A stretch of 64,000 nt of DNA from Escherichia coli (GTDB lineage Bacteria > Pseudomonadota > Gammaproteobacteria > Enterobacterales > Enterobacteriaceae). The stretch lies in NCBI RefSeq assembly GCF_013122565.1, contig NZ_CP053258.1; one strand, given 5' to 3'. Below the pieces are notes generated by a model. It saw only the letters and a list, made by a program, of their open reading frames with translations. It did not search any database and had not been told where the DNA came from. Position 1 is the first letter of the stretch. Each line of letters begins with the position of its first letter. Made by a program: the position numbers and the translations under genes. This document shows positions 1 through 64,000 of the stretch, piece by piece.

Positions 1-945
1 AAGATTACTGCACGCAAAAATCCAAAGTACCGCGATGCGCAACATACAGTATTGCAACAGGTTGAGTATCTGGCGCTGGATAATTCGGTCACCGGCTATA
101 ACCGCTATCGCGCGGGAGAGGTCGATCTCACCTGGGTTCCGGCGCAGCAAATTCCCGCCATTGAAAAATCACTGCCTGGCGAGCTACGAATTATCCCGCG
201 GCTGAACAGCGAATATTACAACTTTAACCTTGAGGAACCGCCATTTAACGATGTGCGGGTGCGTCGGGCGCTATATCTTACGGTTGATCGACAGCTTATT
301 GCGCAAAAGGTACTGGGGTTGAGGACGCCCGCAACCACGCTGACGCCGCCAGAGGTAAAAGGCTTTAGCGCGACGACGTTCGATGAACTGCAAAAGCCAA
401 TGAGTGAGCGCGTCGCGATGGCAAAAGCCTTGCTGAAACAGGCGGGATACGACGCCTCTCATCCGCTACGCTTTGAGCTTTTCTACAACAAGTACGATCT
501 GCATGAAAAGACCGCGATAGCGTTGTCTTCCGAATGGAAAAAATGGCTGGGTGCACAGGTGACGCTGCGCACAATGGAGTGGAAAACTTATCTTGATGCC
601 CGACGAGCCGGTAATTTCATGCTGTCTCGGCAGTCGTGGGATGCGACGTATAATGATGCTTCCAGCTTCCTGAACACGCTCAAAAGCGATAGTGAAGAAA
701 ACGTCGGTCACTGGAAAAATGCGCAGTATGACGCCTTACTAAACCAGGCCACGCAGATCACTGATGCGACAAAGCGTAATGCGTTGTATCAGCAGGCAGA
801 AGTGATCATCAACCAACAGGCACCGCTGATTCCTATCTACTATCAGCCGTTAATCAAACTGCTTAAACCCTACGTTGGCGGTTTTCCGCTGCATAATCCC
901 CAGGATTATGTCTACAGCAAAGAGTTGTATATCAAGGCACATTGA
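1..945 (+). CDS. ygiS: Periplasmic solute-binding protein (oligopeptide-binding family), 5'-truncated by window start
   Basis: Open frame from position 1 with no in-frame stop; position 52 is only a TTG; translation resembles family 5 periplasmic binding proteins; sits upstream of parC as in E. coli. Confidence 0.75.
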   Translation, partial: KITARKNPKYRDAQHTVLQQVEYLALDNSVTGYNRYRAGEVDLTWVPAQQIPAIEKSLPGELRIIPRLNSEYYNFNLEEPPFNDVRVRRALYLTVDRQLIAQKVLGLRTPATTLTPPEVKGFSATTFDELQKPMSERVAMAKALLKQAGYDASHPLRFELFYNKYDLHEKTAIALSSEWKKWLGAQVTLRTMEWKTYLDARRAGNFMLSRQSWDATYNDASSFLNTLKSDSEENVGHWKNAQYDALLNQATQITDATKRNALYQQAEVIINQQAPLIPIYYQPLIKLLKPYVGGFPLHNPQDYVYSKELYIKAH

Positions 946-1082
946 TGCCTTTATCGCCGTCGGAGCACGTCCGGCGGCGCTATTCACGCTGATCTCCTGT
1001 GACTCGACGCGGCAGATAATGTAGTATCTCCGGCAATATTGCCCCTTTGAAGGCTGGCGAATAAGTTGAGGAATCAGAATTA

Positions 1083-3341
1083 ATGAGCGATATGGCAGAG
1101 CGCCTTGCGCTACATGAATTTACGGAAAACGCCTACTTAAACTACTCCATGTACGTGATCATGGACCGTGCGTTGCCGTTTATTGGTGATGGTCTGAAAC
1201 CTGTTCAGCGCCGCATTGTGTATGCGATGTCTGAACTGGGCCTGAATGCCAGCGCCAAATTTAAAAAATCGGCCCGTACCGTCGGTGACGTACTGGGTAA
1301 ATACCATCCGCACGGCGATAGCGCCTGTTATGAAGCGATGGTCCTGATGGCGCAGCCGTTCTCTTACCGTTATCCGCTGGTTGATGGTCAGGGGAACTGG
1401 GGCGCGCCGGACGATCCGAAATCGTTCGCGGCAATGCGTTACACCGAATCCCGGTTGTCGAAATATTCCGAGCTGCTATTGAGCGAGTTGGGGCAGGGGA
1501 CGGCTGACTGGGTGCCAAACTTCGACGGCACTTTGCAGGAGCCGAAAATGCTACCTGCCCGTCTGCCAAACATTTTGCTTAACGGCACCACCGGTATTGC
1601 CGTCGGCATGGCGACCGATATTCCACCGCATAACCTGCGTGAAGTGGCTCAGGCGGCAATCGCATTAATCGACCAGCCGAAAACCACGCTCGATCAGCTG
1701 CTGGATATCGTGCAGGGGCCGGATTATCCGACTGAAGCGGAAATTATCACTTCGCGCGCCGAGATCCGTAAAATCTACGAGAACGGACGTGGTTCAGTGC
1801 GTATGCGCGCGGTGTGGAAGAAAGAAGATGGCGCGGTGGTTATCAGCGCATTGCCGCATCAGGTTTCAGGTGCGCGCGTACTGGAGCAAATTGCTGCGCA
1901 AATGCGCAACAAAAAGCTGCCGATGGTTGACGATCTGCGCGATGAATCTGACCACGAGAACCCGACCCGTCTGGTGATTGTGCCGCGTTCCAACCGCGTG
2001 GATATGGATCAGGTGATGAACCACCTCTTCGCTACCACCGATCTGGAAAAGAGCTATCGCATTAACCTCAATATGATCGGTCTGGATGGTCGTCCGGCGG
2101 TGAAAAACCTGCTGGAAATTCTCTCCGAATGGCTGGTGTTCCGCCGCGATACCGTGCGCCGCCGACTGAACTATCATCTGGAGAAAGTCCTCAAGCGCCT
2201 GCATATCCTCGAAGGTTTGCTGGTGGCGTTTCTCAATATCGACGAAGTGATTGAGATCATTCGTAATGAAGATGAACCGAAACCGGCGCTGATGTCGCGG
2301 TTTGGCCTTACGGAAACCCAGGCGGAAGCGATCCTCGAACTGAAACTGCGTCATCTCGCCAAACTGGAAGAGATGAAGATTCGCGGTGAGCAGAGTGAGC
2401 TGGAAAAAGAGCGCGACCAGTTGCAGGGCATTTTGGCTTCCGAGCGTAAAATGAATAACCTGCTGAAGAAAGAACTGCAGGCAGACGCGCAAGCCTACGG
2501 TGACGATCGTCGTTCGCCGTTGCAGGAACGCGAAGAAGCGAAAGCGATGAGCGAGCACGACATGCTGCCGTCTGAACCTGTCACCATTGTGCTGTCGCAG
2601 ATGGGCTGGGTACGCAGCGCTAAAGGCCATGATATCGACGCGCCGGGCCTGAATTATAAAGCGGGTGATAGCTTCAAAGCGGCGGTGAAAGGTAAGAGCA
2701 ACCAACCGGTAGTGTTTGTTGATTCCACCGGTCGTAGCTATGCCATTGACCCGATTACGCTGCCGTCGGCGCGTGGTCAGGGCGAACCGCTCACCGGCAA
2801 ATTAACGTTGCCGCCTGGGGCGACCGTTGACCATATGCTGATGGAAAGCGACGATCAGAAACTGCTGATGGCTTCCGATGCGGGTTACGGTTTCGTCTGC
2901 ACCTTTAACGATCTGGTGGCGCGTAACCGTGCAGGTAAGGCTTTGATCACCTTACCGGAAAATGCCCATGTTATGCCGCCGGTGGTGATTGAAGATGCTT
3001 CCGATATGCTGCTGGCAATCACTCAGGCAGGCCGTATGTTGATGTTCCCGGTAAGTGATCTGCCGCAGCTGTCGAAGGGCAAAGGCAACAAGATTATCAA
3101 CATTCCATCGGCAGAAGCCGCGCGTGGCGAGGATGGTCTGGCGCAACTGTACGTTCTGCCGCCGCAAAGCACGCTGACCATTCATGTTGGGAAACGCAAA
3201 ATTAAACTGCGTCCGGAAGAGCTACAGAAAGTCACTGGCGAACGTGGACGCCGCGGTACGTTGATGCGCGGTTTGCAGCGTATCGATCGTGTTGAGATCG
3301 ACTCTCCTCGCCGTGCCAGCAGCGGTGATAGCGAAGAGTAA
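1083..3341 (+). CDS. parC: DNA topoisomerase IV subunit A
   Basis: 752 aa; N-terminus [32 protein letters not shown]; GyrA/ParC family motifs. Confidence 0.95.
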
Positions 3342-3382
3342 TATGCCGGGGCGGGCGCTGTTTCCTCCCGCTTGCAAGGAAC

Positions 3383-3411
3383 GCCGGATGAAACGTTAAG
3401 TCGTCATCCGG
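3383..3411. repeat. REP-like palindromic hairpin downstream of parC
   Basis: gccggatg ... catccggc inverted repeat. Confidence 0.4.
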
Positions 3412-3574
3412 CAGCGTATTCAACCCCCGGAAACGATAAAAATTCCCTTGAAACCGTTGTTTATTCATGCGTTGCGATTAACAATACGCTTTTCCAGAGA
3501 GCGGCTTTTAACAATGCCCTAACCTGATTTCAGGTGACGTACAATGCCAGTCTCTCAGACCTTCAGAGGGTGTT

Positions 3575-4312
3575 ATGCTATATATCTTTCGTCTTATTAT
3601 TACCGTGATTTACAGCATCTTAGTCTGTGTATTCGGCTCCATTTACTGCCTTTTCAGCCCGCGTAACCCGAAACATGTGGCCACCTTTGGGCATATGTTT
3701 GGCCGTCTTGCGCCGCTGTTCGGCCTGAAAGTTGAGTGCCGCAAACCTGCAGACGCTGAAAGCTACGGCAATGCTATCTATATCGCTAACCACCAGAACA
3801 ACTATGACATGGTGACAGCATCGAACATTGTGCAACCGCCGACGGTGACGGTAGGTAAAAAGAGCTTGCTGTGGATCCCCTTCTTCGGGCAGTTGTACTG
3901 GTTAACCGGCAACTTATTGATCGACAGAAACAATCGCACTAAAGCTCACGGCACTATTGCGGAAGTCGTGAATCACTTCAAAAAACGCCGTATTTCCATC
4001 TGGATGTTCCCGGAAGGAACCCGCAGTCGTGGTCGCGGCCTGCTACCGTTCAAAACCGGGGCATTTCACGCGGCAATTGCGGCAGGCGTCCCGATTATTC
4101 CCGTGTGCGTCTCTACAACTTCGAATAAGATTAATCTTAATCGACTGCACAACGGTCTGGTGATTGTCGAAATGCTGCCGCCAGTTGATGTCAGTCAGTA
4201 TGGCAAAGATCAGGTTCGTGAGCTGGCTGCCCATTGTCGTTCGATAATGGAACAAAAAATCGCCGAGCTCGATAAAGAAGTCGCAGAGCGCGAAGCCGCC
4301 GGAAAAGTTTAA
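3575..4312 (+). CDS. plsC: 1-acyl-sn-glycerol-3-phosphate acyltransferase
   Basis: 245 aa; HxxxxD acyltransferase motif (NHQNNYD); FPEGTR motif. Confidence 0.93.
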   Translation: MLYIFRLIITVIYSILVCVFGSIYCLFSPRNPKHVATFGHMFGRLAPLFGLKVECRKPADAESYGNAIYIANHQNNYDMVTASNIVQPPTVTVGKKSLLWIPFFGQLYWLTGNLLIDRNNRTKAHGTIAEVVNHFKKRRISIWMFPEGTRSRGRGLLPFKTGAFHAAIAAGVPIIPVCVSTTSNKINLNRLHNGLVIVEMLPPVDVSQYGKDQVRELAAHCRSIMEQKIAELDKEVAEREAAGKV

Positions 4313-4386
4313 GTCGGCAATCTGTATTTTTGCGGGGAACACTTTCCTGCACGGTATTACTTTAGCCAGTTTTACATGGAGCAAAT

Positions 4387-5799
4387 ATGTCACTCAGTCG
4401 GCGTCAGTTCATTCAGGCATCGGGGATTGCACTTTGTGCAGGCGCTGTTCCCCTGAAGGCCAGCGCAGCCGGGCAACAGCAACCGCTACCCGTTCCGCCG
4501 CTGCTTGAATCTCGCCGTGGGCAACCGCTGTTTATGACTGTACAACGCGCGCACTGGTCATTTACGCCAGGGACACGCGCGTCGGTCTGGGGAATCAATG
4601 GTCGTTACCTGGGGCCGACTATCCGCGTCTGGAAGGGCGACGATGTTAAGCTTATTTACAGCAACCGGCTGACAGAAAATGTCTCAATGACGGTGGCCGG
4701 GCTACAGGTACCTGGCCCGCTGATGGGCGGGCCGGCACGGATGATGTCGCCAAACGCTGACTGGGCACCCGTACTGCCTATTCGCCAGAACGCAGCTACT
4801 CTGTGGTATCACGCCAATACTCCCAACCGCACGGCTCAGCAGGTCTATAACGGCCTTGCCGGAATGTGGCTGGTGGAAGATGAAGTCAGCAAGTCGCTGC
4901 CTATCCCCAACCATTATGGTGTGGATGATTTTCCGGTCATTATCCAGGATAAACGGCTGGATAACTTTGGTACGCCAGAATACAACGAACCGGGAAGCGG
5001 CGGCTTTGTTGGTGATACACTACTGGTTAACGGTGTGCAAAGCCCGTACGTTGAAGTCTCGCGTGGCTGGGTGCGCTTGCGACTGCTGAACGCGTCGAAC
5101 TCTCGTCGCTATCAACTACAGATGAGCGATGGTCGCCCGTTACATGTGATTTCTGGCGATCAGGGATTCCTGCCTGCTCCTGTATCGGTGAAGCAACTTT
5201 CGCTGGCACCGGGCGAGCGCCGCGAGATTCTGGTGGATATGAGCAACGGTGATGAAGTGTCGATCACCTGTGGCGAAGCGGCGAGCATTGTTGATCGTAT
5301 TCGTGGCTTCTTTGAGCCATCCAGCATTCTGGTTTCTACCCTGGTGCTAACGCTGCGCCCAACCGGCCTTCTGCCGCTGGTCACAGACAGTCTTCCTATG
5401 CGCTTGCTGCCAACTGAAATCATGGCCGGTTCGCCGATTCGCAGTCGCGATATCAGTCTGGGTGATGACCCGGGTATTAATGGACAACTGTGGGACGTCA
5501 ACCGTATTGATGTCACCGCGCAGCAAGGAACGTGGGAACGCTGGACGGTACGCGCGGACGAGCCGCAAGCGTTCCATATTGAAGGTGTGATGTTCCAGAT
5601 CCGTAACGTGAATGGCGCGATGCCGTTCCCGGAAGACAGAGGCTGGAAAGATACCGTTTGGGTTGACGGACAAGTGGAGCTGCTTGTTTATTTCGGTCAG
5701 CCTTCCTGGGCGCACTTCCCGTTCTACTTCAACAGTCAGACGCTGGAAATGGCGGACCGTGGCTCGATAGGGCAACTGTTAGTCAATCCGGTACCGTAA
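4387..5799 (+). CDS. ftsP: Cell division protein FtsP (SufI), multicopper oxidase fold, Tat signal
   Basis: 470 aa; twin-arginine signal MSLSRRQFIQASGIALCAGA. Confidence 0.93.
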   Translation: MSLSRRQFIQASGIALCAGAVPLKASAAGQQQPLPVPPLLESRRGQPLFMTVQRAHWSFTPGTRASVWGINGRYLGPTIRVWKGDDVKLIYSNRLTENVSMTVAGLQVPGPLMGGPARMMSPNADWAPVLPIRQNAATLWYHANTPNRTAQQVYNGLAGMWLVEDEVSKSLPIPNHYGVDDFPVIIQDKRLDNFGTPEYNEPGSGGFVGDTLLVNGVQSPYVEVSRGWVRLRLLNASNSRRYQLQMSDGRPLHVISGDQGFLPAPVSVKQLSLAPGERREILVDMSNGDEVSITCGEAASIVDRIRGFFEPSSILVSTLVLTLRPTGLLPLVTDSLPMRLLPTEIMAGSPIRSRDISLGDDPGINGQLWDVNRIDVTAQQGTWERWTVRADEPQAFHIEGVMFQIRNVNGAMPFPEDRGWKDTVWVDGQVELLVYFGQPSWAHFPFYFNSQTLEMADRGSIGQLLVNPVP

Positions 5800-5849
5800 T
5801 GGACCAATTCATCGCTCCACTGAGTGGTGGGGCGATACAAGGATGAAAC

Positions 5850-7274
5850 ATGGATGGCATGGGATGGATGATTATTTTGGTACTTCCCTTTCTTTGGATG
5901 GGGTATGGACTGGCGTTGTTAATCATAACGGGGTGCGCTTTTGAATCTAAGGGGATTCGTCGCGTTCTGCTATGGGGTGTTGCGCCTCAGTTTATTATTC
6001 TTTGTATTGCGACCTTATTGCTTTACTGGACTAACTCTCGGTTAATTTATGTTTTTGTCTTTTTTCAGCCAGTTTTATGTATCACCACGGCAATTTTTTT
6101 ATTTGCTGGTAAAAAAACACAATATTCCAGATTGCTGTTTACTCTGTCTCATGTGATTTTTCTCGCTGGCGTTTTATATCAGGGGCATAGGGAAAATCTG
6201 CAATACATAATTAATAACGACTGGAAGGAATATAAAATAACGCGTTTATTTGAGCAAGTGCAGGACAATGGGGCGCATGCGCTGAATAACGATGTAACTT
6301 GTTCAGAATTAATGCAACTACTCACACTGGCAGCGGAACGTAATGACGTCAAAGAAGAGACGTTACGTACTCTTATTGCAAAGAAAGTATCGCCATTTCT
6401 GACAATGTCAGATAACTGTACGGGTGAGAATTCAGTAGAGACTTATTCTGTATATACTACGCCTTTTATGGCAGCTATTCAAAATCATAATATACATTCT
6501 GTCCGTTTTTTTAGTCAATTGCTTATGGGAAACTCATCAAAAGCAAAAAATAATCGTGACATTGTGCGCCGGGCAAACCCATTGATCGAAGTGTATAAAT
6601 ATAGTCATGGTTCTAAAAAACAACGTAAGTCAGGGTTAGAAATAAGTAAGCAATTAATGGCCATTATGCCAGAGCTATTAACAGATGCCGTCTGGCGTGC
6701 CGTGCTCAATGTATATGATGCCGATGCAGCACGATGGTTCTGGCGTAAGCAACCACCAGAAAATCGGTTGTATCGCTTAAAGGCTATGGCATTAATACCA
6801 CAAACGGATGCGCTATTGGCGGAGATTCGACAAACTCCAGAGGTACTGAATATCTCGTCTGAGGGAGACCTGAATGAAGAGGAGTTTCTCCATTTCTTAA
6901 TTTATGGAGGAGATACCGCTGTAATACATGCACTGGTTGAAAAAGGAATAGTTAACTGGCAGCACCTTATGAACATTGAGGGGTTTGATAAGGACCCCTT
7001 AATTTGGGCTATTTCAAAACTGGGAGAAAATGACAATGACCGGGAGGTTTTGACATTAATTATTCATGATATTAATGCGCAAAATGCACTGCCGGAGGAT
7101 CGCATAGCCAAATATTTAACGCGGACGGGATCAATGGGCGAGATTTTTTTAAAGGCGGGCGTACATTGTGATAAGTTATATGCGGCAATTGAGTCCGACA
7201 AAAAGCGAAATAATGGTATGTATAGTCAAAACGCCAGGGAAGAAGTGGATCGAGTATGTACGCCCGCAAAATAG
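5850..7274 (+). CDS. Hypothetical membrane protein, N-terminal ~4 TM helices plus ankyrin-repeat-like C-terminal region (paralogue A)
   Basis: 474 aa ORF; AAGGA RBS ~10 nt upstream; hydrophobic N-terminus; ankyrin-like motifs (TPFMAAIQNHNIHSVRFF, GDTAVIHALVEKG); AT-rich codon usage. Confidence 0.6.
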   Translation: MDGMGWMIILVLPFLWMGYGLALLIITGCAFESKGIRRVLLWGVAPQFIILCIATLLLYWTNSRLIYVFVFFQPVLCITTAIFLFAGKKTQYSRLLFTLSHVIFLAGVLYQGHRENLQYIINNDWKEYKITRLFEQVQDNGAHALNNDVTCSELMQLLTLAAERNDVKEETLRTLIAKKVSPFLTMSDNCTGENSVETYSVYTTPFMAAIQNHNIHSVRFFSQLLMGNSSKAKNNRDIVRRANPLIEVYKYSHGSKKQRKSGLEISKQLMAIMPELLTDAVWRAVLNVYDADAARWFWRKQPPENRLYRLKAMALIPQTDALLAEIRQTPEVLNISSEGDLNEEEFLHFLIYGGDTAVIHALVEKGIVNWQHLMNIEGFDKDPLIWAISKLGENDNDREVLTLIIHDINAQNALPEDRIAKYLTRTGSMGEIFLKAGVHCDKLYAAIESDKKRNNGMYSQNAREEVDRVCTPAK

Positions 7275-7319
7275 GTGCAGTTTGGGGCGGTTAAGGAATA
7301 AAAAATAAAGGACTAAGCC

Positions 7320-8729
7320 ATGCGTAATGATGAATTTTTTCACCATTTTACTTTGACACTGTTTATGTTGGGTGGCTATCTACTGACTCTGTTCATCGTT
7401 ATCGTCCTTTCCTTTTTTAGCCCATTATGCCGAAAAATGGTCTTCCATGGCGCATTGCCGCAATTGATGATGGCAATAACGGTGTCGCTCGGTTTATATT
7501 ATCTGGAACGATACTCTTTTGCGGTATGGGCCTTACTGGATTCTTTTTGGATATTATTCCCCTGCCTGTTATTGATCATAGTGATAAATAAATGGTTAAA
7601 GCGTTCCCTTGTATGGATGAGTGCTTGTCATATTATGTGCTTGCTGTTGTTACTCTGGCAGGTGCAGCCCACGTTATTTAAAATCAGCTTTTATCACCAA
7701 CAATTAAGTCACCTGGCTCAGGCAGAGCAGGAAAATTTCCGCACACTGGATGCGATTCACGATACGCAACGTCTGGAAGCGATGTTACTGGTAGCGTTGA
7801 AATCCCCGGAAAATCAAACCTCTGAAAATGCCTTTCGCTATCTGTCAGGGCGAATCTCACCATTTGCTATACCTTCCATTGGCGATGAACAGTATTCTAC
7901 CCGCACTTTTTTTACGATTGCGTTGGAACATTACAACGCCCGCGCCATCCGCGCGTTTAGCCGCTTTCTGCAAGGAAATTCCTCAAAAGCGCAGGAATAT
8001 CGTGCGATTGTTCATCAAAAAAATCCACTGCAGCAGATGTACCGGGGAATAAGTTTGCCAATTCGTTTTAGTGAAGAAGAGATCGCCCGTCACATTATTG
8101 CCGCTCGCGAGATAAGCCTCACCTTACTGCCCCTGATGCCAGAATTATTAAACGAAGAGGCGTATGCAAATGTCATTGATGCTTATGACAGCGCAACGCT
8201 GAAGGCTTTTTGGCAGTTCCAGCTGCCGCCTACGCCGGTTTTGCGCCTGGAAGCGATGTCGGTAATTCCCATGACAGCGGCACTGGTTCAACAGGTGAGA
8301 GAGTCACCAAAACGGCTTGAACTGGAAGATAAAAGTGGCAGGACAGTACTAACTTACATCGTGCGCTTTGGAAATATTGCCGCAGTACAGGCACTGATTG
8401 ACGCTAATCTGATCGACTGGCAACGGCTTCGCCAATCGACAGAAAGGTCAACACCATTATTACTGGCGACCTGGCGACAAAAATACGACGATGATCATGT
8501 AATCTTCCCATTGATTTTAAAGGACATGCTGGCAAAAAATGCGCCACCCTCAGCAGAGGAAATAATGAACTGCCTTAAGGATGGTATGACCGCAGATGAT
8601 TTTTTCTCTGCCGGAATGAGCAACACGCAATTCTGTTCTGCGATTGAACAAAGCCTCCAGGCGAAAACGTCAGTATTACCGGCGAATCGATTACGCCATC
8701 TGCAATCCTCGCTGTGTGCAAAGCTGTAA
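7320..8729 (+). CDS. Hypothetical membrane protein, paralogue of 5850..7274 (paralogue B)
   Basis: 469 aa; AAGGA RBS; shares motifs with upstream ORF (FSRFLQGNSSKAQ vs FSQLLMGNSSKAK; MPELLNEEAYANVIDAYD vs MPELLTDAVWRAVLNVYD). Confidence 0.6.
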   Translation: MRNDEFFHHFTLTLFMLGGYLLTLFIVIVLSFFSPLCRKMVFHGALPQLMMAITVSLGLYYLERYSFAVWALLDSFWILFPCLLLIIVINKWLKRSLVWMSACHIMCLLLLLWQVQPTLFKISFYHQQLSHLAQAEQENFRTLDAIHDTQRLEAMLLVALKSPENQTSENAFRYLSGRISPFAIPSIGDEQYSTRTFFTIALEHYNARAIRAFSRFLQGNSSKAQEYRAIVHQKNPLQQMYRGISLPIRFSEEEIARHIIAAREISLTLLPLMPELLNEEAYANVIDAYDSATLKAFWQFQLPPTPVLRLEAMSVIPMTAALVQQVRESPKRLELEDKSGRTVLTYIVRFGNIAAVQALIDANLIDWQRLRQSTERSTPLLLATWRQKYDDDHVIFPLILKDMLAKNAPPSAEEIMNCLKDGMTADDFFSAGMSNTQFCSAIEQSLQAKTSVLPANRLRHLQSSLCAKL

Positions 8730-8844
8730 CCAACCGGAAGTTAAGTCATCCGCTGAAAACATCGCATTAACTTTTCGATTTCTCTTTCGTTCCGGCTTAT
8801 AATCCCCGGCCTTTGATTATTTTTTTATCATTTCTGGAAGCAAA

Positions 8845-11064
8845 ATGAGCTCTATCTCCCTGATCCAACCGGATCGCGACCTGTTCTCCTGGCCGCAGTA
8901 CTGGGCCGCCTGTTTTGGACCGGCACCGTTTTTGCCGATGTCTCGTGAAGAGATGGATCAACTTGGCTGGGATAGCTGCGACATCATTTTGGTTACTGGC
9001 GACGCGTATGTCGATCACCCAAGCTTCGGGATGGCGATTTGCGGTCGTATGCTGGAAGCGCAGGGCTTTCGCGTCGGGATCATCGCCCAGCCGGACTGGA
9101 GCAGCAAAGACGACTTTATGCGTCTGGGTAAACCGAATCTGTTTTTCGGCGTTACTGCTGGCAACATGGATTCGATGATCAACCGCTATACCGCCGATCG
9201 CCGTTTACGTCATGACGATGCCTACACGCCGGATAACGTCGCGGGTAAGCGACCGGATCGCGCCACACTGGTTTATACCCAGCGTTGTAAAGAGGCGTGG
9301 AAAGATGTGCCGGTGATCCTCGGCGGTATTGAGGCTAGTCTGCGCCGTACCGCGCATTATGATTACTGGTCCGATACCGTGCGCCGTTCCGTGCTGGTGG
9401 ATTCCAAAGCCGACATGCTGATGTTCGGTAACGGTGAGCGTCCGTTGGTGGAGGTGGCGCACCGTCTGGCGATGGGCGAGCCGATTAGTGAAATCCGCGA
9501 TGTGCGTAATACTGCGATTATCGTAAAAGAGGCGTTGCCAGGCTGGAGCGGTGTGGATTCCACCCGTCTCGATACCCCAGGGAAAATCGACCCGATCCCG
9601 CATCCGTATGGCGAAGATCTGCCGTGCGCGGATAACAAACCTGTTGCGCCGAAAAAGCAGGAAGCGAAAGCCGTAACCGTGCAGCCGCCGCGCCCGAAAC
9701 CGTGGGAAAAAACCTACGTATTGCTGCCTTCTTTCGAGAAAGTGAAGGGCGATAAAGTGCTGTACGCCCATGCTTCGCGCATTCTGCACCACGAAACCAA
9801 CCCTGGCTGCGCCCGCGCATTGATGCAAAAACACGGCGACCGCTATGTGTGGATCAACCCGCCTGCTATCCCGCTTTCTACCGAAGAGATGGACAGCGTT
9901 TTTGCGCTGCCGTACAAGCGCGTGCCGCATCCGGCCTATGGCAATGCCCGTATTCCGGCTTACGAAATGATCCGTTTCTCGGTCAACATTATGCGCGGCT
10001 GCTTTGGCGGCTGCTCTTTCTGTTCTATCACTGAGCACGAAGGGCGCATTATTCAGAGCCGTTCGGAAGATTCGATCATTAATGAGATTGAAGCGATCCG
10101 CGACACCGTTCCAGGTTTTACGGGCGTAATTTCCGATCTCGGTGGGCCAACTGCCAACATGTATATGTTGCGCTGCAAATCGCCACGCGCTGAGCAAACC
10201 TGCCGCCGTTTGTCCTGCGTTTACCCGGATATTTGTCCGCATATGGACACGAACCACGAACCAACGATCAACCTCTATCGCCGTGCGCGTGATCTGAAAG
10301 GCATTAAAAAGATCCTGATTGCCTCTGGTGTGCGTTATGACATCGCCGTAGAAGATCCGCGCTATATCAAAGAACTGGCGACCCATCACGTCGGCGGTTA
10401 TCTGAAGATTGCCCCGGAACATACCGAAGAAGGGCCGTTATCGAAGATGATGAAGCCGGGCATGGGCAGCTATGACCGCTTTAAAGAGCTGTTCGATACC
10501 TACTCGAAACAGGCAGGTAAAGAGCAGTATCTGATCCCCTATTTCATCTCCGCGCACCCGGGTACGCGTGATGAAGATATGGTGAATCTGGCGCTGTGGC
10601 TGAAAAAGCATCGTTTCCGTCTCGACCAGGTACAGAACTTCTACCCATCGCCGCTGGCTAACTCGACCACCATGTATTACACCGGGAAAAACCCGCTGGC
10701 GAAGATTGGTTATAAGAGTGAAGACGTCTTCGTACCGAAGGGCGACAAGCAGCGTCGTTTGCATAAAGCGTTGTTGCGTTACCACGATCCGGCAAACTGG
10801 CCGTTAATCCGCCAGGCGCTGGAAGCGATGGGCAAAAAGCATCTGATTGGCAGCCGTCGCGATTGCTTAGTGCCTGCGCCAACCATTGAAGAGATGCGTG
10901 AAGCTCGTCGCCAGAACCGCAATACCCGTCCGGCGTTGACGAAACATACGCCGATGGCGACCCAGCGTCAGACGCCTGCTACGGCAAAAAAAGCGTCGTC
11001 TACGCAATCTCGTCCGGTGAATGCTGGTGCGAAGAAACGCCCTAAAGCGGCGGTTGGACGTTAA
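8845..11064 (+). CDS. ygiQ: Radical SAM superfamily protein YgiQ
   Basis: 739 aa; CxxxCxxC-type motif ([13 protein letters not shown]); position next to ftsP. Confidence 0.9.
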
Positions 11065-11073
11065 ATTCGCTGT

Positions 11074-11099
11074 TCCCGGTAGCAGAATTGCTACCGGGG
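11074..11099. terminator. Hairpin downstream of ygiQ
   Basis: tcccggtagca-gaat-tgctaccggga inverted repeat between convergent genes. Confidence 0.4.
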
Positions 11100-11134
11100 A
11101 TATTACTTCAGAATCTATCTCATTAGGCATTTAT

Positions 11135-11491
11135 TTATATGCCGAAATGTATCATGTGTTTATTTTCTCTGATAGCTTTTTGTATTACTTCTGATAAAGA
11201 AAGAAGTAAAGGATCGTGCTGGAATTTTGTATCCGATACAACAATATGAAGAAACTGATTTAATGAATCTGGTGGGATAATGGTGACTCCGTAGCGAGCA
11301 AGCGCATAACCTGGACGATTTAAACTATGATAGAAGGTTTTTATTGTCTGAAGTTGTTCCCACCATTCATCAATATAAATGTCATCATCAATATAAACGC
11401 AATTATATTTTTCAGGTTCATAGTGACCATAATCTTTATCAGTATCAATTTCATCAATAATACCAAATTCGGTTTTAATCATAATGACCAT
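11135..11491 (-). CDS. Hypothetical small acidic protein
   Basis: 118 aa ORF in strongly AT-rich DNA; no recognisable domain; same strand and immediately downstream of the YqhG-like gene. Confidence 0.45.
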   Translation of the reverse strand: MVIMIKTEFGIIDEIDTDKDYGHYEPEKYNCVYIDDDIYIDEWWEQLQTIKTFYHSLNRPGYALARYGVTIIPPDSLNQFLHIVVSDTKFQHDPLLLSLSEVIQKAIRENKHMIHFGI

Positions 11492-11673
11492 GCTTTTTAA
11501 TTGTTATGCAGAAAAATGCCAGGAAAATGATTTAAATTGAATTTTCTGGGGTGATTTGTAATCTTGCTTGTCATATAGATGAGCCATCCAACGAGGTTGT
11601 GCAACATTTAATGAGGGAGACTGGACCAGAACAAGGCTGGGGATTAATATAGAAATGATTAACAATAGTGGCT

Positions 11674-12597
11674 TCATTTTGTCGTTGTTTCCATATTATT
11701 TTTAGCAGATTCCGCCTGTAATTTTTTGATTTCTTGTTCTCTGTGGCGTGCAAACTCTTTACGGGTCGTGACGCGTTCATACAAAGTAATATCGGTAATC
11801 CCCCCACTCCGCATGCCCAAATGACCTCGTATATCCATATCAAATGTTCCAGCTATCCGGACATAATCGCCATTTAGCTGACGAGCACGAGTTAAGGTCA
11901 CGACTGGGTTTGGGAAATCAATATCCAACCACACGCTATCACTTTGAACAAAATTTTCCCAGGATTCTTTATTTAAATATAAGGCGTTGCCTTCAAACTC
12001 AATATTGCCGACACCTTCGACAACCACCTTTTGCAAATGGTATTTTTCTGGCTGCGCAAGTAGTGCCGTCATTGATATCGAATGAGAAAAATGATCGCTT
12101 GAGGGTTCATTAATTACAGCTCTGCGTTTCATTCGCGTATCTTCACGTATTTCTGCCCGTAGACTGTTAGGCATTTCATTACCATCATCGATGTCTTCTA
12201 TTAGCCAGCGATGATTATCATTTTCACGAACCAGCATCAGCCCCAGTAACCGGTGGACATTGGTGCGATTTTGTTTGATAACCAACTGCAACAGTACATG
12301 CGTTCGGCCGCCATTTAGGTGTGTGCTTTGGATTATTTCTGCAGAAACGAAAGTATCATCAACACAGCGACACAAAAGATTATTATTCAGCCAGGGTGTC
12401 ATTTTGCCAGGAGTAGCGCTCATATTACTTCGCAAATCGAGACTGAATTCATCGGTTATTGGTATATCGCCATTACTGGTCAATGGTTGGTACAAACGTT
12501 CTATCGCTTCATTAATCGATTCTTTGCACAACACGTTTCCGCTGAAGCCACAGAACAGCAGAATAAAAAAACAGGTGTGCCAGCGTCGCATAATCAT
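11674..12597 (-). CDS. Secreted protein, distant YqhG (DUF3828-like) paralogue
   Basis: 307 aa; N-terminal signal peptide (FFILLFCGFSGNVLC); weak shared motifs with YqhG (CxC-D, RWLIEDI vs RWVIDDI). Confidence 0.55.
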   Translation of the reverse strand: MIMRRWHTCFFILLFCGFSGNVLCKESINEAIERLYQPLTSNGDIPITDEFSLDLRSNMSATPGKMTPWLNNNLLCRCVDDTFVSAEIIQSTHLNGGRTHVLLQLVIKQNRTNVHRLLGLMLVRENDNHRWLIEDIDDGNEMPNSLRAEIREDTRMKRRAVINEPSSDHFSHSISMTALLAQPEKYHLQKVVVEGVGNIEFEGNALYLNKESWENFVQSDSVWLDIDFPNPVVTLTRARQLNGDYVRIAGTFDMDIRGHLGMRSGGITDITLYERVTTRKEFARHREQEIKKLQAESAKNNMETTTK

Positions 12598-12636
12598 GCC
12601 CTTATGTTTGGCTTTTTCTTAGCAAACAGCCTCTAA

Positions 12637-12669
12637 CCCGGCAACTGACATGCTGCCGGGGATTTTTTT
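12637..12669 (+). terminator. Intrinsic-terminator-like hairpin plus T-run
   Basis: cccggca...tgccggg stem followed by TTTTTTT on the + strand. Confidence 0.45.
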
Positions 12670-12670
12670 A

Positions 12671-12928
12671 TCATTCTGCGTACATACGCATGCAGCGCAG
12701 GCAATCAAAATAGTCCTGTGCATCAAGACGCGTATTGGCTCTGTTAGCTTCGGATTTGGCAGCATAGATTTGTGGGCGTAGTGCTTTCATATCCTGCTCA
12801 AGCCGGGCGATTTTGGCATTTAATGTTTGTACATTGCTCGCCAGTTGATTGACCTTTTGCTCATTGACGCAGCCACTGAGCAAGCAGGTTGCCAGAACAA
12901 CAGCTCCCACGGTGAAAATCGTTTTCAT
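12671..12928 (-). CDS. yqhH: Lpp-like lipoprotein YqhH
   Basis: 85 aa; lipobox LLSGC; coiled-coil Lpp-like sequence. Confidence 0.9.
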
Positions 12929-12978
12929 ATAGTGTTCCCTTTTATTTATTGTTCCGGCTAATTGTTATTTAATTCAGC

Positions 12979-13905
12979 TCATTGCTTTAATCTGGCGGCG
13001 GTTTTCGCCTCAATCTGCTTAAGTAGGCTGCCGCTGTTCGGGCGGATAAAATCAGCGATTTCCCACTTACCTTCGCGCCGCTGTAAAACCAGCTCTTGCT
13101 CTTCGTTGTTGCCATTGGTCAGCGTAAAACGAACATGAATGCGGGCGGAATCGGCGGTTTTCTCCAGGACTCGAATTTCATCAACGCGTGAAAATAGCGA
13201 CTCTTCGCCAAAACAGATCGGATTGTCGTAAATAAATTGCCGTTCTATTTGCATATCTTCATCGGGATTGTTGGCCGTCTTGAAGGTGGTTTTATAGAAG
13301 GCATTGACCGCCTGGCGGTAAGAGTCGGAAACCACCCACGTCCACGGCCAGCTATAATCAGCAATATGTTCAAAGAGTTCAGCAACAAAGGATTCTGGCT
13401 GTTCTTTTTGCAACGAAGCTAAAGCGGCCAGCGTTTTTTCATTCTCGCTATTAACGGCATGCCAGATACTGCCATGATTGCTGACAATATCATCAATGAC
13501 CCAACGACCATTTTCCGCCACCATTTTCAGTGTCTGTGTGGTCTTTTCTTTATCATCTTTAAAGATACGAAAGCGCACAACGGCATCGGCATGATCGACG
13601 TCAGTTTGGGTTATCGCTACGCTTTCTAACACCAGCTCGCCAAAATCCTGACAATCACAAACCGGATCATAATCCAGCCAGCCAATATTGCCCGGTAGTG
13701 TAAGATTGTCGTTCAGGGTAAGCGCCTGTTGAATACGCGCTGAAGTTATCGCCCGCTCTCCGGTTTCACCGAAATAAGGCGTACTGGCATCTGATTTATA
13801 GTTCTGATAAATCTGCCGGACTGTTTGTTCTACGGTCTGTGAAGGAGGCTGCGCGTGTACGGTAAAACTTGCCAGGGCTGCTAAAAACAGAAGTATTATT
13901 TTCAT
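12979..13905 (-). CDS. yqhG: Secreted protein YqhG (DUF3828)
   Basis: 308 aa; signal peptide MKIILLFLAALASFTVHA. Confidence 0.9.
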   Translation of the reverse strand: MKIILLFLAALASFTVHAQPPSQTVEQTVRQIYQNYKSDASTPYFGETGERAITSARIQQALTLNDNLTLPGNIGWLDYDPVCDCQDFGELVLESVAITQTDVDHADAVVRFRIFKDDKEKTTQTLKMVAENGRWVIDDIVSNHGSIWHAVNSENEKTLAALASLQKEQPESFVAELFEHIADYSWPWTWVVSDSYRQAVNAFYKTTFKTANNPDEDMQIERQFIYDNPICFGEESLFSRVDEIRVLEKTADSARIHVRFTLTNGNNEEQELVLQRREGKWEIADFIRPNSGSLLKQIEAKTAARLKQ

Positions 13906-14104
13906 CTGTTTTTCACCTCTCCGTTGCGTTTATCCCGGGTGTAGATGAGTTGTTCCTTTAAGAGCTTCCGGCTCTGCATGATGATGTCCTTATATTTGGC
14001 ATTCCTGAACAAGGAAGAGTAACAATGGGCAGGACGCGAGGGGAATAAATGATTTCTGAAAAGTCCGGTAGCGGAACATTACCGCCACCGGGAAAATTTG
14101 CACG

Positions 14105-14932
14105 TTAGCCGCCAAACTGGTCAGGATCGGGACCGAGACGCTTGCCCTGATCGAGTTTTGCAATCTCGCCGAGTTCGTCTTTGTCGAGACGGAAATCCCA
14201 GACATCAAAGTTTTCGGCAATACGTGAAGGTGTGACCGATTTCGGGATCACCACCAGGCCGCTATCCAGATGCCAGCGGATAACAATCTGCGCCGGGGTT
14301 TTGCCGTATTTATCTGCCAGATCGCGAATGACTTTCTGATCGAAAACGCCTTTCCCTCCTTGCGCTAATGGGCTCCAGGATTCGGTCTGGATTTTGTGTG
14401 TCGCGTTCCAGGCATGTAGCTGGCGTTGTTGCATCAGCGGGTGAAGTTCGATCTGATTAATAACAGGCGTCACGCCAGTTTCATCAATCAGGCGTTGCAG
14501 GTGATGGATCTGGAAGTTGCACACGCCGATGCTTTTGATTAATCCCTCTTTTTGCAATTCGATCATGCCTTTCCATGCTTCGACATAATGGTCGATAGCG
14601 GGAACGGGCCAGTGCATTAAGTAGAGGTCGATATAATCAAGCTGGAGTTTTTTCAGGCTGTCGAGCAGGGCTTCGCGGGGGCGCTTGTGGTCGTCGTTCC
14701 ACAGCTTAGTGGTGATGAACAGTTCTTCTCTGTTGACTGAGGCATTTTTCAGGGCTTTGCCGACACCTTCTTCGTTCTTATAGGCCGCGGCGGTATCAAT
14801 CGAGCGATAACCCACTTCTAACGCTTTTTGAATGGCGGTGATTACTTCCTCATTACTTGCTTGCCAGACGCCCAGTCCCAGCTGGGGCATGACATTGCCA
14901 TCCTGTAGCTTAATAACGGTTGGATTAGCCAT
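14105..14932 (-). CDS. dkgA: 2,5-diketo-D-gluconate reductase A / methylglyoxal reductase (aldo-keto reductase)
   Basis: 275 aa; MANPTVIKLQDGNVMPQLGLGVWQ. Confidence 0.93.
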   Translation of the reverse strand: MANPTVIKLQDGNVMPQLGLGVWQASNEEVITAIQKALEVGYRSIDTAAAYKNEEGVGKALKNASVNREELFITTKLWNDDHKRPREALLDSLKKLQLDYIDLYLMHWPVPAIDHYVEAWKGMIELQKEGLIKSIGVCNFQIHHLQRLIDETGVTPVINQIELHPLMQQRQLHAWNATHKIQTESWSPLAQGGKGVFDQKVIRDLADKYGKTPAQIVIRWHLDSGLVVIPKSVTPSRIAENFDVWDFRLDKDELGEIAKLDQGKRLGPDPDQFGG

Positions 14933-15036
14933 ACGTTCCTCCTTTATATGAACTCACCGGAGCAGGCTCCGGTGAGGTGTTGTGAACTTAAGTCTGGACG
15001 AAATGCCCGAAAACGAAAGTTTGAGGCGTAAAAAGC

Positions 15037-16200
15037 TTAGCGGGCGGCTTCGTATATACGGCGGCTGACATCCAGCGTAATGTCATGATTTTCGCCCAGT
15101 TGGGTCATGCCGTGCTCTTCCAGTTTTTTCAGCAAAGCCGGGATGGAGCTGCCGTCCAGACCGTAGTCGGAGAGGTGGGTCGGCACGCCTAATTGCTCAA
15201 AGAAATTGCGGGTTGCGGCAATCGCGGCGTCAATACGCTCATCGTCGGAACCTTCAGTGATGTTCCAGACGCGTTCAGCATATTGCAGCAGCTTAGCGCG
15301 CTTGGTATCGCGTTTTTCATTCCACAGTGCAGGCAGGATGATAGCCAGTGTTTGCGCGTGATCCAGACCGTGCATCGCAGTCAGTTCGTGGCCCAGCATA
15401 TGCGTTGCCCAGTCCTGCGGTACGCCAGCGCCGATCAAACCGTTCAGCGCCTGAGTCGCCGCCCACATGACGTTGGCGCGCACATCGTAGTTTTCTGGCT
15501 CTTTCAGGGCTTTCGGACCATCTTCGATCAGCGTCAACAAAATGCCTTCTGCGAAACGGTCCTGAATTTTGGCATCAACCGGTTTGGTAACATACTGTTC
15601 CACGGTGTGTACAAAGGCGTCCACTACGCCGTTAGCCACCTGACGCGGCGGCAGGGTGTAGGTATAAACCGGATCGAGCACGGCAAATACGGGCTGAACA
15701 TGGGCAGAATGGAACGCCTGCTTGTCGCCTGTGGTTTTACGGGAGATCACCGCACCGGCGTTGGATTCTGAACCGGTTGCTGGCAGCGTCAGCACACAGC
15801 CCATCGGGATGGCGCTTTTAATCTCTTTACCGCCCGTTTGCAGAATGTGCCACGGATCGATATTTTCCGGATAGTTAGCCGCTGCGGCGATAAATTTGGT
15901 GCCGTCCAGTACAGAACCGCCGCCAACCGCCAGCAGGAAAGTCACTTTTTGTTCGCGAACCAGTTTCACGGCGTTCATCAGCGTTTCATAAGCCGGGTTT
16001 GGCTCAATACCGCCAAATTCCAGCACGTCCATGCCTTTCAGGGCATCCAGAACTTGATCGAGAACGCCGGTTTTTTTCACGCTGCCGCCGCCGTAGGTAA
16101 TCAATACGCGAGCATCGTGAGGAATTTGTTCGCGTAAACCAGCGATTGCGCCTTTACCAAACAGAATGCGGGTTGGGGTGTGCAGATTAAAGTTGTTCAT
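15037..16200 (-). CDS. yqhD: NADPH-dependent aldehyde reductase (iron-containing alcohol dehydrogenase family)
   Basis: 387 aa from internal Met [17 protein letters not shown] (the ORF-track start at 16224 is 8 codons upstream). Confidence 0.92.
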
Positions 16201-16336
16201 TACTTGCTCCCTTTGCTGGGTCAATATGAGGGCAGAGAACGATCTGCCTGATGTTTTTCATTGTGGTCGCCAGCGCCGTACCTCTCAATGCTTATTTCTG
16301 CCAATGTCTTGCCTATTTCTCCAGAGTGCTGGAGAA

Positions 16337-17293
16337 ATGCTACAAAATTGCGCACAATCAAATTGCCGCATTCTTCCTAAGAAATTACGCGATATGAAAC
16401 GTGAAGAGATTTGCCGCTTGCTGGCGGATAAAGTTAATAAACTGAAAAATAAAGAAAATAGTTTGTCAGAACTGTTGCCCGATGTGCGTTTGTTGTATGG
16501 CGAGACGCCTTTCGCACGCACACCGGTGATGTACGAGCCTGGCATCATAATTCTCTTTTCCGGACATAAAATCGGTTATATCAATGAACGCGTGTTTCGT
16601 TATGATGCCAATGAATACCTGCTGCTGACGGTGCCGTTGCCGTTTGAGTGCGAAACCTATGCCACGTCAGAGGTGCCGCTGGCAGGGTTGCGTCTCAATG
16701 TCGATATTTTGCAGTTACAGGAACTGTTGATGGACATTGGCGAAGATGAGCATTTCCAGCCGTCGATGGCAGCCAGCGGGATTAACTCCGCCACGTTATC
16801 AGAAGAGATTTTATGCGCGGCGGAGCGGTTACTCGACGTGATGGAGCGACCACTGGATGCGCGTATTCTCGGCAAACAGATCATCCGCGAAATTCTGTAC
16901 TACGTGCTGACCGGACCTTGCGGCGGCGCGTTACTGGCGCTGGTCAGTCGCCAGACTCACTTCAGTCTGATTAGCCGCGTGCTGAAACGGATTGAGAATA
17001 AATACACCGAAAACCTGAGCGTCGAGCAACTGGCGGCAGAAGCCAACATGAGCGTATCGGCGTTCCACCATAATTTTAAGTCTGTCACCAGCACCTCGCC
17101 GTTGCAGTATTTGAAGAATTACCGTCTGCATAAGGCGCGGATGATGATCATCCACGACGGCATGAAGGCCAGCGCAGCAGCGATGCGCGTCGGCTATGAA
17201 AGCGCATCGCAATTTAGCCGTGAGTTTAAACGTTATTTCGGTGTGACGCCGGGAGAAGATGCGGCAAGAATGCGGGCGATGCAGGGGAATTAA
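16337..17293 (+). CDS. yqhC: AraC-family transcriptional activator of yqhD-dkgA
   Basis: 318 aa from ATG at 16337; C-terminal AraC HTH; divergent from yqhD. Confidence 0.88.
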
Positions 17294-17332
17294 ATACGTT
17301 CCCGGTACAGCAACCGGGAACGGGGAAAATCG

Positions 17333-17992
17333 TCAGGCGTTACAGTATTTTTTTTTAATCACCACAAACAGCGTGCCTAACAAGCCAGCGGTTAACAAGG
17401 CAATTGGCAGGATCATCAGGAACGTCATTACCTGATCTTCATGGCGTTTAACGAACGGAATCATACTTAAGGCATAGCCGAAACTGGTTACCACGCTGAC
17501 CCACAGCAATCCGCTTAACCAGTTGAAAAACTGGAAACGGCGGTTTGGCAGACCGGAAATTCCCGCCATGGTTGGCAGCAGCGTACGGACAAATGCAAGA
17601 AAACGTCCAGCCAGCAGCGCCAGCAGACCGTGGCGGTCAAACATGCAGGTGGCGCGCTGGTGATATTTAGCAGGAAGCTGTGCCAGCCAGCCTTTCACCG
17701 TTTTGGTATTCCCTAACCAGCGCCCCTGAATATAACTTAGCCAGCAGCCCAGACTTGCTGCGGCGGTCAGAATCGCAATCGTAGGCAGAAAATCCATAAC
17801 CCCCTGGGCAATCAATGCGCCTGCCAGTATCAACAAGCTGTCGCCTGGCAAAAATGAGGCGGGCAGCAGGCCGTTTTCTAAAAACAGCGTGGCAAACATG
17901 ACAAAGTAAACAACGCTAACAATATGAGGATCCGCCAGCGCGGCAAAGTCGTGTTGCCAGAGCGCAGCGATGATATCTTGAATAACAGCCAT
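17333..17992 (-). CDS. yghB: DedA-family inner membrane protein
   Basis: 219 aa; [33 protein letters not shown]. Confidence 0.92.
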
Positions 17993-18131
17993 GGACTTTC
18001 CTGTGGAACAGCGTTTAAGCCTTTATCTGCCTATTGTACTCCTGAATCGTCCGGGACGCCTTGATCCCGGACGCAACAATTTAAGACTTTTCACAATAAA
18101 ATGTCTGCAAAATTGTCCAAAAGTGGCAATG

Positions 18132-19319
18132 TTATACAATCCGCGCAAAACCGGCGTCCAGATCGGCAATCAGATCGTCGACATCTTCCAGACCAATATG
18201 CAGGCGAATCAAGGTCCCGCTAAAATCGATCTCGCCTTGTGGGCGAATGGCGGCGATATGTTCTGGTTGATTTGCCAGGATCAACGATTCATACCCGCCC
18301 CACGAGTAGGCCATGCTGAATAAACTGAAGTTATCCAGATAGTTCGCCAGCTCTTCATCATTGAGTTTTTTCTTAAGCACAAAGGAAAATAGCCCGCTGC
18401 TGCCTGTAAAGTCTCGTTTCCAGAATTCGTGTCCTTTACTGCCAGGCAGGGCAGGGTGGTTAACTCGCGCAACTTGCGGATGTTCTGCCAGCCATTCGGC
18501 CACTTTCAGACTGCTTTCATGATGTTGACGCAAACGCACACCTAATGTGCGCAGGCCACGGCTGGTTATATAGGCGGTATCGGCATCGACCATCTGGCCC
18601 ATCAGATAGGCATTTTCCCGTAGCTGCTCCCAGCAACGGGCATTGCACACGGCAGTGCCAATCATCGCATCTGAATGCCCAACCAGATATTTGGTGGCGG
18701 CCTGAATAGAAACATCGATGCCAAAATCCAGCGCCTTAAACAGCACACCGGCTGCCCAGGTGTTGTCGATCATAATGATGGCATCCGGCACCACACTGCG
18801 CACGGCGGCAACAATCGCCGGAACGTCGTGGACTTCCATAGTGATGGAACCCGGCGATTCCAGAAACACGATTTTAGTGTTTGGCTGCAGATGCTTAACG
18901 ATATCGGCACCAATCAGCGGATCAAACCACGATGTCGTTACGCCCAGTTTGCTGAGGATTTTGCTACAGAAATCCTGACTCGGTTCATAGGCGGTGTTGG
19001 TCATCAACACATGATCGCCCTGTTCGACAAAAGCAAGAATCGAATTAGCAACCGCTGCCGCCCCGCAGGGAAATAGCGCGCAGCCTGCGCCACCTTCCAG
19101 TTCACACATCGCTTGTTGTAAGGAAAAATGGGTTAACGTTCCGCGCCGTCCATAGAACAACTCGCCATTGGCGCGATTGCGCGTCGCGTGCTTTTTGGCT
19201 TCCATACTCTCAAATACCAGCGAAGAAGCGCGCTGAATCACGCTATTTACCGCGCCGAGAGTGTATTTTTTGCTGCGTCCTGCATTCACCAGTTGAGTAT
19301 CAAGCTTTTTGTCCGCCAT
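18132..19319 (-). CDS. metC: Cystathionine beta-lyase (PLP-dependent)
   Basis: 395 aa from Met [15 protein letters not shown] (the ORF-track start at 19454 is upstream). Confidence 0.93.
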
Positions 19320-19338
19320 GTCGGGATTCCTGTTTTTA

Positions 19339-19354
19339 TACGTCTGGATGTCTA
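19339..19354. promoter_or_regulatory. Candidate tandem MetJ boxes upstream of metC
   Basis: tacgtctg-gatgtcta resembles two tandem 8-bp met boxes (consensus AGACGTCT) just upstream of the metC start. Confidence 0.4.
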
Positions 19355-19570
19355 AACTAGCATGAATATTCGCGGGCGCATCCTGAAGAATTGGCATAAA
19401 GCAGAAAATTTTCGCAAATGGCGTGCTGGTGACTTTTTTACTGCGTAAACGCAAGGAAAAGAAAGCAAAGGTACGGCAGTATGCAAATAGTAATGAGAAC
19501 GACTATCAATTCGACGTCGTTTTGATATTATTATGCGCAGATTTTGTGACTTGCGTCCTGGAGATACACA

Positions 19571-20305
19571 GTGGGTAATAATTTAATGCAGACGGACCTT
19601 TCCGTCTGGGGTATGTATCAGCACGCCGATATTGTCGTTAAGTGCGTGATGATTGGGCTTATTTTGGCCTCCGTAGTCACCTGGGCAATCTTCTTCAGTA
19701 AGAGCGTAGAGTTCTTCAATCAGAAGCGTCGCCTTAAGCGCGAGCAGCAACTGCTGGCTGAAGCGCGTTCCTTAAACCAGGCCAACGATATCGCCGCTGA
19801 TTTTGGTAGCAAAAGCTTAAGCCTGCATTTGCTCAATGAAGCGCAGAATGAGCTGGAACTGTCAGAAGGCAGCGACGATAACGAAGGTATTAAAGAACGT
19901 ACCAGCTTCCGTCTGGAGCGTCGGGTCGCCGCAGTAGGTCGTCAAATGGGCCGCGGTAACGGCTATCTGGCAACCATCGGCGCGATTTCGCCGTTCGTTG
20001 GTCTGTTTGGTACGGTCTGGGGCATCATGAACAGCTTTATTGGTATCGCGCAAACGCAGACTACTAACCTGGCAGTCGTTGCGCCGGGTATCGCAGAAGC
20101 TCTGTTAGCAACGGCAATCGGCCTCGTGGCAGCGATTCCTGCGGTCGTTATCTATAACGTATTTGCACGCCAGATTGGCGGCTTTAAAGCGATGCTGGGT
20201 GATGTTGCAGCGCAGGTATTGTTGCTGCAAAGCCGTGACCTGGATCTGGAAGCCAGCGCCGCTGCGCATCCGGTTCGTGTCGCACAAAAATTACGCGCAG
20301 GATAA
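19571..20305 (+). CDS. exbB: Ton system proton-channel protein ExbB
   Basis: 244 aa; GTG start; MGNNLMQTDLSVWGMYQHADIVVKCVMIGLIL. Confidence 0.93.
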   Translation: MGNNLMQTDLSVWGMYQHADIVVKCVMIGLILASVVTWAIFFSKSVEFFNQKRRLKREQQLLAEARSLNQANDIAADFGSKSLSLHLLNEAQNELELSEGSDDNEGIKERTSFRLERRVAAVGRQMGRGNGYLATIGAISPFVGLFGTVWGIMNSFIGIAQTQTTNLAVVAPGIAEALLATAIGLVAAIPAVVIYNVFARQIGGFKAMLGDVAAQVLLLQSRDLDLEASAAAHPVRVAQKLRAG

Positions 20306-20311
20306 TGCCCG

Positions 20312-20737
20312 ATGGCAATGCATCTTAACGAAAACCTCGATGATAACGGCGAAATGCATGATATCAACGTGACGCCGTTTATCGACGTGATGTTGGTTCT
20401 GCTGATTATCTTTATGGTGGCGGCACCGTTAGCGACGGTAGATGTGAAGGTGAACTTGCCTGCTTCTACCAGCACGCCGCAGCCGCGCCCGGAAAAACCG
20501 GTTTATCTGTCGGTGAAGGCAGACAACTCGATGTTTATCGGTAACGATCCGGTCACCGATGAAACAATGATTACGGCGTTGAATGCGTTAACCGAAGGCA
20601 AGAAAGACACCACCATCTTCTTCCGAGCGGATAAAACCGTCGATTACGAGACGTTGATGAAGGTAATGGATACGCTGCATCAGGCGGGTTACCTGAAGAT
20701 AGGTCTGGTCGGCGAAGAAACCGCCAAAGCGAAGTAA
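20312..20737 (+). CDS. exbD: Ton system protein ExbD
   Basis: 141 aa; immediately downstream of exbB. Confidence 0.93.
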   Translation: MAMHLNENLDDNGEMHDINVTPFIDVMLVLLIIFMVAAPLATVDVKVNLPASTSTPQPRPEKPVYLSVKADNSMFIGNDPVTDETMITALNALTEGKKDTTIFFRADKTVDYETLMKVMDTLHQAGYLKIGLVGEETAKAK

Positions 20738-20746
20738 AGTAGAATT

Positions 20747-20960
20747 GCCTGATGCGCTACGCTCATCAGGCCTACAAAATCTATTGCAACATGTTGAATC
20801 TTCGTGCGTTTGTAGGCCGGATAAGGCGTTCACGCCGCATCCGGCATTAGGGGCTCAATGCCTGATGCGCTACGCTCATCAGGCCTACAAAATCTATTGC
20901 AACATGTTGAATCTTCATGCGTTTGTAGGCGGATAAGGCGTTTTCGCCACATCAGGTAAG
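20747..20960. repeat. BIME/REP cluster (two tandem ~100-bp units of palindromic elements)
   Basis: Near-exact direct repeat of gcctgatgcgctacgctcatcaggcctacaaaatctattgcaacatgttgaatcttc...gtaggc(c)ggataaggcgtt; REP-type palindromes. Confidence 0.8.
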
Positions 20961-20977
20961 AGTGAATTCACAATGAT

Positions 20978-21011
20978 GCCCGGTTGCTTTTCACAACCGG
21001 GCATTTTTTTA
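20978..21011 (+). terminator. Rho-independent terminator (hairpin plus T7)
   Basis: gcccggttg-cttttcac-caaccgggc followed by TTTTTTT. Confidence 0.6.
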
Positions 21012-21893
21012 ACCTAAATGCTCGCCGCCGCACACGCCGTGCACTTCTGCGGTGACGTAGCTCGACTCCTGACTTGCCAGATAAACATATACAGGGGCCA
21101 GTTCCGCCGGTTGCCCCGCACGCTTCATCGGCGTTTGCTGACCAAACTGCGGGATCTTATCCTGCGTTTGTCCGCCGGAAATTTGCAGTGCTGTCCAGAT
21201 TGGGCCTGGCGCGACAATATTCACCCGAATACCTTTCTCTGCGACCTGTTTTGCCAGGCCACGGCTGTAGTTCAGAATTGCCGCCTTCGTAGCCGCATAG
21301 TCCAGTAAATGCGGGCTTGGCTGGTATGCCTGGATTGACGAAGTGGTGATGATACTTGCACCTTTCGGTAGCAGGGGGATCGCTTCCTGGGTTAGCCAGA
21401 ACAGCGCGAAAACGTTAATGGCAAAGGTCTTTTGAAACTGTTCGCTGGTGAGGTCTGCAATATCAGGAATGGCAACCTGTTTCCCGGCGACCAGCGCCAT
21501 AATATCCAGCCCGCCTAAGGCCTTATGCGCTTCGTGAACCAGCGAACGGGCAAATTTCTCATCGCTTAAATCGCCTGGCAGCAGAACGGCTTTGCGTCCG
21601 CATTCTTCAATGATCTTTTTCACATCCTGAGCGTCTTCTTCTTCCACGGGAAGATAACTGATCGCCACGTCAGCCCCTTCACGCGCGTAAGCGATGGCGG
21701 CAGCGCGACCGATTCCGGAATCGCCCCCTGTCACCAGGGCTTTACGATCTTTCAGGCGACCGCTACCAACATAGGTTTTCTCGCCGCAATCCGGTACCGG
21801 TGTCATCTTCGCCTGGATGCCTGGCGTCGGTTGTTTCTGTTTGGGATATTCACCAGTGTAATACTGCGTGGTCGGGTCTTTTAAATGAGACAT
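21009..21893 (-). CDS. yghA: Short-chain dehydrogenase/reductase YghA
   Basis: 294 aa; Rossmann motif [10 protein letters not shown]. Confidence 0.9.
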
Positions 21894-22014
21894 CGTTTTT
21901 CTCCCTTCAGGTTCAACGTCCTTTAAGGGTAGACGCTCTCGATGCGTTGATAAGGGAACCAGGAAAATCCCTAAACCTCAGAATTATGCGACAAAGGTTT
22001 AATGGATATGTTGA

Positions 22015-22578
<564 letters not shown>

Positions 22579-22617
22579 TCTGATTCGGGCGCGGTTCTCG
22601 CGCCCGTTATTAACAGG

Positions 22618-23658
22618 TCATTTATCGGAAGACGCCTGCCACAGATTCAGCTCGCCATCGGCGATATGCTGATCAATCTGCGCCAGCTCCTCGGTGCTAA
22701 ATGTCAGATTATTCAGCGCCTGCACGTTCTCCTCTAGTTGCTCCGCGCGGCTGGCACCAATCAATACCGACGTCACGCGATCATCTTTCAGCAACCAGCT
22801 TAACGCCATTTGCGCCATTGATTGTCCACGATGCTGTGCCATGTCATTCAATAATCGCAGGCTGTTGAGGTTGGCTTCGGTGAGCATTTTCGGCGTCAGG
22901 CCACGAACTTTATTCCCTTCACGATGCATCCGTGAATCTTGCGGAATGCCGTTGAGATATTTTCCGGTCAGCAATCCCTGAGCCAGAGGAGTAAAGGCAA
23001 TGCAGCCCACGCCGTTATTTTGCAGGGTATCCAGCAGGCCGCTTTTATCCACCCAGCGGTTCAGCAAATTGTACGAAGGTTGATGAATTAACAACGGAAT
23101 TTTCCACTCGCGCAGTAACTCGACCATTTTTTGCGTCCGCTCTGGCGAGTAAGAGGAGATCCCGACATAAAGCGCCTTACCGCTTTGTACCGCATGAGCC
23201 AGCGCAGAGGCGGTTTCTTCCATCGGCGTATTTTCATCAACGCGATGAGAGTAAAAGATATCGACATACTCAAGCCCCATACGCTTCAGGCTTTGGTCGA
23301 GGCTGGCGAGCAGGTATTTACGTGAACCGCCAGAGCCGTAAGGGCCGGGCCACATATCGTAGCCAGCCTTGGTAGAGATAATCAGTTCATCGCGATAAGC
23401 GGCAAAATCCTCCCGCAGCAGGCGACCAAAGTTCTCTTCTGCGCTTCCTGGAGGCGGCCCGTAATTGTTGGCTAAATCAAAGTGCGTAATGCCTAAATCA
23501 AACGCTTTACGCAGGATCGCACGCTGTGATTCCAGCGCGTTAACGTGACCGAAATTGTGCCATAAACCGAGCGATAACGCGGGCAGGCGTAAACCGCTTT
23601 TTCCGCAATAACGGTACTGCATCTGCCCGTAACGCTCGGGATTCGCTAACCAGACCAT
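22618..23658 (-). CDS. yghZ: Aldo-keto reductase (L-glyceraldehyde-3-phosphate reductase type)
   Basis: 346 aa; MVWLANPERYGQMQYRYCGKSGLRLPALSLGLWHNFG. Confidence 0.92.
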   Translation of the reverse strand: MVWLANPERYGQMQYRYCGKSGLRLPALSLGLWHNFGHVNALESQRAILRKAFDLGITHFDLANNYGPPPGSAEENFGRLLREDFAAYRDELIISTKAGYDMWPGPYGSGGSRKYLLASLDQSLKRMGLEYVDIFYSHRVDENTPMEETASALAHAVQSGKALYVGISSYSPERTQKMVELLREWKIPLLIHQPSYNLLNRWVDKSGLLDTLQNNGVGCIAFTPLAQGLLTGKYLNGIPQDSRMHREGNKVRGLTPKMLTEANLNSLRLLNDMAQHRGQSMAQMALSWLLKDDRVTSVLIGASRAEQLEENVQALNNLTFSTEELAQIDQHIADGELNLWQASSDK

Positions 23659-23811
23659 GACCTCTCCTTTCCACCATTCAATTTCGAAACAATGTTTCTA
23701 GTTTAGCGATTCATCAGTGCGTATCCCGTAGTCTGGCTCACAGAGTGACGAAAAACTGGGCAAAAACACGTGCTTATGCTTTGCTTAAAAAAACACCAAG
23801 TGAGGAGTGCA

Positions 23812-24702
23812 ATGATGCCGCGTTTAACCGCCAAAGATTTCCCACAAGAGTTGCTGGATTACTACGACTATTACGCTCACGGGAAAATCTCGAAACGTGA
23901 GTTCCTCAACCTTGCGGCGAAGTATGCGGTAGGCGGGATGACGGCATTAGCGTTGTTTGATTTGCTCAAGCCAAATTATGCGCTGGCGACTCAGGTAGAG
24001 TTTACCGACCCGGAAATTGTTGCTGAGTACATCACGTATCCTTCGCCAAATGGTCACGGCGAGGTGCGGGGTTATCTGGTGAAGCCCGCAAAGATGAGCG
24101 GCAAAACGCCAGCCGTAGTGGTGGTGCATGAGAATCGTGGACTGAATCCGTATATCGAAGATGTGGCACGGCGAGTGGCGAAGGCGGGGTATATCGCCCT
24201 GGCACCTGACGGCTTAAGTTCCGTTGGAGGTTATCCGGGAAATGATGATAAAGGTCGTGAGCTGCAACAGCAGGTTGATCCAACCAAACTGATGAATGAT
24301 TTCTTTGCCGCAATTGAGTTTATGCAACGCTATCCGCAAGCGACAGGCAAAGTGGGTATTACTGGATTTTGCTATGGCGGTGGCGTATCGAACGCGGCGG
24401 CTGTCGCGTATCCGGAACTGGCCTGCGCGGTGCCGTTTTATGGTCGACAGGCACCCACCGCCGATGTGGCGAAGATTGAAGCGCCTTTACTGCTCCACTA
24501 CGCGGAACTGGACACCCGAATCAACGAGGGCTGGCCCGCTTACGAGGCGGCGTTGAAAGCCAATAATAAGGTTTATGAGGCGTATATCTATCCGGGGGTT
24601 AATCACGGATTCCATAATGATTCCACGCCCCGTTATGACAAATCTGCCGCCGATCTTGCCTGGCAAAGAACGCAGAAATGGTTCGATAAATATCTCTCCT
24701 GA
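23812..24702 (+). CDS. yghX: Dienelactone hydrolase family protein (intact YghX)
   Basis: GAGGAG RBS before ATG at 23812; ~296 aa uninterrupted; alpha/beta hydrolase motifs; the ORF track extends to 23770 via GTG. Confidence 0.8.
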   Translation: MMPRLTAKDFPQELLDYYDYYAHGKISKREFLNLAAKYAVGGMTALALFDLLKPNYALATQVEFTDPEIVAEYITYPSPNGHGEVRGYLVKPAKMSGKTPAVVVVHENRGLNPYIEDVARRVAKAGYIALAPDGLSSVGGYPGNDDKGRELQQQVDPTKLMNDFFAAIEFMQRYPQATGKVGITGFCYGGGVSNAAAVAYPELACAVPFYGRQAPTADVAKIEAPLLLHYAELDTRINEGWPAYEAALKANNKVYEAYIYPGVNHGFHNDSTPRYDKSAADLAWQRTQKWFDKYLS

Positions 24703-24820
24703 TAGGTTTATCTCTTACGGGATTACGTCTTAAACAAGCATGAAAAAATAGCGTGCGCAAAAGTCGTTCTTTGCCTAAAATATCGCTATATATAACAATA
24801 TATAGCGAATGAGGTGAACG

Positions 24821-25108
24821 ATGAATAACCATTTTGGTAAAGGCTTAATGGCGGGATTAAAAGCAACGCATGCCGACAGTGCGGTTAATGTGACTAAATA
24901 CTGTGCCGATTATAAACGCGGTTTTGTATTAGGCTACTCACACCGGATGTACGAAAAGACCGGAGATCGCCAGCTTAGCGCCTGGGAAGCGGGTATTCTG
25001 ACGCGCCGCTATGGACTGGATAAAGAGATGGTAATGGATTTCTTTCGTGAGAATAATTCCTGTTCTACGTTGCGCTTTTTTATGGCCGGTTATCGCCTCG
25101 AAAATTGA
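24821..25108 (+). CDS. yghW: DUF2623 protein YghW
   Basis: 95 aa; [35 protein letters not shown]. Confidence 0.85.
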
Positions 25109-25296
25109 TCAAACATACGTATTATCTTGCTTTAATTAATTACACTAATGCTTCTTCCCTTCGTTTTAGCGCCCCGCCGCAGTATCATGATATCGATAAC
25201 CATAATAAATGTGTGGTAAATGGCGCATCGATCGCATTATTGATTTTGCGATTGAGGCAAAATATATGCCAGGTCTTCGCAACGGAATAACAATAA

Positions 25297-26415
25297 ATGA
25301 CTGGAGATAACACCCTCATCCATTCTCACGGCATTAACCGTCGTGATTTCATGAAGCTTTGTGCAGCATTAGCCGCCACCATGGGGTTAAGTAGCAAAGC
25401 CGCTGCAGAGATGGCCGAATCGGTTACTAACCCGCAGCGTCCGCCAGTTATCTGGATTGGCGCGCAGGAGTGCACCGGTTGTACGGAATCTCTGCTTCGT
25501 GCAACGCATCCAACGGTAGAAAACCTCGTGCTGGAGACTATCTCTCTGGAATATCACGAAGTGCTTTCCGCCGCCTTCGGTCATCAGGTCGAAGAGAACA
25601 AACATAACGCTCTTGAGAAGTACAAAGGGCAGTATGTGTTAGTGGTGGATGGTTCCATCCCATTAAAAGATAATGGGATTTATTGCATGGTCGCCGGTGA
25701 GCCGATTGTGGATCACATCCGCAAAGCGGCGGAAGGCGCAGCAGCGATTATCGCTATCGGTTCCTGCTCTGCGTGGGGCGGTGTTGCCGCAGCTGGAGTT
25801 AACCCGACTGGCGCAGTCAGCCTGCAAGAAGTTCTGCCAGGCAAAACCGTTATCAACATTCCGGGCTGCCCGCCGAACCCGCACAACTTCCTCGCGACCG
25901 TTGCGCACATCATCACTTACGGCAAGCCGCCGAAACTGGATGACAAAAACCGTCCGACCTTCGCCTATGGCCGTCTGATTCACGAACACTGCGAACGTCG
26001 CCCGCACTTCGATGCTGGTCGTTTTGCCAAAGAGTTCGGTGATGAAGGCCACCGCGAAGGCTGGTGCCTGTACCACCTCGGCTGTAAAGGGCCAGAAACT
26101 TACGGCAACTGCTCAACGCTGCAATTCTGCGATGTTGGCGGTGTGTGGCCGGTGGCGATTGGTCACCCGTGCTATGGCTGTAACGAAGAAGGTATCGGCT
26201 TCCATAAAGGCATCCATCAGCTTGCCAACGTCGAAAATCAGACTCCGCGTTCACAGAAACCGGACGTTAATGCTAAAGAAGGCGGCAACGTCTCGGCAGG
26301 CGCTATTGGTTTGCTCGGCGGTGTGGTTGGGCTGGTTGCCGGTGTCAGCGTGATGGCGGTGCGTGAACTGGGTCGTCAGCAAAAGAAAGATAACGCTGAC
26401 TCACGGGGAGAATAA
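25297..26415 (+). CDS. hybO: Hydrogenase 2 small subunit (Tat signal)
   Basis: 372 aa; RRDFMK twin-arginine motif; [NiFe] hydrogenase small-subunit Cys clusters. Confidence 0.95.
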
Positions 26416-26417
26416 CC

Positions 26418-27404
26418 GTGAACAGACGTAATTTTATTAAAGCAGCCTCCTGCGGGGCATTGCTGACGGGCGCGCTGCCGTCTGTCAGTCATGCGGCTGC
26501 TGAAAACCGCCCGCCAATTCCGGGATCGCTGGGGATGTTGTACGACTCGACCTTGTGCGTTGGCTGCCAGGCTTGCGTCACCAAGTGTCAGGATATCAAT
26601 TTCCCTGAACGTAACCCGCAAGGGGAACAGACCTGGTCGAACAACGACAAACTGTCGCCGTATACCAATAACATCATTCAGGTGTGGACCAGCGGCACAG
26701 GGGTCAACAAAGACCAGGAGGAGAACGGCTACGCGTACATTAAGAAACAGTGTATGCACTGCGTCGATCCGAACTGTGTCTCTGTGTGCCCGGTCTCTGC
26801 ACTGAAAAAAGATCCGAAAACCGGCATTGTCCATTACGACAAAGATGTGTGCACCGGCTGCCGTTACTGCATGGTCGCCTGCCCATACAATGTGCCGAAG
26901 TACGACTACAACAACCCGTTTGGTGCGCTGCATAAGTGCGAGCTGTGCAACCAGAAAGGTGTGGAACGTCTCGATAAAGGCGGTCTGCCTGGCTGCGTAG
27001 AAGTGTGCCCGGCGGGCGCGGTGATTTTTGGTACGCGTGAAGAGCTGATGGCGGAGGCGAAAAAACGTCTGGCGCTGAAGCCTGGCAGCGAATACCACTA
27101 TCCGCGTCAGACGCTGAACTCTGGTGACACTTACCTGCATACGGTGCCGAAATATTATCCGCATCTGTACGGCGAGAAAGAGGGCGGCGGTACTCAGGTT
27201 CTGGTACTGACGGGTGTGCCTTATGAAAATCTCGACCTGCCGAAACTGGACGATCTTTCTACCGGTGCGCGTTCCGAAAATATTCAACACACCCTGTATA
27301 AAGGCATGATGCTACCACTGGCTGTGCTGGCGGGCTTAACCGTGCTGGTTCGTCGCAACACCAAAAACGACCATCACGACGGAGGAGACGATCATGAGTC
27401 ATGA
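26418..27404 (+). CDS. hybA: Hydrogenase 2 ferredoxin-type 4Fe-4S subunit
   Basis: 328 aa; GTG start; multiple CxxCxxCxxxCP motifs; Tat signal. Confidence 0.93.
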
Positions 27405-28572
27405 TCCACAACCGCTGGGCGGCAAAATCATCAGTAAACCGGTCATGATTTTTGGACCGTTAATCGTCATCTGTATGCTCCTGATTGTGAAGCGTCTGGT
27501 GTTCGGTCTGGGCTCTGTCTCTGACCTGAACGGCGGCTTCCCGTGGGGCGTGTGGATCGCGTTTGACCTGCTGATTGGCACCGGCTTTGCCTGTGGCGGC
27601 TGGGCGCTGGCGTGGGCGGTATACGTCTTTAACCGTGGGCAATACCATCCGCTGGTGCGTCCGGCGCTGTTGGCGAGTCTGTTCGGTTACTCACTGGGTG
27701 GCTTGTCGATCACTATCGACGTGGGTCGCTACTGGAACCTGCCGTACTTCTACATTCCGGGTCACTTCAACGTGAACTCGGTACTGTTCGAGACGGCGGT
27801 CTGTATGACCATCTACATCGGCGTGATGGCTCTGGAGTTTGCTCCGGCACTGTTTGAACGTCTGGGCTGGAAGGTGTCGCTACAGCGTCTGAACAAGGTG
27901 ATGTTCTTCATCATCGCGCTCGGCGCGCTGTTGCCGACCATGCACCAGTCTTCAATGGGGTCACTGATGATCTCGGCGGGCTACAAGGTGCATCCGCTGT
28001 GGCAGAGCTATGAAATGTTGCCGCTGTTCTCGCTGCTGACGGCGTTCATCATGGGCTTCTCGATTGTCATCTTTGAAGGTTCGCTGGTGCAGGCGGGTCT
28101 GCGTGGCAACGGTCCGGATGAAAAGAGCCTGTTCGTCAAGCTGACCAACACCATCAGTGTGTTGCTGGCAATTTTCATCGTGCTGCGCTTTGGCGAGCTT
28201 ATCTATCGCGACAAGCTGTCGTTAGCGTTTGCCGGTGACTTCTACTCCGTGATGTTCTGGATTGAAGTCCTGCTGATGCTCTTCCCGCTGGTCGTTCTGC
28301 GTGTGGCGAAGCTGCGTAATGATTCCCGCATGCTGTTCCTGTCAGCACTGAGCGCACTGTTAGGTTGTGCAACCTGGCGTCTGACCTATTCGCTGGTGGC
28401 ATTCAACCCGGGCGGCGGTTACGCCTACTTCCCGACCTGGGAAGAACTGTTGATTTCTATTGGTTTTGTGGCTATTGAGATTTGCGCTTACATCGTACTC
28501 ATTCGTCTACTGCCGATACTTCCTCCTTTAAAACAAAACGATCATAATCGTCATGAGGCGAGCAAAGCATGA
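27394..28572 (+). CDS. hybB: Hydrogenase 2 integral membrane cytochrome b-type subunit
   Basis: 392 aa; polytopic membrane protein; operon position. Confidence 0.93.
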
Positions 28573-30272
28573 GCCAGAGAATTACTATTGATCCGGTAAC
28601 CCGTATTGAGGGGCATTTACGCATCGATTGCGAAATCGAAAATGGCGTCGTTTCGAAAGCATGGGCTTCCGGTACCATGTGGCGCGGCATGGAAGAGATC
28701 GTGAAAAACCGCGATCCGCGCGATGCATGGATGATTGTGCAACGTATCTGTGGCGTATGTACTACCACTCACGCGCTGTCTTCCGTTCGTGCGGCAGAAA
28801 GTGCGCTGAATATCGACGTTCCGGTTAACGCGCAATACATCCGTAACATCATTCTGGCTGCGCACACCACGCATGACCATATCGTTCATTTCTATCAGCT
28901 TTCGGCGCTGGACTGGGTGGACATCACTTCTGCACTGCAAGCTGATCCAGCCAAAGCCTCCGAAATGCTGAAAGGTGTTTCGACCTGGCATCTGAACAGT
29001 CCGGAAGAGTTCACCAAAGTTCAGAACAAGATCAAAGATCTGGTTGCCAGCGGTCAGTTGGGTATTTTCGCCAATGGCTACTGGGGTCACCCGGCGATGA
29101 AACTGCCGCCGGAAGTGAACCTGATTGCGGTAGCGCACTACCTGCAAGCGCTGGAGTGCCAGCGTGACGCTAACCGCGTCGTGGCGCTGCTGGGCGGTAA
29201 AACGCCGCACATTCAGAACCTGGCGGTAGGTGGGGTCGCTAACCCGATCAACCTCGACGGTCTGGGCGTGCTGAACCTTGAGCGCCTGATGTACATCAAG
29301 TCTTTCATCGACAAGCTGAGCGACTTTGTTGAGCAGGTTTATAAGGTTGATACCGCCGTTATCGCCGCTTTCTACCCGGAATGGCTGACGCGCGGTAAAG
29401 GTGCAGTGAACTACCTGAGCGTGCCGGAGTTTCCAACCGACAGCAAAAACGGCAGCTTCCTGTTCCCGGGCGGCTACATTGAGAATGCGGATCTGTCCTC
29501 GTATCGTCCGATCACTTCTCATTCCGATGAATACCTGATTAAAGGCATTCAGGAGAGCGCGAAGCACTCCTGGTATAAAGACGAAGCGCCGCAGGCTCCG
29601 TGGGAAGGCACCACCATTCCGGCTTATGATGGTTGGTCTGACGACGGTAAATACTCCTGGGTGAAATCACCGACTTTCTACGGCAAAACGGTAGAAGTGG
29701 GTCCGCTGGCTAACATGCTGGTGAAACTGGCGGCAGGACGTGAGTCTACCCAGAACAAACTGAATGAAATCGTTGCGATTTATCAGAAACTGACTGGCAA
29801 CACGCTGGAAGTGTCACAGCTGCACTCCACGCTGGGCCGTATTATTGGTCGTACCGTTCACTGCTGCGAATTGCAGGATATCCTGCAAAATCAATACAGT
29901 GCACTGATCACCAATATCGGCAAAGGCGATCACACCACCTTCGTGAAACCGAACATTCCGGCAACGGGTGAGTTCAAAGGTGTTGGCTTCCTCGAAGCGC
30001 CGCGCGGTATGCTCTCTCACTGGATGGTGATCAAAGACGGTATCATCAGCAACTACCAGGCAGTTGTTCCATCAACCTGGAACTCTGGCCCGCGTAACTT
30101 CAATGATGACGTCGGTCCTTACGAGCAGTCGCTGGTGGGTACACCGGTTGCTGATCCGAATAAACCGCTGGAAGTGGTGCGTACCATTCACTCCTTCGAC
30201 CCGTGCATGGCCTGTGCGGTACACGTAGTGGATGCCGACGGCAACGAAGTGGTTTCAGTGAAGGTTCTGTAA
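28569..30272 (+). CDS. hybC: Hydrogenase 2 large subunit ([NiFe] catalytic)
   Basis: 567 aa; N-terminal RICGVCTTTH and C-terminal DPCMACAVH nickel-binding motifs. Confidence 0.95.
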   Translation: MSQRITIDPVTRIEGHLRIDCEIENGVVSKAWASGTMWRGMEEIVKNRDPRDAWMIVQRICGVCTTTHALSSVRAAESALNIDVPVNAQYIRNIILAAHTTHDHIVHFYQLSALDWVDITSALQADPAKASEMLKGVSTWHLNSPEEFTKVQNKIKDLVASGQLGIFANGYWGHPAMKLPPEVNLIAVAHYLQALECQRDANRVVALLGGKTPHIQNLAVGGVANPINLDGLGVLNLERLMYIKSFIDKLSDFVEQVYKVDTAVIAAFYPEWLTRGKGAVNYLSVPEFPTDSKNGSFLFPGGYIENADLSSYRPITSHSDEYLIKGIQESAKHSWYKDEAPQAPWEGTTIPAYDGWSDDGKYSWVKSPTFYGKTVEVGPLANMLVKLAAGRESTQNKLNEIVAIYQKLTGNTLEVSQLHSTLGRIIGRTVHCCELQDILQNQYSALITNIGKGDHTTFVKPNIPATGEFKGVGFLEAPRGMLSHWMVIKDGIISNYQAVVPSTWNSGPRNFNDDVGPYEQSLVGTPVADPNKPLEVVRTIHSFDPCMACAVHVVDADGNEVVSVKVL

Positions 30273-30766
30273 TGCGTATTTTAGTCTTAGGGGTCGGCAA
30301 TATTTTGCTGACCGATGAAGCCATCGGCGTGCGGATTGTCGAAGCGTTAGAGCAACGATACATTCTGCCGGATTATGTTGAGATCCTCGATGGCGGCACG
30401 GCGGGAATGGAGCTGCTTGGCGACATGGCAAATCGCGATCATCTGATTATTGCGGATGCCATTGTGTCGAAGAAGAGCGCGCCGGGAACGATGATGATCC
30501 TGCGGGATGAAGAAGTTCCGGCGTTGTTTACCAACAAAATATCTCCGCATCAGCTTGGCCTGGCCGACGTATTGTCGGCCCTGCGCTTCACCGGTGAGTT
30601 TCCGAAAAAGCTGACCCTGGTCGGCGTGATCCCGGAATCGCTGGAGCCACACATCGGCTTAACACCGACGGTTGAAGCAATGATTGAACCTGCGCTTGAG
30701 CAGGTTCTGGCTGCGCTGCGCGAATCAGGCGTGGAAGCCATCCCACGGGAGGCGATTCATGACTGA
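30272..30766 (+). CDS. hybD: Hydrogenase 2 maturation endopeptidase
   Basis: 164 aa from ATG overlapping the hybC stop; MRILVLGVGNILLTDEAIGVRIVE. Confidence 0.92.
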   Translation: MRILVLGVGNILLTDEAIGVRIVEALEQRYILPDYVEILDGGTAGMELLGDMANRDHLIIADAIVSKKSAPGTMMILRDEEVPALFTNKISPHQLGLADVLSALRFTGEFPKKLTLVGVIPESLEPHIGLTPTVEAMIEPALEQVLAALRESGVEAIPREAIHD

Positions 30767-31247
30767 AGAGATAGCAGGTTTCCAGACCTCCCCGAAGGCG
30801 CAAGTACAGGCAGCGTTTGAAGAAATTGCCCGGCGTTCGATGCACGATCTCTCTTTTCTGCATCCTTCAATGCCGGTGTATGTTTCTGACTTTACGCTGT
30901 TTGAAGGTCAGTGGACGGGGTGTGTGATCACCCCGTGGATGCTGAGTGCGGTTATCTTCCCCGGCCCGGATCAACTCTGGCCGCTGCGCAAAGTGAGTGA
31001 AAAAATTGGTCTACAACTGCCGTATGGCACTATGACCTTTACCGTTGGCGAACTGGACGGTGTTTCGCAATATCTCTCCTGTTCGCTGATGTCGCCGCTT
31101 TCGCATAGCATGTCGATTGAAGAGGGCCAACGCCTGACGGATGACTGCGCACGAATGATCCTTTCGCTGCCAGTCACCAATCCGGATGTACCACACGCAG
31201 GGCGTCGCGCCCTGCTGTTTGGCCGCAGGAGTGGCGAAAATGCATGA
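30759..31247 (+). CDS. hybE: Hydrogenase 2 specific chaperone
   Basis: 162 aa from Met MTEEIAGFQTSPKAQ; 8-nt overlap with hybD. Confidence 0.88.
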   Translation: MTEEIAGFQTSPKAQVQAAFEEIARRSMHDLSFLHPSMPVYVSDFTLFEGQWTGCVITPWMLSAVIFPGPDQLWPLRKVSEKIGLQLPYGTMTFTVGELDGVSQYLSCSLMSPLSHSMSIEEGQRLTDDCARMILSLPVTNPDVPHAGRRALLFGRRSGENA

Positions 31248-31581
31248 GTTGTCGCTTTGCCAGAGCGCCCTTGAAATTATCCAACGGCAGGCGGAGCAGC
31301 ACGATGTTAAGCGCGTCACCGCCGTGTGGCTGGAAATTGGCGCGCTCTCCTGCGTTGAGGAGAGCGCCGTCCGTTTTAGTTTTGAAATTGTCTGCCACGG
31401 AACGGTGGCGCAAGGGTGCGATTTACATATCGTCTATAAACCCGCCCAGGCCTGGTGCTGGGATTGCAGCCAGGTGGTGGAGATTCATCAGCACGATGCG
31501 CAGTGTCCGATCTGTCATGGCGAGCGGTTGCGTGTCGATACCGGCGATTCGCTGATCGTCAAAAGTATTGAAGTTGAATAA
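31240..31581 (+). CDS. hybF: Hydrogenase nickel-incorporation protein (HypA paralogue)
   Basis: 113 aa from Met MHELSLCQSALEII; C-terminal CxxC...CxxC zinc motif. Confidence 0.9.
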   Translation: MHELSLCQSALEIIQRQAEQHDVKRVTAVWLEIGALSCVEESAVRFSFEIVCHGTVAQGCDLHIVYKPAQAWCWDCSQVVEIHQHDAQCPICHGERLRVDTGDSLIVKSIEVE

Positions 31582-31593
31582 CCGGAGTTAACA

Positions 31594-31842
31594 ATGTGTA
31601 TTGGCGTTCCAGGCCAGGTGCTGGCTGTCGGTGAAGATATTCACCAGCTTGCGCAGGTTGAAGTATGTGGTATCAAGCGCGACGTGAATATCGCCCTGAT
31701 TTGTGAAGGTAACCCTGCCGATCTGCTGGGCCAGTGGGTGCTGGTACACGTCGGATTTGCCATGAGCATCATCGACGAAGATGAAGCCAAAGCCACATTA
31801 GACGCGCTGCGCCAAATGGATTACGACATTACCAGCGCGTGA
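31594..31842 (+). CDS. hybG: Hydrogenase maturation factor (HypC paralogue)
   Basis: 82 aa; [10 protein letters not shown]-terminus with Cys2. Confidence 0.92.
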
Positions 31843-31854
31843 TGATTAGCTTTT

Positions 31855-31945
31855 GTAGGCCTGATAAGACGCGATAGCGTCGCATCAGGCATTGTGCTCG
31901 ATTGCCGGATGCGGCGTGAATGCCTTATCCGGCCTGGATGGCTTG
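31855..31945. repeat. REP palindromic elements
   Basis: gtaggcctgataagacgcgatagcgtcgcatcaggc ... gccggatgcggcgtgaatgccttatccggcc. Confidence 0.75.
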
Positions 31946-31964
31946 CTGCGACGAACACCAATCC

Positions 31965-32831
31965 TTACCCCTGACGCTTATCTTCCGTATTCGTCTCGAA
32001 ATCACTGGCGTCATGGCGCTCATGCAACTGCTCGTTCAACGGCCCGTTGGTGCGGTTAACAATACGCCCACGTTTCACCGCCGGACGTTCGCCCACTTCT
32101 TTTGCCCAGCGTTGCACATGCTTATAACTACCCGCATCAAGAAACTCTGCGGCATCATACACGCCGCCTAACACCACGTTGCCAAACCACGGCCAAATCG
32201 CCATATCCGCAATGGTGTACTCATCGCCTGCAACAAACTTATGCTGCGCCAGTTGCTTATCCAGCACGTCGAGAAGGCGCTTGGCTTCCATGGTAAAGCG
32301 ATTGATGGCGTACTCAATTTTCACCGGCGCGTAATGGTAAAAGTGACCAAAACCACCGCCGAGGAACGGTGCCGCGCCCTGTAACCAGAACAGCCAGTTC
32401 AGCGTTTCAGTCCGTTTTGCCAGATCCTGCGGCAGGAAGTAGCCAAATTTCTCCGCCAGATAAAGCAGAATCGATCCAGACTCAAACACGCGGATCGGCG
32501 GATTATGCGTATGATCGCGCAGCGCCGGGATCTTCGAGTTTGGGTTTACTTCGACAAAGCCGCTGGAGAATTGATCACCATCGCCTATGCGTATCAGCCA
32601 GGCATCGTACTCTGCGCCAGTAACGCCCAGCGCGAGCAGCTCCTCAAGCATAATCGTTACTTTCTGACCGTTCGGCGTTCCCAGCGAATAAAGTTGTAAT
32701 GGATGTTTGCCCACCGGCAGCGTTTTTTCATGCGTCGGACCAGAAACCGGGCGATTGATATTGGCGAACGCGCCGCCAGCGAATTTATCCCACGTCCAGA
32801 CTTTCGCGGGCTGATAAGTATTGTCTGTCAT
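31965..32831 (-). CDS. yghU: Glutathione S-transferase-like disulfide reductase YghU
   Basis: 288 aa from Met MTDNTYQPAKVWTWDK (the ORF-track start at 32879 is upstream). Confidence 0.9.
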   Translation of the reverse strand: MTDNTYQPAKVWTWDKFAGGAFANINRPVSGPTHEKTLPVGKHPLQLYSLGTPNGQKVTIMLEELLALGVTGAEYDAWLIRIGDGDQFSSGFVEVNPNSKIPALRDHTHNPPIRVFESGSILLYLAEKFGYFLPQDLAKRTETLNWLFWLQGAAPFLGGGFGHFYHYAPVKIEYAINRFTMEAKRLLDVLDKQLAQHKFVAGDEYTIADMAIWPWFGNVVLGGVYDAAEFLDAGSYKHVQRWAKEVGERPAVKRGRIVNRTNGPLNEQLHERHDASDFETNTEDKRQG

Positions 32832-33035
32832 AGTGAGTTGCCTTCTGAGTGGTAGTGTTGAAGCAGTGTAGCAGGTCACTTGCTGTACAGAATGTGAATT
32901 TTTTAACCCTTTGCGCCAGCCGCTGCGATGAGGTGTATGATTAGTCTGACCTCTGTCCGGTTAATGTCGCTGAGCAGGTAATCAGAGCACAACAATTACG
33001 CCAACTGCTTAGGTTGTATTGTTAAAGGTAAAGTG

Positions 33036-34895
33036 ATGAGCAAAGGAACGACCAGCCAGGATGCCCCGTTCGGGACATTATTGGGCTACGCCCCAGGTGG
33101 GGTAGCAATCTACTCTTCAGATTACAGTTCTCTCGATCCGCAGGAATACGAAGATGACGCCGTATTCCGTAGCTATATCGACGACGAATATATGGGCCAC
33201 AAATGGCAATGCGTTGAATTTGCTCGCCGTTTTCTCTTTCTGAACTACGGTGTGGTCTTCACTGACGTCGGCATGGCGTGGGAGATTTTCTCGCTGCGCT
33301 TCCTGCGTGAAGTGGTTAATGACAACATCCTGCCATTGCAGGCATTTCCTAACGGCTCGCCGCGTGCGCCGGTCGCGGGTGCGCTTCTTATCTGGGATAA
33401 AGGCGGTGAATTTAAAGACACTGGCCATGTCGCCATCATTACCCAATTGCATGGCAACAAAGTCCGTATTGCGGAACAGAACGTGATTCATTCCCCGTTG
33501 CCGCAAGGGCAACAGTGGACGCGCGAACTGGAGATGGTGGTCGAAAACGGCTGCTATACCCTTAAAGACACTTTTGATGACACCACCATTCTGGGCTGGA
33601 TGATCCAGACGGAAGATACTGAATACAGCTTACCGCAGCCGGAAATTGCAGGCGAGCTGCTGAAAATCAGCGGAGCGCGTCTGGAAAACAAAGGCCAGTT
33701 TGACGGTAAATGGCTGGATGAAAAAGATCCGCTACAAAACGCCTATGTGCAGGCCAACGGTCAGGTGATCAATCAGGATCCGTATCATTACTACACCATT
33801 ACCGAGAGTGCCGAGCAGGAGCTGATTAAAGCCACCAACGAGCTGCACCTGATGTATCTTCACGCCACCGACAAGGTGCTGAAAGATGACAACCTGCTGG
33901 CGCTGTTCGACATTCCGAAAATCCTCTGGCCACGTTTGCGTCTCTCCTGGCAGCGTCGCCGTCACCATATGATCACCGGTCGTATGGATTTCTGTATGGA
34001 CGAACGTGGCCTGAAGGTCTACGAATACAACGCCGATTCCGCCTCCTGTCATACCGAAGCGGGCTTGATCCTCGAACGTTGGGCGGAGCAGGGCTATAAA
34101 GGCAACGGCTTCAATCCGGCGGAAGGGCTGATTAACGAACTGGCTGGTGCCTGGAAACACAGTCGTGCACGTCCGTTTGTCCATATCATGCAGGACAAAG
34201 ATATCGAGGAAAACTATCACGCGCAGTTTATGGAGCAGGCGCTGCACCAGGCGGGCTTTGAAACGCGTATCTTGCGCGGGCTGGATGAACTGGGCTGGGA
34301 TGCTGCCGGGCAACTGATTGATGGGGAAGGGCGACTGGTTAACTGCGTGTGGAAAACCTGGGCGTGGGAAACTGCGTTTGATCAGATTCGTGAAGTTAGC
34401 GACCGTGAGTTTGCTGCGGTGCCGATCCGTACCGGTCATCCGCAAAATGAAGTGCGTCTTATCGACGTATTGCTGCGCCCGGAAGTGCTGGTCTTTGAGC
34501 CGCTGTGGACGGTGATCCCCGGCAACAAAGCGATTCTGCCGATCCTCTGGTCGCTGTTCCCGCACCATCGCTACCTGCTGGATACCGATTTCAGTGTTAA
34601 TGATGAACTGGTGAAAACAGGTTACGCAGTGAAACCGATCGCCGGTCGCTGTGGTAGCAATATCGACCTCGTCAGCCATCATGAAGAGGTGCTGGACAAA
34701 ACCAGCGGTAAATTTGCCGAGCAGAAAAACATCTATCAGCAACTGTGGTGTTTGCCGAAAGTGGACGGTAAATACATTCAGGTATGTACCTTCACCGTGG
34801 GCGGCAACTACGGTGGGACGTGTTTGCGCGGTGATGAATCACTGGTCATTAAAAAAGAGAGTGATATTGAACCGTTAATTGTGGTGAAAGAGTAA
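33036..34895 (+). CDS. gss: Bifunctional glutathionylspermidine synthetase/amidase
   Basis: 619 aa; MSKGTTSQDAPFGTLLGYAPGGVAIYSSDY; CHAP amidase Cys (KWQCVEF). Confidence 0.93.
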   Translation: MSKGTTSQDAPFGTLLGYAPGGVAIYSSDYSSLDPQEYEDDAVFRSYIDDEYMGHKWQCVEFARRFLFLNYGVVFTDVGMAWEIFSLRFLREVVNDNILPLQAFPNGSPRAPVAGALLIWDKGGEFKDTGHVAIITQLHGNKVRIAEQNVIHSPLPQGQQWTRELEMVVENGCYTLKDTFDDTTILGWMIQTEDTEYSLPQPEIAGELLKISGARLENKGQFDGKWLDEKDPLQNAYVQANGQVINQDPYHYYTITESAEQELIKATNELHLMYLHATDKVLKDDNLLALFDIPKILWPRLRLSWQRRRHHMITGRMDFCMDERGLKVYEYNADSASCHTEAGLILERWAEQGYKGNGFNPAEGLINELAGAWKHSRARPFVHIMQDKDIEENYHAQFMEQALHQAGFETRILRGLDELGWDAAGQLIDGEGRLVNCVWKTWAWETAFDQIREVSDREFAAVPIRTGHPQNEVRLIDVLLRPEVLVFEPLWTVIPGNKAILPILWSLFPHHRYLLDTDFSVNDELVKTGYAVKPIAGRCGSNIDLVSHHEEVLDKTSGKFAEQKNIYQQLWCLPKVDGKYIQVCTFTVGGNYGGTCLRGDESLVIKKESDIEPLIVVKE

Positions 34896-35186
34896 TACAT
34901 GTTGTAACAACCCCGTACTGATTATGAACAATAATTAGTACGGGGATTAATCAAAATATTCAATATTTATATATTCCAATATTTATTCATTTCATATGTG
35001 AATATATTAACCAGCAGAATGCCTGTATTCTGATTATTTCTAAAGATTTTGAATGAATGCTTATTGTCTGATACACAAGAAATAACACTCTTTTTATCGT
35101 TAAAAAATGATATTTCACTTTGCCCACACCGTTAAAGTCACTGATAATGCGTCCGTTCGTAAATTCAAAATGGCGTAATCTAATAT

Positions 35187-36686
35187 ATGCTAAATTTATT
35201 TGTTGGCCTTGATATATATACGGGGCTTTTGTTATTACTTGCTCTGGCATTTGTGTTGTTCTACGAAGCAATCAATGGTTTTCATGACACGGCGAATGCG
35301 GTGGCAACCGTTATTTATACTCGTGCCATGCAGCCACAGCTTGCCGTGGTGATGGCGGCATTTTTTAACTTTTTTGGCGTGTTATTGGGCGGACTTAGCG
35401 TTGCCTATGCCATTGTCCATATGTTGCCAACCGATTTGTTGCTGAATATGGGGTCAACCCACGGTCTGGCGATGGTCTTTTCCATGCTGCTGGCGGCGAT
35501 TATCTGGAACCTGGGAACGTGGTTCTTTGGTTTACCGGCCTCCAGTTCGCACACCTTGATTGGTGCGATTATCGGCATCGGTTTAACCAACGCGCTGTTA
35601 ACCGGCTCATCGGTGATGGATGCGTTAAACCTGCGTGAAGTGACCAAGATTTTCTCCTCACTGATTGTTTCCCCTATCGTCGGTCTGGTCATTGCGGGAG
35701 GCCTGATTTTCCTGCTGCGTCGCTACTGGAGTGGGACGAAAAAGCGTGACCGTATTCACCGCATTCCGGAAGATCGCAAAAAGAAAAAAGGCAAACGTAA
35801 GCCGCCATTCTGGACGCGTATTGCGCTGATTGTTTCCGCTGCGGGCGTGGCTTTTTCGCACGGCGCGAACGACGGGCAGAAAGGGATCGGCCTGGTGATG
35901 CTGGTACTGGTGGGGATTGCTCCTGCTGGCTTCGTCGTCAATATGAATGCGTCCGGCTATGAAATTACCCGCACCCGCGATGCCATCACCAACTTTGAAC
36001 ACTATCTGCAACAGCATCCTGAACTGCCGCAGAAGTTGATTGCGATGGAGCCTTCGCTGCCCGCTGCTCCCACTGACGGCACGCAAGTGACGGAGTTTCA
36101 CTGTCATCCGGCAAATACCTTTGATGCGATTGCGCGCGTTAAAACGATGCTGCCAGGCAACATGGAAAGCTACGAGCCGTTAAGCGTGAGTCAGCGCAGC
36201 CAGCTGCGCCGCATTATGCTGTGCATCTCTGATACTTCCGCGAAGCTGGCGAAACTGCCAGGCGTCAGTAAAGAAGACCAGAACCTGCTGAAAAAACTGC
36301 GCAGCGATATGTTAAGCACCATTGAGTACGCTCCGGTGTGGATCATCATGGCGGTAGCACTGGCGCTCGGCATTGGCACCATGATTGGCTGGCGTCGTGT
36401 AGCGATGACCATCGGTGAGAAGATTGGTAAGCGTGGCATGACGTATGCGCAAGGCATGGCGGCACAAATGACGGCGGCAGTGTCTATCGGCCTTGCCAGT
36501 TATATTGGGATGCCCGTCTCCACAACACACGTACTCTCATCTGCCGTAGCAGGGACGATGGTGGTGGACGGCGGTGGGTTACAGCGTAAAACGGTAACCA
36601 GCATCCTGATGGCGTGGGTGTTTACCTTACCGGCGGCGATTTTTCTTTCTGGTGGGTTGTACTGGATAGCATTGCAGTTGATTTAA
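35187..36686 (+). CDS. pitB: Low-affinity inorganic phosphate transporter
   Basis: 499 aa; PHO4-family signature GANDGQKG. Confidence 0.92.
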
Positions 36687-36695
36687 CCTTCCTGA

Positions 36696-36730
36696 AAATG
36701 CCCGGTCCTGGCGATCGGGCATTTCCATTT
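36696..36730. terminator. Bidirectional terminator hairpin between pitB and yghT
   Basis: aaatgcccg ... cgggcattt inverted repeat followed by ccattttt. Confidence 0.5.
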
Positions 36731-36734
36731 TTGA

Positions 36735-37427
36735 CTAGTGATAACCACGCGCGGTCATAAAATCCGTAATCGCTTTTTCTGCATCAACCAGCACCTGTTC
36801 CAGTGGCTGATTGGCATCGATATCAACCAGTTGTGCACCACCAAAGGTTAACTGTGGCGTTATGGCAATCTTCCTCGCCAGCGATTCCCGTTTATGGTCG
36901 GGTTTACGCGCGCAGGCAACTTCAAGGTCAACATTGAGTTTGATGACCAGATCAGGCTTATGGCTCGCCATCCAGTGAAACGCTTTACGTTCCTGGCTTG
37001 CCAGCCATGAGACAAAACGACTACCTTCAACGTTAGGTGGGAACACCGTACCATCGTAAGCGCCAGGAATTTGGTCCTGAGGATAACGGTCGGTTAGAAC
37101 AATTAACCCGCGACGACGACAGGCAAGCATATGACGAAAGCGCAGTAAGCGACGGGCGACAAACGCTGTAATTACCAGCGCCGGAACTGGTCCTGGCAAT
37201 TTTTTTGCTGTTTTCACCTGATTTCGTTCAATTGTTTTATGTAAGGATTTTCCCATTAACGGTAATTTTGTCACTGCACGACCGACATTTCCGGCCTGTT
37301 TTCCTAAATGAACTCTTTCGGCAGCACCATATTTTTCGACAACGGTAATGAGATGTTCACACACCGTTGACTTGCCTGAACCATCGCTACCAATAACGGC
37401 AATTAATGGAGGTGTTATTGACTGCAT
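36735..37427 (-). CDS. yghT: P-loop NTPase (nucleoside/nucleotide-kinase-like fold) YghT
   Basis: 230 aa; Walker [10 protein letters not shown]. Confidence 0.85.
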
Positions 37428-37600
37428 GAATATATCCTTTAATTTAAATATTCATCCAAAATATTTATTTGGTTAATATGTTTTGATGAAAGCGTAAATC
37501 AGGTCAATGTCATAATTAACCATTGTCACAATAAGGTTGAACGGATATTCTGAGCACGGACCACGTAATATTCAATACATTATTTACTGCCGGGTTTTTC

Positions 37601-38314
37601 GTGAATCAACGTAATATGTCAATAATTAATTCCACGCCAGTGCGTGTTATTGCCATTGTAGGATGTGATGGTTCAGGTAAATCGACCCTCACGGCAAGCC
37701 TGGTAAATGAACTGGCAGCAAGAATGCCAACAGAACGCATTTATCTCGGGCAATCGTCCGGGCGAATTGGCGAATGGATTTCACAGCTCCCTGTTATTGG
37801 CGCACCTTTTGGGCGTTATCTGCGAAGTAAAGCGGCACATGTGCACGAAAAGCCCTCAACACCGCCTGGCAATATTACTGCGCTGGTTATCTATCTGCTT
37901 TCCTGCTGGCGGGCGTACAAGTTTCGCAAAATGTTGTGTAGAAGCCAGCAAGGCCATCTGCTCATCACCGACCGCTACCCGCAGGTTGAAGTGCCGGGTT
38001 TTCGCTTTGATGGCCCGCAATTGGCAAAAACCACGGGCGGTAACGGTTGGATAAAAATGTTAAGGCAGCGCGAGCTGAAGCTGTACCAATGGATGGCGTC
38101 TTATTTGCCCGTATTGTTGATTCGTCTTGGCATTGATGAACAAACCGCGTTTGCGCGTAAACCTGACCACCAACTGGCAGCGTTACAGGAAAAAATCGCC
38201 GTTACGCCGCAACTGACGTTCAACGGTGCCAGGATCCTTGAACTGGATGGTCGGCAACCAGCCGATGAAATTCTGCAAGCGTCACTACGCGCAATTCACG
38301 CCGCGCTTTCCTGA
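37601..38314 (+). CDS. yghS: P-loop NTPase YghS (paralogue of YghT/YghR)
   Basis: 237 aa; Walker A GCDGSGKST; shared ITDRYPQ motif. Confidence 0.85.
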   Translation: MNQRNMSIINSTPVRVIAIVGCDGSGKSTLTASLVNELAARMPTERIYLGQSSGRIGEWISQLPVIGAPFGRYLRSKAAHVHEKPSTPPGNITALVIYLLSCWRAYKFRKMLCRSQQGHLLITDRYPQVEVPGFRFDGPQLAKTTGGNGWIKMLRQRELKLYQWMASYLPVLLIRLGIDEQTAFARKPDHQLAALQEKIAVTPQLTFNGARILELDGRQPADEILQASLRAIHAALS

Positions 38315-38345
38315 TCACCAAAATGGATAGGGGATGATTTAACGA

Positions 38346-39104
38346 ATGGATGCACTACAAACACAAACTGTTAATAGTACAACCGCGCCGCAGCCCAACT
38401 ACATTCCGGGGCTGATTGCGGTGGTCGGGTGTGATGGCACCGGTAAATCCACACTGACCACTGACCTGGTGAAATCGCTGCAACAACACTGGCAAACTGA
38501 GCGGCGCTATCTGGGGCTGCTCTCGGGCGAAGACGGCGACAAAATCAAACGATTGCCGTTGGTTGGTGTCTGGCTCGAACGGCGACTGGCGGCCAAATCC
38601 TCGAAAACCCAAAGCATGAAAACCAAATCTCCAGCGCTATGGGCGGCGGTGATTATGTACTGCTTTTCGCTGCGAAGAATGGCGAATCTACGCAAGGTTC
38701 AGCGACTGGCGCAAAGTGGCGTTCTGGTGGTCAGCGATCGCTTCCCGCAGGCTGAAATTTCGGGCTTTTATTATGACGGACCGGGGATCGGCGTCGAACG
38801 TGCGACCGGGAAAATCAGCATGTTTCTGGCGCAGCGCGAACGGCGTTTATACCAAAAAATGGCGCAATACCGTCCTGAATTAATCATTCGTTTGGGGATT
38901 GATATTGATACTGCCATCTCCCGCAAGCCTGACCATGACTATGCCGAGCTGCAGGACAAAATCGGCGTCATGTCGACGATTGGCTATAACGGCACAAAAA
39001 TTCTTGAGATTGATTCCAGAGCGCCCTACAGCGAAGTGCTGGAACAGGCACAGAAGGCGGTTTCTCTGGTTGCCATCGTTTCTGACCGCCGAAGTTTAAC
39101 TTAA
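38346..39104 (+). CDS. yghR: P-loop NTPase YghR (paralogue of YghS/YghT)
   Basis: 252 aa; Walker A GCDGTGKST; VSDRFPQ motif. Confidence 0.85.
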   Translation: MDALQTQTVNSTTAPQPNYIPGLIAVVGCDGTGKSTLTTDLVKSLQQHWQTERRYLGLLSGEDGDKIKRLPLVGVWLERRLAAKSSKTQSMKTKSPALWAAVIMYCFSLRRMANLRKVQRLAQSGVLVVSDRFPQAEISGFYYDGPGIGVERATGKISMFLAQRERRLYQKMAQYRPELIIRLGIDIDTAISRKPDHDYAELQDKIGVMSTIGYNGTKILEIDSRAPYSEVLEQAQKAVSLVAIVSDRRSLT

Positions 39105-39149
39105 GGCTGGCGGGATACTTTTTACTATCAACGATAAGGTCAGGCTGAA

Positions 39150-40499
39150 TTGGCGGGTTTTAACATCAAACATTGGTTTGCAGATGGCGCGTTTCGCACC
39201 ATTATTCGCAATAGCGCCTGGTTAGGCTCCAGTAATGTCGTGAGCGCCTTGCTGGGTCTGTTGGCGCTCTCGTGTGCCGGTAAAGGGATGACGCCCGCCA
39301 TGTTTGGCGTACTGGTGATTGTGCAATCGTACGCCAAGTCGATCAGCGATTTTATTAAGTTTCAGACATGGCAACTGGTGGTTCAGTACGGAACACCAGC
39401 ATTAACCAACAATAATCCGCAGCAATTCCGCAATGTCGTCTCATTTTCCTTCTCGCTGGATATCGTCAGCGGCGCGGTGGCGATTGTCGGCGGCATTGCC
39501 TTACTGCCATTCCTTTCCCATTCATTAGGTCTGGATGACCAAAGTTTTTGGCTGGCAGCGCTCTATTGCACGCTCATTCCTTCAATGGCTTCCTCCACGC
39601 CGACCGGCATTCTGCGTGCGGTAGATCGCTTCGATCTAATTGCTGTACAGCAAGCGACGAAACCTTTTCTGCGCGCAGCGGGGAGCGTCGTAGCCTGGTA
39701 TTTTGACTTTGGTTTTGCGGGTTTTGTTATCGCCTGGTACGCATCGAATCTGGTTGGCGGCACCATGTACTGGTGGTTTGCCGCGCGCGAATTACGTCGC
39801 AGAAATATCCATAACGCCTTCAAATTGAATCTGTTTGAGTCTGCCCGACACATTAAAGGCGCGTGGAGTTTTGTCTGGTCAACCAACATTGCCCACTCCA
39901 TCTGGTCGGCGCGTAACTCGTGCAGCACAGTGCTGGTGGGGATCGTGTTAGGACCCGCTGCCGCCGGGTTATTTAAAATCGCCATGACATTCTTCGATGC
40001 CGCCGGAACGCCAGCGGGTTTGCTGGGTAAAAGTTTTTACCCAGAGGTGATGCGTTTAGATCCGCGCACCACCAGACCGTGGTTGTTAGGTGTGAAGTCC
40101 GGTTTACTGGCGGGCGGAATTGGTATTCTGGTGGCACTCGCGGTGTTGATCGTCGGCAAGCCGCTCATTTCACTGGTGTTTGGTGTGAAGTATCTCGAAG
40201 CGTATGACCTGATTCAGGTGATGCTGGGCGCAATTGTGATTTCGATGCTGGGCTTCCCGCAGGAGTCATTGCTATTGATGGCGGGAAAACAGCGCGCTTT
40301 TCTCGTGGCGCAAACCATCGCCTCAATCGGCTACATCGTATTGCTGTTCATGTTCTGTCATCTGTTTGGCGTGCTGGGAGCAGCGTTTGCTTACTTCGGT
40401 GGGCAATGTCTGGATGTGGTGCTCTCGCTAATTCCAACCTTAAAGGCATTTTTTCAGCGCCATTCCTTGCTTTATAACGCAGCCGGAGAGAAATCCTGA
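39150..40499 (+). CDS. yghQ: Polytopic inner membrane protein, MOP/Wzx-like flippase superfamily (YghQ); start uncertain
   Basis: Long hydrophobic ORF; the track start at 39150 is TTG; first in-frame ATG near 39288; stop overlaps the start of the next gene. Confidence 0.7.
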   Translation: MAGFNIKHWFADGAFRTIIRNSAWLGSSNVVSALLGLLALSCAGKGMTPAMFGVLVIVQSYAKSISDFIKFQTWQLVVQYGTPALTNNNPQQFRNVVSFSFSLDIVSGAVAIVGGIALLPFLSHSLGLDDQSFWLAALYCTLIPSMASSTPTGILRAVDRFDLIAVQQATKPFLRAAGSVVAWYFDFGFAGFVIAWYASNLVGGTMYWWFAARELRRRNIHNAFKLNLFESARHIKGAWSFVWSTNIAHSIWSARNSCSTVLVGIVLGPAAAGLFKIAMTFFDAAGTPAGLLGKSFYPEVMRLDPRTTRPWLLGVKSGLLAGGIGILVALAVLIVGKPLISLVFGVKYLEAYDLIQVMLGAIVISMLGFPQESLLLMAGKQRAFLVAQTIASIGYIVLLFMFCHLFGVLGAAFAYFGGQCLDVVLSLIPTLKAFFQRHSLLYNAAGEKS

Positions 40500-41323
40500 T
40501 GATGAGAAAATATTTCCCGCTTGAGGCGAGCGAGCGTCTATTTGTTGCGATTGAAGAAGATGATGTCGTTGATGCACAGGTCAGTTTGCCGCCGACTATC
40601 GCACTAAGTTGTACCACCGAAATCATCCATGATAATTACGCGTTATGCCTGCAATTCTGGCTCAATGGCGTCAATCGCCAGGAGTTACTGCGTTTAATAT
40701 GCAAACAGGCCAAAGGCGATGAGCTGACTGCTGATGAGCGCAAACAATTTAAATACATGCGAGCGCGCTACAAGCACCTGCGTTTTGCGCAACGGCTGTA
40801 TTTAAAAAAGCATCAGGCCGGATTTTTATTCGGCAAAACGACCGTTTTTCTGGGACGTTTTCAGGACGGATTTCGTAACGGTAAGAAAAATATTGTGTCG
40901 TATTACGGCAACCTGTTACGAATTTATTTAAGCTCTCCGGTCTGGTCGTTGGTGAACTATTCATTACGCCATAGCCAGTTAGAAAGCGTAAGCGGTTTTA
41001 TTGCCTATCGGCAACAGCAAATGCATACCCTGAAAGAGATTATTGCCAAACCGCGACTAACCGGCAGGGAATTTCATGATGTGCGAAAAATCATCAGCCA
41101 GCAGGTTTCTTATTACGACACCTTAAGATCGCTTGATCCTGAAAATAAAGAGGCGTTACAGATTTCCCGCTTCCTCGCCGCCATTAATGGCCTGATGGGG
41201 GATAAACACGACGACATGGTGGCGGATGATATGGAAAACCGCCAGTCGTATGATGCACCGGTGGCGCTGGATAGCGATATTCGTCAGCGCTTAGAGCTGC
41301 TGATTTCGCGTTTTCCGCTATAA
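40499..41323 (+). CDS. Hypothetical protein (no recognisable domain), translationally coupled to yghQ
   Basis: 274 aa; ATG overlaps the yghQ TGA (ATGA-type junction). Confidence 0.55.
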   Translation: MMRKYFPLEASERLFVAIEEDDVVDAQVSLPPTIALSCTTEIIHDNYALCLQFWLNGVNRQELLRLICKQAKGDELTADERKQFKYMRARYKHLRFAQRLYLKKHQAGFLFGKTTVFLGRFQDGFRNGKKNIVSYYGNLLRIYLSSPVWSLVNYSLRHSQLESVSGFIAYRQQQMHTLKEIIAKPRLTGREFHDVRKIISQQVSYYDTLRSLDPENKEALQISRFLAAINGLMGDKHDDMVADDMENRQSYDAPVALDSDIRQRLELLISRFPL

Positions 41324-41331
41324 CCGGAGCA

Positions 41332-41895
41332 ATGATGTCATCTCGTTTGATTATTGCGCTGATTATCATGCTCTTAGCCCCGGGTGTGCAGGCACACAAT
41401 TTCGTCACTGGCAAAACGGTTACCCCCGTTTATATCCAGGAAGGCGGCGAGCTGCTTCTGAATAGCGACGACGAAATTCACTACCAAAAGTGGAACAGCA
41501 CACAATTGGCGGGAAAAGTTCGCATTATTCAGTATATCGCCGGGCGTAAGTCGGCGAAGAAAAAGAACTCACTGTTAATTAAAGCGGTTGAAGCGGCAAA
41601 CTTTCCGCAGGATCGTTTTCAGCCCACAACCATCGTGAACACCGATGATGCCATCTTTGGTACCGGCTATTTTGTCGTTGGCAAAATCGAAAAAAATAAA
41701 CGCCGCTATCCGTGGGCGCAATTCGTTATTGACGGCAATGGACTGGGACGCATTGCCTGGCGCTTGCCGGAGCAGAGTTCAACCATTCTGGTGCTGAATA
41801 AAGCCGGGCAAATTCAGTGGGCAAAGGACGGCAGCCTGACGCCGGAAGAGGTAGATCATGTCATTGCGTTGGCGCAGAAACTGATCAATGAATAA
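41332..41895 (+). CDS. Periplasmic protein, YtfJ-like family (tentative)
   Basis: 187 aa; signal peptide LIIALIIMLLAPGVQA; size and composition resemble the YtfJ family. Confidence 0.5.
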   Translation: MMSSRLIIALIIMLLAPGVQAHNFVTGKTVTPVYIQEGGELLLNSDDEIHYQKWNSTQLAGKVRIIQYIAGRKSAKKKNSLLIKAVEAANFPQDRFQPTTIVNTDDAIFGTGYFVVGKIEKNKRRYPWAQFVIDGNGLGRIAWRLPEQSSTILVLNKAGQIQWAKDGSLTPEEVDHVIALAQKLINE

Positions 41896-41925
41896 AAAAC
41901 TCAAAGGATTGAGGGCGTTAGTGAG

Positions 41926-42996
41926 ATGAAGCTGGTTGAACACTACATCATGCGTGGTACGCGCCGTTTGGTGCTGATTATCGTCGGTTTTCTGATCTTT
42001 ATTTTCGCCAGCTACTCCGCACAGCGTTATCTGACCGAAGCGGCAAATGGGACATTAGCACTTGATGTTGTGCTGGATATCGTTTTTTACAAGGTGCTGA
42101 TTGCACTGGAGATGTTGTTACCTGTTGGACTGTATGTGTCAGTTGGCGTGACGCTAGGGCAGATGTATACCGACTCGGAAATCACAGCTATCTCTGCGGC
42201 GGGGGGCAGTCCGGGACGCTTGTACAAAGCCGTTCTTTATCTGGCGATACCGCTAAGTATTTTTGTCACCCTTCTGTCGATGTATGGTCGTCCGTGGGCT
42301 TATGCGCAGATTTATCAACTGGAGCAGCAGTCGCAGTCGGAGCTGGATGTTCGCCAGTTGCGGGCAAAGAAATTTAACACTAACGATAACGGACGAATGA
42401 TCCTTTCGCAGACGGTTGATCAGGATAATAATCGCCTGACTGACGCGCTGATTTATACTTCTACTGCCAATCGAACCCGCATTTTCCGCGCCCGTTCGGT
42501 TGATGTGGTTGACCCATCTCCCGAGAAACCGACCGTTATGTTGCACAACGGCACCGCCTATCTTCTCGATCATCAGGGGCGTGACGACAACGAACAGATC
42601 TACCGTAATCTGCAATTACATCTGAATCCGCTGGATCAAAGCCCTAATGTCAAACGCAAAGCGAAATCGGTCACGGAGCTGGCGCGCTCCGTCTTTCCAG
42701 CCGATCATGCCGAACTGCAATGGCGACAAAGCCGTGGCCTGACCGCATTGTTGATGGCGCTGCTGGCCATTTCATTAAGTCGGGTAAAACCGCGGCAGGG
42801 GCGATTTTCAACGTTATTGCCACTGACGTTGCTGTTTATTGCCATTTTTTATGGCGGCGACGTCTGCCGTACGCTGGTGGCTAACGGCGCGATTCCTCTC
42901 ATTCCTGGTTTGTGGTTAGTACCCGGACTCATGCTAATGGGCCTGCTGATGCTGGTTGCACGCGACTTCACTTTGCTGCAGAAATTTTCCCGATGA
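41926..42996 (+). CDS. LptF/LptG-family (YjgP/YjgQ) permease, LptF-like
   Basis: 356 aa; LGQMYTDSEIT and KPRQGRFSTLLP resemble LptF LGKLYTESEIT / NPRQGRVLSMLP; TM-periplasmic domain-TM architecture. Confidence 0.7.
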   Translation: MKLVEHYIMRGTRRLVLIIVGFLIFIFASYSAQRYLTEAANGTLALDVVLDIVFYKVLIALEMLLPVGLYVSVGVTLGQMYTDSEITAISAAGGSPGRLYKAVLYLAIPLSIFVTLLSMYGRPWAYAQIYQLEQQSQSELDVRQLRAKKFNTNDNGRMILSQTVDQDNNRLTDALIYTSTANRTRIFRARSVDVVDPSPEKPTVMLHNGTAYLLDHQGRDDNEQIYRNLQLHLNPLDQSPNVKRKAKSVTELARSVFPADHAELQWRQSRGLTALLMALLAISLSRVKPRQGRFSTLLPLTLLFIAIFYGGDVCRTLVANGAIPLIPGLWLVPGLMLMGLLMLVARDFTLLQKFSR

Positions 42997-44072
42997 ATGT
43001 TTTCAGTCGCTATTTAATCCGTCATCTCTTTCTCGGTTTTGCCGCCGCCGCAGGGCTATTGCTGCCGCTTTTTACCACCTTCAACCTGATTAACGAACTG
43101 GATGATGTCAGCCCGGGCGGTTATCGCTGGACTCAGGCGGTGCTGGTGGTGCTGATGACCTTACCGCGTACACTGGTCGAACTTTCGCCGTTTATCGCAT
43201 TATTGGGAGGGATTGTTGGCCTGGGGCAGTTATCGAAAAACAGTGAGCTTACCGCCATTCGCAGCACTGGGTTTTCTATCTTCCGTATTGCACTGGTGGC
43301 GCTGGTTGCCGGGATATTGTGGACTGTTTCGTTAGGCGCGATAGATGAGTGGGTGGCGTCGCCGTTGCAGCAACAGGCGCTGCAAATCAAATCGACCGCC
43401 ACCGCGTTGGGGGAGGACGATGACATTACCGGCAATATGCTGTGGGCCAGGCGCGGCAATGAATTTGTGACGGTGAAATCGCTGAACGAGCAGGGCCAGC
43501 CGGTGGGCGTGGAGATATTTCATTATCGCGACGATCTCTCGCTCGAATCCTACATTTATGCACGCAGTGCCACCATTAAAGACGACAAAATGTGGAGCCT
43601 GCATGGTGTGAATCATAAAAAATGGCTTAACGGTAAAGAAACGCTGGAAACATCAGATAATCTTGCCTGGCAATCGGCCTTCACCAGTATGGATCTTGAA
43701 GAGCTATCGATGCCGGGGAATACTTTTTCTGTCCGTCAGCTTAATCATTACATCCATTATTTGCAGGAAACCGGGCAACCCAGCAGCGAATACCGCCTTG
43801 CACTGTGGGAAAAACTGGGGCAACCCATCCTGACCCTGGCGATGATTTTGCTGGCTGTGCCGTTTACCTTTAGCGCCCCGCGCTCGCCAGGGATGGGTAG
43901 CCGTCTCGCTGTAGGCGTCATCGTTGGCTTACTCACCTGGATCAGCTATCAAATCATGGTCAATCTGGGGTTGCTATTTGCGTTGAGCGCACCTGTTACC
44001 GCGCTCGGTTTACCGGTAGCGTTTGTACTGGTGGCGTTGAGCCTGGTGTATTGGTATGACAGACAACATTAA
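42993..44072 (+). CDS. LptF/LptG-family permease, LptG-like
   Basis: 359 aa from ATG overlapping the upstream stop; NHYIHYLQETGQ...RSPGMGSRL resembles LptG NYVKYLKSSGQ...RSVPMGVRV. Confidence 0.7.
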   Translation: MNVFSRYLIRHLFLGFAAAAGLLLPLFTTFNLINELDDVSPGGYRWTQAVLVVLMTLPRTLVELSPFIALLGGIVGLGQLSKNSELTAIRSTGFSIFRIALVALVAGILWTVSLGAIDEWVASPLQQQALQIKSTATALGEDDDITGNMLWARRGNEFVTVKSLNEQGQPVGVEIFHYRDDLSLESYIYARSATIKDDKMWSLHGVNHKKWLNGKETLETSDNLAWQSAFTSMDLEELSMPGNTFSVRQLNHYIHYLQETGQPSSEYRLALWEKLGQPILTLAMILLAVPFTFSAPRSPGMGSRLAVGVIVGLLTWISYQIMVNLGLLFALSAPVTALGLPVAFVLVALSLVYWYDRQH

Positions 44073-44106
44073 ACCCGCCGTGGCGCAACACCACGGCGGG
44101 CTCACA

Positions 44107-45195
44107 TTACTGCTTCAGAGTAGCAAATGCCTGAATGATGGTATCGATTTGCTCACGACTGTGGGCAGCGTTTACGCTACAGCGCAGCAGCGTGATGCCT
44201 GCAGGCGCGGCAGGTGGCAGGATAAGATTCACATAAACGCCCAGCGAAATAAGCTCGCGCCAGATGCGTAAACCTTCCTCTTTCGAACCGATTATTACCG
44301 GCACTACCGGACTAATATGTGAACTTAACTCATAACCCAGTTTTTGCAGACCGTCATACAGATGGTTGGCGTTATCCATCAGTTTTTGCCGCAGCTCTGG
44401 TTGTGTGGCAATGGTTCTTAACGACGAGCGCACGGTCGCAATGCAGGACGGAGAAGGAGAGGCGGTAAAAATATACGGGCGGCTGCCGTAGCGCAGCACT
44501 TCCATCGCTTCCGAACCGACAGCAAAACCGCCAATCGAGGCCAGACTTTTACTGAAGGTACCAACGATAATATCCACATCATCTTCAACGCCAACGGCTT
44601 CAGCCAGTCCGCGCCCCGTTGCGCCTAACACGCCAAACGAATGCGCTTCATCGACAATCAAATAACCACCGAGACGACGTTTGATATCAACAATTTCCGC
44701 TAACGGCGCAACGTCACCGAGCATGCTGTAGATACCCTCAACGATGATAATCGCCTCTTTCGCCCGTTCACCGAGGCGAACCATGCGCCGTTCCAGATCT
44801 TTAGCATCGTTATGGCGGAAACGAATAATTTCCGCGCCACCGAGAGAACAGGCGTCATAAATACTGGCGTGGCTGTCGGCATCCAGTAACACCACGGCGT
44901 TATGGTCGGCAAGTGCGCTGATGACGCCTAAATTAGCGGTATAACCGGTTGAAAAAACGATAGCGGTAGGGCGATTGAAAAACTCGGCAATCTCTTTCTC
45001 TAACGCCAGGTGCGGCGCATAACTGCCGTTTGCCATACGAGAACCGGTGGTGCCGGTGCCTTGGGCCGCTAACGCTGCCTGACCTTCGGTGGCGGAATAC
45101 ACTTCATCAATACAGGTGCCAAACGGTGTTAACCCGTTGTCACTAAATTGCAGTCGCTCGCCAGCAAGGCGCGCATATTTATCGTATAGCCCCAT
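44107..45195 (-). CDS. PLP-dependent alpha-oxoamine synthase (BioF/Kbl/serine palmitoyltransferase family)
   Basis: 362 aa; DEAHSFGVLGATGRG and GTFSKSLASIGGF (PLP-lysine motif). Confidence 0.75.
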   Translation of the reverse strand: MGLYDKYARLAGERLQFSDNGLTPFGTCIDEVYSATEGQAALAAQGTGTTGSRMANGSYAPHLALEKEIAEFFNRPTAIVFSTGYTANLGVISALADHNAVVLLDADSHASIYDACSLGGAEIIRFRHNDAKDLERRMVRLGERAKEAIIIVEGIYSMLGDVAPLAEIVDIKRRLGGYLIVDEAHSFGVLGATGRGLAEAVGVEDDVDIIVGTFSKSLASIGGFAVGSEAMEVLRYGSRPYIFTASPSPSCIATVRSSLRTIATQPELRQKLMDNANHLYDGLQKLGYELSSHISPVVPVIIGSKEEGLRIWRELISLGVYVNLILPPAAPAGITLLRCSVNAAHSREQIDTIIQAFATLKQ

Positions 45196-45443
45196 TATTT
45201 ATTCTCCAGCCATGGAAGTAGAGTTTCCATTAATTGCGCAGGGGTTTTGACATCCAGCAGAATATTAATAGGAATGGAAATATCGAATCTGTCTTCCAGC
45301 ATCATTAAGAGATCCATCACTTTGATCGACTCCAGGCCAAGATCGTTGACGAGATCGCTGTCGGGCTTAATTTCCACACCGTTTTCGACCAAATCCTGTA
45401 AACAGGAAAGGATGTAATCCATTACTATTTCACGATTTACCAT
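45195..45443 (-). CDS. Acyl carrier protein
   Basis: 82 aa; phosphopantetheine attachment-like motif DLGLESIK; stop overlaps the downstream start. Confidence 0.7.
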   Translation of the reverse strand: MVNREIVMDYILSCLQDLVENGVEIKPDSDLVNDLGLESIKVMDLLMMLEDRFDISIPINILLDVKTPAQLMETLLPWLENK

Positions 45444-45474
45444 AGAAACGTTAACACACCTTTAAACAAGACAA

Positions 45475-46389
45475 TCAAAATAGCCCGTTGCGTAATGCGT
45501 GTTCCAGGCTAATCCCGGGAAACCAATTAATATCTTCAGAAATACGGTTATTATTTGCCGACCAGTCGGCGTGGGTTAATTCACGAATTTTCGAGCGGGT
45601 CAGCATAGGTTCTTTACCTGCCAGGCGACTCAACGCAGTACTGATATCCGCAAGGCAGGTGAGTACCGGCAGAGGAATGCCAACCATCCGCACAGAACCA
45701 CAACGGGCTTCGGCGGCAAGCTGTCGTACGCGTTGCCAGTCATAGCCGCCAGCGACGCCATCGCATAATTCATAGGTTTGCGTCTGTACAGTTTCGGCGC
45801 TTAACCACTGACCCACGGCTTGCGCGAAATCGGTGACGTGCAGGAAAGAGAGCTGTGTATCTGGCGCACCAAGTCGTGGCAGCAGGCCGCGCAGCATCCA
45901 GTCAAACAGCGGTTTTAACTCTTTATCGCCTGGACCATACACGGCTGTCGGGCGAAAAACGCCCAGCGTAATTTCATCAGCCATTGCAGTCAGCCGTTGT
46001 TCGGCGACGTGTTTGGAATTTGCGTACCAGGAGAGTTCGGGATGGCGCGCCGCCAGCGAAGAGATAAACAGAAAACGTTGGCAAAAGCCGCTCTCTTTTG
46101 CCGCTTGCATCAGGCGCAGGCTGCCGTCAACGTTACAGTGGGTAAAAATCTCTTCTTTGTGTCCGCGCACTTGCCCGGCGCAATGGACCACCGCGCTGGC
46201 TCCGGCAACCAGTTCGCTAAGTGAATGAGTATCTTCCAGCGAACCGCGCACCCAGGTGAGATTGTCATTGACGTGAGCGCGGGCAGTACGCGTCAATGCG
46301 CGAACGTGAAAGCCGCGGGCGAGCAGGTTATCGATAATATATTTACCGATAAACCCGGTAGCGCCCGTCACCGCGACAGTTTGATTCAT
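45475..46389 (-). CDS. NAD(P)-dependent epimerase/dehydratase-family reductase
   Basis: ~304 aa from Met MNQTVAVTGATGFIGKYI (Rossmann GxTGxxG); ATG overlaps the stop of the upstream ligase gene; the ORF track extends to 46599. Confidence 0.7.
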   Translation of the reverse strand: MNQTVAVTGATGFIGKYIIDNLLARGFHVRALTRTARAHVNDNLTWVRGSLEDTHSLSELVAGASAVVHCAGQVRGHKEEIFTHCNVDGSLRLMQAAKESGFCQRFLFISSLAARHPELSWYANSKHVAEQRLTAMADEITLGVFRPTAVYGPGDKELKPLFDWMLRGLLPRLGAPDTQLSFLHVTDFAQAVGQWLSAETVQTQTYELCDGVAGGYDWQRVRQLAAEARCGSVRMVGIPLPVLTCLADISTALSRLAGKEPMLTRSKIRELTHADWSANNNRISEDINWFPGISLEHALRNGLF

Positions 46390-48107
46390 GCCAGGGATTC
46401 CTGCACATGAAGACTGGCAGCATAAGCCTTCTGATAACGTTTTTTCGCTTCCGCACGGGCAGGCTTGCCGGAGGACGTTCGGGGAATACTGTGGGGCGGC
46501 AACAGATCGATAGCCGCGGTCACGCCAAATTCGCTTTGGATCCGTGCCGCCAGCGCGTGGATAAGCTGCCCGCGACGTTCTTCGTCGCTGATCCGACACT
46601 GGATCTGCAAAATGATTTTTTCCTGGGCGGTAACAAAAGCAATCGCATCGCCAGAATGAATTTCCGGTTCCTGTTCCGCAATATATTCAATATCCTGCGG
46701 CCAGATATTACGGCCACGAATAATAATCAGATCTTTAATGCGTCCGGTGACATACAGATAACCGTCCAGCAGATAACCGAGGTCGCCGGTGTCTAACCAG
46801 CCCGTCGCGGCAATCTCGTCTTGCGAAGCCTGGTCGCCAAAGTAACCGCTCATCAGGCTAGGGCCGGAGATGCAAATATGGCCTACCACACGTTCCGCGA
46901 CAGGTATACCTGCTTCATTGCGGATTTCAATGCCATGTTCCGGCAACGCTTTGCCGCAGTTGACGAAAGTCGATACGGCGCGTGTCTCTGCACCCGGCGC
47001 GACGGCTTTACCCTGATATTCGAGGATGTCGCGATCCACTTCGTTAACCACAACCCCGGAGGCTTCATCAGAGAAGCTGACAGCCAGCGCATTTTCTGCC
47101 AGTCCGTAGCACGGCATGAAAGTTTTATTGTCAAAGTTAACCTGACGGAAACATTCAGCGAATTGATGGAGTTGTTCTGCGGAGATGGGTTCTGCACCAA
47201 TACCAGCGACGCGCCAGGAGGAAAGATCCAGTTCAGCGAGATCTTTTTCATTCACGCGGCGCTGGCACAATTCATAGCCAAACGGCGGCGCAACGGAAAC
47301 GGTGCCGCGATTTTTACTGATCAATTTAAGCCATTGCAGAGGACGCATGGCAAAATCCTGAGTGCGCAAATAATCTACTGAAAGCTGCGTGGCGACAGGG
47401 GTCAGGAGAAAGCCGACCAGTCCCATATCATGGTAGAAAGGCAGCCAGGAGACGCAGCGGTCGCCAGGGCGTAATTTAATGCCATCGTGGCTTATAGCAC
47501 GTAGATTAGCCATCACTTCGCGATGGGTGATAATGACGCCACGGGGAAAACGGGTGCTGCCGGAGGTGTACTGGAGGTAGGCGATATCGTTCGGAACTGG
47601 ACGCTGGAGCGCAACATCGGCTTCCGGTAATGCCTTAAACCAGGCGTGGCTTAAAACATGTAATTCGGGATTGTTATGCGTCGCGGCATTGACCAGTGGC
47701 AACCACTCATCACCAGTGATAATGGCTGCGGGCTGGCAACTTGCCAGTAAACCCTGCAGTTTGGCGCTCCAGGAATCCCGCTGACCGACGCCCATTGGAA
47801 TCGCCAACGGGACGGCGACTAAGCCGGCATACTGGCAGGCAAAAAAAGCCTCTACGAACCCGCTACTGGTTTCGGCAATCAGCGCCACGCGATCGCCTTT
47901 TTTCAGGTTCAGCGATAACAACCGCTTCGCACCAGCTTCGGCACGCGCTTTTAACGTCTGATATTCCAGTTGATCTTCAAGTTGGCAACGTCTGTCATAA
48001 AAATTCATTCCAGCGCTACTCAGAGCGGCGTAGTCCAAAGCATCAACCAGCGTTGGAAAATCGGCATAGCGCATAGGTAGGGAATGCGTAAAGATTTTAT
48101 TAGACAT
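46386..48107 (-). CDS. Fatty acyl-AMP ligase / acyl-ACP synthetase (adenylate-forming superfamily)
   Basis: ~573 aa from Met MSNKIFTHSL; AMP-binding motifs YTSGSTRFPRGV, GYGLAE; C-terminal SSGKPAR. Confidence 0.75.
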   Translation of the reverse strand: MSNKIFTHSLPMRYADFPTLVDALDYAALSSAGMNFYDRRCQLEDQLEYQTLKARAEAGAKRLLSLNLKKGDRVALIAETSSGFVEAFFACQYAGLVAVPLAIPMGVGQRDSWSAKLQGLLASCQPAAIITGDEWLPLVNAATHNNPELHVLSHAWFKALPEADVALQRPVPNDIAYLQYTSGSTRFPRGVIITHREVMANLRAISHDGIKLRPGDRCVSWLPFYHDMGLVGFLLTPVATQLSVDYLRTQDFAMRPLQWLKLISKNRGTVSVAPPFGYELCQRRVNEKDLAELDLSSWRVAGIGAEPISAEQLHQFAECFRQVNFDNKTFMPCYGLAENALAVSFSDEASGVVVNEVDRDILEYQGKAVAPGAETRAVSTFVNCGKALPEHGIEIRNEAGIPVAERVVGHICISGPSLMSGYFGDQASQDEIAATGWLDTGDLGYLLDGYLYVTGRIKDLIIIRGRNIWPQDIEYIAEQEPEIHSGDAIAFVTAQEKIILQIQCRISDEERRGQLIHALAARIQSEFGVTAAIDLLPPHSIPRTSSGKPARAEAKKRYQKAYAASLHVQESLA

Positions 48108-48477
48108 ATACACCACGAAAAAATTGGATATCAAAAATAAAATGACAATAATGCGGTGGATTATATAGGCATAAAAGATAAATGAGATAGTATTTTCATC
48201 AGTGTGAAAATGAACATTGATTTAAATAATAGGTTTGGTTTTGTTGTTTTTATTGTGAATGATATTTAATTTATGAATATATTAAGAAGAAGCCTTGTCC
48301 GGTCGCCTTAAATCGACAAAAGGCATTGTGGCGCTTCTGTGTAGTCTCTGACCTTATCTTAATCATTAATAAATACTATTTATTCTTTATTTGTATTCAT
48401 TGGGTTGATTATTAAGATGCCGTTCGTTGCTGTTGTAACCTGTTTGTCACCGTTAATTATTTGTTATCCACAGAGAT
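48108..48477. promoter_or_regulatory. AT-rich divergent intergenic control region between the ligase operon and yghO
   Basis: 370 bp of strongly AT-rich sequence with A/T tracts between divergent gene starts. Confidence 0.5.
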
Positions 48478-49620
48478 ATGGAATGCGATCTGCTGATGAT
48501 TAAAATTGAAAAAGTAATTAATAAAAATGACCTTAAGGCATTTATCGCTTTTCCGTCATCACTTTATCCCGACGATCCAAACTGGATACCCCCTTTATTC
48601 ATTGAACGCAACGAGCATTTGTCTGCGAAAAATCCGGGGACGGACCATATCATCTGGCAGGCGTGGGTGGCAAAAAAAGCGGGGCAGATAGTTGGGCGTA
48701 TTACCGCGCAAATAGATACCTTGCACCGCGAGCGTTACGGCAAAGATACCGGTCATTTCGGCATGATTGACGCCATTGATGATCCGCAGGTTTTTGCCGC
48801 GTTGTTTGGCGCAGCGGAAGCGTGGTTGAAGTCACAAGGTGCAAGTAAGATCAGCGGTCCTTTCAGCCTGAATATCAATCAGGAAAGCGGATTACTGATT
48901 GAAGGTTTCGATACACCACCCTGTGCGATGATGCCGCACGGTAAACCGTGGTATGCCGCGCATATTGAACAATTGGGTTATCACAAAGGCATTGATTTAC
49001 TGGCGTGGTGGATGCAGCGAACCGATCTCACTTTCTCTCCGGCGCTAAAAAAACTGATGGATCAGGTGCGCAAAAAGGTGACCATTCGCTGCATCAATCG
49101 CCAGCGGTTTGCCGAAGAGATGCAGATCCTGCGTGAGATTTTCAACTCTGGCTGGCAGCACAACTGGGGATTTGTGCCGTTTACCGAACATGAATTCGCG
49201 ACCATGGGCGACCAACTTAAATATCTGGTGCCGGACGATATGATCTACATCGCTGAGATTGATTCTGCACCCTGCGCGTTTATTGTCGGCTTGCCGAACA
49301 TCAACGAGGCGATTGCCGATCTGAACGGATCGCTCTTTCCCTTCGGCTGGGCAAAATTGCTGTGGCGTTTGAAAGTCAGCGGTGTGCGAACTGCGCGAGT
49401 ACCGCTGATGGGCGTGCGCGACGAGTATCAGTTCAGCCGCATCGGCCCGGTAATTGCGCTGTTATTGATTGAAGCCTTACGCGATCCGTTTGCCCGCCGG
49501 AAGATCGATGCGCTGGAGATGTCATGGATCCTCGAAACCAATACAGGCATGAATAACATGCTGGAACGCATTGGGGCGGAGCCGTACAAGCGTTACCGAT
49601 TGTATGAAAAGCAGATTTAA
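48478..49620 (+). CDS. yghO: YghO, acyl-CoA N-acyltransferase-like protein (intact)
   Basis: 380 aa uninterrupted ORF; position next to glcC; alternative start at MIKIEK (48496). Confidence 0.7.
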   Translation: MECDLLMIKIEKVINKNDLKAFIAFPSSLYPDDPNWIPPLFIERNEHLSAKNPGTDHIIWQAWVAKKAGQIVGRITAQIDTLHRERYGKDTGHFGMIDAIDDPQVFAALFGAAEAWLKSQGASKISGPFSLNINQESGLLIEGFDTPPCAMMPHGKPWYAAHIEQLGYHKGIDLLAWWMQRTDLTFSPALKKLMDQVRKKVTIRCINRQRFAEEMQILREIFNSGWQHNWGFVPFTEHEFATMGDQLKYLVPDDMIYIAEIDSAPCAFIVGLPNINEAIADLNGSLFPFGWAKLLWRLKVSGVRTARVPLMGVRDEYQFSRIGPVIALLLIEALRDPFARRKIDALEMSWILETNTGMNNMLERIGAEPYKRYRLYEKQI

Positions 49621-49626
49621 TACCAG

Positions 49627-50391
49627 CTAACTCAGGTTCATCTCCAGCGGCACCGCCGAGCGAATCAAATGGTGGCCTTCCAGCTCGATATCGTGGAGAT
49701 TCTTTTTCACGGTCCGCACATGATCGCGTGCTGCGCGCTGGGCGACGTGCGGCAGCCGCTGCAACACCGCGTTGTAGATCCGCGCATGCTGGCGATCGAT
49801 CTGCTTTTTTTGCTGTGGTCGATGGTAGAGATTATTTACGCTGGCAAACACTGAATTAAACATCAGATCGGTCAATGATTGTAGCGTAAACACCAGCACC
49901 TGATTGTGAGAAGCCTGACAAATGGCGAGATGGAAAGCGTGATCCAACTGAGCATGTTCGATCAGCGAAATCTCTTTGTTGTTCTCACTGGCGGCGAGCA
50001 TTTTTTCATAACAGCGGGTTATCACAACAAAATCAGCCTGGGTTCCCAGCGTTGCCGCAAGCCTTGCCGATTCGCCCTCCAGCAATGCGCGAACGTCGAG
50101 CAGATCGTACAGCGTTCGCGGCTGCGTGCTGAACAGATGAATTAGCGGGCTGGTGTCCTGCACCCGATTAAGCCGTGCGACACGAGAATCGCGACCCTGC
50201 GCTGTTTCAATAATCCCGCGCCCGCGCAGCACGGTCAGTCCTTCACGCAGTGCGGAGCGTGAGAAGCCGAGCTTTTCACACAGTCGACGTTCCGAGGGAA
50301 GCGGCTGACCGACCTTCAGTACGCCGTCGATAATTAACCGTTCGATACTCTCTGCAACCACTTCGCAAATAGGGCGACGTTCATCTTTCAT
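49627..50391 (-). CDS. glcC: GntR-family transcriptional activator of the glc operon
   Basis: 254 aa from Met MKDERRPICEVVAESIERLIIDGVLKVGQPLPSER. Confidence 0.92.
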   Translation of the reverse strand: MKDERRPICEVVAESIERLIIDGVLKVGQPLPSERRLCEKLGFSRSALREGLTVLRGRGIIETAQGRDSRVARLNRVQDTSPLIHLFSTQPRTLYDLLDVRALLEGESARLAATLGTQADFVVITRCYEKMLAASENNKEISLIEHAQLDHAFHLAICQASHNQVLVFTLQSLTDLMFNSVFASVNNLYHRPQQKKQIDRQHARIYNAVLQRLPHVAQRAARDHVRTVKKNLHDIELEGHHLIRSAVPLEMNLS

Positions 50392-50641
50392 TCCCGGACC
50401 TCGTACACAGGTAGGACCAATTTTTCTGTTCTTAACTCGCAAAACACGCACATCACGTAAGTGAATATGTTACATCGATTTAACATTAAGTTAACCAAGA
50501 CAAGGTCACAGAGCTGGAAAAAAAATGGTCTGACCGGTAGCTAAAGAGATAGACGAAAACGAAAAGTCCGCTTAATAACTGTTCACAGAAGCAGCGCGCA
50601 AAAATCAGCTGCCACACAACACAACAAAGCGAAGCCTACTC

Positions 50642-52141
50642 ATGAGCATCTTGTACGAAGAGCGTCTTGATGGCGCTTTACCCGATGTCGACCGCACATC
50701 GGTACTGATGGCACTGCGTGAGCATGTCCCTGGACTTGAGATCCTGCATACCGATGAGGAGATCATTCCTTACGAGTGTGACGGGTTGAGCGCGTATCGC
50801 ACGCGTCCATTACTGGTTGTTCTGCCTAATCAGATGGAACAGGTGACAGCGATTCTGGCTGTCTGCCACCGCCTGCGTGTACCGGTGGTGACCCGTGGTG
50901 CAGGCACCGGGCTTTCTGGTGGCGCGCTGCCGCTGGAAAAAGGTGTGTTGTTGGTGATGGCGCGCTTTAAAGAGATCCTCGACATTAACCCCGTTGGTCG
51001 CCGCGCGCGCGTGCAGCCGGGCGTGCGTAACCTGGCGATCTCCCAGGCCGTTGCGCCGCATAATCTCTATTACGCGCCGGATCCTTCCTCACAAATCGCC
51101 TGTTCAATTGGCGGCAATGTGGCGGAAAATGCCGGTGGCGTCCACTGCCTGAAATATGGTCTGACCGTACATAACCTGCTGAAAATTGAAGTGCAAACGC
51201 TGGACGGCGAGGCGCTGACGCTGGGATCGGACGCGCTGGATTCGCCTGGTTTTGACCTGCTGGCGCTGTTCACCGGATCGGAAGGTATGCTCGGCGTGAC
51301 CACCGAAGTAACGGTGAAGCTGTTGCCGAAGCCGCCCGTGGCGCGGGTTCTGTTAGCCAGCTTTGACTCGGTAGAAAAAGCCGGACTTGCAGTTGGTGAC
51401 ATCATCGCCAATGGCATTATCCCCGGCGGGCTGGAGATGATGGATAACCTGTCGATCCGCGCGGCGGAAGATTTTATTCATGCCGGTTATCCCGTCGACG
51501 CCGAAGCAATTTTGTTATGCGAGCTGGACGGCGTGGAGTCTGACGTACAGGAAGACTGCGAGCGGGTTAACGACATCTTGTTGAAAGCGGGCGCGACTGA
51601 CGTCCGTCTGGCACAGGACGAAGCAGAGCGCGTACGTTTCTGGGCCGGTCGCAAAAATGCGTTCCCGGCGGTAGGACGTATCTCCCCGGATTACTACTGC
51701 ATGGATGGCACCATCCCGCGTCGCGCCCTGCCTGGCGTACTGGAAGGCATTGCCCGTTTATCGCAGCAATATGATTTACGTGTTGCCAACGTGTTTCATG
51801 CCGGAGATGGCAACATGCACCCGTTAATCCTTTTCGATGCCAACGAACCCGGTGAATTTGCCCGCGCGGAAGAGCTGGGTGGGAAGATCCTCGAACTCTG
51901 CGTTGAAGTTGGCGGCAGCATCAGTGGGGAACATGGCATCGGGCGAGAAAAAATCAATCAAATGTGCGCCCAGTTCAACAGCGATGAAATCACGACCTTC
52001 CATGCGGTCAAGGCGGCGTTTGACCCCGATGGTTTGCTGAACCCTGGGAAAAACATTCCCACGCTACACCGCTGTGCTGAATTTGGTGCCATGCATGTGC
52101 ATCACGGTCATTTACCTTTCCCTGAACTGGAGCGTTTCTGA
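50642..52141 (+). CDS. glcD: Glycolate oxidase FAD-linked subunit
   Basis: 499 aa; FAD-binding PCMH domain. Confidence 0.93.
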   Translation: MSILYEERLDGALPDVDRTSVLMALREHVPGLEILHTDEEIIPYECDGLSAYRTRPLLVVLPNQMEQVTAILAVCHRLRVPVVTRGAGTGLSGGALPLEKGVLLVMARFKEILDINPVGRRARVQPGVRNLAISQAVAPHNLYYAPDPSSQIACSIGGNVAENAGGVHCLKYGLTVHNLLKIEVQTLDGEALTLGSDALDSPGFDLLALFTGSEGMLGVTTEVTVKLLPKPPVARVLLASFDSVEKAGLAVGDIIANGIIPGGLEMMDNLSIRAAEDFIHAGYPVDAEAILLCELDGVESDVQEDCERVNDILLKAGATDVRLAQDEAERVRFWAGRKNAFPAVGRISPDYYCMDGTIPRRALPGVLEGIARLSQQYDLRVANVFHAGDGNMHPLILFDANEPGEFARAEELGGKILELCVEVGGSISGEHGIGREKINQMCAQFNSDEITTFHAVKAAFDPDGLLNPGKNIPTLHRCAEFGAMHVHHGHLPFPELERF

Positions 52142-53193
52142 TGCTACGCGAGTGTGATTACAGCCAGGCGCTGCTGGAGCAGGTGAATCAGGCAATTAGC
52201 GATAAAACGCCGCTGGTGATTCAGGGCAGCAATAGCAAAGCCTTTTTAGGTCGCCCAGTCACCGGGCAAACGCTGGATGTGCGTTGTCATCGCGGCATTG
52301 TTAATTACGACCCGACCGAGCTGGTGATAACCGCTCGTGCCGGAACGCCGCTGGTGGCGATTGAAGCGGCGCTGGAGAGCTCCGGGCAAATGCTTCCCTG
52401 CGAGCCGCCGCATTATGGTGAAGAAGCCACCTGGGGCGGGATGGTCGCCTGCGGGCTGGCGGGGCCGCGTCGCCCGTGGAGCGGTTCGGTCCGCGATTTT
52501 GTCCTCGGCACGCGCATCATTACCGGCGCTGGAAAACATCTGCGTTTTGGTGGCGAAGTGATGAAAAACGTTGCCGGATACGATCTCTCACGGTTAATGG
52601 CCGGAAGCTACGGTTGTCTTGGCGTGCTCACTGAAATCTCAATGAAAGTGTTACCGCGACCGCGCGCCTCCCTGAGCCTGCGTCGGGAAATCAGCCTGCA
52701 AGAAGCCATGAGTGAAATCGCCCAGTGGCAACTCCAGCCGCTACCCATTAGTGGCTTATGTTACTTCGACAATGCGTTGTGGATCCGCCTTGAGGGCGGC
52801 GAAGGATCGGTAAAAGCAGCGCGTGAACTGCTGGGTGGCGAAGAGGTTGCGGGTCAGTTCTGGCAGCAATTGCGTGAACAACAACTGCCGTTCTTCTCGT
52901 TACCAGGTACCTTATGGCGCATTTCATTACCCAGCGATGCGCCGATGATGGATTTACCCGGCGAGCAACTGATCGACTGGGGCGGGGCGTTACGCTGGCT
53001 GAAATCGACAGCCGATGACAATCAAATCCATCGCATCGCCCGCAACGCTGGCGGTCATGCGACCCGCTTTAGTACCGGAGATGGTGGTTTTGCTCCGCTA
53101 CCGGCTCCTTTATTCCGCTATCACCAGCAGCTTAAACAGCAGCTCGACCCTTGCGGCGTGTTTAACCCCGGTCGCATGTACGCGGAACTTTGA
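52141..53193 (+). CDS. glcE: Glycolate oxidase FAD-binding subunit
   Basis: 350 aa; coupled to glcD. Confidence 0.92.
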   Translation: MLRECDYSQALLEQVNQAISDKTPLVIQGSNSKAFLGRPVTGQTLDVRCHRGIVNYDPTELVITARAGTPLVAIEAALESSGQMLPCEPPHYGEEATWGGMVACGLAGPRRPWSGSVRDFVLGTRIITGAGKHLRFGGEVMKNVAGYDLSRLMAGSYGCLGVLTEISMKVLPRPRASLSLRREISLQEAMSEIAQWQLQPLPISGLCYFDNALWIRLEGGEGSVKAARELLGGEEVAGQFWQQLREQQLPFFSLPGTLWRISLPSDAPMMDLPGEQLIDWGGALRWLKSTADDNQIHRIARNAGGHATRFSTGDGGFAPLPAPLFRYHQQLKQQLDPCGVFNPGRMYAEL

Positions 53194-53203
53194 GGAGCAG
53201 GCT

Positions 53204-54427
53204 ATGCAAACCCAATTAACCGAAGAGATGCGGCAGAACGCGCGTGCGCTGGAAGCCGACAGCATCCTGCGCGCCTGTGTTCACTGCGGATTTTGTACCG
53301 CAACCTGCCCAACCTATCAGCTTCTGGGCGATGAACTGGACGGGCCGCGCGGGCGCATCTATCTGATTAAACAGGTGCTGGAAGGTAACGAAGTCACGCT
53401 TAAAACGCAGGAGCATCTCGATCGCTGCCTCACTTGCCGCAATTGTGAAACCACCTGTCCTTCTGGTGTGCGCTATCACAATTTGCTGGATATCGGGCGT
53501 GATATTGTCGAGCAGAAAGTGAAACGCCCACTGCCGGAGCGAATGCTGCGCGAAGGATTGCGCCAGGTAGTGCCGCGTCCGGCGGTCTTCCGTGCGCTGA
53601 CGCAGGTAGGGCTGGTGCTGCGACCGTTTTTACCGGAGCAGGTCAGAGCAAAACTGCCTGCTGAAACGGTGAAAGCTAAACCGCGTCCGCCGCTGCGCCA
53701 TAAGCGTCGGGTTTTAATGCTGGAAGGCTGCGCCCAGCCTACGCTTTCGCCCAACACCAACGCGGCAACTGCGCGAGTGCTGGATCGTCTGGGGATCAGC
53801 GTCATGCCAGCTAACGAAGCAGGCTGTTGTGGCGCGGTGGACTATCATCTTAATGCGCAGGAGCAAGGGCTGGCACGGGCGCGCAATAATATTGATGCCT
53901 GGTGGCCCGCGATTGAAGCAGGTGCCGAGGCAATTTTGCAAACCGCCAGCGGCTGCGGTGCGTTTGTCAAAGAGTACGGGCAGATGCTGAAAAACGATGC
54001 GCTGTATGCCGATAAAGCGCGTCAGGTCAGTGAACTGGCGGTCGATTTAGTCGAGCTTCTGCGCGAGGAACCGCTGGAAAAACTGGCAATTCGCGGCGAT
54101 AAAAAACTGGCCTTCCACTGCCCGTGTACCCTACAACATGCGCAAAAGCTGAACGGCGAAGTGGAAAAAGTGTTGCTTCGTCTTGGATTTACCTTAACGG
54201 ACGTTCCCGACAGCCATCTGTGCTGCGGTTCAGCGGGAACATATGCGTTAACGCATCCCGATCTGGCACGCCAGCTGCGGGATAACAAAATGAATGCGCT
54301 GGAAAGCGGCAAACCGGAAATGATCGTCACCGCCAACATTGGTTGCCAGACGCATCTGGCGAGCGCCGGTCGTACCTCTGTGCGTCACTGGATTGAAATT
54401 GTAGAACAAGCCCTTGAAAAGGAATAA
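53204..54427 (+). CDS. glcF: Glycolate oxidase iron-sulfur subunit
   Basis: 407 aa from Met MQTQLTEEMRQNA; CxxCxxCxxxCP motifs. Confidence 0.92.
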   Translation: MQTQLTEEMRQNARALEADSILRACVHCGFCTATCPTYQLLGDELDGPRGRIYLIKQVLEGNEVTLKTQEHLDRCLTCRNCETTCPSGVRYHNLLDIGRDIVEQKVKRPLPERMLREGLRQVVPRPAVFRALTQVGLVLRPFLPEQVRAKLPAETVKAKPRPPLRHKRRVLMLEGCAQPTLSPNTNAATARVLDRLGISVMPANEAGCCGAVDYHLNAQEQGLARARNNIDAWWPAIEAGAEAILQTASGCGAFVKEYGQMLKNDALYADKARQVSELAVDLVELLREEPLEKLAIRGDKKLAFHCPCTLQHAQKLNGEVEKVLLRLGFTLTDVPDSHLCCGSAGTYALTHPDLARQLRDNKMNALESGKPEMIVTANIGCQTHLASAGRTSVRHWIEIVEQALEKE

Positions 54428-54431
54428 CAAA

Positions 54432-54836
54432 ATGAAAACTAAAGTCATTCTTAGCCAGCAAATGGCGAGTGCAATTATTGCCGCAGGTCAGGAAGAGGCG
54501 CAGAAAAATAACTGGTCTGTTTCCATTGCTGTTGCCGATGACGGCGGTCATCTGCTGGCGTTAAGTCGCATGGACGATTGCGCGCCGATTGCGGCTTACA
54601 TCTCCCAGGAGAAAGCGCGTACCGCCGCGCTGGGGCGTCGTGAAACTAAGGGCTATGAAGAGATGGTGAACAACGGACGTACCGCGTTCGTGACTGCGCC
54701 GTTATTAACGTCGCTGGAAGGCGGCGTACCGGTTGTTGTTGATGGACAAATTATTGGTGCCGTGGGCGTTTCTGGTTTAACCGGAGTACAGGATGCGCAG
54801 GTCGCGAAAGCGGCAGCAGCGGTGTTGGCGAAATAA
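54432..54836 (+). CDS. glcG: GlcG (heme-binding-like, DUF336)
   Basis: 134 aa from Met MKTKVILSQQMASAIIAAG. Confidence 0.9.
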   Translation: MKTKVILSQQMASAIIAAGQEEAQKNNWSVSIAVADDGGHLLALSRMDDCAPIAAYISQEKARTAALGRRETKGYEEMVNNGRTAFVTAPLLTSLEGGVPVVVDGQIIGAVGVSGLTGVQDAQVAKAAAAVLAK

Positions 54837-54857
54837 GCGAAAACGAGGAGAGAAACA

Positions 54858-57029
54858 ATGAGTCAAACCATAACCCAGGGCCGTTTACGCATTGACGCCA
54901 ATTTTAAACGTTTTGTGGATGAAGAAGTTTTACCGGGAACAGGGCTGGACGCTGCGGCGTTCTGGCGCAATTTTGATGAGATCGTTCACGATCTGGCACC
55001 AGAAAATCGTCAGTTGCTGGCAGAACGCGATCGCATTCAGGCGGCGCTTGATGAGTGGCATCGCAGCAATCCGGGGCCGGTAAAAGATAAAGCGGCCTAT
55101 AAATCTTTCCTGCGTGAACTGGGCTACCTGGTGCCGCAACCGGAGCGCGTGACGGTGGAAACCACGGGCATTGACAGCGAAATCACCAGTCAGGCGGGGC
55201 CACAGCTGGTGGTTCCGGCAATGAACGCCCGCTACGCGCTGAACGCGGCGAACGCTCGCTGGGGCTCACTGTACGATGCGTTATACGGCAGCGACATCAT
55301 CCCGCAGGAAGGGGCGATGGTCAGCGGCTACGATCCGCAACGCGGTGAGCAGGTTATCGCCTGGGTTCGGCGTTTCCTCGATGAATCTCTACCGCTGGAA
55401 AACGGCAGCTATCAGGATGTGGTGGCGTTTAAGGTGGTCGATAAACAATTACGCATCCAGTTGAAAAATGGTAAAGAAACCACGTTACGTACCCCGGCGC
55501 AGTTTGTCGGTTACCGTGGCGATGCCGCTGCGCCGACCTGCATTTTGCTGAAAAATAACGGCCTGCATATTGAACTGCAAATTGATGCCAACGGGCGGAT
55601 TGGCAAAGACGATCCGGCGCACATCAACGATGTTATCGTCGAAGCTGCTATCAGTACCATTCTCGACTGCGAAGATTCGGTCGCGGCGGTTGATGCGGAA
55701 GATAAAATCCTGCTGTACCGCAACCTGCTGGGCCTGATGCAGGGGACTCTGCAAGAGAAAATGGAGAAAAACGGTCGACAAATCGTGCGTAAACTGAATG
55801 ACGATCGTCATTACACCGCCGCCGATGGCTCTGAAATTTCTCTGCACGGACGCTCGCTGCTGTTTATCCGCAACGTGGGTCATTTGATGACCATTCCTGT
55901 GATTTGGGACAGCGAAGGCAATGAAATCCCGGAAGGCATTCTTGATGGCGTCATGACTGGCGCGATTGCCCTCTATGATTTAAAAGTGCAGAAAAACTCG
56001 CGCACTGGCAGCGTCTATATTGTGAAACCGAAAATGCACGGTCCGCAGGAAGTGGCGTTCGCCAACAAACTGTTTACCCGCATTGAGACAATGCTCGGTA
56101 TGGCACCGAATACCCTGAAAATGGGCATTATGGATGAAGAACGTCGGACCTCGCTGAACTTGCGTAGCTGTATCGCTCAGGCGCGCAACCGCGTGGCGTT
56201 CATCAATACCGGTTTCCTCGACCGTACCGGCGATGAAATGCATTCGGTGATGGAAGCTGGCCCGATGCTGCGTAAAAACCAGATGAAATCGACGCCGTGG
56301 ATCAAAGCCTACGAACGTAATAACGTGCTTTCCGGTCTGTTCTGTGGGCTGCGCGGTAAAGCGCAAATCGGTAAAGGCATGTGGGCAATGCCGGACCTGA
56401 TGGCAGACATGTACAGCCAGAAGGGCGACCAACTGCGTGCCGGGGCAAACACAGCCTGGGTTCCGTCACCAACCGCTGCTACGCTCCATGCGCTGCACTA
56501 CCACCAAACCAACGTACAGAGCGTGCAGGCCAACATTGCCCAGAGCGAGTTCAATGCTGAATTTGAACCGCTGCTGGACGATCTGCTGACTATTCCGGTG
56601 GCTGAAAACGATAACTGGTCGGTGGAAGAGATCCAACAAGAGCTGGATAACAACGTGCAGGGGATTCTGGGGTACGTGGTGCGCTGGGTGGAGCAGGGGA
56701 TTGGTTGTTCAAAAGTGCCGGATATTCACAATGTGGCGCTGATGGAAGACCGCGCAACGCTGCGTATCTCCAGCCAGCATATCGCCAACTGGTTACGTCA
56801 CGGTATTCTGACCAAAGAACAGGTGCAGGCGTCGCTGGAGAATATGGCGAAAGTGGTTGATCAGCAAAACGCTGGCGATCCGGCTTATCGTCCGATGGCG
56901 GGGAATTTCGCTAACTCGTGTGCTTTTAAAGCTGCCAGCGATTTGATCTTCCTCGGCGTGAAACAGCCAAACGGTTATACCGAACCGTTATTACACGCCT
57001 GGCGTTTACGCGAAAAAGAAAGTCATTAA
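54858..57029 (+). CDS. glcB: Malate synthase G
   Basis: 723 aa; [31 protein letters not shown]. Confidence 0.95.
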
Positions 57030-57383
57030 TAGCGTCAAAAAAGCCCCGGCAAGTTTTATTGTCGGGGCTATGATAGTAACTGCGGTAGTACATTTATCCC
57101 GGAAATAACCGGAGCGATTATCAGGGTTTAACAATATTAAATACCCGTAGCGCATTACTAGCGGGCCTAAAACAACAATATGGACATCTTAACGATACTC
57201 TGCGCCTGCGTGTGCGGAACAGAAACCCTTACCCGATATACTTGTTATGCCAGAGGTAGCAATTGCGTTAGCGGCGTACTGTTGCTGTAAAGTATAACGC
57301 CTATATTTTACAGTTCAGTCCTCTTTTGCTTATTGCAACCTTAAGTATATCAAGCATATAAAGATAATAAGAGACTGAACAAT

Positions 57384-59066
57384 ATGGTTACCTGGACCCA
57401 AATGTATATGCCGATGGGAGGACTGGGGCTATCCGCTCTGGTCGCCCTGATCCCGATAATATTCTTCTTCGTTGCACTCGCGGTATTACGTCTGAAAGGA
57501 CATGTCGCTGGAGCAATAACCCTTATATTATCTATCCTGATTGCGATATTCGCCTTTAAAATGCCGATTGATATGGCATTTGCTGCTGCGGGCTATGGCT
57601 TTATTTATGGATTATGGCCAATTGCGTGGATTATTGTCGCGGCGGTGTTCCTGTATAAATTAACCGTTGCCAGCGGGCAGTTCGATATTATCCGCAGCTC
57701 GGTTATCTCCATCACTGACGATCAGCGTTTGCAGGTGTTACTGATTGGTTTCTCCTTTGGTGCGTTGCTGGAAGGAGCGGCTGGCTTTGGTGCGCCGGTG
57801 GCGATTACCGGTGCGCTGCTGGTGGGCCTGGGCTTCAAACCGTTATACGCGGCGGGGCTGTGTCTGATTGCCAATACTGCGCCGGTGGCGTTTGGTGCGT
57901 TGGGCGTGCCGATTCTGGTCGCCGGTCAGGTAACGGGAATCGATCCGTTCCACATTGGCGCAATGGCGGGACGTCAGTTACCGTTCCTGTCGGTTCTTGT
58001 GCCGTTCTGGCTGGTAGCAATGATGGACGGCTGGAAAGGGGTGAAAGAGACGTGGCCAGCGGCGCTGGTTGCTGGGGGAAGCTTCGCTGTCACTCAGTTC
58101 TTTACCTCTAATTATATTGGTCCGGAACTGCCGGATATTACTTCGGCGCTGGTGAGTATCGTCTCACTCGCTTTATTCCTTAAAGTCTGGCGGCCGAAAA
58201 ATACCGAAACGGCAATCAGCATGGGACAATCCGCAGGTGCGATGGTGGTAAATAAGCCATCTTCTGGCGGTCCCGTGCCTTCAGAATATAGTCTGGGGCA
58301 AATCATTCGTGCGTGGTCACCGTTTTTAATCTTAACGGTGCTGGTCACCATCTGGACCATGAAGCCGTTTAAAGCGTTATTTGCTCCGGGCGGCGCGTTT
58401 TATTCACTGGTGATTAATTTCCAGATCCCTCATTTGCATCAACAAGTGTTGAAAGCGGCACCCATTGTCGCCCAACCAACGCCAATGGATGCGGTGTTTA
58501 AATTCGACCCTCTCTCGGCTGGCGGCACCGCTATTTTTATTGCGGCGATTATCTCTATCTTCATCCTCGGCGTGGGCATCAAGAAAGGGATTGGCGTCTT
58601 TGCCGAAACGCTAATTAGTCTGAAGTGGCCGATATTGTCGATTGGCATGGTGCTGGCGTTCGCCTTCGTCACCAACTATTCCGGCATGTCCACCACGCTG
58701 GCGCTGGTACTGGCAGGTACAGGCGTGATGTTCCCGTTCTTCTCACCGTTTCTCGGCTGGCTGGGCGTATTCCTTACCGGCTCGGACACCTCCTCTAACG
58801 CCCTGTTTGGTTCACTGCAATCGACCACGGCGCAGCAAATCAACGTCTCTGACACCCTGCTGGTGGCAGCAAATACCAGCGGCGGCGTAACTGGCAAGAT
58901 GATCTCCCCGCAATCTATCGCCGTGGCCTGCGCCGCGACGGGCATGGTGGGCCGGGAATCTGAACTGTTCCGCTACACCGTGAAGCACAGTCTGATTTTT
59001 GCCAGCGTTATCGGCATTATCACGCTGTTGCAGGCGTATGTGTTTACCGGGATGTTGGTAAGTTAA
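57384..59066 (+). CDS. glcA: Glycolate/lactate permease
   Basis: 560 aa; LctP-family polytopic membrane protein. Confidence 0.93.
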
Positions 59067-59091
59067 TAGAATAGTTATGCCTGACGTTAAT

Positions 59092-59125
59092 ACAAACCCA
59101 GTCTATCAGACTGGGTTTGTTAGTA
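59092..59125 (+). terminator. Rho-independent terminator of glcA
   Basis: caaacccagtct-atc-agactgggtttg hairpin followed by a T-rich tract. Confidence 0.65.
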
Positions 59126-59478
59126 TTTCCGATATCAGACAGGGAAAATGCCTGGTCAGAAATGGGGCGTAATTCGGTTTTCTCAAAAAAGTAAAAAACG
59201 CCTTGTGGGCGGGGGATTATCTTACGACATGTAATTTGTTCCATACTTTTAAACTCCCCATTGTTATGAAGTAAAGGCGTTATCTTTTTATCCGTTCAAA
59301 CTTTAGCTCAAATTTGTAGCATGCAGATTCCGGTATTTTTCCTGATACCAGAAAAAAGTCACTGGAGGAAAGGTTGTGATAAAAATCACAAATTAAGTCA
59401 GGTTACTGGAGATAAAGTCTGCAACAGAGAATTATCGTAGTCTGTGTACCTCAACCAGTATTTTAAAGGCTCTGCTAC

Positions 59479-60975
59479 ATGGAAGAAAACACAAGGCAGC
59501 GTACAGAAAATTATATTTCAGCAAAAAACCAGCATCCCGCCTGGATACTCCTTGCCACTCGCCGTGCTCCACTGGTATTGAGTTGCCTGAAAACGCTTTT
59601 TGAAAAATCACATGATGGCATTCCCCTTGAGGAAGCTATTCAGTCTCTTTCCAGTATTCTCATTGAGCATGTGAGTCAGGAACAGTATGACATTAATCAG
59701 GACAATCCATTTCTTCAGGCCAGTCGTGAACTGCGGGAGTGGATTAAACGCCGTTTAATTGTCGAACGGGATGGCCGTATTTTTGCTACCGATGCGCTTG
59801 AGGTCGCGATTACGTTTGTAGAGTCTCTGGATAATCGTTTTATGACCTCTACGGCTTCCCGTTTGTCCACCGTTCAGCGAGAAATTGAAAACCTGGAAAC
59901 ACGGCTTAATCCTAACCCGGCAAACCGGGTTGCAACCTTACGTCGTCGTATTTCTGAACTGGAACGCGAACTACAGGAGGCAGAAGCCGGGCATATTGAG
60001 GTGCTGGAAACGCACCAGGCGGTTGAGCATATTCGTGATGTCTACAATTTAGCTTCCAGCCTGAGGGCTGACTTTCGTCGTGTTGAAGACTCCTGGCGTG
60101 AGGCTGACCGCGCTCTTCGCCAATCCATTATTGGTGAGCAATATCATCGTGGCGATATAGTAGAACGCCTGCTCAACGATCAGGACGCGCTGCTTAATAC
60201 GCCGGAAGGAAGAGTTTTCGACAGCTTTCAGCAACAGCTCCGTCAATCTTCTGAACTTAAAGCGATGAGTGAACGATTACGTGTGATCCTTAGCCATCCT
60301 TCTGCTTCTGATGCGCTTAACCGTCTACAGCGTCACGATCTGCGCTGGCTGGTTAAACGCTTGGTCGATGAATCGCAAACTGTCCTCCAGGCTCGCGCCC
60401 GTAGCGAGCGTGATGTCCGTGGTTTCATGAAAACCGGTCTTGCTGCTGAACATCATCGTGTTGGTCATTTGCTTAATGAGTTTCTGAATCTGGCGTTAAA
60501 ACTCGACTGGCAGCGCCAGATGATTCGTAAACAAGAGGTGCCGCTACCTGCCGTTGGTGTGGCGGTAACAGGCATCCCCGCTATTGAACGTTTACGTTTT
60601 AAAGAAGTGGATGATGAAGCAGAGCAGACGTTGGATCTCAGTAATCATGCGGCAGATTTAACGCAGATTGGCGATGATTTCTGGGATGCCTTCAATGGCC
60701 TCGATCGTGAGGTGTTGATTCAGCAGACGTTGCAGCTTCTGGCAAAAGAGAATCGCCCCGTTGGTTTAGCTGAACTGGCGGAGCTGTTGCCCCCGGCTCA
60801 CGATCTCGAAACATTCGCCGTCTGGATTGGTATGGCGAGAGAAGCGGGTATTGAGGTTATTGATTCACAACGTGAATTTGCTGAGCTTAGTGATGGGGAA
60901 GGTCGCCGCTGGCGATTTAATCTGCCCACCACTGGTCTGGAAAGTCAGGCATTAATGGATATCGATTGGGAGTAA
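59479..60975 (+). CDS. jetA: Wadjet JetA-like protein (MukF-like kleisin, DUF3375-type)
   Basis: 498 aa; first of three genes in MukF/MukE/MukB-like order; size and predicted coiled-coil content match JetA. Confidence 0.55.
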   Translation: MEENTRQRTENYISAKNQHPAWILLATRRAPLVLSCLKTLFEKSHDGIPLEEAIQSLSSILIEHVSQEQYDINQDNPFLQASRELREWIKRRLIVERDGRIFATDALEVAITFVESLDNRFMTSTASRLSTVQREIENLETRLNPNPANRVATLRRRISELERELQEAEAGHIEVLETHQAVEHIRDVYNLASSLRADFRRVEDSWREADRALRQSIIGEQYHRGDIVERLLNDQDALLNTPEGRVFDSFQQQLRQSSELKAMSERLRVILSHPSASDALNRLQRHDLRWLVKRLVDESQTVLQARARSERDVRGFMKTGLAAEHHRVGHLLNEFLNLALKLDWQRQMIRKQEVPLPAVGVAVTGIPAIERLRFKEVDDEAEQTLDLSNHAADLTQIGDDFWDAFNGLDREVLIQQTLQLLAKENRPVGLAELAELLPPAHDLETFAVWIGMAREAGIEVIDSQREFAELSDGEGRRWRFNLPTTGLESQALMDIDWE

Positions 60976-60980
60976 CAGGT

Positions 60981-61730
60981 ATGGCGGGCTTTTTTGACAA
61001 GCTGATTAACCGGAGCGTTACTGCAAATGCAGGCTGTGAACCAGAACCATCGGATGAGGAGGTTACCGATGAGTCGGTTGAAGATAGTTTGGCCAGTAGT
61101 GAAACGCGGACGCTACAAAAAATACGCGAAGCGACTCAGGAATTGCTCAAATACGGCCTGCTGGAAGAGGCCAGTAAGCCTAATCTGTACCGCATCGTAC
61201 TGAGCCATCCTGAAGAGGTTACTCGTATTCTGGAGCCTCTCGATCTGGATATCGGCATTGATGAGATCCGTGGCCTGCTGTATGTCAAAGTCAGGCTTGA
61301 TGAAACGCCTGCGCAGGATGAATGGGCCCACCCTCTGGTGAGACGGCAACGACTTAACCTGGAACAATCTTTATTAGTTGCCATACTGCGCCAACATTTT
61401 GTGGCCTGGGAGCAGGAAAGCGGAACCGGTGCCAGTCAGGCACAGATCGCCATCGATGATCTTCTCCCTCAACTCCAGATTTATCTTGGCGACCCGGGCA
61501 GTGAATCAAAAGAACGCACCCGATTGCTTACCCTGCTGGATCAATTAAAGGGGCATGGGCTGGTGACGTCGCCGGATGCACATGAGCGGATCGTCATCCG
61601 TCCGATCATTGCTCATCTTGCCGATCCGATCAATCTTCAGGCATTACTGGCATGGCTGCGAGAGCAAATTGCCCAGCAAACCTCTCCAAATGACGCGCCA
61701 GAAAAGGATAGCAGCGAGGAGGACGTATGA
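60981..61730 (+). CDS. jetB: Wadjet JetB-like protein (MukE-like, DUF4194-type)
   Basis: ~249 aa from ATG at 60981 with GGGAG RBS; acidic; the ORF track starts at TTG 60966. Confidence 0.55.
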   Translation: MAGFFDKLINRSVTANAGCEPEPSDEEVTDESVEDSLASSETRTLQKIREATQELLKYGLLEEASKPNLYRIVLSHPEEVTRILEPLDLDIGIDEIRGLLYVKVRLDETPAQDEWAHPLVRRQRLNLEQSLLVAILRQHFVAWEQESGTGASQAQIAIDDLLPQLQIYLGDPGSESKERTRLLTLLDQLKGHGLVTSPDAHERIVIRPIIAHLADPINLQALLAWLREQIAQQTSPNDAPEKDSSEEDV

Positions 61731-64000
61731 ATCAGGTATCTGGCCTGGCTGGAAAGGAATCTTTCATTCTTACCCGTATTGAGTTGTTCAACTGGGGCGG
61801 TTTTCATGGATTGCATCAGGCAGCAATCCATCAGGATGGTACCGCCGTTATTGGCCCAACCGGGAGCGGAAAAACGACGTTGGTCGATGCCCTGATGACG
61901 CTGCTCTGCGCCAATCCTCGCTACAATCTTGCCTCAACCGGCGGCCATGAAAGCGACAGGGATCTTATCTCTTACGTGCGTGGCGTATCCGGCCCCGGTG
62001 ATGGCGGTGAGGGGCAATCGCATATTGCCAGACCGGGTAAAACCGTGACAGGTATTGCCGCTACGCTGGAGCGCGAAGGAAAGCAGGTCCGTCTGGGGGC
62101 GTTATTGTGGTTTGATTCCACCAGTTCCAGCGTGACGGATATGAAAAGGCTCTGGCTGTTCAGTGATAATCCCGGGCAGACGCTGGAGCACTGGCTAAAC
62201 GTTTACCATGAGGGTGGTACACGTTTGCTCCGACAGATGGAAAAAGAAGCCATCGGGCTTTGGACATACCCGAATAAAAAGCAGTATCTGGCGCGCCTGC
62301 GGGATTTCTTCGAGGTGGGGGAAAACGCGTTTACGTTGTTAAACCGGGCGGCAGGGTTAAAACAACTCAACAGTATTGATGAGATTTTTCGCGAGCTGGT
62401 GTTAGACGATCACTCCGCCTTTGATCGCGCGGCTGAAGTGGCCAATAGTTTTGATGGTCTGACTGAGATTCATCAGGAACTGGAAACCGCTCGCAAACAA
62501 CAGCAGTCTTTACAACCTGTCGCCCTGAGCTGGGAGAAGTACCAAAAGCAAGAGCGTCAACTGGCTGACTGGCTGACGCTGGAATCGCTGTTACCCCTCT
62601 GGTTTGCACAACAGGCAAGCCACCTCTGGCGGGAAAAGATTAACCTTCTTAACGCAAGGCTCGCTGAGGCACAAACCAGCGAAGAACAGCTCCAGTCACA
62701 GCTTGATTTGCAAAAAAAGGTGGTTAGCGACTGTATGCAGCGCTATCTCCAGGTCGGCGGTGCCAATATTGATGAACTGAACGAGCGTATCAAGGACTGG
62801 CAAAAAACGCTCGGCAGTCGAGAGGCCTTGGCACGTCAATATCAACAGCTGACCCGTAACCTTGGATTGCCGTCTGATCTGAGCCAACCACAGCTGGAGG
62901 CGAATCAGCATGAAGCCGAGGCCCGATGTGAGCAGATCGCCGTTGATATAAAGTTAAAACAGGAAGAAGCGTATCAAAAAGGTGCGCTTAGCCATCACAT
63001 TACCGAAGAGCTTCGGGAACGGGAAAATGAACGCGCCGAGATCGCGCGTCGCCCGGATTCTAACCTTCCCGCACATTATCAGGCGTTTCGTAGTGAGCTG
63101 GCAAAAGCGTTGAACGTGGATGAGTCTGAACTGCCTTTCGTCGCTGAACTGATACAGGTTAAACCGGAAGAGGCGCAATGGCGCGGTGCGATTGAGCGTG
63201 CTGTCGGGAGTAACAGGCTGCGTATTCTGGTTGCGCCTGAATCGGCACAGGAAGCGCTGCGCTGGGTAAATCAGCGCAACAACCGTCTGCATGTGCGGCT
63301 ACTGGAGGTCAAATTACCGCACTCTCCCGCCCGGTTTTTCGACGATGGCTTTACCCGCAAGCTGTTGTGGAAAGATCATCCGTGGCGAGAGGCCGTCAAA
63401 GCATTACTGGCCGAAAGCGACAGGCATTGTGTTGACAGCCCTGAACAACTGCATGACACGCCTCATGCTATGACGGTGCAGGGATTAATGTCTGGTAAAC
63501 AGCGTTTTTATGACAAGCATGATCAGAAACGCCTTGATGAAGACTGGCTGACGGGATTCGATAACCGCGATCGCCTGAACTTCCTTGCTAAAGAAATTGC
63601 CACGCTTCAGGAGCAGGTTAAAACCGCAAACGCGGCATTTGAGTTTGCGAAAGGCGAGGTGGGGCTTTTGCAAAATCAGGCTGCTTCCTTCCAGAAAATA
63701 GAACAAATTGATTTCGATAGCATCGATGTTCCCGGCGCGAAGAGCCAACTGGACGCGCTCAGGGAGCGGCTGGAAAATCTGACCCGCCCGGATTCTGACG
63801 CCAGTGTAGCGAAAGCAAAACTTGATGAGGCTCAAACGATTGAATCTGAACTCGATAAGCAGCTCAGAGCTGCCAATAAAGTCACTAACGTGCTGGATAC
63901 AGAACTCACATTAGCCCGTGCCGCGGAACGTAAGGCCCAGCAAACTGCACAACAAGGTATGAAGGAAGAAGAGCGAGAGTTGTGCGCGTCACATTTTCCA
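61727..64000 (+). CDS. jetC: Wadjet JetC-like SMC-family ATPase, 3'-truncated by window end
   Basis: Uninterrupted frame for 758 codons to the window end; ATG overlaps the jetB stop; N-terminal Walker A GPTGSGKTT; long predicted coiled-coil region. Confidence 0.6.
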   Translation, partial: MNQVSGLAGKESFILTRIELFNWGGFHGLHQAAIHQDGTAVIGPTGSGKTTLVDALMTLLCANPRYNLASTGGHESDRDLISYVRGVSGPGDGGEGQSHIARPGKTVTGIAATLEREGKQVRLGALLWFDSTSSSVTDMKRLWLFSDNPGQTLEHWLNVYHEGGTRLLRQMEKEAIGLWTYPNKKQYLARLRDFFEVGENAFTLLNRAAGLKQLNSIDEIFRELVLDDHSAFDRAAEVANSFDGLTEIHQELETARKQQQSLQPVALSWEKYQKQERQLADWLTLESLLPLWFAQQASHLWREKINLLNARLAEAQTSEEQLQSQLDLQKKVVSDCMQRYLQVGGANIDELNERIKDWQKTLGSREALARQYQQLTRNLGLPSDLSQPQLEANQHEAEARCEQIAVDIKLKQEEAYQKGALSHHITEELRERENERAEIARRPDSNLPAHYQAFRSELAKALNVDESELPFVAELIQVKPEEAQWRGAIERAVGSNRLRILVAPESAQEALRWVNQRNNRLHVRLLEVKLPHSPARFFDDGFTRKLLWKDHPWREAVKALLAESDRHCVDSPEQLHDTPHAMTVQGLMSGKQRFYDKHDQKRLDEDWLTGFDNRDRLNFLAKEIATLQEQVKTANAAFEFAKGEVGLLQNQAASFQKIEQIDFDSIDVPGAKSQLDALRERLENLTRPDSDASVAKAKLDEAQTIESELDKQLRAANKVTNVLDTELTLARAAERKAQQTAQQGMKEEERELCASHFP

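Follow-up and report, generated by a model that had tools for sequence, protein, structure and literature searches.

A dihydroceramide-type gene cluster of Escherichia coli with a serine palmitoyltransferase gene very probably inactivated by an 84-bp deletion

Introduction

What do the five genes at 44107..49620 of the window, a 64-kb stretch of DNA from one E. coli strain, produce, and is their pathway still at work there? A first-pass annotation read them as an intact sphingolipid-type biosynthesis operon whose product was unknown. The cluster, however, is already known, being the aasR-epi/cerR-acpR-spt operon of E. coli with the divergent yghO (aca/bcerS), present in the literature since 2022 and in RefSeq annotation. 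Its BL21(DE3) version, ECD_02850-ECD_02854 (yghO/aca, aasR, epi, acpR, spt), was characterised by Padilla-Gómez et al. 2022 (Front Microbiol 13:961041; PMC9386255), where earlier reviews of the cluster are cited. Nor can the product be called unknown, since in that work the first product behaves as 3-oxo-sphinganine, and the RefSeq gene name is already spt. The parallel that had been drawn with bacterial sphingolipid synthesis is sound, in that the published BL21 experiments, the scores of the synthase against serine palmitoyltransferases (SPTs), the GNAT fold of YghO and the synteny all agree. Judged from its sequence, the region is, with considerable confidence, the E. coli representative of the proteobacterial ("Rhodobacteria-type") dihydroceramide cluster, and its operon is very probably dead at the first committed step in this strain.

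Organization of the locus

All five open reading frames were found at the coordinates and on the strands first given for them. Four lie on the minus strand: aasR for a fatty acyl-AMP ligase, or dedicated acyl-AcpR synthetase (46386..48107); an epi/cerR-type gene for an extended SDR, proposed to act as the pathway's 3-keto reductase (45475..46389); acpR for a dedicated acyl carrier protein (45195..45443); and an spt allele that has lost 84 bp in frame and encodes 362 aa instead of 390 aa (44107..45195). On the plus strand lies yghO (48478..49620), an aca/bcerS-type N-acyltransferase gene. Translational coupling of the operon had been claimed throughout; it is borne out by the 4-nt overlap (ATGA) of the ligase stop with the SDR start and by the 1-nt overlap of the acpR stop with the spt start, but not between the SDR gene and acpR, which are 31 nt apart. 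In BL21(DE3) the genes occupy the same locus, between glcC and yghQ, in the same order, and the proteins are 96.7-100% identical. No near-identical complete genome was found, the top matches being 98.5% for the cluster and 99.2% for glc.

The stretch separating the divergent genes aasR and yghO (48108..48477) is AT-rich, with a GC content of about 0.40-0.44 where the flanks have about 0.52, and is presumed to hold promoters; a promoter scan gave weak consensus matches only, in a count not above that of shuffled sequence. A GC-rich hairpin with a 16-bp stem (44070..44104), picked up by a terminator-like scan where the lptG-like gene and spt converge, likely serves as a bidirectional terminator. 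An Rfam scan of 36-50.7 kb returned one sub-threshold fluoride-riboswitch match, antisense within yghQ, which was dismissed as chance.

Ligase, reductase and carrier protein

AasR scores 874 bits against NF006624 (cut-off 600) and carries the adenylation motifs YTSGST, YGLAE, TGDLG and SSGK. The start equivalent to that of RefSeq is at 48074 (562 aa); the alternative ATG at 48107 (573 aa) is plausible, since in the longer protein the match to the family profile already begins at residue 6. The protein is identical to BL21 AasREc (ECD_02851) at 553 of 562 residues (98.4%), and AasREc, with its cognate AcpR and Spt, supports production of 3-oxo-sphinganine (PMC9386255).

The SDR shows GATGFIG at residue 9, Ser110/111 and Y122-x-x-x-K126. 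Among NCBIfam models it found generic SDR/epimerase matches, the best being HpnA-like at 92 bits, far under the cut-off; there is no curated model for CerR. Its proposed role draws on these motifs, on synteny, and on identity to BL21 ECD_02852 (294 of 304 residues), which is itself 34% identical to Caulobacter CC_1164 (CCNA_01222; E 7e-38; PMC9386255, Table S2). AcpR, encoded directly upstream of spt, matches ACP-family profiles and has Ser39 within a GLES motif; all 82 of its 82 residues are identical to those of BL21 AcpREc (ECD_02853), which carries 4'-phosphopantetheine, as indicated by beta-alanine incorporation (PMC9386255).

Family of the synthase

The family of the synthase was assigned by NF047599 and by alignments. 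Against this serine palmitoyltransferase equivalog, with a cut-off of 500 bits, the window protein scores 535 bits and the intact allele 600 bits over the full profile. Along with the NF006624 score, the ACP-type matches and the extended-SDR motifs, this result confirms the families to which the operon products had first been assigned. It also places the synthase with the SPTs, as foreseen in the argument that a dedicated carrier and ligase do not suit a BioF/Kbl housekeeping role. The window protein keeps TFSKS at residue 213 (Lys216), DADSHAS at 105 and VDEAHS at 181.

It is extremely improbable that the enzyme is instead a housekeeping or signalling alpha-oxoamine synthase of the BioF, Kbl or CqsA kind, which would make biotin precursors, aminoacetone or a CAI-1-like autoinducer. 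These enzymes do share with Spt the PLP fold-type I alpha-oxoamine synthase superfamily and its PLP chemistry, and all of their models match significantly. None of them, however, reaches the curated cut-off, whereas the score for the SPT equivalog exceeds the one set for it: the window and intact proteins reach 314 and 335 bits for bioF, 274 and 298 for Kbl, and 209 and 220 for CqsA, whose cut-off is 428, so that the CAI-1-like signal first raised as an alternative is not favoured. By the curated cut-offs, the three identities are effectively refuted. The comparison with solved structures points the same way, in that the SPTs of Sphingomonas paucimobilis and Sphingobacterium multivorum (PDB 2jg2, 3a2b, 8guh) score highest among solved relatives, with 377 and 264 bits, the Sphingomonas enzyme leading Kbl (about 203), BioF (175-181) and CqsA (123) by more than 170 bits. 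Scores thus put the synthase in the SPT clade and not in a cluster with BioF or Kbl, from which it also differs in genomic context and demonstrated product. The two solved SPTs align with intact E. coli Spt over practically the whole length and have in common with it the catalytic Lys of GTFSKS, the His and the Asp. E. coli Spt differs in its preference for acyl-AcpR over acyl-CoA (PMC9386255).

YghO as a candidate ceramide synthase

The structure of YghO was predicted because the protein matched no Pfam or NCBIfam model. The AF2 model (pLDDT 95, pTM 0.92) found tandem GNATs as its top Foldseek matches with probability 1.0 (2wpw, E 1e-15; 5kf1, TM 0.73), so that YghO, described in the first-pass annotation as acyltransferase-like, does possess an acyltransferase fold, of the tandem-GNAT kind. 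As for orthology, the BL21 ortholog of YghO is 44% identical to Caulobacter CC_1154 (E 1e-107, 98% coverage; PMC9386255, Table S2). CC_1154/CCNA_01212 is a bacterial ceramide synthase (bCerS) validated genetically and biochemically (PMC11087976, a summary by the laboratory of Stankeviciute et al. 2022). Based on homology, synteny and predicted fold, YghO is proposed to be a ceramide synthase of the bCerS type.

Synteny was surveyed by a genome scan for YghO homologs with patterns from a 10-sequence alignment, a 52-sequence alignment being insufficiently conserved for patterns. Presence was counted within a 10-kb radius at 46 long loci from other species of many taxa, and adjacency at 64 loci; Caulobacter was absent among the best 80 loci. 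Homologs of Spt, AcpR, the SDR and the ligase each lie within 10 kb of YghO homologs at 40-42 of the 46 loci (Spt 40, SDR 41, ligase 42), and LptF/LptG homologs at 28. At 52 of the 64 loci the ligase gene is divergent and immediately upstream of that for the YghO homolog. Such deep synteny of a dedicated ACP, a ligase and a bCerS-type gene with the synthase stands further against a BioF, Kbl or CqsA identity.

An 84-bp deletion in spt

Compared with the intact gene, spt in the window has lost 84 bp in frame, corresponding to residues 37-64 (28 aa). Intact spt contains CCGAAGG at gene positions 107 and 191, 84 bp apart, and the window retains one copy, which forms the deletion junction at 45083..45089 on the minus strand. 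The deleted segment holds the active-site motif G-T-N-N-Y-L-G-L, so NNYLGL is absent from the window protein; in terms of the Sphingomonas enzyme, the equivalent of SpSPT residues 59-86, including GTYNYMGM, is missing. Over the remaining aligned residues the protein is identical to BL21 Spt at 360 of 362 positions, but BL21 spt has the segment, which is present in 4,095 of 5,426 complete E. coli genomes. A 70-mer spanning the junction occurs in none of the 5,426, as expected if the lesion is recent, and the exact truncated protein occurs in two public assemblies. Among complete genomes the deletion is therefore private to this strain, and, to judge by what it removes, it very probably inactivates Spt.

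It could be argued that Spt tolerates the loss and that the sphingolipid pathway still functions in this strain, since the reading frame is kept, the score of 535 bits lies above the NF047599 cut-off even so, the protein has retained its PLP-binding Lys together with the His and Asp motifs, and the other cluster genes are intact and near their BL21 versions. This is quite unlikely. Not one of 55 homologs has a gap across the lost segment, five residues of which are the same in all of them (G49, N51, N52, Y53 and G55), and the equivalents of lost residues in S. multivorum SPT, Asn52 and Tyr54, belong to the hydrogen-bond network round PLP-serine (PMC10196870). The alignment to NF047599, moreover, begins at profile position 66, leaving the first 65 positions of the model unaligned. 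The absence of the allele from complete genomes also weighs against tolerance, as does the independent loss of the cluster in K-12 and ST131 described below. The gene in the window is thus spt by descent and probably encodes no working enzyme. The pathway, first taken to be intact, is most likely blocked here at its first step, the 28 missing residues including the invariant NNYLGL motif.

Distribution and decay

Of 5,426 complete E. coli genomes, 4,047 contain at least 80% of the 11.5-kb region, so about three quarters of them carry genes for a lipid class not generally credited to E. coli. K-12-type genomes have an IS5 at the locus, in agreement with the first-pass annotation, which erred as to the pseudogene: RefSeq flags yghQ as such and annotates yghO as a CDS. 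In an ST131 strain, the cluster is broken by IS1 beside the kps locus. Since the cluster has been destroyed independently in K-12 and ST131, its loss is evidently tolerated. Repeated decay, by IS5, by IS1, and by a slippage deletion of 84 bp in the window, suggests that the pathway is dispensable or conditionally costly. In the literature, no report was found of sphingolipids that E. coli makes from its own chromosomal cluster. With empty vectors, BL21 shows no such product on published TLCs (PMC9386255), and the cluster may accordingly be silent or conditional.

Companion genes and the larger module

The conserved module extends leftwards beyond the five genes. On the plus strand it comprises yghQ for a MOP-type flippase (39150..40499), genes for a 274-aa protein (40499..41323) and a YtfJ-family protein (41332..41895), and paralogs of LptF (41926..42996; TIGR04407, 318 bits) and LptG (42993..44072; TIGR04408, 308 bits). 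Farther left are three genes for P-loop kinase-like proteins with weak dTMP-kinase-like matches: yghT on the minus strand (36735..37427), and yghS (37601..38314) and yghR (38346..39104) on the plus strand. In Enterobacterales, yghQ and the genes for the 274-aa and YtfJ-like proteins are co-located with the spt module, and YghQ-like genes adjoin spt at four non-enteric loci too. Paralogs of yghR/S/T adjoin the spt/yghO module in shuffled order in Mangrovibacter, Erwinia, Rosenbergiella, Pseudomonas marginalis, a Methylotenera MAG and a betaproteobacterial MAG, and this co-travel suggests that the trio belongs to the pathway. The LptF and LptG paralogs are, by analogy, candidate components of lipid extraction and transport at the inner membrane.

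The 274-aa protein has 343 homologs, the named ones all from Enterobacterales, with no Pfam family and no sequence relative in the PDB. Its model is all-helical (pLDDT 93), and Foldseek gave a weak match to CHAD (E 0.13, TM 0.44). YghS found P-loop-level noise only in the PDB. Homology of YghR/S/T to CpgB was considered and rejected, CpgB having an LCB5/DAG-kinase domain and not a P-loop.

It is possible, if rather doubtful, that the native final product is not plain dihydroceramide, being a phosphorylated or decorated sphingolipid or one with a non-serine long-chain base, and that YghR/S/T and the 274-aa and YtfJ-like proteins supply the extra steps. In distant lineages YghR/S/T remain neighbours of the module despite rearrangements, the other two genes are syntenic across Enterobacterales, a DgkA-type lipid kinase gene directly follows yghO in Serratia and Pantoea, and relaxed SPT substrate specificity is the subject of a section in PMC9386255. 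Yet YghR/S/T match generic P-loop/dTMP-kinase models weakly and are not of the CpgB family, the CHAD likeness is weak, and many spt/yghO loci have none of these genes. The co-travelling genes (YghR/S/T, 274-aa, YtfJ-like, LptF/G paralogs) are candidates for head-group modification and for the route that carries bacterial sphingolipids to the outer membrane. A wider proposal is put forward tentatively: YghR/S/T, the 274-aa and YtfJ-like proteins, YghQ and LptF/LptG together would turn ceramide into a hitherto unobserved sphingolipid, perhaps a phosphorylated one, and export this to the outer membrane of E. coli, by a head-group route unrelated to Caulobacter CpgABC. In laboratory lineages and in some pandemic ones the module appears to have been lost or silenced several times over.

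Proposed pathway and comparison with known systems

In the proposed pathway, AasR would adenylate a fatty acid and load it onto the dedicated carrier AcpR, and the PLP enzyme Spt would condense acyl-AcpR with L-serine to 3-oxo-sphinganine; for the BL21 orthologs, these steps were shown by co-expression and extract assays (PMC9386255). Based on homology and synteny, YghO, the tandem-GNAT bCerS homolog, would add the N-acyl chain, and the SDR, a CerR/Epi homolog, would reduce the 3-keto group, yielding dihydroceramide; the order of N-acylation and 3-keto reduction is disputed in the literature. By analogy with Caulobacter, transport of the lipid toward the outer membrane is probably the task of the YghQ flippase and the LptF/LptG paralogs. 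In the window strain, the deletion between the CCGAAGG repeats would stop Spt, and the other genes are intact.

The cluster of Caulobacter crescentus, CC_1152-CC_1168, includes spt (CC_1162), acpR (CC_1163), epi/cerR (CC_1164), aasR (CC_1165) and aca/bcerS (CC_1154), as well as genes for LptC2/F2/G2 and a flippase (CC_1166); for LptF2/LptG2, sphingolipid transport has been proposed (PMC11324152). Native sphingolipid production is demonstrated in Caulobacter, whereas the E. coli cluster is known from its genes and from the assays of BL21 orthologs. The two clusters have the five core genes in common, and both contain second copies of LptF/LptG and a flippase. Caulobacter has an LCB5-type ceramide kinase (CpgB), of which the E. 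coli cluster shows none, and LptC2, of which no counterpart was recognised in E. coli; the E. coli cluster has instead the P-loop trio YghR/S/T, the 274-aa protein and the YtfJ-like protein.

Organization of the cluster

All five open reading frames that the first-pass annotation assigned to a sphingolipid/ceramide-type operon and its YghO neighbour were verified in the window, in both coordinates and strands. The fatty acyl-AMP ligase (aasR, 46386..48107, minus strand, with a RefSeq start equivalent to 48074), the SDR of 304 aa (45475..46389, minus), the acyl carrier protein of 82 aa (45195..45443, minus) and the alpha-oxoamine synthase (spt, 44107..45195, minus) follow one another, and yghO (48478..49620, plus) diverges from the ligase across an AT-rich intergenic region of 370 bp. 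Translational coupling of the four genes was largely borne out: stop and start overlap by 4 nt between ligase and SDR and by 1 nt between ACP and synthase, whereas SDR and ACP are separated by 31 nt. Between the synthase and the gene upstream that converges with it sits a hairpin with a 16-bp stem (44070-44104). With pitB, yghT/S/R and yghQ on the left and glcC and glcDEF on the right, the window falls in the yghQ–yghO–glc part of the E. coli chromosome.

Two further features were observed at a distance from the cluster. At 5850-8729 (plus strand), ftsP and ygiQ, direct neighbours in BL21, are separated by an insertion with two ORFs of 474 and 469 aa; the ORFs gave no NCBIfam or PADLOC match, and of the 5,426 complete E. 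coli genomes only 13 carry this DNA (~97% identity), with the pair annotated as hypothetical proteins. The glc operon is followed downstream by the first part of a Wadjet defence system (59479-61730, plus strand, continuing rightwards), with JetA at 901 bits and JetB at 386 bits.

Assignment of the enzymes

The cluster is already known and annotated, so it cannot be regarded as new. RefSeq labels the window synthase "spt: serine palmitoyltransferase" and its neighbours "acyl carrier protein", "NAD-dependent epimerase/dehydratase family protein", "fatty acyl-AMP ligase" and "protein YghO", and exactly this cluster was studied in BL21(DE3) by Padilla-Gómez et al. in 2022 (PMC9386255). Of the 5,426 complete E. 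coli genomes, 4,047 carry 80% or more of the 11.5-kb region.

The proposed sphingolipid pathway was upheld by the scores of the synthase, the fold of YghO and the published work on BL21. The window synthase scores 535 bits against the serine palmitoyltransferase equivalog NF047599 (cut-off 500), and the intact E. coli Spt is closest among solved structures to the SPTs of Sphingomonas (377 bits) and Sphingobacterium (264 bits). A role as BioF, Kbl or CqsA, the outcome that would have spoken against the proposal, is effectively excluded: the window protein stays below the curated cut-offs for the bioF (314), Kbl (274), CqsA (209) and ALAS (206) models, the solved structures of Kbl (~203 bits), BioF (175-181) and CqsA (123) are more distant than those of the SPTs, and the published product of the E. 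coli synthase is a different one. The ligase exceeds the cut-off of fatty acyl-AMP ligase NF006624 (874 bits against 600) and retains the adenylation core motifs. Among curated family models, the ACP matched generic ACP families, with Ser39 within a GLES motif, and the SDR matched generic epimerase/SDR families only, with the motifs GATGFIG, Ser110/111 and Y122xxxK126.

YghO matched none of the Pfam or NCBIfam models. Its AlphaFold model, built from a 52-sequence alignment (pLDDT 95, pTM 0.92), predicts the acyltransferase fold expected of it, with the tandem-GNAT acyltransferases 2wpw, 5kf1, 7q3a, MshD and Eis as best structural matches (probability 1.0, E down to 1e-15). Serratia, Pantoea, Pluralibacter, Erwinia, Citrobacter and other genera have orthologs of ~80% identity; in every ortholog context examined, yghO is transcribed divergently from the same operon of ligase, SDR, ACP and spt, in differing chromosomal neighbourhoods. 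The family comprises 1,128 clusters at E ≤ 1e-30, and its distant members adjoin spt operons or LptF/LptG paralogs. Shimwellia pseudoproteus has, in addition to a cluster-linked copy at another locus, a second YghO paralog (74% identity) with no spt-cluster genes within 10 kb.

Proposed pathway and deletion in spt

In the proposed pathway, AasR would charge holo-AcpR with a fatty acid, and Spt would condense acyl-AcpR with L-serine to 3-oxo-sphinganine, as co-expression and extract assays showed for the BL21 proteins, which are near-identical. Homology, fold and synteny suggest that YghO N-acylates and the SDR reduces, the two steps together leading to dihydroceramide. Which of N-acylation and reduction comes first is disputed, and the core enzymes are counted as three, Spt, bCerS and CerR, in the summary of the Klein laboratory (PMC11087976).

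The pathway as a whole had looked intact, which does not hold for the window. Its spt measures 1089 bp versus 1173 bp in reference genomes, and in the alignment 84 bp are cleanly missing in frame, which costs Spt its residues 37-64 (EGRIGNKKVILAGTNNYLGLTFNHDAIA). Intact spt carries the heptamer CCGAAGG twice, at positions 107 and 191 of the gene, spaced by 84 bp, while the window retains a single copy at 45083-45089, the pattern left by slippage or microhomology-mediated deletion. Against NF047599, the window protein aligns only from model position 66 onwards, whereas the intact Spt covers the full model at 600 bits. The deletion is real and no reading error, since the exact 362-aa protein is found in two public assemblies. 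A 70-mer spanning the junction had no match in the 5,426 complete E. coli genomes, 4,095 of which contain the 84-bp segment.

Among 55 homologs of Spt in other species (53-98% identity), none has a gap in the lost segment, and G49, N51, N52, Y53 and G55 are invariant. In structures of the S. multivorum SPT, the equivalent Asn52 and Tyr54 contribute to a network of hydrogen bonds that surrounds the PLP–serine moiety (PMC10196870). That the shortened Spt still functions is unlikely because the lost motif is invariant. Most likely, then, this strain has lost the activity of the first committed step and the chain is broken at Spt, while the remaining cluster genes are all intact; the finding specific to the window would be a strain-private, presumably inactivating spt deletion.

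Two other lesions of the cluster were found. In K-12-type genomes, IS5 takes the place of the whole stretch from a truncated yghQ to yghO. In the E. coli ST131 strain 5506, spt is a pseudogene cut by IS1 beside the kps capsule locus (14108-15809 of the locus sequence), and the acpR-to-yghO part is no longer adjacent to it. Together with the 84-bp deletion these make three independent lesions, which suggests that E. coli can do without the pathway under many conditions.

An extended module

The conserved module is larger than the five genes first considered. A scan of species-representative genomes for YghO homologs gave the best 80 loci, spanning Enterobacterales, Pseudomonas, Nitrococcus, Nitrosomonas and Nitrospira, to Gemmatimonadetes. 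Of the 46 loci that offer 19 kb of sequence or more, the following numbers have a homolog within 10 kb of YghO: the ligase (42), the SDR (41), AcpR and Spt (40 each), the LptF and LptG paralogs (28), YghQ (15), the 274-aa protein (12), YghT (11), YghS (10), YghR (10) and a YtfJ-like protein (10). The ligase lies immediately upstream of YghO and divergent in 52 of 64 loci.

YghT, YghS and YghR (36735-39104) are three paralogous P-loop kinase-like proteins with weak dTMP-kinase or P-loop matches only, and a literature search found no assigned function for them. Similar genes adjoin the module, in rearranged order, in distant lineages: Mangrovibacter, Erwinia, Rosenbergiella, Pseudomonas marginalis, a Methylotenera MAG and a betaproteobacterial MAG. 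They were rejected as homologs of the ceramide kinase CpgB, which is LCB5-type. The 274-aa protein (40499-41323, plus strand), translationally coupled to yghQ, has 343 homologs, the named ones all from Enterobacterales, and no known-family match, PDB sequence relative or Pfam family; its confident model is all-helical with a weak CHAD fold match, and many Arg, Lys and His residues are invariant. The LptF/LptG paralogs (41926-44072) are named lptF and lptG (LPS export permeases) by RefSeq because they exceed the equivalog cut-offs; as second copies linked to sphingolipid genes, they probably bear over-specific names.

By analogy, the lipid could reach the outer membrane via YghQ and the LptF/LptG paralogs and be modified by YghR/S/T and other companion genes. 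The native product might be a decorated sphingolipid and not plain ceramide, a reading compatible with the pathway proposed here. The remaining interest lies in whether E. coli natively makes sphingolipids and in the role of the conserved companion genes.

Comparison with known systems

The BL21(DE3) system comprises aasR (ECD_02851), epi (ECD_02852), acpR (ECD_02853), spt (ECD_02854) and aca, which is yghO (ECD_02850); AcpREc carries 4'-phosphopantetheine, and SPTEc favours acyl-AcpR over acyl-CoA or acyl-AcpP (PMC9386255). Kinases and transport are absent from the discussion in that paper. The window proteins are identical to those of BL21 at 82/82 residues for AcpR, 553/562 for AasR, 294/304 for the SDR and, over aligned residues, 360/362 for Spt. 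Serratia (11354-11716) and Pantoea (11242-11604, both in their own locus sequences) have a DgkA-type (DAGK_prokar) lipid kinase gene directly downstream of yghO, a position at which E. coli lacks one. In Caulobacter, YghO corresponds to CC_1154 (44% identity, E 1e-107) and the SDR to CC_1164 (34% identity, E 7e-38), as listed in Table S2 of PMC9386255. The Caulobacter cluster includes LptC2, LptF2 and LptG2 with a flippase, proposed for sphingolipid transport (PMC11324152), and the E. coli cluster likewise holds second copies of LptF and LptG together with a flippase.

Follow-up and report, generated by a model that had tools for sequence, protein, structure and literature searches.

The AT-rich divergent control region of the Escherichia coli sphingolipid locus, a bidirectional promoter region plausibly involving H-NS/StpA

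The stretch of DNA analysed here, referred to below as the window, comprised 64,000 nucleotides of an E. coli contig (NZ_CP053258.1) and displayed 98-100% identity to E. coli chromosomes. Within this 64-kb window, an AT-rich divergent intergenic region of 370 bp (48108..48477) separates aasR, on the minus strand, from yghO, on the plus strand. The former (46386..48107) codes for a fatty acyl-AMP ligase or specialised acyl-ACP synthetase (Pfam AMP-binding, E = 1e-59; RefSeq name; homologue of ECD_02851, PMC9386255) and is the first gene of a leftward operon with the order aasR-cerR-acpR-spt. The three genes that follow, all on the minus strand, encode an NAD-dependent reductase (cerR, also called epi, 45475..46389; Pfam Epimerase, E = 1e-23; homologue of ECD_02852), a specialised acyl carrier protein (acpR, 45195..45443; Pfam PP-binding; ECD_02853) and a serine palmitoyltransferase (spt, 44107..45195; Pfam domain of the aminotransferase class and RefSeq name; ECD_02854). 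Two LptF/LptG paralogues, a YtfJ-family protein and the flippase-like YghQ are encoded to the left of spt. On the other side of the region, yghO (48478..49620; RefSeq YghO) codes for an N-acyltransferase of the aca or bacterial ceramide-synthase type. No Pfam domain was matched by yghO; its counterpart ECD_02850 was described as aca, the homologue of Caulobacter CC_1154 (PMC9386255).

This ensemble is the published rhodobacterial-type sphingolipid (ceramide) locus of E. coli B and UTI89. Clustered genes for spt, acpR, aasR, the reductase and the N-acyltransferase are all present and match ECD_02850-02854 gene by gene, the sphingolipid genes of E. coli B having been assigned as yghO (ECD_02850), aasR (ECD_02851), epi (ECD_02852), acpR (ECD_02853) and spt (ECD_02854) (PMC9386255). 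The same locus was reported in UTI89, together with LptF/G/C homologues tied to sphingolipid export (2026 preprint, bioRxiv 10.64898/2026.04.12.717747). Caulobacter (CC_1154-CC_1165), BL21 (ECD_02850-02854) and UTI89 share one and the same set, composed of aasR, epi/cerR, acpR, spt, yghO (the aca homologue) and the LptF/LptG paralogues. An earlier, sequence-only reading of this DNA had supposed that the product of the cluster had escaped notice; this was mistaken, as the cluster had already been published as a sphingolipid/ceramide locus (PMC9386255; bioRxiv 10.64898/2026.04.12.717747). The papers on the rhodobacterial-type locus deal with enzymes and transport and do not describe its control region or regulation in E. 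coli, and our literature search recovered no paper on either subject.

In the strain studied here, spt carries an in-frame deletion of 84 bp (28 codons) near 45087, leaving a protein of 362 aa versus 390 aa. The residues removed (37-64) include NNYLGL, a motif conserved in alpha-oxoamine synthases. This deletion was absent from all best-matching complete E. coli genomes, each of which aligned in two pieces spanning 485 bp. The serine palmitoyltransferase is probably inactive in this strain, and the sphingolipid pathway may be inactive as well, whatever its promoters do.

The limits of the region are set by the two start codons. The aasR ATG at 48107 (MSNKIFTHSLPMRYADF) is kept in every genus examined, an in-frame indel of 6 nt preserving the frame, and this cross-genus conservation supports the left boundary that had been placed at 48107/48108. 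The start given for the ligase by RefSeq/PGAP (ATG 48074) is probably 11 codons too short, since other genera share both the ATG at 48107 and the codons in between. On the right, position 48477 is the base preceding the annotated yghO ATG (48478). The ancestral yghO start is, from the comparison of genera, likely Met7 (ATG 48496): all other genera start YghO at the equivalent of this residue, behind a conserved TAAGG Shine-Dalgarno sequence and often with in-frame stops upstream. In Escherichia, TAAGG was lost, and the extra in-frame ATG at 48478, 18 nt further upstream, is without a good ribosome-binding site. The aasR start (48107, minus strand) and the yghO start (48478 or 48496, plus strand) both face the region, so that coordinates and gene orientation agree with the earlier description of a divergent control region shared by the lipid operon and yghO. 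A perfect DnaA-box 9-mer (TTATCCACA, 48464-48472) was also encountered 5 nt before the annotated yghO start codon; the match is probably due to chance, because the common E. coli haplotype reads TTACCCACA at this position. An inverted pair located near both start codons (TGGATATCAAA / TTTGTTATCCA) was rejected as a candidate element, being not conserved outside Escherichia.

The base composition of the region is extreme. Its A+T content reaches 70.0% (30.0% G+C) versus 48.8% (51.2% G+C) for the whole window, where only 0.23% of the 370-bp windows are equally AT-rich, and the most AT-rich 100 bp of the 64 kb (80% A+T) fall inside it; the AT-richness claimed from the sequence alone was thereby borne out. 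Two AT-rich arms, a left one of 76% A+T (48108-48290) and a right one of 70% A+T (48346-48477), surround a central island of 55 bp with normal G+C content (51%; 48291..48345), which is hypervariable among Escherichia lineages. The counterpart in strain CFT073 measures 409 bp from annotated start to annotated start and displays 32% G+C, and neighbouring divergent intergenic regions of CFT073 are 156-251 bp long with 41-46% G+C. The aasR-yghO region is thus 10-14 G+C points lower than these neighbours and about twice their length. As for the long A/T tracts that had been pointed out, A/T-only runs of up to 13 nt do occur, but no homopolymer exceeds A6 and the tracts lack helical phasing. Curvature, judged solely by the phasing of A-tracts against shuffles, was not supported: the A-tracts are without 10-11-bp phasing, and the AA/TT power at 10-11.3 bp was 0.66 compared with 0.64 +/- 0.32 for shuffles, 40% of which reached it (p = 0.40).

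Other AT-rich spots were recorded in the window. The gss-pitB intergenic region (34897-35187) contains its most AT-rich 370 bp (28.6% G+C at 34848-35217); both pitB and gss are absent from the list of H-NS-bound genes of CFT073 that is examined below. Another spot, beside ygiQ (11041-11545, 31% G+C), lies in a segment with two hypothetical genes. The 2-kb segment 10300-12300 looks like a small variable islet, since it was matched over at least 80% of its length in only 121 of 5,426 complete E. coli genomes.

The sphingolipid locus is broadly distributed. It was found in 4,076-4,126 of these 5,426 genomes (about 75%; the acpR-spt segment in 4,126) and in other Escherichia species, and the coding DNA flanking the region displays a host-like G+C content of 51-52% in Escherichia loci. 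Between Escherichia clades, yghO and aasR gave dN/dS values of 0.04-0.08, indicating strong purifying selection. On these comparisons the locus is not a recent acquisition, and the term xenogeneic, which had been applied to its control region, is not supported, given the flanking G+C content, the presence of the cluster in about three quarters of the genomes and a dN/dS of about 0.04. Moreover, since the dN/dS values show that the genes are still under selection, yghO and aasR must be expressed somewhere. Neither K-12 nor O157 can serve as a source of data on the locus. In K-12, an IS5 element sits on the 5' end of yghO and a deletion runs through to yghQ, by which the control region and the lipid operon are gone (locus L002, 6147-7341). 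In O157 Sakai, SpLE3 occupies the place and the yghO-glc region is missing together with the lipid cluster (locus L003, 2168-25618). Because both strains lost the locus, the usual K-12 and EHEC data sets are blind to it.

The intergenic DNA itself is unevenly conserved. Its divergence within Escherichia (0.19-0.24 per site) is lower than synonymous divergence in the same comparisons (0.27-0.48). Approximately 115 bp beside each start codon are conserved within the genus, whereas the centre (48225-48345) is hypervariable, with indels and two very different haplotypes among lineages; the existence of these two haplotypes makes a conserved structured element in the island unlikely. Compared to the common E. 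coli intergenic haplotype, most differences of the present strain are G/C-to-A/T changes.

Putative promoters were recognised on both strands. On the minus strand, the best-scoring site combines a candidate aasR -10 element TATAAT (48160..48165) with the -35 element ATCTCA (48188..48183); its predicted start lies near 48153, the TATAAT is located about 46 nt from the aasR ATG, and this hexamer is invariant in five out of five aligned Escherichia sequences. On the plus strand, we infer a candidate yghO promoter, TTGTAT-16-TAAGAT (48391..48418), from which transcription would start near 48425. Its -10 element, TAAGAT in this strain, is a better match than the TAAGGT of CFT073 and PapRG-04-4. With a sigma-70 weight matrix, the scores of which are a rough ranking only, the 370-bp tile of the region held 30 sigma-70-like sites, the highest number in the window (median tile, 3). 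This number equals that of composition-matched shuffles (27 +/- 6.7), and a stricter promoter scan recovered one site versus 3.4 expected.

Searches for other elements gave little. No Rfam family was assigned to the region (801 bp searched, E up to 10), the three matches being at chance level (best E = 1.3), and the search of five homologous loci returned nothing in the intergenic region. No terminator-like site was found in 48108-48477, and the 23 short inverted pairs of the region are as expected for AT-rich DNA. Open reading frames of 21-32 codons do occur in 48108-48477, in segments with indels and two haplotypes; they were rejected as small-protein genes, together with those of at least 35 codons in the longer regions of other genera, none being conserved. 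CRP-like TGTGA half-sites (48203 and 48254), a Fur-like match (12 of 19, around 48350-48368) and a FadR-like match in the island (48295-48309) were weak by eye and were dropped; no known regulator site was found in the E. coli aasR-yghO region.

Outside Escherichia, the divergent aasR/yghO pair is kept at 42 further loci of Enterobacterales and Pseudomonas, with a spacing of 300-1,130 bp. In all 42, the intergenic region is G+C-poorer than the flanking genes, by 6-24 points. Its sequence is unalignable between genera apart from one module, which Escherichia is without. This module contains a perfect match (12 of 12) to the PhoP box, TGTTTA-N5-TGTTTA, in which both half-sites are invariant but the spacer differs between loci. 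The consensus of this box was given as (T/G)GTTTA-N5-(T/G)GTTTA, and PhoP was reported to help overcome H-NS at complex promoters (PMC3335776). Of 51 loci (about 700 kb), 12 contained the perfect box, each as a single copy in the same place and orientation, in Serratia, Tatumella, Pantoea brenneri and Klebsiella indica (minus strand; among them L013 5602-5618, L015 2453-2469, L016 2330-2346, L020 4362-4378, L022 5625-5641, L038 5603-5619, L039 5607-5623, L044 5601-5617 and L047 5621-5637). Its distance to the yghO start is near-constant (347-372 nt). A 17-mer, GCATTAAGTGGTAAAAA, which resembles an extended -10 element, sits at 54-56 nt from the box; about 28 loci of other genera contain it, and it is absent from Escherichia. 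As RNAalifold predicted 0 pairs and no consensus structure for the module, conservation of the module is at the DNA level.

In the E. coli region, no PhoP box was detected (best match 9 of 12, none with two mismatches or fewer). The segment CATTAATAAATA (48364..48375, plus strand) is possibly a degenerate remnant of the 17-mer; this likeness is weak and by eye, and its position agrees with the alignment to Citrobacter amalonaticus. Compared to the other loci, we read the Escherichia region as a derived form, shorter, more AT-rich and devoid of the PhoP box module displayed by many Enterobacterales. A related situation is offered by virK, pagC and ugtL of Salmonella, the AT-rich promoters of which are silenced by H-NS and counter-silenced through PhoP boxes at variable distance and orientation (PMC3335776). 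Like them, the aasR-yghO regions of Serratia, Pantoea, Tatumella and K. indica display a predicted PhoP box far from either start. The E. coli region differs from them by having no PhoP box, and the locus by a host-like G+C content, in contrast to the AT-rich acquired DNA of Salmonella. Our literature search recovered no paper that connects PhoP with the sphingolipid genes of bacteria.

With its 70.0% A+T over 370 bp, the composition of the E. coli region is of the type preferred by H-NS and StpA. High-affinity nucleation by H-NS takes place at a motif with a TCGATAAATT-like consensus. With this consensus, one site with two mismatches (TTCATAAATT, 48268-48277, minus strand) and seven with three or fewer were counted, similar to the numbers of other AT-rich spots; no strong H-NS motif was found in 48108-48477. 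Silencing of the region by H-NS, as the sequence-only reading had proposed, is plausible.

Published occupancy data allowed a comparison at the locus of CFT073, where H-NS and StpA were mapped by ChIP-seq in rich medium (Hustmyer et al., mBio 2022, PMC9765446). The locus is present in this strain, with 97% identity between its intergenic region and that of the window. Between kpsM (c3698) and c3752, the only H-NS-bound genes are c3714 (249 nt), yghS and yghT (PMC9765446, Data set S1E). By gene order from kpsM, c3714 is acpR. Its H-NS occupancy was 0.216 in the wild type and fell to 0.042 in the hns mutant, with a StpA occupancy of 0.187 (PMC9765446); when scaled to c0021 (0.437 occupancy for 36.7-fold), the enrichment would amount to roughly 18-fold. 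Both yghS and yghT were H-NS- and StpA-bound, and the signal of bound genes was lost in the hns mutant (PMC9765446). On the other hand, yghO (c3711) and aasR (c3712) are absent from this per-gene list, in which a bound call reflects the average over a whole gene with an apparent cut-off of about 7-fold (6.6-fold unlisted, 7.7-fold listed) and intergenic DNA is not scored. The comparison proposed earlier with ChIP data came out in part: acpR, yghS and yghT are bound, but the two genes facing the region are unlisted and the region itself is unscored. A paper on H-NS ChIP in ETEC H10407 had no entry for genes of the sphingolipid locus.

Two observations were made alongside. The divergent yghT/yghS intergenic region (37428..37600) displays 69.9% A+T, both of its flanking genes being H-NS/StpA-bound in CFT073, so that the sphingolipid locus is bracketed by two AT-rich divergent regions. 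Besides, G+C falls locally to 43% at acpR and its surroundings (45150-45600), within the operon; a silenced internal promoter of acpR-spt, or else an elongation block, could be located there.

The occupancy data were calibrated on the first 285 kb of CFT073, by recording the H-NS signal of genes adjacent to every spot where G+C fell to 35% or lower over 300 bp. At 11 of the 12 independent AT-rich spots, an adjacent gene reached 4.6-fold H-NS signal or more (baseline about 0.7), which gives fairly high prior odds of H-NS binding on composition. The lone exception, dapB/carA, is equally AT-rich and displays no H-NS signal; AT content alone is thus no guarantee of binding. Like the aasR-yghO region, this region upstream of carAB is a long, extremely AT-rich intergenic sequence (minimum 300-bp G+C, 27%) beside genes of normal G+C content; it is highly regulated, and the H-NS signal of its neighbours in CFT073 stays at the baseline of 0.7.

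A closer likeness is provided by the caiT-fixA region of E. coli, likewise a divergent AT-rich region (about 470 bp, 472 exactly; minimum 300-bp G+C, 29%) between flanks of normal G+C content. The cai and fix genes are activated by CRP, FNR and CaiF and are induced by anaerobiosis with carnitine, whereas aasR and yghO are without known regulator or signal. In CFT073, the genes flanking the caiT-fixA region displayed 5.6- and 6.6-fold H-NS signals and were still scored as not bound, and the same pattern would be expected for yghO and aasR. Since regions of this type can carry signal while their neighbours stay off the list, the absence of yghO and aasR from it is uninformative. On these grounds, occupancy of the aasR-yghO intergenic region by H-NS/StpA appears somewhat more probable than not; sequence features contribute little.

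Indirect information on the expression of the chromosomal genes comes from BL21(DE3). In complex medium at 30 C, cells with empty vectors or overexpressing only their own serine palmitoyltransferase made no detectable 3-oxo-sphinganine, which was produced once plasmid-borne AcpR and AasR were added (PMC9386255). The chromosomal aasR and acpR consequently supply little. When 3-oxo-sphinganine was supplied, BL21 displayed compounds migrating like sphinganine and ceramide, which the authors suggest to be made by the chromosomal reductase ECD_02852 and yghO (PMC9386255). If they are right, expression of these two genes is above zero. Low expression of the locus, perhaps above zero, fits these data best. 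Our searches for c3711-c3716 and for H-NS in combination with sphingolipid returned nothing relevant, including no expression data for c3711-c3715, and no report of a sphingolipid made from E. coli's own chromosomal genes was found.

The reading that we favour, with a probability of roughly 55%, is that of a shared bidirectional promoter and leader of the sphingolipid locus that is likely also a nucleation site for H-NS/StpA keeping both units low in laboratory media. The region would drive aasR-cerR-acpR-spt leftward and yghO rightward; its 70% A+T would make it a likely site of H-NS/StpA nucleation; and H-NS/StpA on it, together with the patch mapped on acpR in CFT073, would hold both transcription units low until some signal or counter-silencer acts. 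The region might instead be an ordinary AT-rich bidirectional promoter answering to specific regulators, with H-NS immaterial, as at carAB. This has an appreciable though clearly smaller likelihood. The baseline signal beside the equally AT-rich dapB/carA, the missing bound call for yghO and aasR in CFT073, and the lack of a curvature signal or strong H-NS motif are all in keeping with it, as is the conservation within Escherichia of the start-codon flanks, expected of core promoters and leaders. Yet 11 of the 12 comparably AT-rich spots of CFT073 adjoin H-NS-enriched genes, H-NS/StpA sits on acpR of the same operon and on yghS/yghT, and the search for specific regulators produced no known site (PhoP best 9 of 12, weak CRP-, Fur- and FadR-like matches).

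A regulatory relic, in which an ancestral module was lost and the sequence drifted to A+T under mutational bias while the locus was becoming cryptic, is improbable. It would account for Escherichia lacking the PhoP box, the 17-mer and the yghO Shine-Dalgarno sequence of other genera, for the hypervariable central part, for the absence of the locus from K-12 and O157, and for the private spt deletion and mostly G/C-to-A/T intergenic differences of this strain. Against it speak the dN/dS of 0.04-0.08 for yghO and aasR across Escherichia clades, an intergenic divergence below the synonymous one, the invariant TATAAT at 48160-48165 and the retention of the cluster in about 75% of complete genomes. 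More doubtful still, to the point of being very improbable, is that the length of the region is explained by a hidden element, be it a small RNA, a riboswitch-like leader or a small protein gene. Such an element would fit the doubled length relative to neighbouring divergent regions and the presence of ORFs of 21-32 codons, but these ORFs sit in segments of indels and two haplotypes, the longer regions of other genera are without a conserved ORF, no Rfam match was better than E = 1.3, no terminator-like site was present and the module of the other genera has 0 predicted RNA pairs.

The promoter region with likely H-NS/StpA nucleation remains our preferred reading. The region is real and unusually AT-rich, but in other respects an ordinary bidirectional promoter of a known lipid locus; a part for H-NS/StpA is plausible and is backed in some measure by published data on the locus as a whole. 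A wider proposal, tentative and short of even odds, is suggested by the comparison of genera. PhoP might directly control aasR-yghO in many Enterobacterales (Serratia, Pantoea, Tatumella and Klebsiella indica), plausibly by counter-silencing H-NS, and Escherichia might be a rewired descendant that lost both the PhoP input and the yghO ribosome-binding site and is held off by H-NS/StpA until a different signal acts.

The full locus for ceramide synthesis and export is present in about three quarters of the complete E. coli genomes. Finding what holds both promoters off, or turns them on, is a practical step towards identifying the natural product and what it does in the outer membrane, and the region offers one concrete target of 370 bp for the H-NS question. 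In the relatives, the PhoP box points to low Mg2+, acid pH and cationic peptides as conditions, and its distribution points to a rewiring of the regulation of the locus within one bacterial order. If control by PhoP is true, bacterial sphingolipid synthesis would be part of the outer-membrane remodelling driven by PhoPQ.

Follow-up and report, generated by a model that had tools for sequence, protein, structure and literature searches.

Probable assignment of the genes downstream of glcA in an Escherichia coli chromosome to a type I Wadjet (JetABCD) operon

What do the genes located directly 3' of glcA (57384-59066) in this E. coli chromosome encode, and would their products act against plasmids? 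The window, i.e. the whole stretch of 64,000 bases that was analysed, ends within these genes. An initial annotation had proposed that they are three coupled genes of a Wadjet-like module, and the three ORFs were confirmed at 498, 249 and 758+ codons. The sequence comparisons lead us to conclude, with a probability of about 0.94, that these genes make up the 5' two-thirds of a type I Wadjet (JetABCD) operon of the chromosome, whose products would cut plasmids as ecJET does.

Gene layout and assignment of the jet genes

All three genes lie on the + strand. jetA (59479..60975) is complete and encodes a DUF3375 kleisin subunit of 498 aa; jetB (60981..61730), also complete, encodes a DUF4194 KITE/MukE-like subunit of 249 aa; jetC (61727..64000) encodes an SMC ATPase of which codons 1-758 of 1095 are present, the gene being interrupted by the window edge. 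The jetA-jetB gap is 5 nt, and the jetB stop and the jetC start overlap as ATGA. A TTG at 60966 would extend JetB to 254 aa; the ATG at 60981 (249 aa) has a GGGAG Shine-Dalgarno 9 nt 5', and the PDB constructs begin there. Translation of jetC meets no stop for 758 codons up to 64000, bringing the open codons visible in the window to 1,505. The visible part of jetC comprises the N-terminal head half, the coiled coil, the hinge and the start of the returning coiled coil. The N-terminal Walker A / P-loop GPTGSGKTT, already pointed out for the third gene, was found at JetC residues 43-51 (61853..61879, + strand), and the positions of the Walker B E1022 and of the signature motif fall past the window end. 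A 66-aa ORF on the - strand (59044-59244), overlapping the 3' end of glcA and its terminator, was taken as spurious.

The initial annotation had read these proteins as a kleisin-like JetA, a MukE-like JetB and an SMC-like JetC, and had called for PADLOC and HMM searches; all three proteins matched the expected DUF3375, DUF4194 and JetC profiles, and PADLOC placed them, from end to end, in type I Wadjet. JetA reaches 900.9 bits with PADLOC JetA1 (residues 1-498, profile length 499) and 2e-106 with Pfam DUF3375 (PF11855); JetB reaches 386 bits with JetB1 and 7e-28 with DUF4194 (PF13835); the 758 visible residues of JetC reach 1073 bits with JetC1 (profile positions 6-762 of 1108) and 6e-20 with Pfam AAA_29. 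PADLOC scores of 901, 386 and 1073 bits put the assignment to Jet far above chance. The subtype is that of type I, since the top PADLOC matches are all JetA1, JetB1, JetC1 and JetD1, the last with jetD of relatives; the sole type II match is JetC2 (E = 2.9e-4). With NCBIfam, none of JetA, JetB and JetC reached the cut-off of any family; this does not count against the assignment because NCBIfam holds no curated Jet model.

The proteins are moreover identical to those of a complex with published structure and biochemistry, that of E. coli GF4-3: JetA over 498/498 residues (PDB 8q72_E / 8as8_E), JetB over 249/249 (8as8_C) and JetC over the 758/758 visible ones (8as8_A). By sequence, a type I Wadjet operon thus begins after glcA: jetA and jetB are whole, jetC is represented by its first two-thirds, and the finding is already known. 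The low novelty that had been anticipated was if anything understated, as ecJET, a published model system, has these very proteins.

The 3' end of jetC, jetD and the predicted mechanism

Since the window stops within jetC, we turned to relatives. Over window positions 56000-64000, blastn finds 0 mismatches with the public assembly L004, which continues with an intact jetC (1095 aa), jetD (382 aa), then pheV and yqgA. With L004 as a proxy, jetD is predicted at virtual coordinates 65016-66164, past the 64000-base window. The full-length jetC is 1095 aa in L004, L005 and L001; the L004 JetC has GGSGGEK (residue 983), LDEAF (residue 1020) and E1022, and the catalytic residues JetC E1022 and F919 and JetD E248 match the published numbering. 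L004 JetD is identical to 8q72_M apart from the engineered E248A. JetD, a Toprim protein with DUF3322 and JetD_C, scores 641 bits with PADLOC JetD1. jetD lies directly 3' of jetC in L004, L005, L001 and six diverged relatives, and the four-gene order jetABCD is kept in these six. The downstream JetD that had been expected was therefore recovered as a Toprim protein after jetC, in the window-identical L004 and in every intact relative examined. A far-upstream indel distinguishes the window from L004 and L005.

Some annotations split jetC (the PGAP annotation of CX12, the gene calls in L004 and in Serratia L011). These splits are annotation artefacts, because direct translation gives one intact ORF in each case. 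The jetC of Pantoea L012 is truly frameshifted.

Proteins identical to these perform ATP-dependent loop extrusion and JetD cutting, as shown in K-12 and in vitro (bioRxiv 10.1101/2022.10.04.510915; 10.1101/2023.11.03.565488). GF4-3 JetABCD restricts circular DNA up to ~100 kb, linear pJAZZ escapes, and JetC(E1022Q) and JetD(E248A) are dead (bioRxiv 10.1101/2022.10.04.510915). By cryo-EM, stalled motors hold U-shaped DNA, which JetD then kinks (bioRxiv 10.1101/2023.11.03.565488). The products of the present genes would be expected to act likewise. JetC (SMC ATPase), JetA (kleisin) and JetB (KITE) would assemble into a dimer-of-pentamers DNA motor that loads on DNA and extrudes loops with ATP. 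On a small circle (below ~50-100 kb) extrusion would be completed and the two motor units would stall against each other, holding what DNA remains in a tight bend; the Toprim nuclease JetD would bind, kink and cleave this segment, and the plasmid would be linearised and lost. Linear DNA and the chromosome would be spared because they are never fully extruded. We infer that this mechanism may operate in the window's own genome, which supposes the 3' end of jetC and jetD beyond the window, and native expression.

Chromosomal site and upstream region

K-12 homology reaches no further than 59059, 7 nt short of the glcA stop; the GlcA protein is unchanged, and most E. coli genomes match only query bases 59000-59059. 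The glcA-jetA spacer (59060..59478, + strand, ~40% GC), delimited by blastn of L004 against K-12, forms the left end of a jet-lineage-specific segment of 7.45 kb that stands where K-12 has the yghJ(sslE)-yghD block. As stated in the initial annotation, glcA is followed by yghJ/sslE in K-12; the accessory island proposed there does occupy a variable interval, glcA-pheV, but a replacement of the yghJ-yghD block describes it better than an insertion.

Among 5,426 complete E. coli genomes, only 8 (0.15%) carry the whole segment. Its left junction is found in 13, five of which have lost or truncated the module, so that decay does occur: at this same locus MB53 has an in-frame jetA::jetD deletion, LHM10-1 an ISEc52 truncation and 6EVA an ISKpn26 truncation. 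In the glcA-pheV interval the jet module is rare and has been eroded repeatedly. PLSDB contains no close copy of it, only ~66%-identity homologues on Ralstonia/Cupriavidus megaplasmids, and a plasmid-borne origin in enterobacteria is accordingly not supported. Some relatives of the module adjoin other defence genes.

The intrinsic-terminator-like hairpin downstream of glcA (59092..59120, + strand) has a perfect stem of 13 bp, a loop of 3 nt and a T-rich tail, and jetABCD would accordingly need a promoter of its own. The glcA-jetA spacer contains a perfect CRP-type palindrome, TGTGATAAAAATCACA (TGTGAT-N4-ATCACA; 59375..59390, no strand assigned), which we propose as a candidate cAMP-CRP operator. 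The centre of the palindrome lies 96 bp 5' of the jetA ATG; the palindrome matches the TGTGA-N6-TCACA consensus core at 10/10 positions (59375-59390) and occurs once in the 64-kb window, for 0.10 expected. Of 11 diverged cassettes lying in unrelated genomic contexts, 6 keep the site, at -92 to -101, and identity among cassettes is 0.88 in its half-sites as against 0.35 in its spacer and 0.34-0.41 in the flanks; it was found in 5 of 10 relatives, as compared with at most 2 in 2000 shuffles. An FNR site was rejected, the half-sites being GTGA and not TTGA.

In the same spacer a consensus sigma-70 scan called no promoter, and Rfam returned nothing significant. Conservation among relatives nevertheless points to a candidate promoter core (59407..59435, + strand) made of a -35-like TGGAGA (59407-59412), a 17-nt spacer and a -10-like AATTAT (59430-59435), both hexamers falling within conserved blocks of the upstream alignment. 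Relative to this putative promoter the candidate CRP site would be placed at about -59.5 to -61.5, an approximate position of class I type. A class II geometry (centre -41.5) was set aside, the matching -10 (GATAAA/GAGAAA) lacking the invariant final T.

The conservation of this candidate operator near jetA suggests a possible cAMP-CRP control of native jet expression. A more tentative proposal, to which we give slightly less than an even chance, is that a cAMP-CRP-dependent promoter forms part of the Wadjet cassette, its operator travelling with the cassette across Escherichia, Xenorhabdus and other Enterobacterales. If so, plasmid restriction would switch on when carbon is limiting and cAMP high, and would be damped in glucose; anti-plasmid immunity would be linked to the physiological state, and the studies based on pBAD would have bypassed a natural layer of control. 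Native regulation of Wadjet was not addressed in the literature searched, and the conserved CRP-type operator provides a directly testable hypothesis on this regulation in natural hosts.

Alternative readings and comparison with known systems

The module could be present in the window's genome but non-functional or silent, as a decaying remnant or an unexpressed cassette. The deletion and IS truncations at the same locus, the frameshift in Pantoea and the negative sigma-70 scan of the spacer all lean this way, as does the origin of the published activity, which was all obtained from the arabinose promoter pBAD at glmS in K-12 (bioRxiv 10.1101/2022.10.04.510915; 10.1101/2023.11.03.565488) and not from the native promoter and host. 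We nevertheless consider silence or decay unlikely: every visible codon is open and encodes residues identical to those of proteins shown active, the sequence-identical proxy L004 has both jetC and jetD intact, and promoter-like blocks and a CRP-type site are conserved upstream of jetA. GF4-3, from which the ecJET proteins were cloned, carries no plasmids, an anecdotal observation compatible with activity. A primarily anti-phage function is evoked by MB53, where RefSeq calls the product "Wadjet anti-phage system protein JetD", by PADLOC itself, a library of anti-phage defence systems, and by the defence genes next to some relatives; it is very improbable given that GF4-3 JetABCD leaves T4, T6, T7, P1 and lambda plaques unaffected, yet causes loss of circular plasmids (bioRxiv 10.1101/2022.10.04.510915).

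A second chromosome-condensing complex, i.e. a housekeeping duplicate of MukFEB, would have the same three-subunit SMC/kleisin/KITE architecture, and JetC does weakly resemble MukB in the head and coiled coil (~25% identity; E = 2e-4 and 1e-3). But in BLASTP JetA and JetB give only E = 1.5 with K-12 MukF and E = 2.4 with K-12 MukE, NCBIfam has no Muk match, a nuclease gene (jetD) is attached in relatives, and the published motor arrangement is opposite to that of MukBEF (bioRxiv 10.1101/2022.10.04.510915). With matches to housekeeping MukF, MukE and MukB absent or only local, the difference from these proteins noted initially is borne out, and the Muk comparisons together with the rarity of the module have already refuted a duplicate, which keeps next to no probability.

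For the annotation of this genome, the jet locus marks a functional-looking anti-plasmid system. Such a system would make small circular plasmids harder to take up and to maintain, and would bear on transformability and on how resistance plasmids spread.

MukBEF shares with JetABC the SMC-kleisin-KITE make-up, the P-loop head and the long coiled coil. It differs in having a kleisin and a KITE without significant similarity, in the resemblance of JetC and MukB being limited to ~25% in short stretches, in having no nuclease partner, in being universal in E. coli whereas Jet is in 0.15% of genomes, and in its opposite dimer geometry (bioRxiv 10.1101/2022.10.04.510915). Like Jet, MksBEFG of Corynebacterium glutamicum combines an SMC complex with a Toprim nuclease in defence against plasmids. 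The MksG nuclease (PDB 8B7F) matches JetD at E = 1.5e-10, but MksBEFG is no more than distantly related, the best matches of the window proteins being to the type I Jet profiles. JetABCD of Pseudomonas aeruginosa, which we take to be that of PDB 8DK1-8DK3 and 7TIL, has the same four subunits and type I architecture, and matches over the full length (JetA 4e-226, JetB 7e-92, JetC 1570 bits, JetD 5.5e-149); Pseudomonas JetA homologues are clearly diverged (~70% identity) and lie in a different genomic context. Finally, E. coli GF4-3 JetABCD (ecJET; PDB 8AS8, 8BFN, 8Q72, 9QXR-9QXX) is residue for residue the same in JetA, JetB and visible JetC, with like gene order and coupling and no difference detectable within the window; the window may stem from GF4-3 or from another strain that has the same module. 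As these are the proteins of the model system, the locus brings no gain for understanding Wadjet itself; what it adds to the ecJET papers, modestly, is the native chromosomal setting of the module between glcA and pheV and an upstream regulatory region with its conserved CRP-type operator.

Identity of the genes downstream of glcA

By ORF scan, glcB (54858-57029) and glcA (57384-59066) are followed by jetA (59479-60975, 498 aa) and jetB, which can be read as 254 aa from TTG 60966 or as 249 aa from ATG 60981. The ATG is preceded by a GGGAG Shine-Dalgarno 9 nt 5' and is the start in the deposited structures. jetC is open at the window edge and therefore absent from the ORF-tool list, so it was translated directly from 61727: 758 codons run without stop to the window end, with GPTGSGKTT as residues 43-51 (nt 61853-61879). 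The start codon of jetC overlaps the stop codon of jetB in an ATGA. The three coupled genes had thus been accurately described in all details (positions, sizes, coupling and Walker A). A minus-strand ATG ORF of 66 aa (59044-59244), antisense over the glcA stop codon and terminator hairpin, is probably spurious.

JetA matches PADLOC JetA1 (900.9 bits, positions 1-498 of a 499-position profile), JetB matches JetB1 end to end (386.2 bits), and the visible part of JetC matches JetC1 (1073.1 bits, profile positions 6-762 of 1108). The corresponding Pfam families are DUF3375 (2e-106), DUF4194 (7e-28) and AAA_29 (6e-20); NCBIfam, searched with the three proteins, gave no fitting model. JetA is identical to PDB chains 8q72_E/8as8_E (498/498), JetB to 8as8_C (249/249) and visible JetC to 8as8_A (758/758), i.e. 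to the JET/Wadjet-I complex of E. coli GF4-3, "ecJET" (bioRxiv 10.1101/2022.10.04.510915; bioRxiv 10.1101/2023.11.03.565488). PADLOC, Pfam and PDB identity thus bear out the kleisin-like JetA, MukE-like JetB and SMC-like JetC of the initial annotation, and the profile searches it proposed (PADLOC; DUF3375, DUF4194 and JetC) all matched. That the genes could instead be housekeeping mukFEB is contradicted by BLASTP against the K-12 proteins: E = 1.5 for JetA with MukF, E = 2.4 for JetB with MukE, and just two short stretches at ~25% identity for JetC with MukB. The module is real, distinct from MukFEB, and was correctly interpreted.

The glcA-pheV interval and the end of the operon

The K-12 order is glcA-yghJ(sslE)-pppA-yghG-yghF-yghE-yghD-pheV, in agreement with the glcA-yghJ/sslE adjacency given in the initial annotation. 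In the jet lineage K-12 homology ends at 59059, 7 nt short of the glcA stop codon, with no change to the GlcA protein, and restarts 11 bp past the pheV 3' end; a 7,450-bp jet segment thus stands in place of 9,150 bp of K-12 sequence.

A contig look-up found the exact JetA encoded on contigs from two NCBI assemblies, one of which (GCA_052983875.1, hereafter L004) shows zero mismatches with window ~56000-64000. There jetC is a single ORF of 1095 aa, jetD (382 aa) begins 2 nt past the jetC stop, and tRNA-Phe (pheV), on the opposite strand ~356 bp past jetD, is followed by yqgA. JetD has DUF3322 and JetD_C domains. The copy in E. coli CX12 (98.7% identical) is a full-length PADLOC JetD1 (641 bits), and that of L004 is identical to PDB 8q72_M save for the engineered E248A. 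JetC E1022 (Walker B LDEAF), JetC F919 and JetD E248 all fall at the published residue numbers. The JetD expected past the window is thus present in L004; for the window's own genome we infer the jetC 3' end and jetD from this sequence-identical proxy.

The window and L004 differ at 81 sites in ~49600-55900 (6.3 kb, glc operon) and at none in the last 8 kb, which covers the glcB 3' end, glcA and jetABC. This mosaic points to a putative recombination breakpoint inside glcB.

The whole module occurs in just 8 of 5,426 complete E. coli genomes (98.3-98.7% identity). Five further genomes have the left junction without the whole module, i.e. 13 carry the lineage junction and 8 are intact. In MB53 (L003 9462-10589) an in-frame deletion of 5,577 bp joins JetA residues 1-30 to JetD from ~residue 44, a fusion that carries the annotation "JetD domain protein" (375 aa); in LHM10-1 (L002 9480-9801) ISEc52 cuts off jetA past its first 322 nt, and in 6EVA (L008 9253 onward) ISKpn26 truncates the module at 59252. 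These three cases show independent erosion of the module at this locus. W444 and CP52E have the match patterns of MB53 and LHM10-1 respectively. CX12 has a CP4-like integrative element (L001 19656-28618) separating jetD from pheV. It carries genes for CbtA/YafW toxin-antitoxin, RadC, an antirestriction protein, and DUF4942, DUF932 and GTPase proteins; a separate pheV island can thus share the interval with the jet module.

Diverged cassettes and a candidate CRP operator

No close copy of the module was found among PLSDB plasmids. Six diverged relatives (JetA 78-89% identical) come from Salmonella, Xenorhabdus, Serratia, Pantoea, "Martelella alba" and one metagenome. All six keep the jetA-B-C-D order in unrelated neighbourhoods, so the four genes behave as a self-contained portable cassette. 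Several diverged cassettes adjoin other defence or toxin genes (L014 5983-7689, L018 1469-2690, L011 14715-17497, L009 16759-17440 and L010 14758-15407). Such neighbours include an OLD-family AAA_15 plus TOPRIM protein, a ScoMcrA/HNH nuclease with CdiI, RelE/HTH and PIN pairs and, in the Serratia mutS-rpoS interval, a DEAD helicase with a DprA-like gene. The insertion sites of the cassette tend to be defence islands.

In CX12 (L001 14728-18015), L004 (12249-15536) and Serratia (L011 10236-13541), jetC is split by RefSeq/PGAP and other gene callers into a partial pseudogene and a "SbcC/MukB-like Walker B" protein of 448-452 aa. Each translates as one uninterrupted ORF (1095-1101 aa), so the splits are annotation artefacts, and their recurrence could make defence-system finders overlook intact Wadjet loci. 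In Pantoea sp. B65 (L012 10249-13534) jetC has a true frameshift after ~codon 575, which marks either a pseudogene or a fault in the assembly.

The glcA-jetA spacer (412 bp) starts with a strong glcA terminator hairpin (59092-59120), hence the jet operon needs its own promoter. The CRP consensus is TGTGAT-N4-ATCACA. The spacer contains a palindrome, TGTGATAAAAATCACA (59375-59390), with all 12 core positions, the sole copy in the 64-kb window (0.10 expected). Its half-sites are GTGA (CRP type) and not TTGA, which argues against an FNR site. In an alignment of 200-nt jetA upstream regions from ten diverged cassettes, five, including Xenorhabdus, have the centre of the palindrome between -92 and -101 relative to jetA (L015, L016, L017, L010 and L018; core matches 10/10, 10/10, 9/10, 9/10 and 8/10), and a sixth relative matches at 7/10. 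Over 2,000 shuffles, never more than 2 of 10 loci had such a site in that range. The palindrome is conserved in 6 of 11 diverged Wadjet cassettes of unrelated genomic contexts. Pairwise comparison of the six sequences with the site shows far stronger conservation of the half-sites (identity 0.88) than of the N4 spacer (0.35) or the 20-nt flanks (0.34-0.41). The Salmonella, Serratia, Pantoea and "M. alba" cassettes lack the site, which means that CRP control, if any, is not universal.

On the 3' side, conserved blocks follow: CTGGAGA, then GAATTATC, then an AAGG Shine-Dalgarno. They hold -35-like and -10-like hexamers at 17-nt spacing, which a consensus promoter scan of the spacer did not call. 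If these candidate hexamers hold, the predicted CRP centre would lie near -60, similar to the class I arrangement of lac. The CRP-type site is flanked by direct repeats of 17 nt, GTCACTGGAGGAAAGGT (59358-59374) and GTTACTGGAGATAAAGT (59402-59418), which are 76% identical and 44 nt apart, the second overlapping the -35-like TGGAGA; the repeats show no obvious conservation in the relatives. The candidate operator suggests that native jetABCD expression may be under cAMP-CRP control. No paper linking Wadjet with CRP was found in the searchable literature, and all functional work swapped out the native promoter (bioRxiv 10.1101/2022.10.04.510915; bioRxiv 10.1101/2023.11.03.565488; a later hinge-bypass paper).

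Published activity of the identical proteins

The mechanism considered here is taken from the literature on the identical proteins. Liu et al. placed the operon recovered from GF4-3 under pBAD control in K-12: circular plasmids were lost, linear pJAZZ was stable for 50 generations, the upper size limit was ~50-100 kb, and T4, T6, T7, P1 and lambda were unaffected; JetC(E1022Q) and JetD(E248A) abolished function (bioRxiv 10.1101/2022.10.04.510915). In vitro, purified JetABCD cuts supercoiled, nicked or relaxed circular DNA at near-random positions, requires ATP and all four subunits, and leaves linear DNA uncut (same reference). Roisné-Hamelin et al. made linear DNA sensitive by artificial circularisation; the DNA segment left over is U-shaped and held by the stalled motor units, and a JetD dimer turns it into a kinked V-shaped cleavage substrate (bioRxiv 10.1101/2023.11.03.565488). 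A later paper on the same complex describes obstacle bypass via the JetC hinge. The best-supported explanation of the window is that SMC loop extrusion would gauge DNA shape and size, with this readout linked to a Toprim nuclease. The Jet system itself is known, being the reference for type I Wadjet; the conserved CRP-type operator is the sole element going past published knowledge and may be new, and it stands as a regulatory hypothesis that can be tested, not as a result.
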